Part shown: piece by piece, positions 1 to 64,000 of the stretch
Position numbering within the stretch: position 1 is the stretch's first letter
How the letters are laid out: the number at the start of each line of letters is the position of its first letter
Assembly (NCBI GenBank): GCA_030390025.1
Contig: JASTWF010000033.1
Location: forward strand, 6,202,001-6,266,000
Length of the DNA: 64,000 nt
From: Squalus acanthias
Lineage: Eukaryota
Reading direction: 5' to 3'
The notes under the pieces: generated by a model
What the model was told of the DNA's origin: nothing
The model's database searches: none
The model's input: only the letters and a program-made list of their open reading frames with translations
Position numbers and translations under genes: made by a program

Positions 1-1272
1 GATGCCCAGTTTGGGTTCCACCAAGACCACTCGGCTCCCGACCTCATTACAGCCTTCGTCCAAAATGGACAAAGGAGGTGAATTCCAGAGGTGAGGTGAG
101 AGTGACTGCCCTGGACATCAAGGCAACATTTAACCGAGTCTGACATCAAGGAGCCCGAGTAAAACAGAAGTCAATCGGAATCAGGGGGAAAACGTTCCTC
201 TGGCTGCAGTCATACCTAGCACAAAGGAAGATGGTTGTGGTGGTTGAAGGTCAATCAGCGCAGCCCAAGGACATCGCTGCAGGAGTTCCTCAGGGCAGTG
301 TCCTAGGCCCAAACATCTTCAGCTGCTTCATCAATGAACTTCCCTCCAACATAAGGTCAGAAATGGGGAAGTTCGCTGATGACTGTACAGTGTTCAGCGC
401 CATTCACAACTCCACAGACAATGAAGTCCATACCTGCATGCAACAAGACCTGGAGACGTTTTGGCTTGAGCGGATAAGTGGCAGGTAACATTCGCGCCAC
501 AGAAGTGCCAGGCAATAACTATCCCCAACAAGCGAGAGTCTAACCATCGCCCCTTGAGATTCAATGGCATGAGCATTGCCGAATCCCCCACCATCAACAT
601 CCTGGGGGGTCACCATTGACCAGAAACTTAACTGGACCAGCTACGTAGATATTGTGGCAACAACAGCAGGTCAGAGGCTGGGTATTCTGCGGCGAGTGTC
701 TCACCTCCTGACTCCCCAAAGCCTTTCTACCATCTACAAGGCAAAAGTAAGGAGTGTGATGGAATACTCGCCACTTGATTGGATGAGTGCTGCTCCAACA
801 ACACCCAAGAAGATCGACATCATCCAGGAGAAAGCAGCCCGCTTGATCGGCAGCCCATCCACCACCTTAAATATTCACTCCCTCCAGCACAAGCGTACCG
901 TGGCTGCAGAGTGTACCATCTACAAGATGCACTGCAGCAACTCGCCAAGGCTTCTTCGCAGCATCTCCTAAACCTGGGACCTCTTCCACCTAGAAGGACA
1001 AGGGTAGCAGGTGCATGGGAACACCACCACCTCCAAGTTCCCCTCCAAGTCACACACCATCCTGACTTGGAAGTATGTCGCCCATCCTTCATCGTCGCTG
1101 GGTCGAAATCCCAGAACTCCCTTCCTAACAGCACTATGGGAGTACCTTCACCACACGGACTGCAGCGGTTCAAGAAGGCGGCTCACCACCACCTTCTCAA
1201 GGACAATTGGGGATGGACAATAAATCACGGCCCTGCCAGCGACGCCAGATGCCATTAGCGAATAAAAAAAAT
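1..1272 (+). mobile_element. 3' part of a decayed non-LTR retrotransposon (CR1/L2-group LINE, 'family A'): RT C-terminal half and 3' tail
   Basis: RT motifs [10 protein letters not shown] and FADD (231-488); LSTIYKAKVRSVMEY (576-971); stops and frameshifts; ends in AATAAAAAAAA at 1261-1272. Same family as 9919-11004 and 14964-15808. Confidence 0.85.
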
Positions 1273-1549
1273 GTTTTATGTGATGGACAATGGAGGCATG
1301 AACATGGAAAAGTATGCCAGATGAGAATATATCGAATGCTTTGGGAAGGTGAATGATGGACAAGGAAGTGTTGCACACCATGGTCACAGTCACAGTCACA
1401 GAGATTGTAGTTTGTGACTGTTCAGGGCAGATTAGAGTTACATCGAAACTGCAGCAGAGAAACAGTACATTCGGCTCAAGTGGTCTTTGCTGTGTTTATA
1501 CTCCACGGGAGCCTCCTCCCACTCTAATTACATTTTTACACCGTGTCCA

Positions 1550-4500
1550 CATATACCAAATGCTCAGCTATTACATCCTTTATAATGGACTCTAGCATTT
1601 TCCCCACTACCGATGTCAGGCTTACCGGTCTGTATTTCCCCGCTTTCTCTCTACTACCCTTTTTGAATAGTGGGGTAACATTAGCTACCCTCCAATCCAT
1701 GGGTACAGTTCCAGATTCCATTGAATGTTGGAAGATGATCAGCAATGCATCTACTATTTCTAGGGCCACTTCCTTAAGTACCCTATGATGTAGATTATCA
1801 GGCCCTGGGGATTTATCGGCCTTCAATACCGTCAATTTCCCTAACACCATTTCCCTGCAAATGCTGATTTCTTTCAGTTCCTCCCTTTCATCAGACCGTA
1901 TGTTCTCCAACATCTCTGGGAGGTTATTTGTGTCCTCCTTTGTGAAGACAGAACCAAAATATGCATTTAATTGGGCTGCTATTTCTTTGTTCCCCATTAT
2001 ATCTTCACCCGCTTCTGACTGCAAGGGACCTACACTTGATTTCACTAATCTTTTTCTCTTCACATATCTATAAAAGCTCTTACAATCAGTTTTTATGTTC
2101 CCAGCAAGCTTGCTTTCATATTCTATTTTCCCCTTCTTAATTAATCCCTTTGTCCTCCTTTGTTGAATCCTAAACTGCTCCCAATCCTCAGGGCTACCGC
2201 TTTTTCTGGCCAATTAATATGCCCTCTCCTTGGATCTTATGCTATCCCTAATTTCCCTTGTTAGCCACGGTTGACTCGCCCTTTTTGTTTTATTCTTATG
2301 CCACACTGGGATGTACAAATTCTGTAGTTCATCCATGCAGTCTTTGAATGTTTGCCATTGCCTATCCACCGTCAACCCCTTGAGTGACATTCCCCAATCA
2401 ATCCTACCCAATTCGCGCCTCATACCATCGTAGTTTCCTTTATTTAAATTCAGGACCCTAGTCTCTGATTCAACTACTTCACTCTCCATCCTAATGAAGA
2501 ATTCTATCATATTATGATCACTCTGACCCAAGGGGCCTCGTACAACAAGATTGCTAATTAATCCTTTCTCGTTGCATAATACCCAGTCTAAGATGGCCTG
2601 ATCTCTGGTTGGTTCCTCGACATATTGTTCCAGAAAACCATCTCGTAAACATTCTAGGAATTCCTCCTCCACAGTATTTTTACTAATTTGGTTAGCCCAA
2701 TCTATATGTAAATTAAAGTCACCCATGAAGACTGCTGTGCCCTTACTGCATGCTTCTCTAATTTCCCTTTTAATGCCGTCCCCAACCTCCGTATTACTGT
2801 TTGGAGGTCAAGATACCACTCCCACTAACGTTTTCTGCCCCTTGTTATTTCTCAGTTCTACCCATACAGATTCTGCATCATCAGAGCTAATATCCTTCCT
2901 TTCAATTGTGTTGATCCCCTCTTTAACCAGCAATGCTACCCCACCTCCCCTTCTTTTTTGCCTATCTTTCCTAAATATTGAATAACCCTGGATGTTGAGT
3001 TCCCAGCCTTGGCCACCCTGGAGCCATGTTTCTGTAATCCCAATCAAATCGTATTCATTTACCTCTATTTGCGCAGCTAATTCATCCACCTTGTTCCAAA
3101 TGCTCCTTGCATTAAGACACAAAGCCTTGAGGCTTGTTCTTTTAACGCTCTCAGACCTATATGAATTATTATTTACTGTGATCATATTTGATTTAAACCG
3201 TTGAGTTCTTCGCCTTCTACTTTTGTTTTTCTCCTTCCTGTCTTTATCTTTTATCCTTATCTCCCTTTCCTCTGTCTCCCTGCTCAGGTTCCCAACTCCC
3301 TGCCACTTTAGATTAAACCCTCCCCAACAGCACTAGCAAACACTCCCCCTAGGACATCGGTTCCGGCCCTGCCCAGGTGCAGACCGTCCCGTTTGTACTG
3401 GTGCCACCTCCCCCAGAACCGGTTCCAATGTCCAAGGAATTTGAATCCCTCCCGCTTGCACCATTCCTCTAGCCACGTATTCATTTGAAATATCCTCCTA
3501 TTTCTACTGGTAGAAATCCTGAGATTACTACCATTGAGGTCCTCTTTTTTAATTTGCCTCCTAACTCCCTATATTCTGCTTTAAGGACCTCATCCCGTTT
3601 TTTACCTACATCGTTGATGCCTATGTGCACCACGACAACTGGCTGTTCGCCCTCCCCCTCCAAAGTGTTCAGTAGCCGCTCCGAGACGTCCTTGACCCTT
3701 GCACCAGGGAGGCAACACACCATCCTGGAGTCTCGATTGCGGACGCAGAAACGCCTATCTATTCCACTTACAATTGAATCCCCTATCACTATAGCTCTTC
3801 CACACTTTTTCCTCCCAGCCTGTGCAGCAGAGCCACCCATGGTGCCAGGAAGTTGGCTGCTGCCGCCTTCCCCTGATAAGTCATCCCCCCCAACAGCATC
3901 CAAAGTGGTATATCTGTTTGAGAGGGGGATGGCCACAGGGGACCCCTGCACTACCTGCCTGCACCTCTTACTCTGCCTGGTGGTCACCCATTCACTTCCT
4001 GCCTGTACACCCTTTACCTGCGGTGTGACCAACTCGCTAAACGGGTTATGCACGACGTTCTCAGCGTCGCGAATGCTTCAATATGCATCCATCCGCAGCT
4101 CCAGCGCTGCAATGCGGACCGTCAGTAGCTGCAGCTGGTTACATTTCCCACACACATGGTCGACAGGGACACAGGAAGTGTCCCTGTTTTCCCACATATT
4201 GCAGGAGGAGCATATCACGGCACCGAGCTCTGCTGCCATGACTTACCCTTTAATTAATTAATTAAAATTAAACTAATTGAATCCCAACAATTTCACTTCA
4301 ATTAAATGATATACTCAAGGGCCCTTGCTTTACAGCAGTACCCACTACACCACAGAGACTCCAGAAACTATAAACCACAGAATTTAAGTTTGGAAAAAAG
4401 GAGAAAAAGAGAAATACTCACCAACCAATCACTTACCTGCTTTCTGGTGACGTCACACTTTGATTATTTTCTGCTTCTCTCTCTCCCGCTCTCGGGGCTC

Positions 4501-4583
4501 AGATTGGTAAGCCTACCTGGTCGCTGCCGCCTTTTCTCAGCTCCGCCTCGCCGCTGTTGCTCCACCCAGGTCCGCCGCCTCTG
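1550..4583 (-). mobile_element. CR1 LINE with 5' UTR, ORF1 and the 5' half of ORF2 (APE endonuclease, start of RT); 3'-truncated
   Basis: ORF2 pieces LNARSIWNK...GITETWL, MGDFN...SDHNMI and KSPGPD...YRPVSLTS, split by stops; ORF1 upstream; GC-rich 5' end with TGACGTCA near 4448. Confidence 0.9.
3308..4239 (-). pseudogene. CR1 ORF1 (CxxC/CxxC zinc finger, leucine zipper, SGNH/GDSL esterase), disrupted
   Basis: Manual translation from the ATG at 4239: MAAELGAVICSSCNMW...HVCGKCNQLQLLTVRIAALEL, an internal stop, then IVIGDSIV, CLPGARVKD and VVVHIGIND. Confidence 0.8.
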
Positions 4584-4589
4584 AAAGAA

Positions 4590-5255
4590 ATCAACTTTCT
4601 TTCATTGCTGACAGTGATTTGTGGCAATTTTGCAGGCTGGCTGTGTGTGTGTGTGTGTGTGTGTGACAGAGAGAGAGAGAGACAGCAAAAGCTGGTGTAT
4701 ATGCAGGGCTTGTCTGTGTTCAAGTTATCTGCCATGTGCATTGGTATTGTATTTCATGTCTGAAAACAACTGAAAGTATTTACCATTAGATCATACTGAT
4801 TTCATTCCAGACTGCGCTGTTGTGGGATCTTACTTTGCCTTTCTTACAAGAATTTTGTAAAAAGCAAATCTACATATATACATCAAGTCATTTGATATTT
4901 TACTGGACTGGACTTTATAGTGGAATGTTTGTGGAGTGTTTCATGGCACATCCTGCTGTGGGATCTTACTCTCCCCTTCAGCCTAACTCAAACAAGACAA
5001 GAAATTTGTTAAAGAAAATGTATATATTATATTTTATTAATGATTTTCAGAATAATCCATTTGATTTTTTCTGGACTTGGCTTTATTGGCAAATGTGCTT
5101 GGGATGTTTTCAGAGCAAAAGTTGCTGTGGGATCTTTCCATTCATTTTACTACACTCCAGGGAAACCACAGACAGGCAGACATTTAATTAACAGAAGTAA
5201 AGTATATATATTATTATTTATTCCTGATTGTATTTACTTCTTTTAACCCTCCGGG
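4590..5255. repeat. Copy 1 of a ~670-bp diverged direct duplication (copy 2 at 6362-7025)
   Basis: Colinear blocks TTCATTGCTGACAG, (GT)n(GA)n, GCAAAAGCTGGTG and ACCATTAGATCATACTGATTTCATTCCAGAC; offset about 1.77 kb; internal TGTGGGA(T/C)CT subrepeats. Confidence 0.85.
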
Positions 5256-6031
5256 CTTTCATTTCCTCTCGGGGACCCAGATTTCTGGGGCCTCGGCTTC
5301 ACTTCTTCCTGTTGGATTGTCCTCATCAAAAATGGCTGCACAACCAGGAAGTGACATCATCAAAAACTGACACTCCAGGCTGCACCCTTTCAAAATGCAT
5401 GTATGTGTGTGAGTTTCTGCAAATTGCAGAGACTATGTGAGTGTGTCTGTATGTGCGTGGGTGTCTGTGTGTCTGCAAATTGCAGAGTCTGTGTGTCATG
5501 TCACTGTGGATGGGAGGGAGAGTATGTGAGTGAGAGACAGACAGACAGATGGCCAGTGAGAGAGCGAGACATGAAATCACAAGGCAAGGTGCAGAATAGA
5601 AAGCCTGTTTCTGTAGGCCAAAAAGTTAAAAGTTAAGATACAGAAAAGAGTATTTTTGGTTTTAATTTTCCAACACGGCATTCAACCCTCTGAAGGCTGG
5701 CCAGGGTGTGTGTTTGTGTGTGTGAGTGAGAGAGAGAGAAGGAGAGAGCAAAAGCTGGTGTTTGTGTGAGATGTGGACTGCTGTCTTATTAACTGCTGTT
5801 GTTGTATTAAACCCTATTGATTTCATTCTTGACTGGTCCACATGTAATGCTGATGTGTATCACTTTATTGCACTTTATTTCACTTCACTTCACTTCAAGA
5901 CAGTCAGTGAGATTCTGAAAAATGTCTTTGTGGACCTTTGCATTCATTTTATTCCACTCTACCCAAATCAAGACAAGGCAGGCAGGCAATGAGAGAGACA
6001 AATGAAATTAAGACAACAGGCAGAATAGAAA

Positions 6032-6278
6032 TCAAAACAGAGAATGCTGGAAATACTCAGCAGGTCAGGCAGCGTATGTGGAGAGATGGAGATGCATAGT
6101 TAACATTTCAGTTCGATGACCTGTCGTCAGAACCTTGCCAGAATCTGCCAAAAGGTCATCAAGCTGAATTACCTCTGTTTCTCTCTCTCTCCACAGATGC
6201 TGCCTGACCTGCTGAGTATTTGCAATATTTTTTGTTTTAATTTCAGATTTCCAGCATCCGCAGAATTTTGCTTTTGAT
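6032..6278. mobile_element. Penelope-derived fold-back (inverted pLTR-like) short element
   Basis: Inverted arms AATACTCAGCAGGTCAGGCAGC / GCTGCCTGACCTGCTGAGTATT; degenerate hammerhead motif on the minus strand (6098-6133); flanked by GCAGAATAGAAA (6020-6031) and GCAGAATATAAA (6279-6290). Confidence 0.7.
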
Positions 6279-6361
6279 GCAGAATATAAAGCCTAATTTT
6301 GTAGGATGCAAAATGAAAAATTAAGATAAGGGAAAGTGTTTTTTTTACTATTAAACTGCCA

Positions 6362-7025
6362 AACAACTTTATTTCATTGCTGACAGCATTGTGTGGCAAT
6401 TTTGCAGACTGGCCTGTGTTTGTGTGTGTGAGAGAGAGAGACAGAGAGCAAAAGCTGGTGTGTATGCAGGGCTTGTCGGTGTTCAATTTATCTGCCGTGT
6501 GCATTGGTACTGCATCTCTTGTCTGAAAAAACAAAGTATACACCATTAGATCATACTGATTTCATTCCAGACCGCACTGCTGTGGGATCTCACTTTGCCT
6601 TTCTTGCAAGATTTGTAAAAATCAAAGCTACATATATACAAAAAGCCATTTGATTGTTTTCTGGACTTGACTTTATCGGGGAATATTTGTGGGATATGTC
6701 AGAGCATATCCTGCTGTGGGACCTTACTCGCCCATTAATTCCCAACAAAACTAAGACAAGGCAAGACTTTTGTAAAAACAAAGTATATATATGTTATATT
6801 TATTTTATTATTTTCAGAATAATTTAATTGCTGTTTTTCTGGACTGGGCTCTATTGGGGAATGTTTGTCGACTGTTTACAGAGCAAAAGCTGCTGTGGGA
6901 TCTTTCCATTCATTTTATTCCGCTTCACTCAAATCACAGAATGCAGACATTTCATTTACAAAAGTAAACAACATATGTTATGAATATTATTCTTGATTTT
7001 ATTTGCTTCTTTTCACCCTCCCTCC
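6362..7025. repeat. Copy 2 of the ~670-bp direct duplication
   Basis: Colinear with 4590-5255. Confidence 0.85.
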
Positions 7026-7044
7026 GTGCCCATATCCTGGGGCA

Positions 7045-8561
7045 TCATTCATAGTAGATGCATTGCTGGTCATCTTTCAAAATTCGATAGACTCTGGAAC
7101 AGTTCCCATGGATAGGAGGTTAGCTAATGTGACCCCGCTATTTAAAAAAGGTGGTAGAGAAAAAACGGGGAATTATAGACGGGTAAGCCTGACATCGTGG
7201 GAAAAATGATAGAGTCCAATATAAAAGATGTAATAGCAGAGCACTTGGAAAACAGTGACAGGATCGGACAAAGTCAACATGGATTTACAAAAGGTAAATC
7301 ATGCCTGATTAAACTTCTGGAATTTTTTGAGGATGCAACTGGTAGAATAGATAAGGGAGAACCAGTGGATGTGGTGTATTTGGACTTTCTGAAGACTTTC
7401 GATAAGGTCCCGCATACGAGATTAGTGTGCAAAGTTGAAGCACATGGGATTGGGGGTAAGGTACTGATTTGGATAGAGAACTGGTTGGCAGACAGGAAGC
7501 AAAGAGTTTGAATAAATGGGTCTTTTTCCGAGTGGCAGGCAGTGATTAGTGGGGTACCGCAGGGATCGGTGCTAGGACCCCAGCTATTCACAATACATAT
7601 TAATGATCTAGACGAGGGAACTAGATGTAATATCTCTAAGTTTGCAGACGACACAAAGCTGAATGGGCGCGTGTGCTGTGAGGAGGATGCAGAGAAACTC
7701 CAGTATGTTTTGGATAGGTTGGGTGATTGGTCAGATGCAGTATAATGTGGATAAATGCGAGGTTATCCACTTTGTTTGCAAAAACAGGAAGACAGATTAT
7801 TATCTGAACGGCAATAGATTGGGAAAAGGGGAAGTGCAACGAGATCTGGGAGTCTTTGTGCATCAGTCGCTGAGGGTAAGCATGCAGATGCAGCAGGCGG
7901 TTAAGAAGGCAAATGGTATGTTGGCCTTGATAGCGAGAGGATTTGAGTACAGGAGCAAGGATGTCTTCCTGCAGTTGTACTGCGCCTTGGTGAGACCACA
8001 CCTTGAGTATTGTGTGCAGATTTGTTCGCCTTATCTGAGGAAGGATGTTCTTGCCATGGAGGGATTTCAGCGAAGATTTACCAGACTGATACCTGGGATG
8101 GCAGGAATGACGTATGAAGTGAGATTGGCTCGATTAGGCTTATATTCGCTAGAGTTTAGAAGAATGAGAGGGGATCTCATTGAAACTCATAAAATTCTAA
8201 CAGGACTAGACAGACTAGATGCAGAAAGGATGTTCCCGATGGCAGGGGAGTCCAGATCCAGAGGTCACAGTCTAAGGATAAAGGGTAAGCCGTTTAGGAC
8301 TGAGATGAGGAGGCATTTCTTCTCCCAGAGAGTGATGAACCTTTGGAATTCCATACCACAGAAGGCAGTTGAGGCCAATTCATTAAATATATTCAAGAAG
8401 GAGATAGATATATTTCTTAAGGCTAAAGGGATCACGGGATATGGGGTGAAAGCAGGGACAGGGTACTGAATTTGGATGAAAAGCCACGATCTCATTAAAT
8501 GGCGGAGCAGGCTCGAGGGGCTGAATGGCCTACTCCTGCTCCTATCTTCTATGCGTCTATG
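7045..8561 (+). mobile_element. 5'-truncated CR1 LINE (RT, C-terminal domain and 3' tail)
   Basis: [25 protein letters not shown] and LVRPHLEYCVQ; CR1 tail GGCCTACTCCTGCTCCTAT...CTATG. Confidence 0.9.
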
Positions 8562-8805
8562 GGTTGACTAGGGCTTTGTACAGTTGTAGCCTTACTTCGA
8601 CCCCCTTGTATTATAGTCTTCTAGATATAAAGGCCAACATTCCATTAGCCTTTTATATTATTTCTGTTTTAATGATGTATGTGCATGGACCAGATCCCCA
8701 AGTCTCTTTGGCCCTCCATTGTTTCTAGCTTTCCACCATTTAGAAAGTACTATCCTCTTTTATCCTTTTTATGTCCAATGTGAATGACCTCACATTTGCA
8801 ACAGT
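8562..8805 (-). mobile_element. Short, old CR1 ORF2 fragment
   Basis: Similar to the KANGML / RDLG / CEVIHFG-coding segments of neighbouring CR1 copies, in antisense. Confidence 0.55.
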
Positions 8806-9644
8806 CAGGTGTCTTTTAATGGTAGGTATTTGTAACTGTTCTGGAAGTTTGTTAAGAATATTGCAGGCTCGGTCTCCCCATCAGATCCCATTGTCTACTG
8901 TCCCAATTGAACCCGGACCCTCTCTGCTGATAAGTGCTCTAATGATGGAGGCAGGAGGAACTTGAGTTGTCAAAGTGATGTTAGGCATCTCTGTTTAAGG
9001 ATAGTTACTCAAAATGAAAAAGTATTTTTGAAAAATGAAGGTTGTTCTTGTGACTAAAGAATGAGGAGCAACAATATTGATATTCTGGTCTCAATCAGTC
9101 TTCTAAATGGTGTAAAGTCGGTGTTCTGCTGAACCTTTGCAGGTCCTTCTAAAGCATATTTGGTGAGTGCCGTCTTAGTTCCTGGACACATATTGTTCCA
9201 ACTCATTGAGAACATGTCACCAGTTTGAATCAGTAACTCGTTGTTCACAGGTGAGCTACCCTCACATTCCGGTGTGAATAACAAGGAGTGGGAACAAGGT
9301 CTGAATGGAATGAAAGGCGAGGATGAACAGCCAGATCTCGGGAGTTAAAGACTTAATTCCCTGACAGTTCGGGTACAGAGAGTAAATCCATAATAAAAGC
9401 AGCAGGGATTGGAGTTTAACAGAGAGGGACATTGAGCGCAACAGCAACAAGTAATAATGCATTTGGGCAAGGCTTTGGTTCGGCCACAGTTAGAACACGA
9501 GCTGCAGCTTTGGCCGCCTCAATATAATTCAACCCAAAGATAGGCGCTCCCCAGAATGCTGTCAACCTCCTGCGGAGTCTCTCCGTTCCACTCCAGGTAC
9601 TGTAATATCCTCACTGAGTTACACAGTGCGGCTCTACTGATACC

Positions 9645-9918
9645 GGGAACGGTAGCGTAGTGGTAATGTCACTGGGCTAGTATTCCAAAGACATGGACTA
9701 ATGAGTTCAAATCCCACCACGGCAGCTGGGGAATTTAAATTCAGTTAATTAAATAAATCTGGAATAAACAGCTAGTATCAGTGAAACTATCGGATTGTCG
9801 TAAAAACCCATCTGGTTCATTAATGTCTTTTAGGGAAGGAAATCTGCTGTCCTTACCTGGTCTGGCCGATATGTGACTCCAGACCCACAGCAATGTGATT
9901 GATTCTTAACTGCCCTCA
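9645..9918 (+). mobile_element. tRNA-derived SINE-like head with Pol III A and B boxes
   Basis: A-box TAGCGTAGTGG (9653-9663) and B-box GAGTTCAAATCC (9703-9714), followed by a non-tRNA body. Confidence 0.7.
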
Positions 9919-11004
9919 GTTGTAACTTACCGCTACGGAACAAAATAATAAGAATGAAACTGGACGAACCACCCGGCATCGACCTCAGCACTGGCTCTGT
10001 ACACGGCAATGGCACACCAAGCCCATTCGACCTGCAAAGTCCTCCTCACCAACATCTGGGGACTTGTGCCAAAACTGGGAGAGGTGTCCCACAGACCAGT
10101 CAAGCAACAGCCTGACATGGTCATACTCACAGAATCATACCTTTCAGCCAATGTCCCAAACTCCTCCATCACCATCCCTGGGTATGTCCTGCCCCACCGT
10201 GGTATACAGTCTGGAAGGACTGGCCCTGGGAGTCCTCATCATTGACTCCGGGCAAGCGAAACCTCCTGCTGATTACCACCTACCGCCCTCCCTCAGCTGA
10301 TCAATCAGTACTCCGCCATGTTGAACATCACTTGGAAGAAGCACTGAGAGTAGCAAGGGCACACAATGTACTCTGGGTGGGGAACTTCAATGTCCATCAC
10401 CAAGATATGGCTCGGTAGCACCACTACTGGCCGAGTCCTGAAGGACATAACTGCCAGTCTGGACCTGCGACAGGTGGTGAGAGAACCAACATGAGGGGAA
10501 AACATACTTGACCTCGTCCTCACCATTCTACCTGTCACGGATGCATCTGTCCATGACAATATTGGTAGCAGTGACAATCGTGGAGACGAAGTCCCGTCTT
10601 CACACATGAGGACACCCTCCATCGTGTTTGGCACTACCACCGTGCTAAATGGGATATGATTCAGAACAGATCTAGCAGCTCGAAACTGGGCATCCATGAG
10701 GTGCTGTGGGGCAGCAGCAGAATTGTATTCCAACCACAATCTGTAACCTCATGGCCCGGCATATCTTTCACTCTAACATTACCATCAAGCCAGGGGACCA
10801 ACCCTGGTTCAATAAGAATTGTAGAAGACCATGCCAATAGCAGCACCAGGCGTACCTAAAAATGAGGTGCCAATATGGGGAAGCTGCAGCACAGGACTAC
10901 ATGCATGCTAAAAAGCGGAGGCAGCATTCTATAGACAGAGCTAAGCGATCCCACAATCAACGGATCTGATCAAAGCTCTGCAGTCCTGCCACATCCAGTT
11001 ATGA
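9919..11004 (+). mobile_element. Family A LINE, endonuclease region (decayed)
   Basis: APE-like motifs NIWGLVPK, PDMVILTESYL, YRPP, (G)NFNVHH, LDLVLT and GSSD across frames; broken at 11004 by a CR1 insertion. Confidence 0.75.
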
Positions 11005-14000
11005 ACATAAGAAGTAGGAGCAGGAGTAGGCCATATGGCCCCTCGGGCCTGCTCCGCCATTCAATAGGATCATGGCTGATCCGAACCTAGACTCACGTCC
11101 ACTCCCCATAACCCTTAATTCCCTTATCAGCTGGGAAACTGTCCATCTCTGTTTTAAATTTATTTAATGTCGCAGCTTCCACAGCTCTCTGAGGTAGCAA
11201 ATTCTACCCTCCGAGTGAAGAAGTTTCTCCTCATCTCAGTTTTGAAACGGCAGCCCCTTATTCTAAGATTATGCCCCTTAGTTCTAGTCTCACCCATCAG
11301 TGGAAACATCCTCCCGCCTTAACCCGATCAAGCCCTCTCACAATCTTATATGTTTCGATAAGATCGCCTCTCATTCTTCTGAATTCCAATGAGTAGTGGC
11401 CCAACCTACTCAAGCTTTCCTCATAAGTCAACCCCCTCATCTCCGGAATCAACCGAGTGAACCTTCTCTGAACTGCCTCTAGAGCAAGTATATCTTTTCT
11501 TGAATATGGAAACCAAAACTGTACGCAGTATTCAAGGTATGGCCGCACCACTAACTTGTATAACTGAAGCAAGACTTCCCTGCTTTTATACTCCATCCCC
11601 CTTGCAATAAAAGCCAAGATTCCATTGGCCTTCCTGATCACCTGCTGTACCTGCATACTAACCTTCTGTGTTTCATGCACCAGGACCCCCAGATCCCTTT
11701 GTACTGCAGCACTTTGCATTTTCTTTCCATTTAGATAATAACTTGCTCTTTGATTTTTTCTGCCAAAGTGCATAACCTCACACTTTCAAACATTATATTC
11801 CATCTGCCAAATTTCCGCCCACTCACTTAGCCTGTTCATGTCCTTTTGCAGGTTTTTTATGTCCTCCTCACTCACTGCTTTTCCTCCCTTCTTTGTATCG
11901 TCAGCAAACTTGGATACGTTGCACTTGGTCCCCTCCTCCAAATCGTTAATATAGATTGTAAAGAGTTGGGGTCCCAGCACTGACCCCTGTGGAACACCAC
12001 TAGTTACTGATTGCCAACCCGAGAATGAACCATTTATCCCAACTCTCTGTTTTCTGTTAGATAGCCAATCTTCCACCCATGCCAGTATAATACCCCCAAT
12101 CCCGTGATTTTTTATCTTGTGCAGTAATATTTTGTGTGGCACCTATTGGAAGTCCAAATACACCACGTCCACTGGTTCTCCTTTATCCACCCTGTTTGTT
12201 ACGTCCTCAAAGAATTCAAGCAAATTTGTCAAGCATGATTTCCCCTCCATAAAACCACGCTGACTCTGTCCGATTAAATTATGCTTATCCAAATGTCCTG
12301 TTACTGCTTCCTTAATAATGGACTCCAACATTTTACCGACCACAGATGTTAGGCTAACTGGTCTATACTTTCCAGCCTTTTGTCTACCTCCCTTTTTAAA
12401 TAAGGGCGTTACATTAGCAGTTTTCCAATCTGCTGGGACCGTTCCCGAATCCAGGGAGTTTTGGAAAATTTCCACCAATGCATCCGCAATCCCTACCGCT
12501 GCTTCTCTCAACACCCTAGGATGTAAGCCATCAGGTCCAGGGGATTTATCCGCCTTAAGTCCCATTATCTTACCGAGTACCATCTCCTTAGTGATTTTAA
12601 TCGTGTTTAGCTCCTCCCCCTATAGCCCCCCGTTTGTCCAGTGTTGGGATATTTTTAGTATCCTCTGCTGTAAAGACTGATACAAAATATTTGTTCAGCG
12701 TATTTGCCATCTCCGTGTTCCCCACTACTAATTTCCCGGTCTCGTCCTCTAAAGGACCAACATTAACTTTAGCCACCCTTTTTCTTTTTATATAACTGTA
12801 GAAACTCTTGCTATTTTTTTTCATAGTTTTTGCTAGTTTACTTTCATAATCTATCTTCCCCTTCTTAATTAATCTTTTAGTTATTCTTTGCTGGCTTTTA
12901 AATGCTTCCCAATATTCTATCCTCCCACTAGATTTGGCTACTTTATATGCCCTTGTTTTCAGTCGGATACTATCCTTTATAACTTTACTTAGTCTTTTCT
13001 TTTACGCCCCTTTTTCCTCAGTGGAATATATTTTTCTTGAAAGTTGTGAAATACCTCCTTGAATGTACGCAACTGCTCCTTTACCGTCTTACACCTTAAT
13101 CTATTTTCCCAGTCCACTTTAGTCAACTCTGCTCTCATACCTTCATAGTCTCCTTTATTTAAGCTTAGTACGCTGGTTTGAGATCCAACTCTCTCACCCT
13201 CCAACTGAATTTGGAATTCAACCATGTTATGTTCACTCATTCCAAGGGGATCCTTTACTAAGACATTTTTTATTAATCCTGTCTCATTACACAGGACAAG
13301 ATCTAAGATTGCCTGCCCCCTGGTTGGCTCAGTAACATACTGCTCAAGGAACCCGTCCCTAATGCACTCTATGAACTCTTCCTCAAGGCTGCCCTGCCCA
13401 ATTATATTTATCCAGTAAATATGAAAGTTAAAATCTCCCATGATTATAGCTGTTCCCTTATTACAAGCCCCAAATACTTCCTGATTTATACACCGACCAA
13501 TAGAGTTACAACTGTTAGGAGGCCTATAGACTTCGCCCACTAGTGACTTTTTCCCCTTATTATTCCTTATCTCCACCCAAACTGTTTCACTATCCTGATC
13601 CTTTGAACCAATATCATTTCTCACTATTGCAGTGATTCCATCCTTTATTAACATAGCCACCCCACCTCCCTTTCCTTCCTGTCTGTCCTTCCTAATAGTC
13701 AAATACCCCTGGATGTTTAGTTCTCAGTCATGGTCACCTCGCAGCCATGTTTCTGTAATGGCCACCAGATCATACCCATGTGTAGTTATTTGTACCGTCA
13801 ACTCGTCTATTTTGTTACAAATGCTGCGTGCATTCAGATAAAGAACTTTTAAACATGTTTTGTGACAATTTATTCCTGCTTTTACCCACTTTACTACATC
13901 ACCTTTATCTTTATATATTCTGTCCCTTCCTGACACGCTCTGGTTTTTAATTTCCCCACTGCTAATTTGCTCTATTGCCTTCTCCGCTGACATTATTATT

Positions 14001-14963
14001 CTTCGCTCTCTTGAAACCTCCCCCCCACTAATTAGTTTAAAGCCCTCTCTACAGCCCTAGTTATTCGATTCGCCATGATTCTAGTCCCAGCACTGGCCAA
14101 GTTAAGTCCGTCCCAACGGAACAGCTCTCTCCCGTCCCAGTACTGGTGCCAGTGTCCCAAGAAGCAAAACCCATTTCTCCCACACCAGTCTTTGAGCCAC
14201 GCATTTAACTCTCTAATTATATTTACCCTAGCCAAATTTGCTCGTGGCTCAGGTAGTAATCCAAAAATTATTACCCTTTTGGTTCTGCTTTTTAATTTGG
14301 CTCCTAGCTGCTCATACTCTCTCAGCAGAACCTCTTTCCTTGTCCTATCTATGTCGTTGGTACCAACATGGACCACGACAACTGGATCCTTCCCCTCCCA
14401 CTCCAAGTTTCGCTCCATCCCAGAGGAGATATCCTTAACCCTGGCATCGGGCAGGCAACACAACCTTCGGGACTCTCGTTCTCGGCTGCAAAGAACCCTA
14501 TATATCCCCCTTATGATACTAACCCCCACCACTACAACATTTCTTTTTACTCCCCCCACTTGAATGGCCCCCCGTTCCACGGTGCTGTAGTCAGGTTGCT
14601 CATCCTCCCTGCAGTCACTGCTCCCGTCCTCACAGGGAGTTAGTATCTCGAACCAGTTGGACAAGAGCAAGGGCTGCGGCTCCTCCAACACGACCTCCTG
14701 GATCCCCGTACCTGCCTCACTCATAGTCACACCCTCCTGTCCCTGACCACGGACTACATCTGAATTAGTTAATCTAATTGTTGTGACTACTTCCTGGAAC
14801 ACAGAGTCCAGGTAACTCTCCCCCTCCCTGATGTGTCGCAGTGTTTGAAGCTCGGACTCCAGCTCATCAACACGGAGCCGGAGTTCCTCGAGCAGCCAAA
14901 ACTTACTGCAAATGTGATCACCGTGAGCATCAATGGTGTCCATCAGCTCCCACATATTGCAGT
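11005..14963 (-). mobile_element. Near full-length CR1 LINE (most of ORF1, all of ORF2, 3' tail) nested in the family A LINE
   Basis: ORF1 esterase (CLPDARVKD, VHVGTND, WDGLNL); EN (LNARSICNK, GDFN); RT (QGSVLGP, FADD); CR1 tail at about 11005-11080. Host reads ...CCAGTTATGAA | TGGTGGTCGAAC... across the insert. Confidence 0.9.
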
Positions 14964-15808
14964 ATGGTGGTCGAACATTAAACAACTTACGGGAGGAGGA
15001 GGCACCATGAATATTCCCATCCTCAATGATGGTGGAGTCCAGCACGTGAGTGCAAAAGACAAGGCTGAAGCGTTTGCAACCATCTTTAGCAAGAAGTGCC
15101 GAGTGGATGATGCATATCGGCCTCCTCCTGACGTCCCCACAATCACAGAAGCCAGTCTTCAGCCCATTCGATTCATTCCATGAGATATCAAGAAACGGCT
15201 GAGCGCACTGGATACAGCAAAGGCTATGGGCCCCGACAACATCCCGGCTATCGTGCTGAAGGCTTGTACTCCAGAACTAGCCGCGCCTCTAGCCAAGCTG
15301 TTCCAATACAGCTAAAACACTGGCATCTATCCGACAATGTGGAAAACTGTCCAGGTATGTCCTGTCCACAAAAAGCAGGAAAAATCCAATCCGGACAATT
15401 ACCGCCTCATCAGTGTACTCTCAATCATCAGCAAAGTGATGGAAGGTGTCATCATACCTAGCACAACGGAAGATGGTTGTGATGGTTGAAGGTCAATCAT
15501 CACAACTCCAGAGCATCGTGGCTGGAATTCCTCAGGGCAGTGTCCTAGGCTCAATCATCTTCAGCTGCTTCATCAATAACCTTCCCTCCAACATAAGTTC
15601 AGGAATGGGGATGTTTTCTGATGATTCCACAGTGTGCAGTGACATTCACAACTCCTCAGATAATGAAGCAGTCCATGCCCACAAGCAACAAGACCTGGAC
15701 GACGTGGAGGATTGGGCTGATAAGTGGCAGGTAACATTTGCACCACAGAAGTGCCAGGCAATGACTATCTCCAACAAGCGAGAGTCTAACCAGCACCCCT
15801 TGACATTC
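14964..15808 (+). mobile_element. Family A LINE continuation (linker and RT, with an internal deletion near 15448)
   Basis: KAEAFATIFS, KAMGPDNIP and YRLISVLS, then a jump to GIPQGSVLG...FSDD; colinear with about 210-560 of the window. Confidence 0.8.
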
Positions 15809-18080
15809 ATACGAGCTTACGAATTAGGAGCAGGAGTTGGCCACTCGGCCCTTCGAGCCTGCTCCGCCATTCAATAAGATCATGGCTGATCTGATAACTC
15901 CACATTCTTGCCTAACCCCGATATCTTTTCACCCATTGCTTATCAAGAATCTATCTACCTCTGCCTTAAAAATATTTAAAAACTCTGCTCCCACCGCCCT
16001 CTGAGGAAGAGAGTTCCAAAGACTCACGACCCTCTGTGAGAAAAAAAATTGTCCTCATCTCTGTCTTAAATGGGAGACGCCTTATTTTTAAACAGTGACT
16101 CTTAGTTCTATATTCTCCCAAAGAGGAAACATCCTCTCCACATCCACCCTTTCTAGACCCCTCAGGATCTTATATGTTTCAATCAAGTCACCTCTTACTC
16201 TTCTAAACTCCAGCGGATACAAGCCCAGCCTGTCCAACCCTTCCTCATAAGACAACCCGCCCATTCCAGGTATTAGTCTAGCAAACCTTCTCTGAACTCC
16301 TTCCAACGCATTTACATCCTTCCTTAAATAAGGAGACCAATACTGTACACAGTACTCCAGATGTGGTCTCGCCAATGCCCTGTATAACTGAAGCATAACC
16401 TCCCTACTTTTGTATTCAAATCCCCTCGCAATAAACGATAACATTGTATTAGTTTTCCTAATTACTTGCTGTACCTGCATACTAAGCTTTTGCGATTCAT
16501 GCACTAGGACACCCAGATCCCTCTGCATCTCAGAGCTCTGCAATCTCTCACCATTTAGATAATATGTTTATTTTTTTTCTTCCTGCCAAAATGGACAACA
16601 TCACATTTTCTTACATTATACTCCGTTTGACAGATCTTTGCCCACTCACTTAACCTATCTATATCCCTTTGGAGCCTCCTTATGGCCTCTTCACAATTTA
16701 CTTTCCTACCTATCTTTGTGTCATCAGCAAATTTAGCAACCATACCTTAGGTCCCTTCATCCAAGTCATGTATATAAATTGTAAAAAGTTGAGGCCCCAG
16801 CACTGATCCCTGTGGCACACCAGTCGTTACATCTTGCCAATCAGAAAATGGCCCATTTATGCCTACTCTCTGTTTCCTGTTAGCTAGCCAATCTTCTATC
16901 CATGCCAATATGTTCCCTCCTACACATGAGCTTTTATTTTCCGCAATAACCTTTGATGTGGCATCTTATCAAATGCCTTCTGGAAATCTAAGTGCAGTAA
17001 ATCCACCGGTTCACCTTTAACCACAACACATGTTACTTCCTCTAAGAACTCCAATAAATTGGTTAAACATGATTTCCCTTTCATAAAACCATGTTGACTC
17101 TGCCTGATTACTTTGAAATTTTTGAACTGCCCTGCTGTAATGTCTTTAATAATAGCTTCTAACATCTTCCCTAGGGCCGTTGTTAAGCTAACTGGCCTGT
17201 AGTTTCCTGATTTCTGTCTCTCTCCCTTTTTGAATAAAGGAGTTACATTCGCTATTATCCAATCTAATGGAACCTTCCCCGAATCTAGGGAATTTTGGAA
17301 AATGAAAACAAGCGCATCAACTATCTCACTAGCCACTTATTTTAAGACCCTAGGATGAAGTTCATCAGGTCCCGGGGACTTGTCAGCCCGCAGCTCCAAC
17401 AATTTGCTCAGTACCACTTCCCTGATGATAATAATTTTCCTGAGTTCCTCCCTCCCTTCCATTTCCTGATTTACAGCTGTTTCTGGAATGTTACTTGTAT
17501 CCTCTATAGTGAAGACCGATGCAAAATACCTGTTCAATTCAACTGCCGTCTCCTTATTTTCCATTATTAATTCTCCAGACTCTCTTTTTCTCGGACCAAT
17601 GCTCACTTTGTTAAAATTTTTCTTTTTAAATATCTATAGAAACACTTACTATCTGTTTTTATATTTCTAGCTAGCTTTCTCTCGTACTCTAATTTTTCTC
17701 CTCTTATTAATCTTTTAGTCATTCTTTGCTGTTTTTTATATTCTGTCCAATCTTCTGACCTGCCACCCATCTTTGCGCAATTATATGGTTTAACTTTAAG
17801 TTTAATACCTTTAACTTTTTTAGTTAACCACGGATGGTGGGTACTCCCCTTGGAATTTTTCTTTCTTGTTGGAATGTATATATTATGTGTATTTTGAAAT
17901 ATCCCCTTAAATGTCTGCCACTGCAACTCTATTGACCTATCCCTTAACCTAATTTGCCAGTTCACTTTAGCTAGCTCTGCTTTCATGAGCTCATAATTGC
18001 CTTAATTTAAGTTTAAAATACTAATCTTGGACCCACACTTCTCTCTCTCAAACTGAATGTAAAATTCAATCATATTATGA
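15809..18080 (-). mobile_element. 5'-truncated CR1 LINE (end of EN, RT, 3' tail)
   Basis: ORFs 17603-17986, 17337-17606, 16920-17336, 16555-16743 (FADD) and 16088-16543; CR1 tail at about 15810-15890. Confidence 0.9.
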
Positions 18081-20866
18081 GAGAGACGGGGAGAGAGACA
18101 GATAGTGGGGAGAGAGGCAGACTGGAAGAGAGAGAGACAGGGAGTGAGACTGGGTGGAGAGACAGTGAGTAGAGGAAACAGCGACTGGGAAGAGAGAGAG
18201 AGACTGGGGTGAAAGAGAAAGAGAGACTGGGGAGAGAGACAGAGATTACAGGAGAGATAGAGACTGGGGAGAGAGAGAAAGAGACTGGGCAGAGAGAGAG
18301 AGAGACTGGGGAGAAAGAGTGGGAAGAGAGAGAAAGACTGGGAGAGAGAGAGTGGGTGAAGAGGGAGAGAGAGACTGGAGAAAGAGAAAGAGAGACTGGG
18401 GAGAGAGAGAGACTGGGGAGAGAGAGACGGGGCGAGAGAGAATGGGAGACAGAGACTGGGGGAGAGAGAGACTGGGAGAGAGAGATGGGGGAGAGAGAGA
18501 GGGGAGAGAGAGAGAACAGGGAGAGAGATTGGGAAAGAGAGAGACTAGGAGAGAGAGAGGGGGATAGAGAGAGACGGGGAGAGAGAGACTAGGAGAGAGA
18601 GAGGGGGAGAGAGAGAGAGACTGGGGAGAGAGATGGGGGAGAGAGAGAGGGGAGAGAGAGAGAACAGGGAGAGAGATTGGGAAAGAGAGAGACTAGGAGA
18701 GAGAGAGGGGGATAGAGAGAGACGGGGAGAGAGAGACTAGGAGAGAGAGGGGGAGAGAGTGAGAGACTGGGGAGAGAGGGAGACTGGGGGTGAGAGAGAT
18801 AGAGGGGTGAGAAAGAGAATGGTGAGAGAGAGAGACGTGGAGAGTGAAATAGAGAGAGAGAGAGACTCGTGAGAGAGAGATTCTGGGGAGCGAGAGAGAG
18901 ACTGGAAGAGAGAGAGAGACTGGGAAGCGAGAGAGAGACTGGAAGAGACAGAGAGAGACTGGGGAGCGAGAGAGAGACTGGAAGAGAGAGATAGACTGGG
19001 GAGCGAGAGAGAGACTGGAAGAGAGAGACTGGGGAGCGAGAGAGAGACTGGAAAAGAGAGAGGGGGAGAGAGAGAGACTGGAAGAGAGAGAGAGAGACTG
19101 GGGAGCGAGAGAAAGACTGGAATAGAGAGAGGGGGAGAGAGAGAGAGACTGGGGAGAGATAGACGGGGAGAGACGGAGGGGGAGAGATAGAGAGTGGGGG
19201 AGAGAGATAGCCGAAGAGAGAGAAAGAGAGAGAGAGAGACTAGAGAGAGAGGAACTGGGGAGCGAGAGAGATTGGGGTGAGAGAGAGACTGGTTGTGAGA
19301 GAGAGACTGGGAGAAATGAGTGGGGAGGGAGAGACAGGGAGAGAGAGAGACACTGGGGAGCGGGAGCGAGAGCGAGAGCTGGGGAGAACAGAGAGTGGGG
19401 AGAGAGAGACACTGGGACGCGAGAGAGACTGGGGTGAGATAGAGACTGGGGGAGAGAAAGAGATTGGGGTGAGAGAGAGAGGGAAGAGAGAGAGAGAGAG
19501 ACTAGGGTGAGAGAGACGGGGAGGGGGAGATGGACGGGGAGAGAGAGAGACTGGGGAGAGATAGACTGTGGAGAGAGAGATGGGAAGAGGGAGAGAGAGG
19601 GGGAGAGACAGAGGTTGGGGAGAGAGAGACAGAGAGAGAGAAAGAGAGAGAGAATAGGGAGTGAGAAAGACTGGGGAGCGAGTGAGACTGGGGTGATAGA
19701 GAGACTGGGGATGAGAGAGAGACTGGGGAGAGAGAGAGTGGGAGAGGGAGAGAGACTGGGGAGCGAGAGAGAGAGAGACGGGGAGAGACAGAGACGGGGA
19801 GAGAGACTGGGCGGTTAGAGAAAGGGGGGAGAGAGAGTGGGGGAGAGAGCGAGTGGGGAGAGAGAGTGGGGAGAGAGAGAGAGACTGGGGAAGTTAGAGA
19901 GAGTCTTGTGAGAGAGAGAATCTGGGGAGAGACAGAGAGACGGGTGGAGATGGAGAGAGACAGAGAGAGACAGGGGAGAGAGTGAGAGAGACTGGGGAGA
20001 GAGAGAGAGACTGGGGAGAGAAAGAGAGATATTGGGAGAGAGAAAGAGAGATTAGGGGAGAGTGAGAGACAAGGGAGGGAGAGACTTGGGGTGTGAGAGA
20101 GACTGGGGAAAGAAGGAGAGACTTGGGGAGAGAGAGAGACTAGGGAGAGAGAGACTGGGAGAGGGTGAGAGTGTAGGAGGGAGAGGGAGACTGGGGAGAG
20201 AGAGATATTGGGGAGAGAGAGAGAGAGACAATGACAGAGGGAAGTCACGAGAGACAGAGACAGAGACAGAGTCGGAGGGTGAGAGAGAGAGAGACAGGGA
20301 CAGAGGGGGAGAAAGAGAGAGGAACAGACAGAGAGAGCGAGGGATAGAGGGAGATAGAGAGACAGAGAGAGAGAGATAGGGAGAGAGAGACGGAGACAGA
20401 GGGAGATAGAGAGAGAGAGACAGGGATAGAGGGAGAGAGAGAGAGACAGGGACAGAAGGAGAGAGAGAAACCGAGAGAGACAGAGACAGAGGGAGATTGA
20501 GAGAGAGACAGGGACAGAAGGAGAGAGAGAGACCGAGAGAGACAGGGACAGAGGGAGATTGAGAGAGAGAGACGGGGATAGAGGGAGATAGAGAGACAGG
20601 GACAGACGGAGAGAGAGATAGAGACAGAGAGAGAGAGAGAGAGAGGGATAGAGGGAGATTGAGAGAGAGACAGGGACAGAGGGAGATTGAGAGAGACAGG
20701 GATAGAGGGAGATTGAGAGAGACAGGGATAGAGGGAGATTGAGAGAGAGACAGGGACAGAGGGAGATTGAGAGAGAGACAGGGATAGAGGGAGATAGAGA
20801 GACAGGGACAGACGGAGAGAGAGATAGAGACAGATAGAGAGAGAGAGAGAGAGGGAAAGGGGGAGA

Positions 20867-20904
<38 letters not shown>

Positions 20905-21104
20905 CAGGGACAGAGGGAGATTGAGAGAGATACAGGGATAGAGGGAGATAGAGAGAGACAGGGACAGAGGGAGATTGAGAGAGAGACAGGGACAGAGGGA
21001 GATTGAGAGAGAGACAGGGATAGAGGGAGATAGAGAGACAGGGACAGACGGAGAGAGAGATAGAGACAGATAGAGAGAGAGAGAGAGAGAGGGAAAGGGG
21101 GAGA

Positions 21105-21138
<34 letters not shown>

Positions 21139-21460
21139 CAGGGACAGAGGGAGTTTGAGAGAGATACAGGGATAGAGGGAGATAGAGAGAGAGACAGGGA
21201 CAGAGGGAGAGTGAGAGAGAGACAGGGACAGAGGGAGATTCAGAGAGAGACAGGGATAGAGGGCGGGAGAGAGAGAGACAGCGAGGGAGATAGAGAGAGA
21301 GACAGGGACAGAGAGAGAGAGAGAGAGGGGGACCGAGGGAGAGAGAGCGAGAGAGAGACTGGGTTAGAGGGCGATTGAGAGAGAGAGACAGGGATAGAGG
21401 GCGATAGAGAGTGAAACAGAGGGAGGGACAGGGAGAGGGGCACACAGCGAGAGAGAGAGG
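18081..21460. repeat. ~3.4-kb polypurine GA-rich low-complexity tract
   Basis: GAGACTGGGGAGAGA-like units in the first ~2.1 kb, then GAGACAGGGA(C/T)AGAGGGAGAT(T/A) units. Confidence 0.95.
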
Positions 21461-22444
21461 GCTGAGGGTCCAGGATCATGTGTTCCACTCGCGGGGACTG
21501 AGCCGGGTCTCACAACAACACAGGTGGAGGTGCAGCACATGTACAAGGGCTGCTGGAAGGAGGATAAAGCAAACAAGTTTTAGGCCCTTCGTGAATTTTT
21601 TAAAAAATCGGTAAATTACTTAAATCCGCAAAAAATACGGGAAAGTGATGTTGAATGTCCCGCAGTAAGTTCCAGTTAAATTTTGCCAGATATTGTCCCC
21701 TTTTTGAAAGCGTTTATTAGGGTTATTTTATAATGTTATTGGGAGAGGGGAAAAAGATTGTGCCCCCGTTTGTACCTCCGAGTCTGTGAGAGACGGAGGG
21801 AACGGCAGCAGAAATAATGGAAACACATTCTCCAGAACTGATCCCAGCTCATCGCCAAGACTGGGGATAGAAAACCTCACCATCTTCATTGGAAGTTTAA
21901 TCACTTTATTCACTTTCTGATTTGAGCTCCGTTTGGAGTTAGAGTTTACTTTATTTTATCGTTGCATGTTTAGCGACAGCATTGAAGAGGGAAAGAGAAA
22001 CTTGGAGCAACTTCTTCTGTCAAAGCTGCAATGAGACTAGAAAGAATTTAAAGATTTTTAATTAACTGTTTACAAAAAATTAACGTTAAAAACTCTTTTT
22101 TCACCCGAATTTTCTGGTATGATTTTGGGAGAAACAAGGATAAATCAATGTTACCTTCGTCTAAACAAGTTTCAAGTGGGTCTTGAAGTCCGAACGCTTT
22201 TAAGGAGGCTCTGAAACGCTTAAAACTTTTTATAATTGAAATTTCTCAATATTTGATTTTGAACGATCGACTGAAGTGAGTAGCTTCACACAAACATGCA
22301 ACCATGCTGTTCAGGAGGGGAAGGCAGGGATGGATTTGGAGGAGTTACATATACTTTTTATTGACATTTTAAAAATATCATTAAGACGTTTAGAAAGAGA
22401 ACCAAAAAAGGAGAAAAACACAAACCATTTTATTTTATATAATA

Positions 22445-22848
22445 TAAAAACAGAAAATGCTGGAAATACTCAGCAGGTCAGTCAGCATCTGTGGAGAGAG
22501 AAACAGAGTTAACGTTTCAGGTCTGTGACCTTTCGTCAGAACTGGACAATGTTAGAGTTGTGACAGATTTTAACCAGGTGCAGAGGCAGGGTAAGGCGGG
22601 AGGGGAGGAAGGAACACAAGGGATGGTCTGTGATATGGTGGAAGGCAGGAGTGGTTAAACCCGCCCTCTGCACCTGGTTAAAATCTGTTACATCTGTAAC
22701 TTTTTCCAGTTCGGACGAAAGGTCACAGACCTGAAACATTAACTTTGTTTCTCTCTCGCTCTCCACAGATGCTGCCTGACCTGCTGAGTATTTCCAGCAT
22801 TTTCTGTTTATATTTCAGATTCCAGCATCCGCTGTATTTTGCTATTGT
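22445..22848. mobile_element. Penelope-derived fold-back element (same family as 6032-6278) with ~140-bp inverted arms
   Basis: AAACAGAAAATGCTGGAAATACTCAGCAGGTCAG...TTAACCAGGTGCAGAGG is mirrored by CCTCTGCACCTGGTTAA...CTGACCTGCTGAGTATTTCCAGCATTTTCTGTTT; each arm carries a hammerhead motif. Confidence 0.8.
22507..22543 (-). ncRNA. Minimal type I hammerhead ribozyme motif with intact core
   Basis: Minus strand reads AGUU-CUGACGA-A-AGGUC(ACA)GACCU-GAA-ACGU-U-AACU: stem I AGUU/AACU, 5-bp stem II, palindromic ACGU stem III. Confidence 0.75.
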
Positions 22849-23924
22849 GAACGATTTCATTGTGTCTGTCGTTCTATAGTCTGAACAAGTCCCAGGAATA
22901 ATGTAAATAATGTAAATATAGATTTCCTGTTAAATGTTTAGTGGAGTGTTAATAGAAACAAGAACTCTGTACTGATGTATGAAAAATGCAAGAAGCTACT
23001 TTAGAAGAAACCATTATTTGTTTATTGAGAAAGACACAAAAAATACTTTGATTAAACTGATAATGTACAATTTCTATTTGGTATAAATGTTTGAATTAGG
23101 AGATTGAAAACTGAGAGCAAAATGAAGTTTGTTTCCTGCAATTTAATTGGGAAGTACCTAAAATAATTCAACACTTTTCGTGACAAGAGCAGGGATTAAT
23201 ATTGTGGAGCATGCTTGAGAGAATAAACATTGGAAGCGAAATTTGTAAATTAACATCTTTACGTTAACATATTAGTAAACATTCCAAGTCAGTCTGATTG
23301 ATTCTCTTGTCCAGGAAGAATGATGAATATTTATTTGTGCTAAATCGTAGTTTTTCCTGCTAAATGATTTAATTCAGTGACGGAAATTGTGTGTGTGTTT
23401 TTCTGCACTTGTGAATAAGTGCTGCATTTCTGACATGTTACATGGAGGGTGTGCTGGTTCAACAAGACCACGGTTATTAATGGAAGTGATTGAAGTTGGA
23501 AATACGGATACCCATTTTTTGTTCAATTCTTTTTAATACTGTGAACTAAAGAAATATATTTGTTGGTTGTCTAGTTGCATTGTGATTAATATTCTGATTA
23601 CATATCTGGACCCACAGCACGTCAGCGCCATAGGATAGCCGCTGCTCCTGCTGCTTGTGCAGCCATTGCTATAGTGACATGAGGGATTTGCTAATACGTT
23701 GAAAACCTTAAAATTAATACAAATTGCACGAATAGATCTGCCTCATTCAGCGTACCTTGGGCTTTTGGATTATTTGTCGATGTGTAACTGAGTGACGTTT
23801 CTGAACAGTTAATTTATTATTCTGCAGATATTTTATATCCCAGTCATTTCTGACAAGGATTTATTTAAATAGAGTTTGTACATGACGAACTAAAAGCTTT
23901 TAATTAATCCTACCATAAACAAAC

Positions 23925-25085
23925 TTGCAGAATGGGCATGAAAATGTTAAATTAATTTCAATATGGGAAAGTGTGAGGTGATGCATTTTGTTAGCACGAA
24001 TAAGGAGCCCAGCTACTCCTTGTAAAATAAGGGAGGAAAATTCAGTATCGCCCCGTTTGGGGCGCAATTATCGGCCGGCTGCAAAGATTAGCGCCTGGTG
24101 CTAATTATCGCTTCCGAATGCAACCTTGACTTTTATCGCCCCTGGAGGTGATTGGAGTGATCAATAAGGCGCTACACACCTGTCTTATGGTGCAAAGGCC
24201 GAGGAGCGAGTCGCTACCTCAGAGCGTTGGCGAAGCTCATGTGATGTCAGTCAGCAATGGAACACACACACAATGGCGTGGGCCAGTTCATAAAGGGGAG
24301 GGTTGATCTTGCTCTCCATCCACATCCTGCTCATTGCAGCCTTGAATCTCGGCCTGGAGAGAACTGCACATCAAATCTGCTGGAAAGAACAATGGAGAGG
24401 ACCAGGGAAAGAGCTCAGAATGCAGCCCCCACAGTCTCTTCTAAATCGATACAAGGAAGGGAAAATCAAAACGAACCTGCAAGTGCTGCTCAGTACCCAA
24501 AACTCCTTCACACAGCGTTGAATCTCTCCAAAAGTCTCTCTCTATCTCTCTCTCTCAGAATGCGTGGTTCAAAAATGGCACCAACAATAAAAGGCAGGAA
24601 GCGGTCGCCTTTAAATAGCGCTCCCCAATGTCCCTTCCTAACTGCAAAACGCTCCCCTCAACCTGTCGTTGCTAGCGGCAGGCGGTTAGGCAGGGGGTGC
24701 CACTCAATATCCGCACCAGGGCGTTGCGCACTCGACTGAGGTCACGATCTGCCGGCGCAGGAGATCGTGGCCGTAGTATTTAGTGCCACCGCAAAATGTC
24801 GTTAATTTCGCGAGCGGCGCAAACATCGCTGCGCCCGGGCGCTAGTTGCTTTGCGCCCCATTAGCGCCCTCTTAAGGCACTAACGGGAGGCGCAACCAAC
24901 TGAATTTTCCCCCCTAAGAGTCCAAATGGGGTAAAGGTACAAAGGGATCAAGGGGTACAGATTCACAAATCATCAGAAGTAGCAACGCAGGTTAAAAAGC
25001 CATAAAAGTGGAAATAAAGCATGGGTTCATTTCTAGAGGAATAGATTTCAAAATCAGGGAAGTTATGTTAAACTTTCAGAAACTT
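23925..25085 (+). mobile_element. Old CR1 fragment interrupted by a MITE
   Basis: KCEVMHF-coding segment before the MITE; afterwards a QRD / FISRGIDFKIREVML-like segment. Confidence 0.65.
24031..24914. mobile_element. Non-autonomous PIF/Harbinger-type DNA transposon (MITE), 884 bp
   Basis: TIRs GGGAGGAAAATTCAGT / ACTGAATTTTCCCCCC (15/16); TAA target duplication at 24028-24030 and 24915-24917; CpG-rich; no transposase ORF. Confidence 0.85.
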
Positions 25086-25297
25086 GGCTGATTGTCTCAT
25101 GATTTGAGATGGTGGGGTGGCAATGTCTCATTACTGTGTATATGATATTAACTGGTTGTTGTTTCTGTCGTTGTTATTAACGTTGCTTTTCTAAAAGATT
25201 CTCTAAAATTTATGTTGTAAAATTTGCCAGCGGACAAAAAGGTGGCTCAAAGGAGTTCGTGGCCGCTCAGTACAAAAAACTTCGTGGGAACATTGAT

Positions 25298-28200
25298 TGG
25301 GAGGAGCTAAGGATATTAGGTGGGGTGGGGAGGAGCTGAGGATAGTGGTGGGGTGGGGAGGAGCTGAGGATATTAGCTGGGGTGGGGAGGAGCTGAGGAT
25401 ATTAGGTGGGGTGGGGAGGTGCTGAGGATATTAGGTGGGGTGGGGAGGGACTGAGGATATTAGGTGAGGTGGGGAGTTGCTGACAGTATTAGGTGGGGTG
25501 GGGAGGAGCTGAGGATATTAGGTGGGGTGGGGAGGTGCTGAGGATATTAGGTAGGGTGGGGAGGAGCTAAGGATATTAGGTGAGGTGGGGAGGAGCTGAG
25601 GATATTATGTGGGGTAGGGAGGAACTGACGATATTAGTTGGGGTGGGGAGGAGCTGAGGATATTAGGTGGGTTCAGGAGGAGCTGATGATATTAGGTCGG
25701 GTGGGGAGGAGCTGAGGATATTAGGTGGGTTCAGGAGGAGCTGAGGATATTAGGTATGTTCAGGAGGAGCTGAGGATATTAGGTGTGGAGGGGAGGAGCT
25801 GAGGATATTAGGTGTGGTGGGGATGAGCTGGGGATATTAGGTGTTGTGGGGAGGAGCTGAGTATATTAGTTGTGTTGAGAAGGAGCTGAGGATTTTAGGT
25901 CGGGAGGGGAGGAGCTGAGTATATTGGGCCGAAAATTGATCCCGGGACGCGAGAGTACGCACTGCATACTCTCGCGTATTCCCACTCCAATTGCCGGTTT
26001 TCTGCATGCCCTGCGCATGCGCTGAAAACCGGCAATTGCTCTTCCGAAAAGGGGGCGGGGCCGGAGTGCATCGCGTGCGCGCTACAGGCTGCGCGCACGC
26101 TGTGCACTTCATGCTTTGGACGCGCAGGTAAGTACTGAAGATTTTGGAAATGTAAAAAGGAGGAGTAAGACCCGCTTTTAAGAAGGTAAGTAGTGAATTA
26201 AGTATTTTTTTGAATTTTTTTTTACAGGTATATCTTTTTTATAGACTTTAAAGACAGGTAAGTTTATTTTTATAACTTTTTAAAAGATTTTAAATTTTTT
26301 CAAAAATTTAATTTTTTATTTAAAATGGTTAATTTAATTAACTATACTTATTTTATTAATGTGATGGGTTTTTTTTAAAATTTAATTGAGGTTTAGCTGT
26401 TATTTTGGGGGGGTGTAAGATTCATAAGTCTCTCAGCCATGCTGTGAGACTTATGAATGGAAGATGGTGTGCTGCCATTGGCTCTAACTGAGTCACGTGA
26501 TCCCACAGCTCGCACGAATTAACTGCGCCGCTGGGATACGCAAGCCCAGCACAGCTGATGTCTGGAACATCAATTTCGTGCGAGCTGGATCAGAAAAAGC
26601 ATAAGCGAGGTGAGACATCGCGGGAAAGGCTTACCCCCGCGGGAACAGAGCGAGATCAATTTCTGGGCCATTATGTATGGTGGGGAGTAGCTGAGGATAT
26701 TAGGTGGGGTGAAGAGGAGCTGAGGATATTAGTTGGGGTGGGGAGGAGCTGAGGATATTAGTTGGGGTGGGGAGGAGCTGGGGATATTAGGTGGGGTGGG
26801 GAGGATCTGTGGATATTAGGTGGTGTGGAGAGGAGCTGCGGATATTAGGTGGGGTGGGGAGGAGCTGAGGATATTAGGTGGGGTGGGGTGGAGCTGAGGA
26901 TATTAGGTGGGGTGGGGAGGAGCTGAGGTTATTAGGTGGGGTGGGGAGGAGCTGAGGATATTAGGTGGTGTGGAGAGGGGCTGAGGATATTAGGTGAGGT
27001 GGGGAGGTTCTGAAGATATTAGCTGGGGTGGGGTGAAGTTGAGGATTATAGGTGGGGTGGTTAGGAGCTGAGGATATTAGGTGGGGTGGGGAGGAGCTGA
27101 CGATATTAGGTAGGGGTGGGGAGCTGAGGATATTAGGTGAGGTGGGGAGGAGCTGAGGATATTAGGTGTGGTGGGGAGGAGCTGAGGATATTAGGTAGGG
27201 TGGGGAGGGGCTGAGGATATTAGCTGGGGTGGGGAGTAGCTGAGGATATTAGGTGGGGTGGGGAGTAGCTGAGGATATTAGGTGGGGTGGAGAGTAGCTG
27301 AGGATATTAGTTGGGGTGAGGAGAATGTGAGGATATTAGGTGGGGTGGGGAGCAGCTGAGGATATTAGTTGGGGTGGGGAGTAGCTGAGGATATTAGGTG
27401 GGGTGAGGAGGATCTGAGGATATAAGGTGGGGTGGGGAGGAGATGGAGATATTAGGTGGGTTCAGGAGGAGCTGAGGATATTAGCTGGGTTGGGGAGGAG
27501 CTGAGGATATAAGGTGGGGTGAAGAGGAGCTGAGGATATTAGGTGGGGTGCAGAGGAGCTGAGTATATTAGGTGGGGTGGGGAGGAGCTGAGGATATTAG
27601 TTGGGGTAGGGTGGAGCTGAGGATATTAGGTGGGGTGGGGAGGAGCTGAGGATATTAGGTGGGGTGGGGAGGAGCTGAGGATATTAGGTGGGATGGGGAG
27701 GAGATGAGGCTATTAGTTGGGGTCGGGAGGTTCTGAGGATATTAGGTGGGGTGGGCAGAAGCTGAGGATTATAGGTGGGTTGGGGAGGAGCTGAGGATAT
27801 TAGGTGGGGTGGGGAGGAGCTGACGATATTAGATGGGGTGGGGAGCTGAGGATATTAGGTGAGGTGGGGAGGAGCTGAGGAAATTAGATGGGGTGGGGAG
27901 GAGCTGAGGATATTAGGTGGGTTGGGGAGGAGCTGAGGATATTAGGGGGGGTGGGGAGGAGCTGAGGATATTAGGTAGGGTGGGGAGGGGCTGAGGATAT
28001 TAGCTGGGGTGGGGAGTAGCTGAGGATATTAGGTGGGGTGGAATGCAGCTGAGGATATTAGGTGGGGTGAGGAGCATCTGAGGATATTAGGTGGGGTGGG
28101 GAGGAGCTGGGGATATTAGGTGATGTGGGGAGGAGCTGAGGATATTAGGTGGGGTGGGGAGTTACTGAGGATATTAGTTGAGGTGGAGAGTAGCTGAGGA

Positions 28201-31200
28201 CATTAGGTGGGGTGAGGAGGATCTGAGGTTATTAGGTGGGGTGGGGAGGAGCTGGAGATATTAGGTGGGGTGGGGAGGAGCTGAGGATATTAGGTGGGGT
28301 GGGGAGGAGCTGAGGATATTAGGTGAGGTGGAGAGTAGCTGAGGATATTAGGTGGGTTCAGGACGAGCTGAGGATATTAGGTGGGGTGAGGAGGAGCTGA
28401 GGATATAAGGTGGGGTGAAGAGGAGCTGAGGATATTAGGTGGGGTGGGGAGGAGCTGAGGATATTAGGTGGGGTGGGGAGGTGCTGAGGATATTAGGTGG
28501 GGTGGGGAGGAGCTGAGGATATTAGGTGAGGTGGGGAGGTGCTGAGAGTATTAGGTGGGGTGGGGAGGAGCTGAGGATATTAGGTGGGGTGGGGAGGAGC
28601 TGAGAATATTAGGTGGGGTGGGGAGGAGCTGAGGATATCAGGTGGGGTGGGGAGGTGCTGAGGATATTAGGTGGGGTGGGGAGGAGCTGAGGATATTAAG
28701 TGAGGTGGGGAGGTGCTGAGAGTATTAGGTGGGGTGGGGAGGAGCTGAGGATATTAGTTGGGGTGGGGAGGAGCTGAGGATATTAGGTGGTGTGGGGAGG
28801 AGCTGAGGATATTAGGTGGTGTCGGGAGGTTCTGAGGATATTAGGTAGGGTGGGGAGAAGCTGAGGATTATAGGTGGGTTGTGGAGGAGCTGAGGATATT
28901 AGGTGGGGTGGGGAGGAGCTGACGATATTAGGTGGGGTGGGGAGGAGCTGACGATATTAGGTGGGGTGGGGAGCTGAGGATATTAGGTGAGGTGGGGAGG
29001 AGCTGAGGAAATTAGATGGGGTGGGGAGGAGCTGAGGATATTAGGTGGCATGGGGAGTAGTGTGGATATTAGGTGGGGTGGAGTGGAGCTGAGGATATTA
29101 GGTGGGGTGTGGTGCATCTGAGGATATTCGGTGGGGTGGGGAGGAGCTGAGGATATTAGGTGTGGTGGGGAGGAGCTGAGGATATTAGGTGGGGTGGGGA
29201 GGAGCTGAGGATATTAGGTGGGGTGGGGAGGAGCTGAGGATATAAGGTGGGGTGAAGAGGAGCTGTGGATATTAGGTGGGGTGGGGAGGAGCTGAGGATA
29301 TTAGGTGGGGTGGGGAGGTGCTGAGGATATTAGGTGGGGTGGGGAGGAGCTGAGGATATTAGGTGAGGTGGGGAGGTGCTGAGAGTATTAGGTGGGGTGG
29401 GGAGGAGCTGAGGATATTAGGTGGGGTGGGGAGGAGCTGAGAATATTAGGTGGGGTGGGGAGGAGCTGAGGATATCAGGTGGGGTGGGGAGGAGCTGAGG
29501 ATATTAGGTGGGGTGGGGAGGAGCTGAGGATATTAGGTGAGGTGGGGAGGTGCTGAGAGTATTAGGTGGGGTGGGGAGGAGCTGAGGATATTAGGTGGGG
29601 TGGGGAGGATCTGAGGATATTAGGTGGGGTGGGGTGGAGCTGAGGATATTAGGTGGGTTGGGGAGGAGCTGAGGATATTAGGTGGGGTGGAAGGAGCTGA
29701 GGACATTAGGTGGGTTCAGGAGGAGCTTAGGATAATAGGTGGGTTCAGGAGGAGCTGAGGATATTCGGTGGGGTGGGGAGGAGCTGAGGATATTACGTGG
29801 GGTGGGGAGGAGCTGAGGATATTAGGTGGGGTGGGGAGGAGCTGAGGATATTAGGTGGGGTGGGGAGCAGCTGAGAATATTACATGGGGTGGGGAGGAGC
29901 TTGGATATTGGGTGGTCTGGATTGGAGCTGAGGATATTAGATGGGGTGGGGAGGGGCTGATGATATTAGGTGTGGTGGGGAGGAGCTGAGGATACTAGGT
30001 GGGGTGGGGAGGAGCTGAGGATATTAGATGGGGTGGGGAGGAGCTGAGAATATTAGGTGGGGTGGGGAGGAGCTGAGGATATTAGGTGGGGTGAGGAGGA
30101 GCTGAGGATATTAGGTGGGGTTGTGGAGCAGCTGAGGATATTAGGTGGGGTGGGGAGGAGCTGAGGATATTAGGTGGGTTCAGGAGGAGCTGATGATATT
30201 AGGTCGGGTGGGGAGGAGCTGAGGATATTAGGTGGGTTCAGGAGGAGCTGAGGATATTAGGTATGTTCAGGAGTAGCTGAGGATATTAGGTGTGGAGGGG
30301 AGGAGCTGAGGATATTAGGTGTGGTGGGGATGAGCTGGGGATATTAGGTGTGGTGGGGAGGAGCTGAGTATATTAGGTAGGGTAGGGAGTAGCTGAGGAT
30401 ATTAGGTGGGGTGGAGAGGAGCTGAGGATATTAGGTGTGTTCAGGAGGAGCTGAGCATATTAGTTGAGGTGGGGAGGAGCTGAGGATATTAGGTGGAGTG
30501 AAGAGGAGCTGAGGATATTAGTTGGGGTGGGGAGGAGCTGAGGATATTAGTTGGGGTGGGGAGGAGCTGAGGATATTAGGTGGGGTGGGGAGGGTCTGTG
30601 GATATTAGGTGGGGTGGAGAGGAGCTGCGGATATTAGGTGGGGTGGGGAGGAGCTGAGGATATTAGGTGGGGTGGGGTGGAGCTGAGGATATTAGTTGGG
30701 GTGGGGAGGAGCTGAGGTTATTAGGTGGGGTGGGGAGGAGCTGAGGATATTAGGTGGTGTGGGGAGGAGCTGAGGATATTAGGTGAGGTGGGGAGGTTCT
30801 GAGGATATTAGCTGGGGTGGGGTGAAGTTGAGGATTATAGGTGGGGTGGTTAGGAGCTGAGGATATTAGGTGGAGTGGGGAGGAGCTGACGATATTAGGT
30901 GGGGGTGGGGAGCTGAGGATATTAGGTGAGGTGGGGAGGAGCTGAGGATATTAGGTGTGGTGGGGAGGAGCTGAGGATATTAGGTGGGGTGGGGAGGAGC
31001 TGAGGATATTGGATGGGGTGAGAAGGATCTGAGGATATTAGTTGGGTTGGGGAGGAGCTGATGATATTAGGTGGGGTGGGGAGTAGCTGAGGATATTAGG
31101 TGGGGTGGGGAGTAGCTGAGGATATTTGGTGGGGTGGGGAGGAGCTGAGGATATTAGGTGGGATGAGGAGCATGTGAGGATATTAGGTGGGGTGGGGAGG

Positions 31201-34200
31201 AGCTGGGGATATTAGGTGGGGTGGGGAGGAGCTGAGGATATTAGGTGGGGTGGGGAGCAGCTGAGGATATTAGTTGGGGTGGGGAGTAGCTGAGGATATT
31301 AGGTGGGGTGAGGAGGATCTGAGGATATTAGGTGGGGTGGGGAGGAGATGGAGATATTAGGTGGGTTCAGGAGGAGCTGAGGATATTAGCTGGGTTGGGG
31401 AGGTGCTGAGGATATAAGGTGGAGTGAAGAGGAGCTGAGGATATTAGGTGGGGTGCGGAGGAGCTGAGTATATTAGGTGGGGTGGGGAGGAGCTGAGGAT
31501 ATTAGTTGGGGTAGGGTGGAGCTGAGGATATTAGGTGGGGTGGGGAGGAGCTGAGGATATTAGGTGGGGTGGGGAGGAGCTGAGGATATTAGGTGGTGTG
31601 GGGAGGAGCTGAGGATATTAGGTGGTGTCGGGAGGTTCTGAGGATATTAGGTGGGGTGGGCAGAAGCTGAGGATTATAGGCGGGTTGGGGAGGAGCTGAG
31701 GATATTAGGTGGGGTGGGGAGGAGCTGATGATATTAGGTGGGGTGGGGAGCTGAGGATATTAGGTGAGGTGGGGAGGAGCTGAGGAAATTAGATGGGGTG
31801 GGGAGGAGCTGAGGATATTAGGTGGGTTGGGGAGGAGCTGAGGATATTAGGTGGGGTGGGGAGGAGCTGAGGATATTAGGTAGGGTGGGGAGGGGCTGAG
31901 GATATTAGCTGGGGTGGGGAGTAGCTGAGGATATTAGGTGGGGTGGGGAGTAGCTGAGGATATTAGGTGGGGTGGAATGTAGCTGAGGATATTAGGTGGG
32001 GTGAGGAGCATCTGAGGATATTAGGTGGGGTGGGGAGGAGCTGGGGATATTAGGTGATGTGGGGAGGAGCTGAGGATATTAGGTGGGGTGTGGAGTAGCT
32101 GAGGATATTAGTTGGGGTGGGGAGTAGCTGAGGATATTAGGTGGGGTGAGGAGGATCTGAGGATATTAGGTGGGGTGGGGAGGAGCTGGAGATATTAGGT
32201 AGGGTGGGGAGGAGCTGAGGATATTAGGTGGGGTGGGGAGGAGCTGAGGATATTAGGTGAGGTGGAGAGTAGCTGAGGATATTAGGTGGGTTCAGGACGA
32301 GCTGAGGATATTAGGTGGGGTGGGGAGGAGCTGAGGATATAAGATGGGGTGAAGAGGAGCTGAGGGTATTAGGTGGGATGGGGAGGAGCTGAGGATATTA
32401 GGTGGGGTGGGGAGGAGCTGAGGATATTAGGTGGTGTGGGGAGGAGCTCAGGATATTAGGTGGGGTCGGGAGGTTCTGAGGATATTCGGTGGGGTGGGGA
32501 GAAGCTGAGGATTATAGGTGTGGTGGGGAGGAGCTGAGGATATTAGGTGGGTTCAGGAGGAGCTGAGGATATTGGGTGGGGTGAGCAGGATCTGAGGATA
32601 TTAGTTGGGTTGGGGAGGAGCTGAGGACATTAGGTGGGGTGGGGAGTAGCTGAGGATATTAGGTGGGGTTGGGAGTAGCTGAGGATAGTTGGTGTGGTGG
32701 GGAGGAGCTGAGGATATTAGGTGGGTTGGGGAGGAGCTGAGGATATTAGGTGGGGTGGGGAGGAGCTGAGGATATGAGGTAGGGTGGGGAGGGGCTGAGG
32801 ATATTAGCTAGGGTGGGGAGTAGCTGAGGATATTAGGTGGGGTGGGGAGTAGCTGAGGATATTAGGTGGGGTGGAGAGTAGCTGAGGATATTAGGTGGGT
32901 TGAGGAGCATCTGAGGATATTAGGTGGGGTGGGGAGGAGCTGAGGATATTAGGTGGGGTGGGGAGGAGCTGAGGATATTAGGTGGGGTGGGGAGGAGCTG
33001 GGGATATTAGGTGGGGTGGGGAGGAGCTGAGGATATTAGGTGGGGTGGGGAGTAGCTGAGGTTATTAGTTGGGGTGGGGAGTAGCTGAGGATATTAGGTG
33101 AGGTGAGGAGGATCTGAGGATATTAGGAGGGGTGGGGAGGAGCTGGAGATATTAGGTGGGGTGGGGAGGAGCTGAGGATATTAGGTGGGGTGGGGAGGAG
33201 CTGAGGATATTAGGTGAGGTGGAGAGTAGCTGAGGATATTAGGTGGGTTCAGGAGGAGCTGAGCATATTAGGTGGTGTGCGGAGGAGCTGAGTATATTAG
33301 GTGGGGTGGGGAGGAGCTGAGGATATTAGTTGGGGTAGGTTGGAGCTGAGGATATTAGGTGGGGTGGGGAGGAGCTGAGGATATTAGGTGGGGTGGGGAG
33401 GAGCTGAGGATATTAGGTGGTGTGGGGAGGAGCTGAGGATATTAGGTGGGGTCGGGAGGTTCTGAGGATATTAGGTGGGGTGGGGAGAAGCTGAGGATTA
33501 TAGGTGGGTTGGGGAGCAGCTGAGGATATTAGGTGGGGTGGGGAGGACCTGACGATATCAGGTGGGGTGGGGAGCTGAGGATATTAGGTGAGGTGGGGAG
33601 GAGCTGAGGAAATTAGATGGGGTGGGGAGGAGCTGAGGATATTAGGTGGGTTGGGGAGGAGCTGAGGATATTAGGTGGGGTGGGGAGGAGCTGAGGATAT
33701 TAGGTAGGGTGGGGAGGGGCTGAGGATATTAGCTGGGGTGGGGAGTAGCTGAGGATATTAGGTGGGGTGGGGAGTAGCTGAGGATATTAAGTGGGGTGGA
33801 ATGTAGCTGAGGATATTAGGTGGGGTGAGGATGATCTGAGGATATTAGGTGGGGTGGGGAGGAGCTGGAGATGTTAGGTGGGGTGGGGAGGAGCTGAGGA
33901 TATTAGGTGGGGTGGGGAGGAGCTCAGGATATTAGGTGAGGTGGAGAGTAGCTGGGGATATTAGGTGGGTTCAGGACGAGCTGAGGATATTAGGTGGGGT
34001 GGGGAGGAGCTGAGTATATTAGGTGGTTTGGGGAGGAGCTGAGGATATTAGGTGGGGTGGGGAGGAGCTGACGATATCAGGTGGGGTGGGGAGCTGAGGA
34101 TATTAGGTGAGGTGGGGAGGAGCTGAGGAAATTAGATGGGGTGGGGAGGAGCTGAGGATATTAGGTGGGTTGGGGAGGAGCTGAGGATATGAGGTGGGGT

Positions 34201-37200
34201 GGGGAGGAGCTGAGGATATTAGGTAGGGTGGGGAGGGGCTGAGGATATTAACTGGGGTGGGGAGTAGCTGAGGATATTAGGTGGGGTGGGGAGTAGCTGA
34301 GGATATTAAGTGGGGTGGAATGTAGCTGAGGATATTAGGTGGGGTGAGGATGATCTGAGGATATTAGGTGGGGTGGGGAGGAGCTGGAGATATTAGGTGG
34401 GGTGGGGAGGAGCTGAGGATATTAGGTGGGGTGGGGAGGAGCTGAGGATATTAGGTGAGGTGGAGAGTAGCTGGGGATATTAGGTGGGTTCAGGACGAGC
34501 TGAGGATATTAGGTGGGGTGGGGAGGAGCTGATTATATTAGGTGGGGTGGGGAGGAGCTGTGGATATTAGGTGGGGTGGGGAGCTGAGGATATTAGGTGA
34601 GGTGGGGAGGAGCTGAGGAAATTAGATGGGGTGGGGAGGAGCTGAGGATATTAGGTGGGTTGGGGAGGAGCTGAGGATATGAGGTGGGGTGGGGAGGAGC
34701 TGAGGATATTAGGTAGGGTGGGGAGGGGCTGAGGATATTAGCTGGGGTGGGGAGTAGCTGAGGATATTAGGTGGGGTGGGGAGTAGCTGAGGATATTAAG
34801 TGGGGTGGAATGTAGCTGAGGATATTAGGTGGGGTGAGGATGATCTGAGGATATTAGGTGGGGTGGGGAGGAGCTGGAGATATTAGGTGGGGTGGGGAGG
34901 AGCTGAGGATATTAGGTGGGGTGGGGAGGAGCTGAGGATATTAGGTGAGGTGGAGAGTAGCTGGGGATATTAGGTGGGTTCAGGACGAGCTGAGGATATT
35001 AGGTGGGGTGGGGAGGAGCTGAGTATATTAGGTGGGGTGGGGAGGAGCTGAGGATATTAGTTGGGGTAGGGTGGAGCTGAGGATATTAGGTGGTATGGGG
35101 AGGAGCTGAGGATATTATGTGGGGTCGGGAGGTTCTGAGGATATTAGGTGGGGTGGGGAGAAGCTGAGGATTATAGGTGGGTTGGGGAGGAGCTGAGGAT
35201 ATTAGGTGGGGTGGGGAGGAGCTTACGATATTAGGTGGGGTGGGAGCTGAGGATATTAGGTGAGGTGGGGAGGAGCTGAGGAAATTAGATGGGGTGGGGA
35301 GGAGCGGAGGATATTAGGTGGATTGGGGAGGAGCTGAGGATATTAGGTGGGGTGGGGAGGAGCTGAGGATATTAGGTAGGGTGGGGAGGGGCTGAGGATA
35401 TTAGCTGGGGTGGAATGTAGCTGAGGATATTAGGTAGGGTGAGGAGCATCTGAGGATATTAGGTGGGGTGGGGAGGAGCTGGGGATATTAGGTGATGTGG
35501 GGAGGAGCTGAGGATATTAGTTGGGGTGGTGAGTAGCTGAGGATATTAGTTGGGGTGGGGAGTAGCTGAGGATATTAGGTGGGGTGAGCAGGATCTGAGG
35601 ATATTATGTGGGGTGGGGAGGAGCTGGAGATATTAGGTGGGGTGGGGAGGAGCTGAGGATATTAGGTGGGGTGGTGAGGAGCTGAGGATATTAGGTGAGG
35701 TGGAGAGTAGCTGAGGATATAAGGTGGGTTCAGGAGGAGCTGAGGATATTAGGTGGGGTGGGGAGGAGCTGGGGATATTAGGTGGGGTGGGGAGGAGCTG
35801 AGGATATTAGGTGGGGTGGGGAGGAGCTGAGGATATTAGTTGGGGTGGCGAGTAGCTGAGGATATTAGGTGGGTTCAGGAGGAGCTGAGGATATTGGGTG
35901 GGGTGGGGAGGAGCTGAGAATATTAGGTGGGGTGAAGAGGAGCTGAGGATATTAGGTGGGGTGCGGAGGACCTGAGTATATTAGGTGGGGTGGAGAGGAG
36001 CTGAGGATATTAGTTGAGGTGGGAAGGAGCTGATGATTTTAGGTGGGGTGGGAGGAGCTGAGGATATTAGTTGTGGTGGGGAGGAGCTGAGGATATTAGT
36101 TGGGGTGGAAGGAGCTGAGGATATTAGGTGGGGTGGGGAGGATCTGAGGATATTAGGTGGGGTGGAGAGGAGCTGCGGATATTAGGTGGGTTGGGGAGGT
36201 GCTGAGGAGATTAGGTGGGGTGGGGTGGAGCTGATGATATTAGGTGGGGTAGGGAGGAGCTGAGGATATTAGGTGGGGTGGGGAGGAGCTGAGGATATTA
36301 GGTGGTGTGGGGAGGAGCTGTGGATATTAGGTGGGGTGGGGAGCTGAGGATATTAGGTGAGGTGGGGAGGAACTGAGGATATTAGGTTGGGTGGGGAGGA
36401 GCTGAGGATATTGGGTGGGGTGGGGAGGAGCTGAGGATATTAGGTGGGGTGGGGAGCTGAGGATATTAGGTGAGGTGGGGAGGAGCTGAGGATATTAGAT
36501 GGGGTGGGGAGGAGCTGAGGATATTAGGTGGGGTGGGGAGGAGCTGTGGATATTAGGTGGGGTGGGGAGGAGCTGAAGATATTAGGTGGGGTGGGGTGGA
36601 GCTGAGGATATTAGGTGGGGTGGGGAGGAGCTGAGGATATTAGGTAGGGTGAGGAGCGGCTGAGGATATTATGTGGGGTGGGGAGGAGCTGAGGATATTA
36701 GGTGTGGTGGGGAGGAGCTGAGGATATTAGGTGTGGTTGGGAGGAGCTGAGGATATTAGGTTGGGTGGGGAGGATCTGAGGATATTGGGTGGAGTGAGAA
36801 GGATCTGACGATATTAGGTGGGGTGGGGAGGAGCTGAGGATATTTGGTGGGGTGGGGAGGAGCTGAGGATATTAGGTGGGTTGGGGAGGAGCTGAGGATA
36901 TTAGGTGGGGTGGGGAGGAGCAGATGATATTAGGTGGGGTGGGGAGGAGCTGAGGATATTGGTGGGGTGGGGTGGAGCTGAGGATATTAGCTGATGATAT
37001 TAGGTGGGGTGGGGAGTAGCTAAGGATATTAGGTGGGGTGAGGAGGATCTGAGGATATCAGGTGGGGTGGGAAGGATTGAATATATTAGGTGGGGTGGGG
37101 AGGAGCTGATGATATTAGTTTGAGAGGAGCTGAGGATATTAGGTGGGGTCGGGAGGAGCTGAGGATATTAGATGGGGTGGGGAGTAGCTGCGGATATTAG

Positions 37201-37540
37201 GTGGGCTGGGGAGGAGTCGAGGATATTAGGTGGGGTGGGGTGGAGCTGAGGATATTAGGTGGGGTGTGGAGGAGCTGGGGATATTAGGTGGGGTGGGGAG
37301 GAGCTGAGGATATTAGGTGGGATGGGGAGGGGCTGAGGATATTAGGTGTGGTGGGGAGGAGCTGAGAATATTTGGTGGAGAGGAGCTGAGGATATTAGGT
37401 GGGGTGGGGAGGAGCTGAGGATATTTGGCGGGGTGGTGAGGAGCTGAGGATATTAGGATGGTGGGGAGGAGCTGAGGATTTTATGTGGGGTGTGGAGGAG
37501 CTGAGGATATTAGGTGTGGTGGGGAGGAGCTGAGGATATT
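25298..37540. repeat. G-rich 29-bp satellite, consensus GAGGAGCTGAGGATATTAGGTGGGGTGGG (roughly 400 units)
   Basis: Direct reading of unit spacing; interrupted once, at 25926-26669. Confidence 0.97.
25926..26669. mobile_element. MITE family B, copy 1 (744 bp, PIF/Harbinger-related), inserted in the satellite
   Basis: Imperfect TIRs GGGCCGAAAATTGATC / GATCAATTTCTGGGCC; 3-bp TSD ATT (25923-25925, 26670-26672); closely similar copy at 51565-52305. Confidence 0.85.
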
Positions 37541-37547
37541 CTAAAAG

Positions 37548-40500
37548 GTTAGATTAGAATCACCACCGGTAATGTTAGGTTAGAATCACCACCAGTAATG
37601 TAGTAGTAGAGTCACCACAAGTACTGTTCGAGTAGAATCACTACCAGTTCTGTTAGATTAGTATCACCAACAGTAACGTTAGATTAGAATCACCAGCAGT
37701 AATATTAGAGTAGAATCACCACTAGTAGTGTTAGATTAGAATCACCACAAGTATTGTTCGAGTAGAATCACCACCAGTAATGTTAGATAAGAATCACCAC
37801 CAGTAATGTTAGATTAGAATCACCAGCAGTAATATTAGAGTAGAATCACCACCAGTCGTGTTAAATTAGAATCACCACCATTATTGTTCGAGTAGAATCA
37901 CCATCAGTAATGTTAGACTAGAATCACCACCAGTAATGTTAGAGTAGAATCACCAACAGTAGTGTTTGAGTAGTGTCAACACCAGGAATGTTAGTGTTGA
38001 ATCACTACCAGTAATGTTAGAGTCGAGTCACCACAAGTAATGAAAAATTAGAATCACCACCAGTAATGTTAGATTAGAATCATTACCAGTAATGTTAGAG
38101 TAGAGTCACCACCAGTAATGTTAGGCTAGAATCAACACCAGTAATGTTAGATTAGAATCACTACCAGTAATGTTAGATTAGAATCACCAACGGTAATGTT
38201 AGATTTGAATCACTACCAGTAATGTTAGAGTAGAGTCATCACCAGTAATGTTATACTAGAATCAATACCAGTAATGTTAGAGTAGAATCACCAGCAATAA
38301 TGTTAAAGTAGAATCACCACCAGTAATGTTAGATTAGAATCATCACCAGTCATGTTAGATTAGAGTCACCACCAGTAATGTTAGAGTAGAGGGACCACCT
38401 CTAATGTCAGAGTAGAATCAACACCAGTAATGTTAGAGTAGAATCACCAACAGTAATGTTAGCTTAGAATCACCACCAGTAATATTAGAGAAGAATCACC
38501 ACCAGTAGTGTTAGATTAGAATCACCACCAGTAATGTAAGAATAGAGTCACCACCAGTAATGTTAAATTAGAATCATCACCAGTAATGTTAGATTAAAAT
38601 CAGCACCAGTAATGTTAGAGAACAATCACCACCAGTAACATGAGAGTAGCATCAGCACCAGAAATGTTAGTTTAGCATCACCACCGGTATTGTTAGATTA
38701 GTATCAACACCAGTCATGTTAGATTAGAGTCACTACCAGTAATGTCAGAGTAGAATCACCACCAGTAATGTTAGAGTATAATCACCACCAGTAATGTCAA
38801 ATTAGAATCAACACCAGTAATGTTAGAGTAGAGTCACCACCAGTAATGTTAATTTAGAATCACCACCATTAATATTAGAGTATATTCACCACAAGTAATG
38901 TTAGATTAGAATCACCACCACTAATGTCAGAGTAGAATCACCACCAGTAATGTTAGAGTAGAATCACCAACAGTAATGTCAGATTAGAATCACCAGCAGT
39001 AATATTAGAGTAGAATCACCACCAGTAGTGTTAGATTACAATCACCACCAGTATTGTTCGAGTAGAATCACCTCCAGTAATGTTAGGTAAGAATCAACCC
39101 CATTAATGTTAGGTTAGAATCACCACCAGTAATGTTAGATTAGAATCACCACCAGTAATGTTAGAGTAGAATCAAAACCAGTAGTGTTAGATTAGAATCA
39201 CCACCAGAAATGTTAGATAAGAATCACCACCAGTAATGTTAGATTAGTGACACCACCAGTGATGTTAGAGTTGAGTCCCCACTAGTAATGTTAGAGTAGA
39301 ATCATCACCAGTAATGTTAAATTAGAATCACCACCAGAAATGTTCGAGCAGAATCACCACCAGTAATGTAAGAGTAGAATCACCACCAGTAAAGTTAGAG
39401 TAGAGTCACCACCAGTAATGTTAGAGTAGAATCAACACCATTAATGTTAGAGTAGAATCACCATCAGTAATGTTAGAGTATAATCACCACCAGTAATGTT
39501 AGAGTAGAATCACCACCAGTAATGTTAGAGTAGAATCACCACCAGTAATGTTAGTGTAGAGTCACCACCAGTAATGTTAGAGTAGAGTCACCACCAGTAA
39601 TATTATACTAGAATCACCACCAGTAATGTTAGAGTAGAATCACCACCAGTAATGTTAGATTATAATCACCACCAGTAATTTTAGAGTAGAATCAACACCA
39701 GTAATGTTAGAGTAGAATCACCACCAGTAATGTTAGATTATAATCACCTGCAGTAATGTAAGAATAGAGCCACCACAAGTAATGTTAGATTAGAATCACC
39801 TCCAGTGAGGTTAGATTAGAATCACCACCAGTAATGTTAGATTAGAATCACCACCAGTAATGTAGTAGTAGAGTCACCACAAGTACTGTTCGAGTAGAAT
39901 CAATACCAGTTCTGTTAGATTAGTATCACCAACAGTAATGTTAGATTAGAATCATTACCAGTAATGTTAGAGTCGAGTCACCACAAGTAATGAAAATTAG
40001 AATCACCACCAGTAATGTTAGATTAGAGTCACCACCAATACTGTTAGATTAGAATCACCACCAGTAATGTTAGATTACAATCACCACCAGTAATTTTAGA
40101 GTAGAATCAACACCAGTAATGTTAGAGTAGAATCACCACCAGTAATGTTAGATTATAATCACCTGCAGTAATGTAAGAATAGAGCCACCACAAGTAATGT
40201 TAGACTAGAATCACCTCCAGTGAGGTTAGATTAGAATCACCACCAGTAATGTTCGAGTAGAATCACTACCAGTTCTGTTAGATTAGAATCACCAGCAGTA
40301 ATATTAGAGTAGAATCACCACCAGTAGTGTTAGATTAGAATCACCAAAAGTATTGTTCGAGTAGAATCACCACCAGTAATATTATACTAGAATCACCACC
40401 AGTAATGTGAGAGTAGAATCACCACCAGTAAAGTTAGATTAGACTCACCACAAGTAATGTTAGCTTAGAATAATTACCAGTAATGTTAGATTAGAGTCAC

Positions 40501-43500
40501 GACAGTAATGATAGAGTAGAATCACAACCAGAAATGTTAGTTTAGAATCACCACCAGTAATGTTATTTTGGATCACGACCAGTACTGTTCGAGTAGAATC
40601 ACCACCAGTCATGTTAGATTAGAATCACTACCAGTAATGTTCGTATAGAGTGACCACCAGCAATGTCAGAGTAGAATCACCACCAGTAATGTTAGAGTAA
40701 AATCACCACCAGTACTGTTAGATTAGAATCACCACCAGTAATATTAGAGTAGAATCACCACCAGTAATGTTAGATAAGAATCAACACCAGTAATGTTAGA
40801 TTAGAATCACCACCAGTAATGTTAGATTAGAATCACCAACAGTAATGTTAGATTACAATCACCACCAGTAATTTTAGAGTAGAATCAACACCAGTAATGT
40901 TAGAGTAGAATCACCACCAGTAATGTTAGATTATAATCACCTGCAGTAATGTAAGAATAGAGCCACCACAAGTAATGTTAGACTAGAATCACCTCCAGTG
41001 AGGTTAGATTAGAATCACCACCAGTAATGTTAGATTAGAATCACCACCAGTAATGTAGTAGTAGAGTCACCACAAGTACTGTTCGAGTAGAATCACTACC
41101 AGTTCTGTTAGATTAGAATCACCAGCAGTAATATTAGAGTAGAATCACCACCAGTAGTGTTAGATTAGAATCACCAAAAGTATTGTTCGAGTAGAATCAC
41201 CACCAGTAATGTTAGATAAGAATCACCACCAGTAATGTTAGATTAGAATCACCAGCAGTAATATTAGAGTTGAATCACCACCAGTAGTGTTAGATTAGAA
41301 TCACCACCAGTATTGTTCGAGTAGAATCACCATCAGTAATGTTAGACTGGAATCACCTCCAGTAATGTTAGAGTAGAGTCAACACCAATAATGTTAGATT
41401 AGAATCACCACCAGAAATGTTAGAGTAGAATCACCACCAGTAATGTTATATAAGAATCACCACCAGTAATGTTAGCGTAGAATCACGACCAGTAATATGA
41501 GAGTAGAATCACCACCATTAACATTAGAGTAGCATCACCACCAGTTATGTTAGATTAGAATCACCACCAGTAATGTTAGATTAGAATCAGCACCAGTAAT
41601 GTAAGATTATAATCACCACCAGTAATGTTAGATTAGAATCACCACCAGTAATGTTAGAGTAGAATCACTACCAGTAGTGTTAGATTAGAGTCACCACCAG
41701 TAATGTTAGATTAGAATCAACACCAGTAATGTAGAAGTAGAGTCGCCACAAGTAATGTTAGAGTAGAATCACTACCAGTAATGTTAGAGTAGAATCACCA
41801 ACAGTAATGTTTAATTAAAATCACCACCAGTAATGTTAGAGTAGAGTCACCAGCAGTAATGTTAGAGTAGAGTCAACACTAGTAATGTTAGAGTAGAATC
41901 AACACCAGTAATGTTAGAGTATGGCCTCCACAAGTAATGTTAGAATAGGATCGCAAACTTTAACGTGAGATTAGAGTTACCACCAGTAATATTAGATTAG
42001 GGTCACCACCAGCAATGTTAGAATAGTGTCGCCACCATTAATCCGAGATTTGAGTCAACAGCAGTAATGTTAGATTAGAATCAACACCAGTAATGTTAGA
42101 TTAGAATCACCACCAGTAATGTTAGATTTGTGTCACCACCAGTAATGTTAGAGTTCAGTCCCCACCAGTAATGTTAGAGTAGAATCATCACCAGTGATTT
42201 TAAATTAGGGTCACCACCATTTATGTTAAACTAGAATCACCACCAGTAATGTTAGATTAGAATCAATACCAGTAATGTTAGTGTAGACTCACCACCAGTA
42301 ATGTTAGATTAGAATCACTACTAGTAATATTACAGTAGAATCAACACAAGTAATGTTAGATAAGAATCACCACCAGTAATGTTAGAGTAGAATCAACACC
42401 AGTAATGTTAGAGTATAATCACCACCAGTAATGTTAGATTATAATCACCAGCAGTAATGTAAGAATAGAGCCACCACAAGTAATGTTAGAGTAGAATCAC
42501 CACCAGTGATGTTAGATTAGAATCATCACCAGTAATGTTAGATTAGAATCACCACCAGAAATGTAGTAGTAGAGTCACCACAAGTAATGTTCGAGTAGAA
42601 TCACTACCAGTTATGTTAGATTAGAATCACCAGCAGTAATGTTAGATTAGAATCACCACCAGTAATGTAAGAGTAGAGTCACCAGAAGTAATGTTAGATT
42701 AGAATCACCACCAGTAATGTTAGATTAGAGTCACCTCCTGTGATGTTAGAGTAGAGTCACCACCAGTAATGTTAGAGTTGAATCAACACTAGTAATGTTG
42801 GAGTAGATTTAACACCAGCAATGTTAGTGTAGGGTAACCACAAGTAATATTAGAATAGGATCGCAACCATTAATATGAGATTAGAGTCACCACCAGTAAT
42901 GTTAGATTAGAATCACCACCAGTAATGTTAGATTAGAATCACCACCAGTAATTTTAGATTAGTGTCACTGCCAGTAGTGTTAGAGTAGAGTCACCACCAG
43001 TCATGTTAGATTAGAGTCACCACCATTCATGTTAGAGTAGAGTCGCCACCAGTAATGTTAGAGTAGAATCAGCACCAGTAATGTTAAAGTAGAATCGCCA
43101 CCAGTAATGTTAGAGTAGAGTCACCACCAGTAATGTTAGAGTAGAGTCAACACCAGTAATCGTCGAATAGAATCACCGCCAGTAATCTTAGAGTAGAGTC
43201 AACACCAGTAAAGTTAGAGTAGAGTCACCATCAGTAATGTTAGAGTAGGGATACCAACTGTAATGTTAGAGTTGAGTCAACACCAGTAATGTTAGAGTAG
43301 AGTCCCCATCAGTAATGTTAGAGTTGAGTCACCTCCAGTAATGTTAGAGTAGAGTCACCACCAGTAATGTTATAGAAGCAGCACCACCAGTAATTGTAGA
43401 GTAGGGTCATCGCCTGTAATATTAGAGTAGGGCCCTCATCAGTAATGTTAGAGTAGAGTTACCACCATTTATGTTAGATTAGGATCACCACCAGCAATGT

Positions 43501-44140
43501 TGGCGTAGAGTCACCGCCAGTTATATTAAAGTAGGGTCACCACCAGTAATGTTGGAGTAGAGTCACCACCGGCAATGTTAGAGTGTGGTCACCGCAGTAT
43601 TGTTAGAACAGGGTCACCACCAGTAATGTTATAGTAGAGTCACCATCAATAATGTTAGCATAGAGTCACCACCAGTAATGTTAGAGTAGGGTCACCACCA
43701 CTAATGTTAGAGTGGAATCACTACCAGTAATGTTAGAATAAAGTAACCACGAGTAATGTTAGAGTAGAGTCACCACCAGTAATTTTAGAATAGCGTCACC
43801 ATCAGTAATGTTATAGTAGAATCACCACCAGTAATGTTAGAGTAGAATCACCACCGCTAAAGTTAGATGAAAGTCACCACCAGTAATGTTAGATTAGAAT
43901 CACCACCAGCATCGTTAGAGTAGAGTCACCGCCAGTAATGTTAGAGTATGGTCACCACCAGCAATTTTGGAGTAGAGTCACCACCAGTAATGTTATAAAT
44001 GTGTCACCACCAGTAATGTTAGAGTAGAGTCACCACCAGTAATATTAGAGTAGTTTCACCACCATTAATGTTAGAGTAGGGTCACCACCAGTAATTATAG
44101 TGCAGGATGACCAGCATAATGTTAGATTGGGCCCTCACCA
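37548..44140. repeat. 26-bp satellite, consensus AGAATCACCACCAGTAATGTTAGA(T/G)T (roughly 250 units)
   Basis: Direct reading; abuts the 29-bp satellite and decays towards about 44.2 kb. Confidence 0.97.
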
Positions 44141-44470
44141 GTAATATTTGGTTAATGTTCGCGATGAATCATCGCCAGTATTTTTAGTGATGAATCATCA
44201 CCAGTGATATTAGAGAGGTGTCATCACTACATATCATTACAATAAAAAATCTCATTTAAATTAGACAATGGATGAGGGAAGTTTTCATTGAATGAATTTG
44301 AGACCTCTGGAGCCTAATGCAGTGTCCAGGAGGGATTTTCAGTTCAGCGTTCCGTACAATTTCCCCACTGGCGCTCTGAAGCGGAAAATCGCCCCTTGTT
44401 TGTTAAGTGACTGTAAATAACGCCACTTGTTGTGTAACATGTTTTTTTCTGGCCGGGGCTCCGATTGTTC

Positions 44471-44476
44471 TATAAA
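44471..44476 (+). promoter_or_regulatory. Candidate TATA box of the GPCR gene
   Basis: TATAAA 83 bp upstream of the exon-1 ATG. Confidence 0.45.
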
Positions 44477-44553
44477 TGGGGAGTATTTACCGATCTCAGA
44501 TACACTCCAGTCCGAACCGTAAAGCTGGACAGATTTCGCACAGATTTTTTTAA

Positions 44554-44623
44554 ATGGAACTGGCAACAATTCTACAAATAATGCACATTTATTACCCTAT
44601 TCTCGCAATCTTTGGGGCTCCCG
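44554..44623 (+). pseudogene. Coding exon 1 of a class A GPCR (GPR139/GPR142-like family)
   Basis: MELATILQIMHIYYPILAIFGAP plus G|GTAAGA donor; phase 1 matches the acceptor at 45866 and restores TM1 GAPAN. Absent from the ORF track. Confidence 0.85.
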
Positions 44624-45300
44624 GTAAGAAAATGTCTTCTGTTGCCTAATAGCTGTTGACTATCTCATTGTTAATTTATCAGATTCCGAGAACGTCCTCA
44701 TTGCAGAGTCTTTGATCCACCGGGATCGGTGAATCTCAGCGGGAGCAGTCCGCGCGGCCGCTGAGGCGCTGTTCTGGTCGCTCGATCGCGGGCAACGGGC
44801 GCTCAACCTTCCTCCCTATACTGAGGGAGGGCGTGGCTGATTCTCCGGCCCGTCCAATAGTACATAGATCACTAAAGAATGTATTGCTTAGTGTCCATGG
44901 CAAACACTTCATCTATACCGTTGTTTACTGTCTACTTTAAGTTGAGAATGAGTTGTACTGCAGCCACCTCCACCCATCAGAGGACTGTGAAAGATATTTG
45001 GAGCAATAATTGCCGCTCAGGGCGCTGCTCCCCTCCCCTCGGCTGCAAAGAACCTTCGCGGCTCCACCAGCTCCCGCTCTGTTACCGAGCAGCTTCCTCG
45101 GGGCCATTAGAAATAGAAAAAGCGCAGAGTTTCGACCTACATCGAATGTTTGTGTCACAGCTGAATGTATTATTTAAATTCATATATTTCCAGTAACTGT
45201 TTGTAAATTATATTGAATAGAGCTGACATCTGATGTCCCTGCGAGGTACTGCGGCTTGAGCTGGACCGCAGCGTTAAAGTCTGAATGGAGCCTCAATCAA

Positions 45301-45405
45301 TTTCTAACGAAATGTTTCGACATGAAACGTTAACTTCATTTTCCTCTCCACGTTTAATGCTGCTGATCCTGGTCCTGCTGAGTATTTCCAGCATTTTCTG
45401 TTTTT
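45301..45405 (+). mobile_element. Single arm of the Penelope-derived family, in the GPCR intron
   Basis: CTAACGA-A-ATGT(TTCG)ACAT-GAAACGTTAACT...CCTGCTGAGTATTTCCAGCATTTTCTGTTTT matches the arm at 22708-22810. Confidence 0.65.
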
Positions 45406-45866
45406 ATGCATGAATATAGTGTCAGTGGCGATAGCGATGGAGATTCAGCCGGAAGAGAAGGATCATGGTCGGCTGAGCCGAGGTCGCCCGTATCACACTA
45501 TCGCCCAAAGTCAACATTCCCTTCCGTTGAGCCATCAGTGCCTGGCTGTCGGTGGTGTTGGGGTCGCTATCCGATACCATTGCCGATACTGAATACGAGC
45601 GACCCTCCCAGCACCAACCTCCACCCACCGGCTTGACACAGTCTGACTGAAGTGTGCTGGAATGCAGGTGCATTCTCACTACCTCGATATTGGGTTTTTC
45701 ATGAATATTTTCGTTTGAAAAGGTATATTGTCAATGCTTGCTTATATTATAAAGAGAAACCGTGTGCATAACCCTCAGTAGGAACACATCGGTTCATCTC
45801 CCCACAATACGCTGTAAGATTTATCCGAGTGTCCCCATTACTTACTCTTGTCCCTCTTTCTTACAG

Positions 45867-46773
45867 CGAACATATTAACAATGGTGATTCTCTCCAGAGG
45901 AAAATGTGGTCTTTCCAAATGTATCTCGGTCTACATGGTGGCCATGGCAACAGCAGATCTACTGGTCATGATCGTCAATGTAATTGTATATCATATTTTG
46001 AGTAAACGCTTCCCATATTCATTCCTGTCCTACACTGCCGTTTGTAAGTTCATGGTGTACATGAGTTGTGTCAACCTGGATATGTCGGTGTGGTTTACCG
46101 TCTCCTTCACATTTGACCGATTTGTAGCTATATGTTGTCAGAAGTTTAAAACAAAGTATTGCACAGTGAGAACTGCGGCCTCGGTTATAACAACGGTCTC
46201 TGTCCTGAGCTATTTAGAGAACATACCCTTTTGGTTTGCCTTTGAACAGAAACAAATAATCAACAATGTTCCCTGGGGTTTCGTCCCGAGTATGGCCTTT
46301 CATACATCGCCTGCAGGTGTAGCCTACAACCGCTTAGAAAGTGTTTTAATTGCATATATTCCTTTTGTTTTAATATTACTTTTTAATTGTTTGACAGTCA
46401 GACGTATTTTAGAGGCAAGCAGAGCCCGCAGGGGACTCCGGGGTCACAGCGGTGAGAATCAGAGCGATCCAGAGATGGAGAGCCGAAGGAAATCCATCAT
46501 TTTACTTTTCACTGTATCGGCCAGTTTTTTATTGTTGTGGCTGACAGCTGCCGTGAATTCTGTAGTTAAGAACCTGGTGGTTTTTCACCGACCCGATTAT
46601 ACATCCCTGCATACATCGCCACTGAAACCGGATATATGCTCGTGTATTTGAGTTCCTGTACAAACACGTGTATTTATGCAGCTACACAAACTAAATTCAG
46701 GGAAGAGCTGAAGAAGGTGGTGAACTCTCCTTGGACATTGATTCTGATGTTGATTAAAAAAATGAAAAATTAA
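45867..46773 (+). pseudogene. Coding exon 2 of the GPR139-like GPCR (TM1-TM7); 1-nt frameshift near 46605
   Basis: Polypyrimidine-TTACAG acceptor; ANILTMVILSRGKCGLSKC, MATADL and FTFDRFVAIC; TM7 and helix 8 (YLSSCTNTCIYAATQTKFREEL...*) lie in a shifted frame ending at TAA 46771-46773. Confidence 0.85.
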
Positions 46774-46935
46774 ACTACAGCTTCCTTTAATTAAAGTAAA
46801 ATTACAGCCCGTGTTCCATTTTAGAATGGCCGTCTCACCGTTAGGGTGAAAGCCGATTGTTGCTGTGAAAATGAACAGGTATCAGTAAACTTTCTTCCTT
46901 TTTGTGCCGTGTGTTTTGTGTCTGCTGCTTTCCCT

Positions 46936-47395
46936 GGGTCAGCCGTGGCTCAGCTGGTAGCAACCTCGTGAGAAGTTTGTGGCTTCAAGTCCCACTCCAG
47001 AGACTCAATAATCTACCATAATCTAGGCTGACACTCCAGTGCAGGGCTGAGGGGGTGCTGCACTGTCGGAGGAGCCCTCTTTCGAATTAGACGTTAAACT
47101 GAGGCTCCGTCAATCCTCTCAGGTGGACGTAAAAGATCCTTTGCCCGATTTCGAAGAGGAGCAGGGAGTAATCCGGGGTGTACCAGCCAATATTTATCCC
47201 TTAATCAACATCACTAAAAAACAAATTATCTGGTCATTCTTACATTGCTGTTTGTGGGAGCTTCGTGTGCTTAGATTGGCTGCCGTGTTTCCTACATTAG
47301 AACAGAGGTTACACCTCAAAAATACTTCAGTGGCTGTATAGTGCCGGTGGTCGTGACAGGAGCTATATAAATACAAATCTTTCCTTTTCTTTCTT
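46936..47395 (+). mobile_element. tRNA-headed SINE with Deu domain (SacSINE1/AmnSINE1-like)
   Basis: A-box TGGCTCAGCTGG; B-box-like GCTTCAAGTCC; central GACGTTAAACTGAGG...CTCTCAGGTGGACGTAAAAGATCC...GCCAATATTTATCCC recognised as Deu domain; TATATAAATACAAATC(TTTC)n-like tail. Confidence 0.8.
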
Positions 47396-48599
47396 TTACC
47401 CCGGGTCAATATAACCATTTCCCGCTAATCAGAATATTCTAAAGTCTGCTAATGTGATACTGTGTTGGTTTGTATTTCTATTGTAGCAATGTTAATCTTT
47501 AGCCTGTTCCTGTTTAGCAGGGAAGCACTGGTCTGTTTAAAGTACCACTGGGCTATTGGACCAGGGCAGACCCTGCAGCAATGGCCAGTTTCAGGATGAA
47601 GTAATAAACGATTTAATTAAACTCATGACATTTTAAACAGATTCGTCAATTTCAGGAAACTTTACTCATTTGGTAACAGTTTGGGAAGAGAGTTAGTTCT
47701 GCAATGGAAAACATCCGGGCATCCATCATCATTTTCTATTAGTACAATAGATAAAGAAACAGACATTCTCACTGTTAAAGCTTTCACTTGTTGCAGTTGC
47801 AATTATATGGTTCAAGAGAGAAACTATCGATCAGATAAATGAATTAAATTATCTTTATGTAGAGTTTTATTTTAACTTTGATATAATTGTGTTATGCAGA
47901 ATTGCGAGGATTGTCAAGCACAGGGAGTGAGAAAAATGTATAAAAATGCACGCGTTTTGGTAAAGGCCTAAGATACTGAGCTCAGGACTGTGACATGTTT
48001 GGGTCTCCACCCAACATCAGGTGTAGTTCTAAGTTCTATATTTAAATGTGTGTGTAAGTACTATTGCATATATTATGTGCTTAATAAACCTATGACACCT
48101 CACTCCAATGTTGAAGAACATTATTGAAAAGCTTATGCTGACAATAGCCTTTGTACTTTAATTGTGAATGGGCTTCATTTATTAACTGTGATTAAGAGCC
48201 CGCTTTAACCGTCACTCTTTCACGTTTCACTTGACCCAGAGGTTCTCCAGAACCACAATCATCTTGGTTGCAGGGCCCCGTGGAGCCCGGGCTCTGCCAG
48301 TCCGGCTGGCATCCAGCTTCTGGGGAAGGTGATGATTAGTTGCGGGTGGTTTTGTGTAAGAGCCACATTCTCATTTACCTGGATGCGGACAAACAGTAGT
48401 ATTTAAGGCCCGGGTCAGGCAGCCGGCAGAGGTTTTAGTTCAATCAGTCAGCGATGTTCTGCACCCAGCTCCAATCCTGACAAGGCGACCTTCAATCAAC
48501 CACATCATCCAAACTCCACAGGTAAAATAGAAAGCAATGGCTTGAATAATTAACCGTTACATTACCGTGTCACATTCAGTCTGATGTGGTTGTGAGTCC

Positions 48600-49145
48600 C
48601 CATCCCCTGTTTCTAATTAACCAGTTGTTGTATTCCCTTGTGTTTCTCTATTTATAATTAAACAGTTATTGTGTTTCCCTGACATTCCCATCTCCTCTAT
48701 TTATAAATAAAGAGTTACTGCCTCCCCGTCCCCTACTTTTAAATAAACAGTTATTTACTGTGTTAACCCATGTCTCCTTTTATTCTATTTCTAATTAGAC
48801 AGTTAGTTTATCCCCCTGAATCTCCTTGTCCTCTATTTCTAATTGAACAGTTACTGTCTTCCCCTGTCCCCATCTGTAAATGAAGGGTTATTGTGTTCCG
48901 CTGGTCCCTATTTCTAATATCAGTTGCCATATTCCCATGACCTCTATTTCTAATTAAACCATCAATGTGATCCCCTATATTCCCGTTATTCTATTTCTAA
49001 TTAACACTTACTTTGTTCTACTTAATGTTCCTGCTCTCTATGTCTAATTAAATATTTACAGTGCTCCCCTAAATTCCCCTTTATTCTATTTCTAATTTTG
49101 CTGTTCGTGTTCCCCTGAACACCCGTGTCCCCTAGTTTTAATTAT
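48600..49145. repeat. Degenerate AT-rich minisatellite (~35-45-bp units, core CTATTTCTAATTAAACAGTTA)
   Basis: About a dozen recurrences of (CT)ATTTCTAATT followed by CAGTT and TCCCC motifs. Confidence 0.75.
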
Positions 49146-49479
49146 AAAGATTAGGAAGGAAGCCTGTTCCATAGATACACAGTCGCTACTGAAATAATGT
49201 TTCCAGAGATTAGTTTGAATTTACCCCCTTCAATCTCAGGCCGTGTCCTCTGGTGCACCTGTTCTGGACAAGGTGAAACAGCTCGCCATGGTCCACCTTA
49301 TCGGGTGGATTAAGAGCAGTGTCTCGCACACATTCAGGTCCCGGATATTCCTGTGATGTTTGTATGTTTAGTATAGGATTGTTAACATGAAAGTGTAACT
49401 AAACTTCAGGTGCTGAGGTCAACAGTTTCAGAGGTTTCCATATTTCAATTCAGGATCGAACAGCCTATATATCAGGCCT

Positions 49480-49766
49480 GTATATAATACAATGTCCTCC
49501 AGGTATAAATAGCAGCATTAAATTACCCTTTTTGATTATTTTCTGTACCTGTTCATGACAATTTAATTATATATGAACATGGGCACTTAAGTCTCTTTGG
49601 ACCTCAACTGGTTCCAGCCTTTCACCATTTAAAAATGTATTCCGATCTCTCCTTTTTAGATCCTAAGTGGATGACCTCACACTTGCTTATATTTAAATCA
49701 GTTTGCCACAGATTTGCCCATTCGCTTAATCTATTAATATCTGTTCTAATTTCATCGTTCCATCTA
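49480..49766 (-). mobile_element. Old CR1-type fragment; continues at 52687-52975 after a younger CR1 insertion
   Basis: INRLSEWANLWQ...KCEVIHLG; joined to 52687 onward it is colinear with 53540-53920. Confidence 0.7.
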
Positions 49767-52686
49767 GACTCATAGATTAATCGAGTCATTACGGCACAGA
49801 AGGAGACCATTCGGTCCATCGAGTCCATGTCGTCTGTCTGTAGACCAATCCAGTCAGTCCCATTCCCCCGCTCTATCCCCGTAGCCCTGCAAGTTTATTT
49901 CCCACAAGTGCCTGTCCAGTCTCCCCTTTAAAACATTGAGTGTCTCCGCTTCCAGCACGTCCGACCGCAGCGAATTCCAAGTCAGCAACACTCACTGTGT
50001 AAAAATGTTTTTCCTCACATCTCCCCTGTATCTCCTGCCCAAAACCTTAAATTTGTATCCCCTATGTCCTTGTACCATCAAGTAGTAGGAACAGTATTTC
50101 CCCGTCTAGCCTATCCAAACCCGTCATAACCTTGTACACCTCTATCAAATCACACGTCAACCTCCTTTTCTCTAATGAAAACAAATCCAGCTTCTTCAAC
50201 CTGTACTTGTAGCTAAGATTCCCCCATCCCCGGAACCATTCTGGTAAATCTCCTCTGCCCCATCTCAAGGGCCTTCACATCTTTCCGAAAGTGTGGTGAC
50301 CAGAACTGGATGCAATACTCCAGTTGTGAGTTGTGGCCTAACCAGCGCTTTATAAATGTTCAGCATAACGTCTCTAATTTTGTACTCAATACCGCTATTT
50401 ATGAAGCCCAAGATCGCATATGCTTTGTTAACGGCTCTCTCAATATATTCTGCCACCTTCAGGGACCTATGCACATTAACTCCCAGGTCCCTCTGTCCCT
50501 GCACACTCTTTAAAACTGTGCCATTAAGTTTATATTGCCTCTCCCTGTTCCTTCTGCCAAAATGCATCACCTCACACTTCTCTTTGTTAAATTCCATCTG
50601 CCAATTGTCTGCTAGCCTTTCTATGTCCTGTTGCAGCCAATTGATATCATCATCACTGTTTGCCACACACCCAAGTTTGGTGTCATCAGCAAATTTAGAA
50701 ATTCTACTCTGTATTCCAATATCCAGGTCGTATCAAAAAAGCATTGGCCCCAGAACTGATCCTTGCAGAACACCACTGTCTACCATCCTCCAGTCTGAAA
50801 AACGGCCATTTACCACAACTCGCTGTTTTCTGTCCTTAAGCCAATTCCTTATCCAAGCTGCAACTGACCCACCTATTCCATGAGCCTTAATTTTGTTAAG
50901 CAGCCTTCTATGTGGTACTTTGTCAAACGCCTTCCGAAAATCCATGTAGACAGCATCCATTGTGTTCCCTTCTTCAATCCTCTTTGTTACTTCATCAAAA
51001 AATTCAATTAAATTATTCAAACACGATCTGCCTTTTAAAAATCCGTGTTGGCTCTCCTTAATTAGCTTAAAGCTCTCCAAATGCCCGTTAATTTTTTCCT
51101 TGATTATTGTTTTCAAACTTTACCCACCACTGATGTTAAACTGACCGGCCTGTAGTTACTAGGATTGTCCTTACGCCCTTTCTTGAACAATGGTGTCAAA
51201 TTTGCCACTTTCCAATCCTCAGGCACCTCCCCCGCATCTAGGGAAGATTGGAAAATTATGGCAAGCCCGCCGCCATCTCCTCCTCCATTTTCCATAGCAA
51301 CCTGGGATGGATGCCATCTGGACCAGACGCCTTGTCCACTCTAAGTATACCCAGCCTTTCTCGTACATCCTGTCTATCTATTTTCACCCCTTCCATTGCT
51401 TCAACCTTTTCCACTTCTACCGATATTTTATCAGCATCCACCTCCTTAGTAAACACCGATACAAAGTACTCATTTGGTATTCTAGCCTTGCCCTGCCCCT
51501 CTAAGCATATATCAACTTCTTTGTCACTAATAGGATCCACCCCGCCTCTTACTAACTGCATAATGGGCCAAAAATTGATGCCGCTACGCGAGAGTACGCA
51601 CTGTGTACTCTCGCGTATTCTCTCTCCAATTGCCGGTTTTCTGCATGCACTGCGCATGCGCTGAAAACCGGCACTTGGTTTTTGGAAAAGGGGGCGGTTC
51701 CTCGGTGCACCGCGTGCGCGCTACAGGCTGCGCGCACGCTGTGCACTTCATGCTTTGGACGCGCAGGTAAGGACGGAGGATTTTAGAAATGAAAAAAGGA
51801 GGAGTAAGACCCACTTTTAACAAGGTAAGTAGTGAATTAAGTATTATTTTGAATTTTTTTTAACAGGTATATGTTTTTTAGAGACTTTAAAGACAGGTAA
51901 GTTTATTTTTATAACTTTTTAAAAGATTTTCAATTTTTTCAAAAAATTAATTTTTTATTTAAAATGGTTAATTTATTTAACTATACTTATTTTATTAATG
52001 TGATGTTTTTTTTTAATTTAATTGAGGTTTAGCTGTTATTTTGGGGGTGTGTAAGATTCATAGCTTTCACAGCACGTATGTGAAACTTATGAATGGAAGA
52101 TGGTGTGCTGCCATTGGCTCGAACTGAGTCACGTAATCCCACAGCTCGCACGAATTCACTACGCCGGTGGGATACGCAAGCACTGCCCAGCTGATGTCTA
52201 GAACATCAAGTTCGTGCGAGCTGGATCTGAAAAAGCCAACGCGGAGTGAGAGATCGCGCCTACTCCTTACCCCCGCGGGAACAGAGCGAGATCAATTTCT
52301 GGGCCAATGTCTTTATGCCGGTAGAAGATTTTTGGGTTCCCTGTTATGTTAACCGCCATTCTACTCTCATATTCTCTCTTTGCCAATTTTAGTTTCCTCT
52401 TCACATCCCCTCTCAACTTATTGTATTTGGTCTGGTTCTCCCTTGAAGAATTCACCTGACATGCAACACACACACTCTTTTTTTGTTTCATCATCTTCTC
52501 TATCTCCCTTGACATCCAAGGAGCCCTTGCTTTGGTTCGCTTGCCCTTCCCTCTTGTTGGAATGTACCTAGCCTGTACTTGGAGCATCTCCTCCTTAAAG
52601 ATCACCCATTGTTCCGTTACAGTTTTTCCTGTCAGTCTTTGGATCCGTTTTCCCCTGGCTAGATCGTTTCGCATCCCATTGAAGTT
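49767..52686 (-). mobile_element. 5'-truncated CR1 LINE containing MITE B copy 2
   Basis: ORFs 52267-52674, 51256-, 50733-51116, 50265-50666 and 50062-50268; CR1 3' tail near 49770-49830. Confidence 0.85.
51565..52305. mobile_element. MITE family B, copy 2 (741 bp)
   Basis: Same TIRs and body as 25926-26669; TSD AAT (51562-51564, 52306-52308). Confidence 0.88.
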
Positions 52687-53920
52687 AAACTGCTCATTAA
52701 GCCGCCTATCTTTGTATCTTCGTCAAAAATAGACATGTGGCTCTCAATCCCATCAACTAATTCGTTAATAAAAACGGTGAATAGTCGAGGCCCCAAAATA
52801 GATCCCTCAGAGACACCACTAGTCATATCCTGCCAATTAAAGTCGCTGTCCATTATCCGCACACTATGTCTCCTGTCGCTCAAACAATTTCCTATCCAGG
52901 ACAATAATTTGCCTTCACTTCCACGAGCTTCAACTTTACCTAACATCTTCTTACGTGGGACTTTATAAAATGTCTTTTGCTCCATGTCTATTAACTGATA
53001 ATGATTTGTGAACTGGGACTCACAATCCTCTTTGCTCCTCAACAGTTAATGGCTTCCTATTATTTAGTCTATCCATCACAGGTTCAAAATTAACAATTAA
53101 CCCAGTATGAACTGCTGTTTGTGGGGGTGAGTTACAGATTTCTACCACCCATTACATGTAGAAGTGTTTCCTAACTTCACTCCTGAAAGGCTTGGATCTA
53201 ATATTTAGGCTAAGTCAACTAATCCTATACTTGTGAATTATCGGAAATATCTTCTCTCTATCTAACCTATCAGTTCCCATTAATATCATGAATACTTCAA
53301 TCAAATCACTCCTTAAGCTTCTAATATCCAGAGAACACAATCCTAGTTTGTGTAATCTCTGCTCATAATTTAACACTTGGCCTCTATGTATCATTCTGGT
53401 AAATCTACTCTTCACTCTTTAAGTCTGATACTTCCTTCCTAATGTGTGATGCGCAGAAATGAACACAGTCCTCCAGGTCTGGTCTAACCAGTGTTTTGTA
53501 TAGGTGCAGCAGAACTTCTCCCCCTTATATTGTAGTCCTAAATATATAAATAACACCATTCAATTAGTCCTTTTGATCTTTTCTGTACCTGTCCATGACA
53601 ATTGAATGATATATGTACATGGACCCTTCAGTCTCATTGGACACCCACTGGTTCCAGCTTTTCACCATTTAGAAACTGTTCTGATCTCTCCATTTTAGGT
53701 CCGAAGTGGATGACCACACACTTGCTTATATTTAAATCAATTTGCCATAGATTTCACCAATCACTTAATCTATTAAGATCTCTTCTAATTTCATGGTTCC
53801 ATCTAAACTGCTTAAATGCCGCCTATCATTGTGTCATCGTCAAACTTGGATATGTGGCTCTCAATCCCATCAATAATGTCGTTAATAAAAGCGGCGATTA
53901 GTTGAGGCCCAAAATAGATC
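52687..53920 (-). mobile_element. Two adjacent old CR1-type RT fragments (52687-52975 and about 53110-53920)
   Basis: GVSEGSILGPRLF...FDED; SRFTRMI...LIEVF; SKFDDDT. The second fragment is cut at 53920. Confidence 0.7.
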
Positions 53921-54575
53921 TGTCCTGGTAAACTTGACTGGATCTCTATTTGACTAAATCTAAAAGCTTTGAGGGCAAGAGACTGCTTGACTAAAAACAT
54001 TTGCAAAACTTCTAATGAGCTGGTACATTTCCTTCAGAAGATAAGATCTTGAAAATTATGTGAGAACCTCAACAACCCTGCAGATGTGAAAAACAATGAC
54101 TCTCTCCAGTTCTTGGAGTCTTGCCTTGGTGAACTGAGCCTTAAAACAGATAGAGAGAGAGAAAGAGAAGAAAACAACATTCCCCACAGTTTGGGACATG
54201 AATGCTGGGGGCCAGTTGCCCAGTTTTGTGTTATAACTGTTATTGGACACTGTGATTCGGGACTATAATCGATGGTGACGTGGTCAGGTGCCAGTTACAG
54301 TTAGTCATACGTCTGTCATCGTTGAATTGACCTCCCATCTGGTGAATAGTATGTATGTGGTTTTACTTATAATCACCTGAGCTTAAAGTCACTGATTTTA
54401 GGTGCTTGCTTGTGATAAGTGCATGAATTGAGTACATTTTGTATTCTGGGAATTACTGGTAACCTCTTTTTGATTTTTAAGTAAACGAAGTTTCACAGAT
54501 TCATTGGGTTTTGTGTTGTCTGTTCCTCGAGTCTCAACTCTATAAACTCTCAGAGAATCAAAACGCATTAATGAT
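53921..54575 (+). repeat. Putative 5' LTR (~650 bp)
   Basis: Begins TGT exactly where the host LINE homology (AAAATAGATC|) stops and ends just before the PBS. No second LTR is available to confirm the boundaries. Confidence 0.55.
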
Positions 54576-54577
54576 TC

Positions 54578-54595
54578 TGGCGCCCGAACAGAGAC
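54578..54595 (+). promoter_or_regulatory. Primer binding site, tRNA-Lys(UUU)/Lys3 type
   Basis: TGGCGCCCGAACAGAGAC, 17/18 identical to the canonical Lys3 PBS TGGCGCCCGAACAGGGAC. Confidence 0.9.
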
Positions 54596-54622
54596 TCGTT
54601 CGGAACAAACAATGGCAAAACA

Positions 54623-56295
54623 ATGGATGAGTTAGTCAGGAAATATGTGAGAGCGAAGTTACGCCTCAGGGAGTCGTGGGTACGGGGCATTATTGATGGT
54701 GCTGACACAGTGGCTGAGGCTGAACAGCGGACCCAAGGGTCCACCTGCCGGCCAGGGATGGTAAAGGCCGTCTGGTTCATGGCAGACCAGAGGCAGTTTA
54801 AGAATGATGTGTGTAAAATGGCTCAGATGCATAAGGAGATGGAAGAGATGGTAAAGGATGTCAGTGATAAGGAAGCGGTTGTAAACCGGCTTCGACGGGA
54901 ATTAGAGGATGAAAGAGAAAGTAAGAAAAGGCTGAGGGGTCAGTTGGAAAAGGTAAAGGAGATTTGGTGTAATGAAGGGCAGTACCTTGAGAGCCACTGT
55001 ATAAATAATCAGAATCAGTGTGATGTTTGGTCAGAGGAGCCGGCCAACCAGAGAGATCGGGCAGAACGAGCAGAGAAAGCTAATGATGATCTGAAGGCTG
55101 CATTCAGGGTCACTCAGAGACAGGGTCTGGAGGACCGGAGTGCTGCCGGGGATCACACTGAATGTAAGGAATTGATTAGGGAGCTGGAGGAAAAGTTGAA
55201 GGTCCAGAGGGGTCTTGTGTGGGCCAGGACTCCTGTGATTGGAGGAGATTAGCAGGATAGCAAAGGGTTTGATAAAAATCACCCGGATGGGGGCCCACAA
55301 CCTGGAAATAGCCCACCGGAGGGAGTCAGACCCCCACCTATGGCCCCGATGTGACACAAACGGTGCCAGTACACCGGCCGTGCGGGCGGGTGAAGGAGCG
55401 TTGGGGGTGCTAGAGAGGGAGTTTGTGGTCCCGTATAATACTGGGGAGTTAAGGGAAATGTTCAGTGATTTGAACAAGCTGGTAATGGGAGGAGACCCCC
55501 AAGGGCATTATCTGGAGGGAGAACAGAGGGCCGCTTTAAATGACCTGGTTGAGGAGGTAAAGAAGCGCTTGCTGCTATTTACCCTGAGCTCCAGTGTCTT
55601 TGCTGGACTTCCACCAGAGAATAAGAGGGGAGAGGGCACTTACGATGCGCTAAAGTTGCGGGTTGTCCAGGTGTTGGGACAGGGTAAAGGGGATCCTTTT
55701 AAGGCGGTGGCGGACGTGGATCAAGGCCCAAACGAAGACCCGGCAGCTTTTGCTGACAGGTTATGGCCGACCTATAATGCAGCCATGGGAGGGGCGGTAA
55801 GGAGAGCAGACCTAGACGGAGAAGCGCGGAACCATTGGTTGCGGACACTGATCTCCCACAGTCTGCCCTATTTACAAGCTGCAATGGCGGACTTTGACCC
55901 AGAAGATATCAACAAAACTGAGGTCAGGGTGCTGCGGAAATTGACCCTGCGTTTCGAGGCGCGCCAGGTAGATAAAAAGCAAGGTAATAAGCAAGTCAAA
56001 AGGCAAGGTCTGTGAAATGAAGGGGGCAGGGGCATCCCGGAAGTGGCAACAAGAGGGGATTCAGGGAAAGAAGTGCTCTGCCTGTGGGATGGTGGGACAT
56101 TATGCACGGAACTGTAAAAGATCACTTAAGACAGACATGGTTGAGGCTGCCCCACGAGAGGCCGAATCTCAGCCCAGCGCCCCCAGTTATGAGGATTTCA
56201 TTAGATATGTAGCTAAGCAGATGAAGGAGCTTGAACCATCTCAAGGAAAGGTCCACGCAGCCCATGGGAAGGATCGCGGGGAGACCCGAGCATGA
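54623..56295 (+). pseudogene. gag: gag (coiled-coil N-terminus, capsid with MHR, CCHC nucleocapsid, PSAP motif), frameshifted
   Basis: VDQGPNEDPAAFADRL (MHR-like), CSACGMVGHYARNC and QPSAPSY; spread over ORFs 54623-55252, 55239-56015 and 56017-56295. Confidence 0.85.
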
Positions 56296-56391
56296 CGGGG
56301 AAGCGCCCAGCCCGAGTACCTGTGTCCACTCAGGTACGAAAATGAGAAGTCGCACAACACCAGGTTATAGTCCAACAGATTTATTTAAAAT

Positions 56392-56427
56392 TACAAGTTT
56401 TCGGAGCTGTCGCCCCTTCCTCAGGTA
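56392..56427 (-). ncRNA. Minimal hammerhead ribozyme motif in the Penelope 3' pLTR
   Basis: UAC-CUGAGGA-A-GGGGC(GACA)GCUCC-GAA-AACU-U-GUA; stem III is one base away from palindromic AGCU. Confidence 0.65.
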
Positions 56428-56672
56428 GAGTTACTGTGAGACAATCTACCAGAATTCACAGAATATAAATACAGAGAAAATGCAGAGTTTCAATCTTTCC
56501 CTACATCAAAGACACACTAAGAGCACAGCCAATACAATGAGATGTGTCCCAGGGGGTCCAACGTGTCAAAACACCTGCTGGCTGCATATCCTCTCCATTT
56601 GGGTTTGTTTCTTGTGTTTGTTTCTTGTGTTTGTTTTTTAAAAAAGCTGGAAAGACCGGCAACGATGTCAAG

Positions 56673-57725
56673 TCACGTTATGTAGCGTGACATGAACCCG
56701 ATATCCCGATTGAGGCCGTCCTCATGAGTGCGATACTTGGCTATCAGTTTCTGCTCGATGATTTTGCGTTGTCGTGTATCCCGAAGGCCGCCTTGGAGAA
56801 CGCTAACCCGCAGATCCGAGGCTGAATGCCCTTGACTGCTGAAGTGTTCCCCGACTGGGAGGCAACCCTCCTGCCTGGCGATTGTTGCGTGGTGTCCGTT
56901 CATACGTTGTCTCAGTGTCTGCATGGTCTCGCCGATGTACCATGCTCTGGGGCATCCTTTACTGCAACTTATCAGGTAGACAACGTTGGCCGAGTCACAT
57001 GAGTATGTACCATGTACCTGGTGGGTAGTGTCCTCACGTGTGATGATGGTATCTGTGTCCATGATCTGGCATGTCTTGCAGAGGTTGCCGTGGCAGGGTT
57101 GTGTGGTGTCATGGTCGCTGTTCTCCTGAAAGCTGGGTAATTTGCTGCGAACGATGGTACTTTTGAGGTTAGGCGGCTGCTTGAAGGCGAGTAGTGGAGG
57201 CGTGGGGATGGCCTTAGCAAGGTGTTCGTCGTCATCGATGACATGTTGAAGGCTGCGAAGAACATGGCGTAGTTTCTCCGCTCCGGGGAAGTACTGGACG
57301 ACGTAGGGTACTCTGTTGGTTTTGTCCCGTGTTCGTCTTCTGAGGAGGTCTATGCGGTTTTTCGCTGAGGCCCGTCGGAACTGTCGATCGACGAGTCGAG
57401 AGTCATATCCCGTTCTTACGAGGGCGTCTTTCAGTGTCCGTAGGTGTCCATCGCGTTCCTCCTCGTCTGAGCAGATCCTGTGTATTCGCAGGGCTTGTCC
57501 ATAGGGGATGGCTTCTTTAACGTGGTTAGGGTGGAAGCTGGAGAAGTGGAGCATCGTGAGGTTGTCCGTGGGCTTGCGGTAGAGTGAAGTGCTGAGGCGT
57601 CCGTCTTTGATGGAGATTCGTGTGTCCAAGAATGAAACCGATTCTGAGGAGTAGTCCATGGTGAGTTTGATGGTGGGATGGAACCTGTTGATGCTATCGT
57701 GTAGTCCTTTCAGTGATCCTTCGCC
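56673..57725 (-). CDS. Penelope ORF C-terminal part: RT thumb, Cys-rich linker, GIY-YIG endonuclease (open frame, no native start)
   Basis: SFLDTRI, LYRKPT, SSFHP, PCHGNLCKTC...C, NVVYLISC...YIGET...QRMNGH, VGEHF, EQKLI...GLN. Confidence 0.85.
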   Translation of the reverse strand, partial: GEGSLKGLHDSINRFHPTIKLTMDYSSESVSFLDTRISIKDGRLSTSLYRKPTDNLTMLHFSSFHPNHVKEAIPYGQALRIHRICSDEEERDGHLRTLKDALVRTGYDSRLVDRQFRRASAKNRIDLLRRRTRDKTNRVPYVVQYFPGAEKLRHVLRSLQHVIDDDEHLAKAIPTPPLLAFKQPPNLKSTIVRSKLPSFQENSDHDTTQPCHGNLCKTCQIMDTDTIITREDTTHQVHGTYSCDSANVVYLISCSKGCPRAWYIGETMQTLRQRMNGHHATIARQEGCLPVGEHFSSQGHSASDLRVSVLQGGLRDTRQRKIIEQKLIAKYRTHEDGLNRDIGFMSRYIT

Positions 57726-60700
57726 GTGATCCTTCTCCACATCATGACCACTCAGGTACGGTGATTGGGGAAGACCGTGTGTAGACATCCTGAGTGAGGG
57801 CGAGAGAGGGGACTATCTGGTAGACACTGGAGCGTCAAGCAGGGTAGATCCACTCTCCCTCCCCGATGTCGACTCCCTGGTCAAGTGGCGCCCCCTATGT
57901 TTTAGGAGGTTTCACGGGTAACTCAGCAGCTGGGGCGGTCTCAGAACCTATAATCTTCAGAGTCGGACCCCTGCAAACAAAGTGGAGATGTTTACGAATG
58001 AAATGGGATCAGCCAGGAATGGGAGTGCTGGGCTCTGACTGGATGTTGGCTCACAATGTGACAGTGGATATGGATAATAACTGTTTGTGGGGCGGAGTGG
58101 ACTGTGGTGAAGCAGTAATCGTTATACCCCCGAGAAATGGAGAAGCGTGGGTGGTAACACATGCGGGACCCGATGACTGAGAAACACTAACGGCCAGGGT
58201 GCCCGAGAGGAATCAAACCGCAGTGCAGAATGTCAAGGGAGCTTGTGCTACCCACAGACATGATTGTGGAAGGGTGACAGAGTAGAGGTGGGTGTGGGAG
58301 GTGAGCCAATGTCCCGGCCCCAGAAACAGTGCACGTTCCCCAAGGAAGCAGAGAGAGAGACTGAGAAAAAGCTGTTCCGTCCTTAGTAGAACAAGGGACC
58401 CTGAGACCTATTGTGACGCATGTTAACTCTCCTGTTTGGTCATGAATGAAGACAGACAATTCCTGGCGGATGGTTGTAGATTACAGAGTCTTGAATAAAA
58501 CCATCCCTGCTTGTGCTCCCACAGGAGCAGCTGCGATTGCTTTAATCGGCAACATTCCCAGCTCTGTCCCTGTGTTCCCAGTACTGGACATATCTAATGG
58601 ATTCTGGTCAACTCCCTCACACCCGGAGGACCAGTTTGCTTTTACCTTTAAAGTTCAGCAGTATGCGTGGACTTGTTTGCCACAGGGGTTCCACAATAGC
58701 CCGTCTATTGTCCACCAGTGTATGGCTAACAGCCTATCAGAATTCAGTCAGCCCGGCCAGCTTGTGCAGGCTGTAGATGATTTACTGCTGTTCTCAGATA
58801 GCGAAGAGGAACATGAGGAACTACTGCAGGAATTGTTAGAATTGCTTGCAGCCGTAGGTTTAAAGGTAAACCCCAAGGAGGCACAGATAGGGCAAAGAGA
58901 GGTTCAGTTTCTTAGACTGTCTATTCTACCAGGGGAGCGCGCGATAGACGAAGCAGAGCGCAAAACTGTCCAGGAATTGCACGGCCCGGGTTCAATAGCT
59001 GCTCTCAGATCATTCCTGGGTCTGACAGGGTACTGTAGAGAATTTATTGAGTATTAGGCAGCGACGGCAGCTCCTTTGCTGAGATTACTCAGAAAGGGAG
59101 TGGTATGGGATTACGATGAGCGCTGTGAGGAAGCTTTTGTAAAGTTGAAAAAGGACCTACAAACAGCCCCAGCATTGGGAGCTGGAGACCCTAAGAAGGA
59201 CTTCTTTTTGGAAGCAGCGGCAACAGACGCCAGTCTGAGTGTTGTTTTAATGCAGGAAGTGAATGGGCGTCTGAGACCAGTTGCTCATGTCTCCAAAGTG
59301 CTATCTGAGCTGGAGAAGGGATACTCTACCTGTGAGCGGCACTTGCTGGCCACATTCTGGGCAGAGAAGCATTTTGCCATATTCCCGGGGACCCAGCCTA
59401 TCACTCTCCTTACCCACCACACGCCAACCCGCCTCCTGTTAGAAGGCCGGATTAAGCAGGGAAACGTGTCAAGTACTCGGGTAGCTACATGGACCCTACA
59501 GTTAGAAGGGATGAACCTGAAAGTGAAACCAATAAAGGATCCGAAATTAGCACCCAGCCTTATATATATGGGGGCCCCCACACTTGTACAGTCGAGGGGG
59601 TGTGGGAAGCAGAAGGCGGATTCAAACCTGGTATCCACCCTGAAGGGACAGACATATATGTGGATGGGTCTAGTTTTGTGGAAAAGGGGGAACGTAAAAC
59701 AGGATGTGGAATTTACGACCCACAGAAAGGAATGGAAGTGACGATTAAGTTACCCACCAGTCTCAGTGCTCAGCAGGCCGAGTTAGCAGCCGGAACTTAT
59801 GTGGTAACACATCCCACCGATTTCCCCCGCCCTATACGATCTGCTCTGACTCTATGTTTACATATAATTCTTACACAGAATATTTGGCGATTTAGGCTAG
59901 AAGAGGTTTTAAATCAGCAGATGGCAAGTCACTGGTTACCGCTCCAATGTTGGCAACCATAGCGGAAGTCATAAGAAGAGGAGGCGAGGATTACTATATC
60001 CATAAGGTCAAAGCCCACTCTAAAGCAGAACCCAGATGGGAGGGAAATAGGAAAGCAGACGAGCTTGCTAAGGTGGGAGCGGACAGAGGGGTCCCGTGGG
60101 ACCCGTTTCAATCGGGAGTGGGAGCAGCCATCACTCCGGCTATTACTATTCCGCTTCCCCCGGATATCAAAACAATACAGCTGACAGATGTGGCGCTAAA
60201 ATCTGTCCTCAAGGAAAGAGAAGCAGGTCAGATTGTAGAAGGGCCTTATGGGGCCAAAGATGTAAACGCCAGGGAAGGTATGTTGTTCAAAGGAGAGAAG
60301 TGGATTGTGCCCGAGGGATACAGGGAGGAATTCATGCAGCTAGCTCACGGGGGACCGGGGTCTGGACACCCCGGACCCGAAACAATCTGTAAGCTTGGCG
60401 AGGAGGTAGGGTGGTGGCCTCATCTGAGGAAAGACATAGAAGATTAGTGTAAAACCTGTTTAGTGTGTGCTGCTAACAATCCTGAGCCACATAAAAGAAA
60501 GGCTCCCCTCGGACACCCGCGTCGACCAGAGGGACCGTGGCAGTGTGTCCAGATAGATTTTATCGGACCCCTGCCCAACACTAAGAAGGACAATAAATAT
60601 TGTCTAGTCCAAGAGGAGAATTTTACCAAGTGGGTCGAAGCTTTCCCATGCAAGGCAGACACAGCATTGTGGACGGCCAAGACCCTAGTTAGGGAGGTAT

Positions 60701-61621
60701 TTTCTAGATTGGGGCTCCCTCGATTGGTAGAGTCCGACCAAGGGAGTTATTTTACAGGGCAAGTGATGCAAGCCACCCTGAAATTGTTTGCAATTGAAGG
60801 GAAATAGCACGTAACCCCCAACCCGCGGTCATCAGGGATTGTGGAAAGAATGAACCGCACGTTGAAGTTGGCCCTGTGAAAGGAATTAAACAAACAGCAA
60901 ACTAAGTGGGATGAGGTACTTCCCCAAATCCTTATGGGGATACACAGTAACAAATCCAAAGGAGCGGGTCACTCCCCTCATGAATTGGTAACAGGGAGAC
61001 CCATGCGAACCCCCACACACCTGTTGACCCCCACTCTGATAAACAAATGAAATAAGTCACTCGGGACAAATTCCTGAGTGACCTGTGGGGAACTTTAAAG
61101 GAACTAAACTTGAGAGCCGCCCACAACATTGGGAAGACACCCCAACGCAACAGATTACACCTGACTCCGAGTAAACCCCAGGAGTGGGAACTAGAGAGCC
61201 AGGTAATGGTATGAAACTATGCGAGGGTGGGAGTTTTCGAACCCCTCTACAAGGGACCGTATAACATTGTTGACAAAGCTTGTCCTCTGGTATACGCGGT
61301 TCAGTTACCTAAGAAAATCAAATGGTTTCACATTAACCAGATGAAGCTTTTTCAGCCCACAAGCAGGTCAGGAAGACAGCAGGCCACGATCATGAGCATG
61401 GTGAGACTGACTCAGCCGCTCCAATGGGATGATGAAGAAGGGGGCCTAATGCAGCGCTCCCACCTGAGGCACCTTCGTGTGACGAGCTGCCTCCCCAGGT
61501 ACAGGATGGTGGTTACAATCTGAGGCAAGGACCTCGGAAACGGCCAAGGCGGTCCAGTGAATAGTCAGTGCAGAGCCTAAAAGACCAATGGTGAGAAGAA
61601 GGGAGGCGGGACTGGGAGTAA

Positions 61622-61649
61622 CTCTCCGCTTTGTTCCCCTCTTCCACAG
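61622..61649 (+). promoter_or_regulatory. Candidate splice acceptor for a subgenomic (env-like) mRNA
   Basis: CTCTCCGCTTTGTTCCCCTCTTCCACAG|G just after the integrase, 20 nt before an ATG in good context (GAAATGG, 61669). Confidence 0.6.
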
Positions 61650-61668
61650 GCCAGAACAAGGCAGAGAA

Positions 61669-62562
61669 ATGGGGAGGATATTTTGGTTGCTGTGTGACAC
61701 AGCGCTCCATCTCGAAAGGGCAGCAGGAACTCATGGGGAAGCATCCAGCGATTCAAGTTAGGACAGTCAGATTACCATTGCCCAGTAACTCCGCCCCAAG
61801 GTATCGCTCGGGAGGTTGCCCTCCGATCTATCAAGGGTATGTGCGACACACGTTGTTCAGGAATAGTCCGGGTAACCACATACACGGTCCAAGAAGGGAG
61901 GGGAATATGTATAAAGTGTAAGAGTGGGACAGTGAATCAGCCGCGTGTATGGTTCATTCAGGCAAAGGTGGGTGACAATACTAGCTACCGCCAGATAGGA
62001 GACCCTTGGGGATAGAATGGGAGAACAACTCAATCGGAAGTCCATGGGGAAACCATGTTGTGTTGGCCACGGTGGGGGCGGGAGCCTGAGGGTATATATG
62101 GATGTGTAAACCCTCGACCAGGCCTACTGAAGAATTAGGTCAATCTTGGGTCCGAATTCCCGGTTTGCAGCCTTTCTCCTGCGTTTGTGTCCGGTGCAGA
62201 AAATGCCCCCCCCCTTATCAATGGATGCTGGGTGAAAAGGAGGGAGGGCTGGGCCATGAAATGTGTGTTACTGATCATGTATCGGAATGTGAAAACCGAA
62301 CCATAGATACCAGAGAATTCAAATTGAAAGTCCGTTCTAAATTCCACCCACCCCCCGCAAATAAAACACAATCGCGGGAAGAACAAGAAGAAACCCGGGT
62401 TGTCTCCCAAACACACTCCGGGGCAGACAAATGGGTTAGTGGTAGTCCCAACTCGGGTATTATACCATGATGTGCCTCACAAGTTGGTGCCTGTGATATT
62501 AAATCTGACCGAGGTGGGAATACCGGACTGGTGCAACCCAGAAACAGCGCGATTATATGGGA
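61669..62562 (+). pseudogene. Putative env/surface glycoprotein N-terminal part (signal peptide, Ig-like domain, Cys-rich segment); decayed and cut by CR1
   Basis: MGRIFWLLC...AAG; VQEGRGICIKC-x10-W...LCWPRWGREPEGIYGC; RTRR in one frame near 62380; GLVVVPTRVLYHDVPHKLVPVILNLT...WC. Confidence 0.5.
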
Positions 62563-64000
62563 GTCATAGAGTCATAGAGTTATAAAGCACAGAAAGAGGT
62601 CCTTCGGCCCATCGTATCTGCGCCGGCCATCAAGCCCTATCTATTCTAATCCCATTTTCCTGCACTTGGTCCGTAGCCTTGTATGCTATGGCGTTTCAAG
62701 TGTTCATCTAAATGCTTCTTGAATGTTGTGAGGGTTCCTGCCTCTACCACCCTTTCAGGCAGTGAGTTCCAGATTCCAACCAAACTCTGGGTGAAAAAGT
62801 TTTTCCTCAAATCCCCTCTAAACCTGCTGCCCCTTACCTTGAAACTATGCCCCCTGGTTATTGAGCCCTCTACTAAGGGGAACAGTTCCTTTCTATCTAC
62901 CCTATCTATGCCCCTCATAATTTTGTACACCTCAATCAGGTCCCCCCCTCAGCCTTCTCTGCTCGAAGGAAACCAACCCCAGCCTGTCCAGTCTATCTTC
63001 ATAGCTGAAACGCTCCAGCCCAGGTAACACCCTGGTGAATCTCCTCTGCACCCTCTCTAATGTAATCACATCCTTCCTATAGTGTGGCGACCAGAACTGC
63101 ACACAATATTCCAGTTGTGGCCTAACTAGCGTTTTGCACAGCTCCATCATAACCTCCCTGCTCTTATATTCTATGCCTCGGCTAATGAAGGCAAGTATCC
63201 CATATGCCTTCTTAACTAACTTATCTACCTGTCTTGCTGCCTTCAGGGATCTATATACATGCACACCAAAGTCCCTCTGATCCTCTGTCCTTCCTAGGGT
63301 CCTACCATTCATTGTTTATTCCCTTGCCTTGATAGTCCTCCCAAAATGCATCACCTCACACTTTTCAGGGTTAAATTCCATTTGCCACTGTTGTGCCCAT
63401 CTGACCAACCCGTCTATATGGTCCTGTAGCCTAAGGCTTCCCTCCTCGCTATTTACCACTCCACCAATTTTCGTGTCCTCTGCGAACTTTCTGATCATAC
63501 CTCCTACATTCATATCTAAATCATTAATGCACACTACAAACAGCAAGGGACCCAGCACCGATCCCTGCGGTACACCACTGGACACATGCTTCCAGTCACA
63601 AAAACAACCTTCGACCATCACCCTCTGCCTCCTGCTACTAACCCAATTTTGGATCCAATGTGCCAAATTGGCCTGGATCACATAGGCTCTTACCTTCTTG
63701 ACAAGTCTCCCATACCGGACATTGTCAAAAGCCTTACAGAAGTCCATGTAGACCACATCAACTGTACTACCCTCATCCACACACCTAGTCACCTCCTCGA
63801 AAAATTCAATCAAATTGGTTAGACATGATCTCCCCCTGGCAAAGCCATGATGACTATCATTGATTAATCCTTGCCTCTCCAAGTGGAGAGTAATTCTGTC
63901 CCTCAGAATGTTTTCCAATAATTTCCCTACCACTGATGTTAGGCTCACTGGCCTGTAATTCCCTGCTTTATCCCGACTACCCTTCTTGAATAATGGTACT
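62563..64000 (-). mobile_element. CR1 LINE 3' part, running off the window; interrupts the env-like region
   Basis: ORFs 63316-63948 (QGSVLGP, FAED), 62932-63312 and 62646-62930; tail GAGTCATAGAGTCATAGAG at 62563. Confidence 0.9.

Follow-up and report, generated by a model that had tools for sequence, protein, structure and literature searches.

Several retroviruses are known in which a single in-frame stop codon separates gag from pro. In the gammaretrovirus MoMLV this stop sets the Gag:Pol ratio; it is a UAG followed by G and is accompanied by an H-type pseudoknot, the structure beginning at +12. The snakehead retrovirus (SnRV) and the SnRV-like endogenous retroviruses, including lineage I of CmiERV (PMC4422223), likewise have one stop, with gag and pro in frame and 32–44 codons leading to the catalytic Asp. 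A UGA at the gag-pro junction is itself already described: a review (PMC13517186) gives it for three fish and amphibian retroviruses, SSSV (UGAAGA), ZFERV (UGACGA) and a Rhinella ERV (UGAAGU), whose Pol is presumed to be made through readthrough. The section that gives them mentions no stimulatory structure for these three, and the review relates them distantly to the epsilonretroviruses, i.e. to a clade other than that of the element described here. In alphaviruses, coltivirus and Virgaviridae, type II readthrough (PMC3159437) combines UGA-CGG, a spacer of 8–9 nt and a stem of at least 11–12 bp with a distant 3' arm, the span being 126 nt in VEEV and 177 nt in SINV. Lokiretroviruses (PMC7947760), found in none of three Orectolobiformes genomes, possess a dual RNase H and an N-terminal coiled coil, and the annotation of Loki-Str and Loki-Xtr shows one continuous smc-gag-pol gene in each.

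We compare with these systems a locus of Squalus acanthias lying in a window of 64,000 nt, the whole stretch of DNA analysed (Table 1). The order gag(CCHC)-PR-RT-tether-RNase H-IN is present, as in Retroviridae, and the element is very probably a decayed endogenous retrovirus of the SnRV-like clade, hit later by a Penelope insertion. All three pieces of gag match the intact Gag proteins P0022 and P0023 (23–40% identity), and this copy is further damaged by a TAG at 55250. Two of the 16 capsid matches seem spurious, one being to the repeat protein P0029 and the other to P0031 (4695 aa), which matches the same short stretch; a word-index search of the capsid piece against longer proteins gave no match, which is weak evidence. 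The protease is identical to that of the SnRV-type locus L049 at 14 of 31 residues (E 4e-6). Pol is 54–65% identical to P0001, an intact Pol relative of 1145 aa (67% in RT); the protease alignment with P0001 spans two frames, and the protease region of P0001, used as a query, matched only itself. The env-like fragments have no match to the L049 Env and no convincing Pfam hit, two of them giving no PF00523 hit. No second LTR copy was found in the window, and ARAGORN found nothing. The primer-binding-site-like sequence resembles what we take to be a tRNA-Lys3 site.

Table 1. Features of the element and of its gag-pro junction (positions in the window)
Feature	Position	Strand	Basis or remark
Decayed gag (coiled-coil/capsid/nucleocapsid)	54575..56295 (54575-55252, 55239-56015, 55972-56295)	+	three frames
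Primer-binding-site-like sequence	54578..54595	+	sequence
CCHC zinc knuckle	56068..56118	+	Pfam zf-CCHC, E 0.0012, narrowly below the Pfam threshold
gag stop TGA with CGG, putative readthrough site	56293..56298	+	sequence; stop common to related contigs in 4 runs, +4 = C or A
Candidate 5' arm, long-range stem	56304..56324	+	starts at +12, 8-nt spacer; pairing computation
Alternative local 7-bp hairpin	56316..56337	+	shares the 5' strand; z -1.2 to -1.8, not significant
Target-site duplication, left (13 nt)	56326..56338	+	exact repeat
Penelope-type insertion, 5'-truncated	56339..57747	-	interrupts pro 14 codons past the stop
Target-site duplication, right (13 nt)	57748..57760	+	exact repeat
Aspartic protease (D-T-G at 57823-57831)	57761..58276	+	frame break soon after the motif
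Candidate 3' arm, long-range stem	57913..57936	+	+199 to +222 without counting the insert
pol: RT, tether (RT_RNaseH), second RNase H, integrase	58359..61350	+	Pfam; several stops/shifts
env-like remnant	61600..62560	+	assigned from position alone; interrupted by a LINE fragment near 62560

The clade was assigned from an RT tree, obtained by a quick search with midpoint rooting on 49 of 63 RT rows after removal of duplicates, hits with fewer than 150 aligned residues being excluded, and containing no loki-, foamy- or ERV-L sequences. It gives a 17-row clade that includes L049 (SH-aLRT 95), apart from the gamma and epsilon viruses; RT identity is 41% to L049 and 31–37% to gamma-type loci. L049 reads gag (625 aa)-TAG-GGC-pol (1398 aa) in one frame, with 32 codons to the catalytic Asp, and its hexamer is the one given for SnRV in PMC13517186. 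On scaffold 2 of the elephant-shark CmiERV, which belongs with SnRV to lineage I (PMC4422223), an open knuckle frame, read by eye, is followed by TGA CAT and, 44 codons on, by D-S-G. The stop is thus UAG-GGC in SnRV, UGA-CAU in CmiERV (by eye) and UGA-CGG or UGA-AGG in this family. The original prediction drew its retroviral analogy from gamma- and epsilonretroviruses; the RT tree and the L049 junction place the closest comparison elsewhere, in snakehead retrovirus and its endogenous clade. With lokiretroviruses the element shares the dual RNase H and the N-terminal coiled coil, and its relatives bear NYNRIN-like automatic labels, whereas a shared stop lies between its gag and pro. We dropped the lokiretrovirus label: RT groups with L049, the Loki annotations are single-frame, and the RT snippet of Loki-Lch differs by eye. 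Besides, a Pol profile run against metagenome and viral contigs retrieved 48 gamma/epsilon-type loci and one SnRV-type locus, with no close relative carrying the junction of this element. The exact 18-nt junction pattern had one match, in an unrelated phage-like contig (L050), which we take as chance.

At the junction itself, TGA (56293–56295) is followed by CGG and closes the 107-aa zinc-knuckle frame of gag (55972–56295). The insert separating it from the protease resembles, on the minus strand, a Penelope-type element truncated at its 5' end: its ORF has features that the ESM Atlas places in PF26215 (HTH_animal)/GIY-YIG clusters (0.95), but hmmscan found no Pfam family in this ORF, and contig depth is very high from about 56340 onward. 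The longest exact repeat around the insert measures 13 nt, at 56326 and 57748, an offset of 1422 that is 0 modulo 3; the D-T-G codons fall in the frame class of the TGA, 36 codons 3' of it by coordinate count. This arithmetic agrees with the earlier claim that removing the insert and one target-site duplication puts the protease in the gag frame behind a single UGA, “in frame with gag” referring here to the last (nucleocapsid) piece of a decayed gag. With the flanks of the insert translated separately, neither an in-frame stop nor an ATG lies between TGA and D-T-G, and no slippery heptamer was found at the junction. A shared frame alone is expected in 1 case out of 3, and TGACGG occurs once among the 156 TGA strings of the scanned stretch. 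Such a junction in one copy is therefore little proof by itself, and the weight has to come from related copies.

We compared related contigs from four runs of four species (X2, X6, X12 and X14), with 40 of 103 variant rows listed. Among these rows none falls at 56293–56295, and no indel row is listed at 56288–56338; five substitutions private to this copy (56060, 56089, 56126, 56136 and 56302) show at least 96% of another letter in every run. The TGA is bridged by at least 31 nt on either side in 8 of the 32 listed contig pieces. Judging from the lowest listed share, variant shares in the other rows would be below about 35%, so that a minority of copies may carry a sense codon at the TGA. The absence of variant rows at three given positions has a probability of 0.66 under the local rate: it rules out a private mutation, yet it does not demonstrate selection on the stop. 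Copies devoid of the Penelope insert exist, as read from 36 contigs (13, 5, 15 and 3) that continue ungapped beyond the target-site duplication into a match to 57762–57791 (25–27 of 30, by eye). In three contigs an unalignable, open, proline-rich stretch, read by eye, leads into the same TGA, which indicates that this stop also serves other gag ends. The base at +4 does vary: A makes up 26%, 13%, 85% and 63% of the depth in X2, X6, X12 and X14 respectively, C being commoner by depth in the first two and A in the last two. A tandem repeat of the junction stretch, from which gag-linked copies are not separable, contributes to the share of A and inflates it in X12 and X14. Sense codons in paralogues had been named as what would overturn the leaky stop, and among the 40 of 103 rows listed none appears at this codon. 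The invoked UGA-CGG context is present as a hexamer in this copy and its TGA is without listed variant; its CGG is not invariant, +4 being C or A.

We consider programmed UGA readthrough at gag-pro, putative as it is, highly probable from these comparisons. The UGA would be the natural end of gag, where most ribosomes would stop and yield Gag; a few per cent would decode it with a near-cognate tRNA and yield Gag-Pro-Pol. According to PMC13517186, the residues usually inserted are Arg, Cys or Trp and viral readthrough rates are 2–15%. We saw no sign of selenocysteine recoding and set that reading aside. The earlier inference that Pol came from UGA suppression gains support from the shared stop and from the in-frame UGA-C, read by eye, of an independent SnRV-like shark ERV.

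What might stimulate the readthrough is less settled. A pairing computation gives a candidate duplex of about 19 bp (-28.4 kcal/mol), whose 3' arm lies in the protease coding region, about 190 nt further on. Duplexes as good arise in 14 of 1000 shuffles of the partner and in 27 of 1000 of the strand, and 1 of 2037 other strands of the element does equally well; +12 is the best 5'-arm start in an 11-step sweep, and core pair probability reaches 0.8–0.99 in a two-strand fold. This stem is one of six strand/range combinations tried, on the sequence of a decayed copy, and the other five are unremarkable (7–44 of 87–88 as good). In the region of the 5' arm no variant row at 56303–56338 occurs among the 40 of 103 listed. 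The parts would be those of an alphavirus-type stimulator, in which UGA-C is followed, after an 8-nt spacer, by a stem closed by a distant arm; the span of 211 nt in the shark element, where the stem is predicted and +4 varies, is longer than in VEEV or SINV. L049 also folds a stem beginning at +12 (z -1.2 at 90 nt, -2.3 at 130 nt); a fixed-geometry stem test was not significant for L049 (202/300), the gammaretroviral control L009 reaching only 12/300. The long-range stem is thus suggestive as a readthrough aid, and stimulation by an alphavirus-type element has, in our estimate from these models, not quite an even chance.

With a probability that we also put slightly under one half, readthrough is real but owed to the codon context or to the local 7-bp hairpin, and chance accounts for the long-range stem. 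The p-values are indeed modest after six tries, and this hairpin is the sole perfect 7-bp one in the 1761 nt of the gag side. On the other hand it loses to the long-range helix in the two-strand fold, the best start falls at +12, and the UGACGG sites of VEEV and CTFV drop below 1% when deprived of their downstream stem, according to PMC13517186. No local fold at the junction reached significance, and pairing of 56296–56315 with 57760–57790 is at chance level (222/500). The gammaretroviral (type III) combination of UAG-G and an H-type pseudoknot is not what this copy shows: its codon is UGA-C, no compact pseudoknot was found there, and Rfam gave no match up to E 1 in 53500–64000. We discarded a predicted hairpin at 57749–57797, as its 3' arm is not the same in related contigs.

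Putative readthrough, with or without this stem, has further to be weighed against an ancient but tight stop, fixed in a defective founder that made Gag alone and multiplied on the Pol of another virus. The four runs could all sample one clade of copies, their sharing of the stop reflecting descent and not function. However, gag ends that cannot be aligned run into the one stop, a distant holocephalan relative carries UGA at the same junction, and the intact Pol P0001 exists; we find such a founder very improbable. Equally improbable to us is a Pol expressed by a spliced RNA or by its own start codon in the style of foamy viruses, by reinitiation or by frameshifting. Gene callers do begin the Pol of P0001, P0005, P0006, P0008 and P0009 at a Met just before D-T-G, but these starts fall inside the protease domain (the Pfam match runs from profile position 12), and the stretch from the stop to the catalytic Asp offers neither an in-frame ATG nor a slippery heptamer; as the protease is in the same frame as gag, no frameshift is needed. 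Finally, that the TGA arose in this copy alone as a nonsense mutation, by CpG decay of a CGA in a once continuous, lokiretrovirus-like gag-pol frame, hardly deserves credit although the copy is decayed (CpG observed/expected 0.51–0.57, several more in-frame stops), Loki-Str and Loki-Xtr are annotated as above, and the gene model P0007 runs from capsid to protease without a stop, which as a model it may skip: the compared sequences largely refute it, since it predicts about 100% of another letter in all runs, as at the five private sites, and none of the 40 of 103 rows listed falls at this codon; L049 and CmiERV (by eye) also have a stop, and the intact Gag relatives P0022 (619 aa), P0023 (628 aa) and P0038 (653 aa), none of which is fused to a protease, end at about the same place, 64–68 residues past the knuckle versus 59 here.

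A UGA at gag-pro being already known, the candidate long-range stem is what this locus may newly bring, in a suggestive way; without it, the locus is one further UGA gag-pro junction. We propose tentatively, as a model somewhat less probable than not, that the SnRV-like retroviruses of cartilaginous fish set their Gag:Pol ratio by an alphavirus-type signal, made of UGA-C and a long-range stem that begins after an 8-nt spacer and has its 3' arm about 190 nt away, within the protease coding region. If this is true, a retroviral lineage uses a type II element in place of the gammaretroviral UAG pseudoknot, and the stop switched between UAG and UGA inside one clade while the structure kept its position at +12. 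Many natural copies in several species would allow comparison alone to show which stop is used, which base stands at +4 and whether the stem covaries. The stem, if confirmed, would make readthrough, rather than frameshifting or splicing, the rule in the SnRV-like branch, and would extend to retroviruses the type II design of alphaviruses and plant viruses.

One in-frame UGA, common to related copies, separates nucleocapsid from protease in the provirus, without an alternative start or slip site. The gag stop is a TGA at 56293-95, with CGG next. The original prediction held that, once the Penelope insert and one duplication are removed, protease lies in the gag frame behind a single UGA. The coordinates agree: the 13-nt duplications flanking the insert, at 56326 and 57748, are offset by 1422 nt, and the protease D-T-G at 57823 shares the frame class of the stop, at a distance of 36 codons by coordinate count. 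The stretch 57760-57918 matches the protease of L049—a locus of the snakehead retrovirus (SnRV) type—at 14 of 31 residues (E 4e-6). The gag-pro junction, scanned for an in-frame ATG and a slippery heptamer, holds neither, and it is improbable that Pol came from splicing or separate initiation. Judging from the sequence, Gag-Pro-Pol was very probably produced through programmed readthrough of the UGA. A same-frame match alone is a 1-in-3 event, so that evidence had to be sought in related copies.

The provirus copy in the window is itself dead, and its gag is split over three frames. The insert fits a Penelope element: the protein it would encode resembles HTH_animal/GIY-YIG clusters (0.95, ESM Atlas features), and a Pfam search of this protein returned no family. 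Its CpG o/e is 0.86 versus 0.51-0.57 for the provirus, consistent with Penelope arriving later. The target site, 56321-56333, resembles by eye the reverse complement of the letters preceding this Penelope end on other contigs; insertion was possibly guided by microhomology.

Features of the window, in order of position
Feature	Position	Strand	Remarks
Long AG-rich repeat tract	18079-21459		purine-skewed
Smaller satellite array	25299-25925		29-nt unit
Satellite	26679-37540		29-nt unit repeated about 376 times, strong G skew
Adjoining satellite	37548-44126		26-nt unit, about 253 copies
Single-exon ORF	45818-46651	+	277 aa, presumably class A GPCR-like
LINE ORF2 fragment	50265-53045		presumably CR1/L2 type; flanks provirus
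Decayed provirus	54578-62560	+	PBS-like 18-mer at start (which we take to be a tRNA-Lys3 site), gag, then protease, RT, tether, second RNase H, integrase
Insert, 1409 nt	56339-57747	-	14 codons past gag stop
Env-like remnant	downstream of integrase		assigned by position alone; interrupted by LINE fragment
LINE ORF2 fragment	62560-64000		presumably CR1/L2 type; flanks provirus, interrupts env-like region

A search of the whole library with the capsid piece found 16 proteins, Gag relatives from Scyliorhinus torazame and Heterodontus francisci being named among the matches and pointing to a probable cartilaginous-fish host. P0022 and P0023, the best two, and P0038, a cluster member, range from 619 to 653 aa; all three are intact Gags with no protease fused and stop 64-68 residues past the knuckle, versus 59 in the window copy; the P0022 alignment reaches about 5 codons from the window gag stop. 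That the stop was fixed in a defective founder and spread in trans appears unlikely beside readthrough. A quick tree of 49 RT rows, built without loki, foamy or ERV-L sequences, pairs the window RT with P0001, an intact Pol relative (SH-aLRT 95), within frog, coelacanth and turtle Pols; this group is sister to L049 (17 rows, 95) and separate from gamma- and epsilon-type rows. The frog, coelacanth and turtle proteins P0002-P0009 and P0017, named "NYNRIN-like" or "Gypsy integrase-like", are Pols of the same retroviral clade, and several of their gene models begin at a Met within protease. An assignment to lokiretroviruses was rejected, since smc-gag-pol forms a single gene in two Loki annotations and an RT snippet of Loki-Lch differs by eye from the clade of the window provirus.

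Contigs of 4 of 19 listed sequencing runs (X2, X6, X12 and X14, from four organisms) were aligned to 56030-56380 at 80% likeness. A change private to the window copy has a clear signature, at least 96% of another letter in all four runs, found at five positions. At 56293-95 there is no variant row among the 40 listed of 103, hence no sign there of the sense codon that the original prediction took as contrary evidence, and a CpG nonsense change private to the window copy is highly improbable. The lowest share among these 40 rows is about 35%, from which we infer that variants outside them are rarer. Since zero variant rows at three given sites has a probability of 0.66 at the local rate, private mutation is excluded and selection on the stop is not proved. 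Eight of 32 listed contig pieces span the stop with at least 31 nt on either side, and all 12 indel rows lie outside 56288-56338. By eye, 36 contigs run beyond the duplication and match 57762-57791 gap-free at 25-27 of 30 letters, thus insert-free copies exist; three contigs, also judged by eye, lead to the same stop from an unalignable, open, proline-rich upstream stretch.

Conservation of TGA-CGG was proposed as a check in the original prediction. The TGA shows no variant among the listed rows; the next base is C or A among related contigs (A in 506/1920 of the depth in X2, 15/110 in X6, 7952/9347 in X12, 104/165 in X14), a share inflated in X12 and X14 by a 42-nt tandem repeat of the same stretch, and gag-linked copies may differ from it. 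After 56334/56335, X12 and X14 contigs jump back to 56303 across 9-10 intervening letters, which makes a 14-codon unit starting at the gag stop, and X12 depth is about 40,000 at 56306-56329 versus 250-700 over gag. It seems that a minisatellite or derived element arose from the readthrough site (56293-56334) in some species.

The local fold at the junction is unremarkable (z -1.2 to -1.8); a perfect 7-bp hairpin lies at 56316-56337. A duplex is predicted between 56304-56325 and 57913-57937 (-28.4 kcal/mol, about 19 bp, flanks treated as separate strands). None of 87 other pol/env stretches is equally good, 14/1000 partner shuffles and 27/1000 strand shuffles are, and 1 of 2037 other overlapping strands in the element (1/330 among the GC-rich) does as well, p-values that are modest given the six combinations tried. 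The best of 11 starts tested is +12. In a two-strand fold with the break retained, the core pairs at 0.8-0.99 and displaces the local hairpin. Over 56303-56338, zero variant rows among the 40 listed of 103, versus 5.1 expected at the upstream rate, is confounded by the tandem repeat and by protein constraint. In geometry the predicted stem matches type II signals, where a spacer of 8-9 nt precedes the stem and the 3' arm lies far off (PMC3159437); it spans 211 nt, longer than the 126 and 177 nt of PMC13517186, Table 1. The same fixed-geometry test gave 202/300 for L049 and only 12/300 for a gammaretroviral control. Stems from +12 in the L049 local fold and, by eye, from about +10 in CmiERV, an elephant-shark endogenous retrovirus (8-bp complement, partner about 60 nt downstream), are leads only. 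That the long-range stem stimulated readthrough is a tentative proposal. In L040, a divergent retroviral locus, a gag UAG is followed immediately by a long hairpin (716-805; z -2.2 at 90 nt, -3.0 at 130 nt).

In-frame gag-pro stops are already described for gamma- and epsilonretroviruses and SnRV, with UGA for the fish and amphibian retroviruses SSSV, ZFERV and toad ERV (accessible text of PMC13517186). In the literature searched, mostly without subscription papers, we found neither UGA readthrough nor a 3' stem described for SnRV-like or shark ERVs; supplements of genome-mining papers, e.g. PMC10435555, may already annotate such junctions. The 10,688-nt L049 genome reads gag-TAG-GGC-pol in frame, the hexamer listed for SnRV in section 4.1.2 of PMC13517186; protease lies in frame behind the stop as in the window provirus, whose hexamer is instead TGA-CGG. 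CmiERV of scaffold 2, a natural element placed with SnRV in the available part of PMC4422223, shows by eye in its supplement a knuckle frame that is open and runs to TGA CAT, with D-S-G 44 codons further on: an in-frame UGA-C like that of the window, with D-S-G versus D-T-G. The original proposal of Pol made by UGA suppression is likely, as the stop is not private, intact Gags end nearby and CmiERV has UGA-C. Reported readthrough rates are 2-15%, with Arg, Cys or Trp inserted (PMC13517186, in the text available). In the retrovirus of the window the unspliced RNA would be translated mainly into Gag, and a few per cent of ribosomes would decode the UGA via a near-cognate tRNA, yielding Gag-Pro-Pol.

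What the first reader, a model, noticed from the sequence alone, without database searches (positions are those of the whole stretch)
61600..62562. Splice acceptor, signal peptide and furin-like site suggest a subgenomic env gene
Seen: a strong acceptor (AG 61648-61649), ATG 61669 encoding MGRIFWLLCDTALHLERAAG, a Cys-rich stretch, AGA-ACA-AGA-AGA (RTRR) near 62380, then GLVVVPTRVLYHDVPHKLVPVILNLT with an NLT sequon. The pieces lie in different frames. Established: retroviral env is expressed from a spliced RNA, and lokiretroviral Env resembles Mononegavirales fusion proteins. Inference: the last segment may be the start of such a fusion-protein module, cut by the CR1.
Basis: partly seen in the sequence, partly recalled or inferred. 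Interest (0 to 1): 0.7.

Follow-up and report, generated by a model that had tools for sequence, protein, structure and literature searches.

The report
Truncated env start, snakehead-like retrovirus fossil
This is likely the broken front end of the envelope gene of a dead endogenous retrovirus related to snakehead fish retrovirus (not a lokiretrovirus), cut off by a LINE insertion; its splice signal is real, but the 'furin site' lies in the wrong reading frame and the proposed measles-type fusion module could not be shown.

Summary
All motifs are present at the stated coordinates. The acceptor is the best of 590 AGs in the provirus (chance about 0.02). ATG 61669 has a strong Kozak context but only a weak signal-peptide core. 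RTRR is chance-level (0.61) and lies in a different frame from GLVVVPT…NLT, whose frame is open straight across it, so it is not that protein's furin site. In 4 of 4 runs, other copies continue past 62563 with shared non-LINE, non-LTR sequence, so the LINE cut an internal gene and a 3' LTR does not follow IN. The element is not a lokiretrovirus: its RT carries LPQGFHNSP, whereas 24 of 24 published loki RTs carry PFG, and its Gag aligns with snakehead retrovirus (SnRV). Best reading: the 5' part of a spliced env, with an arm of about 255 residues, then probably the start of an F-type fusion module. That last step is inferred only; no homologue or fold match was found for any env piece. This scan has already noted F-type envelopes on SnRV-like proviruses elsewhere in this genome (unchecked notes). 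This copy is a poorer, truncated example.

The parts
53921..54578 (+). 5' LTR (TG start, TATA-like 54264, AGTAAA 54480); no second copy in the window
   Evidence: sequence
54339..54347 (+). best donor-like site between TATA and gag (ctg|GTGAAT, GT at 54342); candidate major splice donor, untested
   Evidence: score 2.67 against 4.26 for SnRV's donor; matrix frequencies recalled
54351..54380 (+). short hydrophobic upstream ORF (MYVVLLIIT, stop); candidate SnRV-style leader signal peptide in the rival model
   Evidence: rank 1 of 95 ATGs; P=0.05 in R-U5-like composition
54579..54596 (+). primer-binding site, tRNA-Lys type (assignment recalled)
   Evidence: sequence
54623..56295 (+). gag in three frame-shifted pieces: coiled-coil-like N-terminus, capsid, one CCHC knuckle
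   Evidence: zf-CCHC E=0.0012; CA and NC pieces align to SnRV Gag, 0 of 300 shuffles each reach the score; N-terminal piece p=0.27
56339..57760 (-). Penelope-like insertion between gag and protease (label recalled from a GIY-YIG-like motif), with a 13-bp duplication
   Evidence: no Pfam support
57761..61523 (+). broken pro-pol: PR, RT, tether RNase H, second RNase H, integrase with SH3-like C-terminus
61626..61649 (+). polypyrimidine tract and splice acceptor; a second AG follows at 61653-61654
   Evidence: rank 1 of 590, P=0.0235
61669..61761 (+). ATG in strong Kozak context and weak signal-peptide-like N-terminus (frame 1, stop at 61759)
61762..62432 (+). broken N-terminal arm of the likely Env; codon model prefers frame 0, then frame 2 (about 62210-62345), then frame 0; no homologue, no fold match
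62380..62391 (+). RTRR: off-frame reading (frame 1) of a purine-rich stretch that reads as a basic patch, RGKNKKK, in the open frame 0
62433..62562 (+). GLVVVPT…NLT…DWCNPE segment, frame 0; inferred start of the fusion module
   Evidence: frame 0 scores 7.4 against -11.9 and -4.8; no database match
62563..64000 (-). LINE insertion that cuts the gene (CR1-type label recalled from its 3' tail)
   Evidence: RVT_1 E=3e-29; tail repeats; other copies go on with different sequence at 62563

Best explanation
61600-62562 is likely the decayed 5' part of the env gene of a multi-copy endogenous retrovirus related to snakehead retrovirus, which would have been read from a singly spliced RNA and is cut at 62563 by a LINE. 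Mechanism, step by step. (1) Shown: LTR-PBS-gag-pol lie upstream, a strong acceptor sits 125 nt after the integrase stop, and other copies continue past the cut. (2) Inferred: a donor in the 5' LTR (best candidate 54342) was joined to 61650, making ATG 61669 the first start codon. (3) Inferred: a cleaved signal peptide sent the protein into the ER. (4) Inferred: about 255 residues formed an N-terminal, probably receptor-binding arm ending in a basic linker (frame 0, not the frame-1 RTRR). (5) Inferred from SnRV's layout: GLVVVPT… begins an F-type fusion module whose activating cleavage site, fusion peptide and anchor lie beyond the LINE. (6) Shown: this copy is dead (stops and frame changes in gag, pol and env, two insertions). 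Step odds: env start 0.85; ATG 61669 as start 0.6; F-type module 0.6.
For: Acceptor rank 1 of 590, P=0.0235. SnRV has a like acceptor at the same place, in phase with its env frame; chicken Ovex1's env-like ORF3 starts 11 bp after its splice site (PMC2717909, passages). Kozak ATG 19 nt after the acceptor (6.8% by chance). A codon model trained on the element's own gag-pol (63 of 65 held-out windows right) prefers frame 1 weakly for the signal peptide and frame 0 clearly for 62433-62562. Region covered in 4 of 4 runs; contigs in 4 of 4 runs (2, 6, 5 and 3 contigs) go on past 62563 with a shared sequence unlike the LINE tail or the LTR start (compared by eye); no LTR match after IN in the window. 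RT 65% identical to P0001 and 33-48% to vertebrate retroviral Pols and SnRV; Gag CA and NC align to SnRV. SnRV Env has about 500 residues with several basic sites ahead of its core, about 355 residues from fusion peptide to anchor, and no CX6CC: an F-type, not gamma-type, geometry (established knowledge).
Against: No homologue for any env piece. The 43-residue segment does not align to SnRV Env (p=0.66; targeted p=0.96); only 1 of 7 pieces does (p=0.008, 21 residues, uncorrected, in a frame the codon model does not prefer). Overall coding signal of the region is not above a Markov null (56 and 121 of 500; the reverse strand scores as well). The signal-peptide core is weak. RT kinship does not fix env type: L002, which groups with SnRV at 98/98 in the tree, has a gamma-type env (TLV_coat, CX6CC). 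SnRV Env's F fold was not shown here (model pLDDT 36). No RNA evidence for the splice.
Confidence: 0.6

Rival explanations
1. Env with an SnRV-style split signal peptide: the start codon and signal peptide come from a 5' exon (the hydrophobic ORF at 54351 in the LTR), spliced to the same acceptor, and ATG 61669 is incidental.
For: SnRV does this: a 41-nt exon at L001 180-220 encodes a hydrophobic leader, ends in a strong donor and is in phase with env. ATG 54351 opens the most hydrophobic start of 95 (P=0.05). Frame 2 is open from the acceptor to 61919, and a splice from the donor-like GT at 54402 would enter it (worked out by hand).
Against: The stretch lies upstream of the PBS, whereas SnRV's exon lies downstream of its PBS; it closes after 9 codons; the nearby donor is weak (0.24); R-U5 is T-rich (110 of 284); the codon model disfavours frame 2 over 61761-62012 (-8.2 against 0.7).
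Confidence: 0.12
2. It is an env start, but of another type (for example gamma-type SU-TM), and the last segment is ordinary SU sequence, not the start of an F-type module.
For: No F match in any search; L002 in the same RT neighbourhood has a gamma-type env.
Against: No piece resembles L002's env (7 of 7 p>0.3) or TLV_coat; Gag layout follows SnRV, whose Env is not gamma-type; unchecked scan notes report F-type Env on SnRV-like proviruses of this genome.
Confidence: 0.15
3. The acceptor serves an accessory ORF (61669 to about 62430) and env proper starts near 62430, or the region is non-coding.
For: SnRV is a complex virus with accessory ORFs (PMC12193657, passages); there is an ATG at 62431; coding signal over the arm is not significant.
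Against: ATG 62431 is in frame 1 and closes at 62437; frame 0 is open across it from 62328; no comparable acceptor lies near 62430 (top 12 sites).
Confidence: 0.11
4. The element is a lokiretrovirus, and this is a loki Env with RTRR as its RXKR site.
For: Dual RNase H and a coiled-coil ORF before capsid are also loki features (PMC7947760).
Against: RT has LPQGFHNSP; 24 of 24 loki RTs have PFG there; RTRR is out of frame and is not followed by a fusion peptide; 0 of 3 chondrichthyan genomes were positive in that paper (host of this window not tested here).
Confidence: 0.02

Closest known systems
Snakehead retrovirus (SnRV; L001, matched to the SnRV row of PMC7947760's alignment) and its ERV kin (clade Huo, PMC6001957; CmiERV lineage I, PMC4422223)
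   Same: LPQGFH-type RT, coiled-coil-like Gag N-terminus, CA and single CCHC aligning to SnRV Gag, strong acceptor after IN, long N-terminal arm on Env
   Different: RT-tether only 33% identical; different PBS (Lys-type against SnRV's, recalled as Arg); leader of about 27 nt against about 235 nt; signal peptide probably after the acceptor, not in a leader exon; arm about 255 against about 500 residues; no significant env alignment
Lokiretroviruses (Wang and Han, PMC7947760, PMC9040795)
   Same: dual RNase H; coiled-coil protein ahead of capsid; possibly an F-type Env
   Different: RT motifs differ in 24 of 24 published rows; loki Env is described as signal peptide, RXKR, fusion peptide, coiled coil and anchor, whereas here no RXKR lies in the coding frame
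Foamy virus Env (PMC11468914)
   Same: canonical retrovirus with an F-type fusion core and two basic sites, the first ahead of the core: the likely analogue of the basic patch here
   Different: foamy RBD is inserted inside the core, upstream of the second furin site; here the extra sequence lies in front; Gag here has a CCHC knuckle; no foamy Env Pfam match
Chicken Ovex1 ORF3 (PMC2717909)
   Same: SnRV-like Gag coiled coil; env-like ORF starting just after the acceptor of a singly spliced RNA; poor signal peptide
   Different: Ovex1 is intact and expressed and lacks a zinc knuckle; sequences not compared here

Membership tests
Retroviridae-type provirus | LTR-PBS-gag-pro-pol order with RT, tether, RNase H, IN | tested here: met
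Retroviridae-type provirus | RT groups with retroviral Pols, apart from Gypsy | tested here: met
   7 Gypsy rows form a 100/100 set without the window; best identities are to vertebrate retroviral Pols
Lokiretrovirus | RT within the loki clade (PFG motif in all published rows) | tested here: not met
   24 of 24 loki rows PFG, window LPQGFHNSP; by motif only, no loki rows in the tree
Lokiretrovirus | dual RNase H | tested here: met
   shared with canonical retroviruses, so not diagnostic
Lokiretrovirus | Env similar to PF00523 | tested here: inconclusive
   no Pfam hit for the pieces; only 43 codons of the presumed core are present
SnRV-related ERVs (clade Huo) | RT phylogeny with SnRV | tested here: inconclusive
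   window pairs with P0001 (100/100); SnRV lies among its nearer rows but the joining branches are below starred support; no foamy, loki or ERV-L rows
SnRV-related ERVs (clade Huo) | Gag with coiled-coil N-terminus, CA and CCHC like SnRV | tested here: met
   CA and NC p=0.003 each; N-terminal piece p=0.27
Spliced retroviral env | splice acceptor near the end of pol | tested here: met
Spliced retroviral env | spliced transcript observed | not testable with these tools
   no RNA holder listed
Spliced retroviral env | signal peptide | tested here: inconclusive
   weak hydrophobic core; SignalP not available
Spliced retroviral env | RX[KR]R site in the coding frame | tested here: not met
   the only RX[KR]R is in frame 1; the activating site is expected beyond the cut, so this lowers the RTRR claim, not the env claim
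F-type class I fusogen | fusion peptide, HRA, HRB, TM anchor about 350-390 residues after the cleavage site | not testable with these tools
   would lie beyond 62563; no genome is held
F-type class I fusogen | sequence or fold match of the N-terminal core strands | tested here: inconclusive
   no match; piece too short
Ig-headed Env (scan notes; Hotzel 2024) | Ig-fold domain in the N-terminal arm | tested here: inconclusive
   single-sequence model of 61734-62012, pLDDT 55, best Z 4.5, no Ig row among those shown; a decayed piece in one frame only

The most novel reading that the evidence does not exclude
This family's Env joins an F-type fusion machine to a roughly 255-residue Cys-containing attachment arm unlike any known domain and unlike the Ig heads noted on other proviruses of this genome. 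SnRV-related retroviruses would then swap unrelated receptor-binding heads onto a paramyxovirus-like fusogen, a one-chain counterpart of the paramyxovirus attachment-plus-F pair.
Probability: 0.25. Interest if true: 0.55.

Novelty: new member of a known kind. Interest (0 to 1): 0.25.

Why it matters
An F-type Env outside lokiretroviruses and foamy viruses would suggest this envelope is old and widespread among retroviruses, not a loki speciality. I found no paper stating this for SnRV-related ERVs. This locus cannot carry that claim: only 43 codons of the presumed core survive. Its use is as a further, divergent family whose N-terminal arm can be compared with the Ig-like arms noted elsewhere in the genome.

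Tried and rejected
No genome is held, so the sequence beyond 64000 could not be read. Homologue searches without result: last segment against longer proteins, PDB sequences, ESM Atlas (best 0.83); Cys-rich piece against 1.84 billion representatives (0 hits); 61698-62012 in the Atlas (best 0.85, low recognition); SnRV Env core in the 5.8-billion set, PDB and viral contigs (itself only). Pfam on the env pieces: nothing below E=0.02. Related loci: 1 viral (SnRV) and 80 metagenome loci, all at 25-32% best-segment identity; no member of this family. Single-sequence fold of the SnRV Env core was poor (pLDDT 36); its hits (torovirus spike E=3e-4, a fish paramyxovirus F0 E=0.018) are not counted as evidence. 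Fold of 61734-62012: no Foldseek match at E<=0.001, best VIA Z 4.5. No RNA holder listed. Rfam: 0 matches in 52000-64000. No look-alike earlier findings by DNA. Cluster look-up gave no names. Rejected: RTRR as furin site; lokiretrovirus membership; 3' LTR directly after IN. By-eye likenesses to SnRV Env (GQ..CP..PPQG; basic patch then GL.P..TP) were not significant and are not used.

Full report
Context. The finding lies at the 3' end of a decayed LTR element on the + strand: LTR 53921-54578, primer-binding site 54579-54596 (tRNA-Lys type, recalled), gag in three pieces with one CCHC knuckle, then PR, RT, tether RNase H, a second RNase H and integrase. A Penelope-like element (label recalled) sits between gag and protease inside a 13-bp duplication. 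A LINE on the - strand starts at about 62563 (RVT_1 E=3e-29). No genome is held. That the host is a cartilaginous fish comes from earlier scan notes and was not tested here.

Observation. The acceptor is the strongest of 590 AG sites in the provirus, and such a site appears in 2.35% of simulated 1.1-kb stretches. ATG 61669 follows 19 nt later with purine -3 and G +4 (6.8% by chance). Its hydrophobic core is weak: 1.86, rank 5 of 95 ATGs, against 3.06 for SnRV's signal peptide. RX[KR]R (P=0.61) and a sequon (P=0.96) are expected by chance when three frames are allowed, and Cys counts are alike in all frames.

RTRR is out of frame. It lies in frame 1, which has 20 stops in 61650-62562; frames 0 and 2 have 5 each. 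Frame 0 is open from 62328 across RTRR into GLVVVPT and reads there as a basic patch, RGKNKKK. A codon model trained on the element's own gag-pol picked the right frame in 63 of 65 held-out windows. It scores frame 0 at 5.1 against -4.8 for frame 1 over 62350-62432 (P=0.11 alone) and 7.4 against -11.9 over 62433-62562. Among other copies no indel is listed between 62352 and 62456 (7 rows listed), so the two motifs seem not to share a frame in the family either. Against over-reading this model: the whole region's coding score is not above a Markov null (56 and 121 of 500), and the reverse strand scores as well.

The gene went on. Of 16 runs listed, 13 hold part of the provirus; I laid 4 of them (four studies, three organism labels). 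All 4 cover the region with many variant contigs. In all 4, contigs that fit up to 62563 continue with a shared sequence (2, 6, 5 and 3 contigs; agreement 0.83-0.89) unlike the LINE tail or the LTR start. No LTR match lies after IN in the window. So the LINE cut an internal gene, and a 3' LTR does not follow IN directly. What those copies encode past 62563 is left open.

Not a lokiretrovirus. My first reading was loki; two scan notes prompted the test. In the published RT alignment, 24 of 24 loki rows carry PFG where the window carries LPQGFHNSP, like SnRV, foamy and gamma rows. That paper found loki in 0 of 3 chondrichthyan genomes. RT's closest relatives are an unnamed Pol (P0001, 65% over RT-tether) and 'NYNRIN-like' Pols of coelacanth, frogs and turtles. 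In a 30-row tree (P0011 dropped, under 250 aligned residues; no loki or foamy rows) the window pairs with P0001 at 100/100, apart from 7 Gypsy rows; its link to SnRV is below starred support. Gag CA and NC align to SnRV Gag (0 of 300 shuffles each); the coiled-coil piece does not reach significance (p=0.27). SnRV-related ERVs are known (clade Huo, PMC6001957; CmiERV lineage I in elephant shark, PMC4422223).

What the env was like. SnRV (L001) gives the model: an acceptor after IN, about 500 residues with four RX[KR]R sites ahead of the core, about 355 residues from fusion peptide to anchor, and no CX6CC. By established knowledge that geometry is F-type; foamy Env, a canonical retroviral Env, is structurally F-like with two basic sites (PMC11468914). 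By analogy this locus has a signal peptide, an arm of about 255 residues, a basic linker and then the first strands of the core. The last step is inference. The 43-residue piece matched nothing and does not align to SnRV Env (p=0.66 and 0.96). One of 7 pieces gave p=0.008 over 21 residues, uncorrected. My SnRV Env model was too poor to show the fold. L002, grouping with SnRV at 98/98, has a gamma-type env, so kinship does not settle the type. The arm has no homologue among 1.84 billion representatives (one 119-residue piece searched) and no fold match (93-residue piece, pLDDT 55, best Z 4.5). Nothing supports the Ig head that notes describe on other proviruses of this genome, but a decayed fragment cannot exclude it.

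Where translation started. SnRV's signal peptide comes from a 41-nt leader exon in phase with env. Here only about 27 nt separate PBS and gag, so such an exon would have to lie in the LTR. A hydrophobic 9-codon ORF at 54351 is a candidate (P=0.05), but its donor is weak, and the best donor-like site (54342) lies before it, which would leave 61669 as first ATG, as in Ovex1 (PMC2717909). I give the leader-exon model 0.12.

Papers seen. PMC7947760: main text parts 1-3 of 4, supplement searches and part 71 of 81 (file cut). PMC4422223: part 1 of 2; its supplements were not opened and may hold a comparable env. Passages only: PMC9040795, PMC12193657, PMC12583693, PMC11468914, PMC6001957, PMC10435555, PMC2717909, bioRxiv 2023.10.26.564294 and 2023.10.17.562709. 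Abstract, outline and one passage: bioRxiv 2024.03.17.585361. bioRxiv supplements are closed and may bear on vertebrate F-type Env. Searches found no paper stating an F-type Env for SnRV-related ERVs; subscription journals are largely missing from the library.

Verdict. A real but ordinary feature: the broken, truncated start of a retroviral env. New member of a known kind; interest 0.25.

Noticed in passing
window 56293-56338 and 57748-57921: Gag ends in TGA followed by CGG, and the protease frame is the same once the 1422-nt insertion is set aside, which suggests gag-pol readthrough at a UGA in a context recalled as leaky in alphaviruses.
   Followed up: partly
window 56339-57760: Penelope-like element on the - strand inserted between gag and protease, with an exact 13-bp duplication (CCACTCAGGTACG at 56326 and 57748; 0 expected by chance).
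   Followed up: partly
window 61648-61660 and L001 6179-6189: The env acceptors of this element and SnRV look alike: CACAG then AACAAG in SnRV; CACAG, GCCAG, AACAAG here (tandem AGs). May be chance.
   Followed up: no
L001 6164-6420: The N-terminus of SnRV Env shows, by eye, Ig-like motifs (VQLTC, a Trp, then D.ENTYQC); not folded or tested.
   Followed up: no
L001 180-226: SnRV signal-peptide exon upstream of gag, strong donor at 221, in phase with env.
   Followed up: yes
L002 168-5828 (and the like locus L003): An aquatic retrovirus-like contig in a metagenome assembly with open pol (1183 aa) and a gamma-type env (566 aa, TLV_coat, CX6CC).
   Followed up: partly
window 18079-21459, 25299-37540, 37548-44126: Large satellite arrays: GA-rich 17-mer, G-rich 29-mer (about 376 copies) abutting a 26-mer (about 253 copies).
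   Followed up: no
proteins P0004-P0013, P0016-P0019, P0021: Retroviral Pols of this group are annotated in databases as 'NYNRIN-like' or 'Gypsy retrotransposon integrase-like protein 1', which hides them from retrovirus surveys by name.
   Followed up: no
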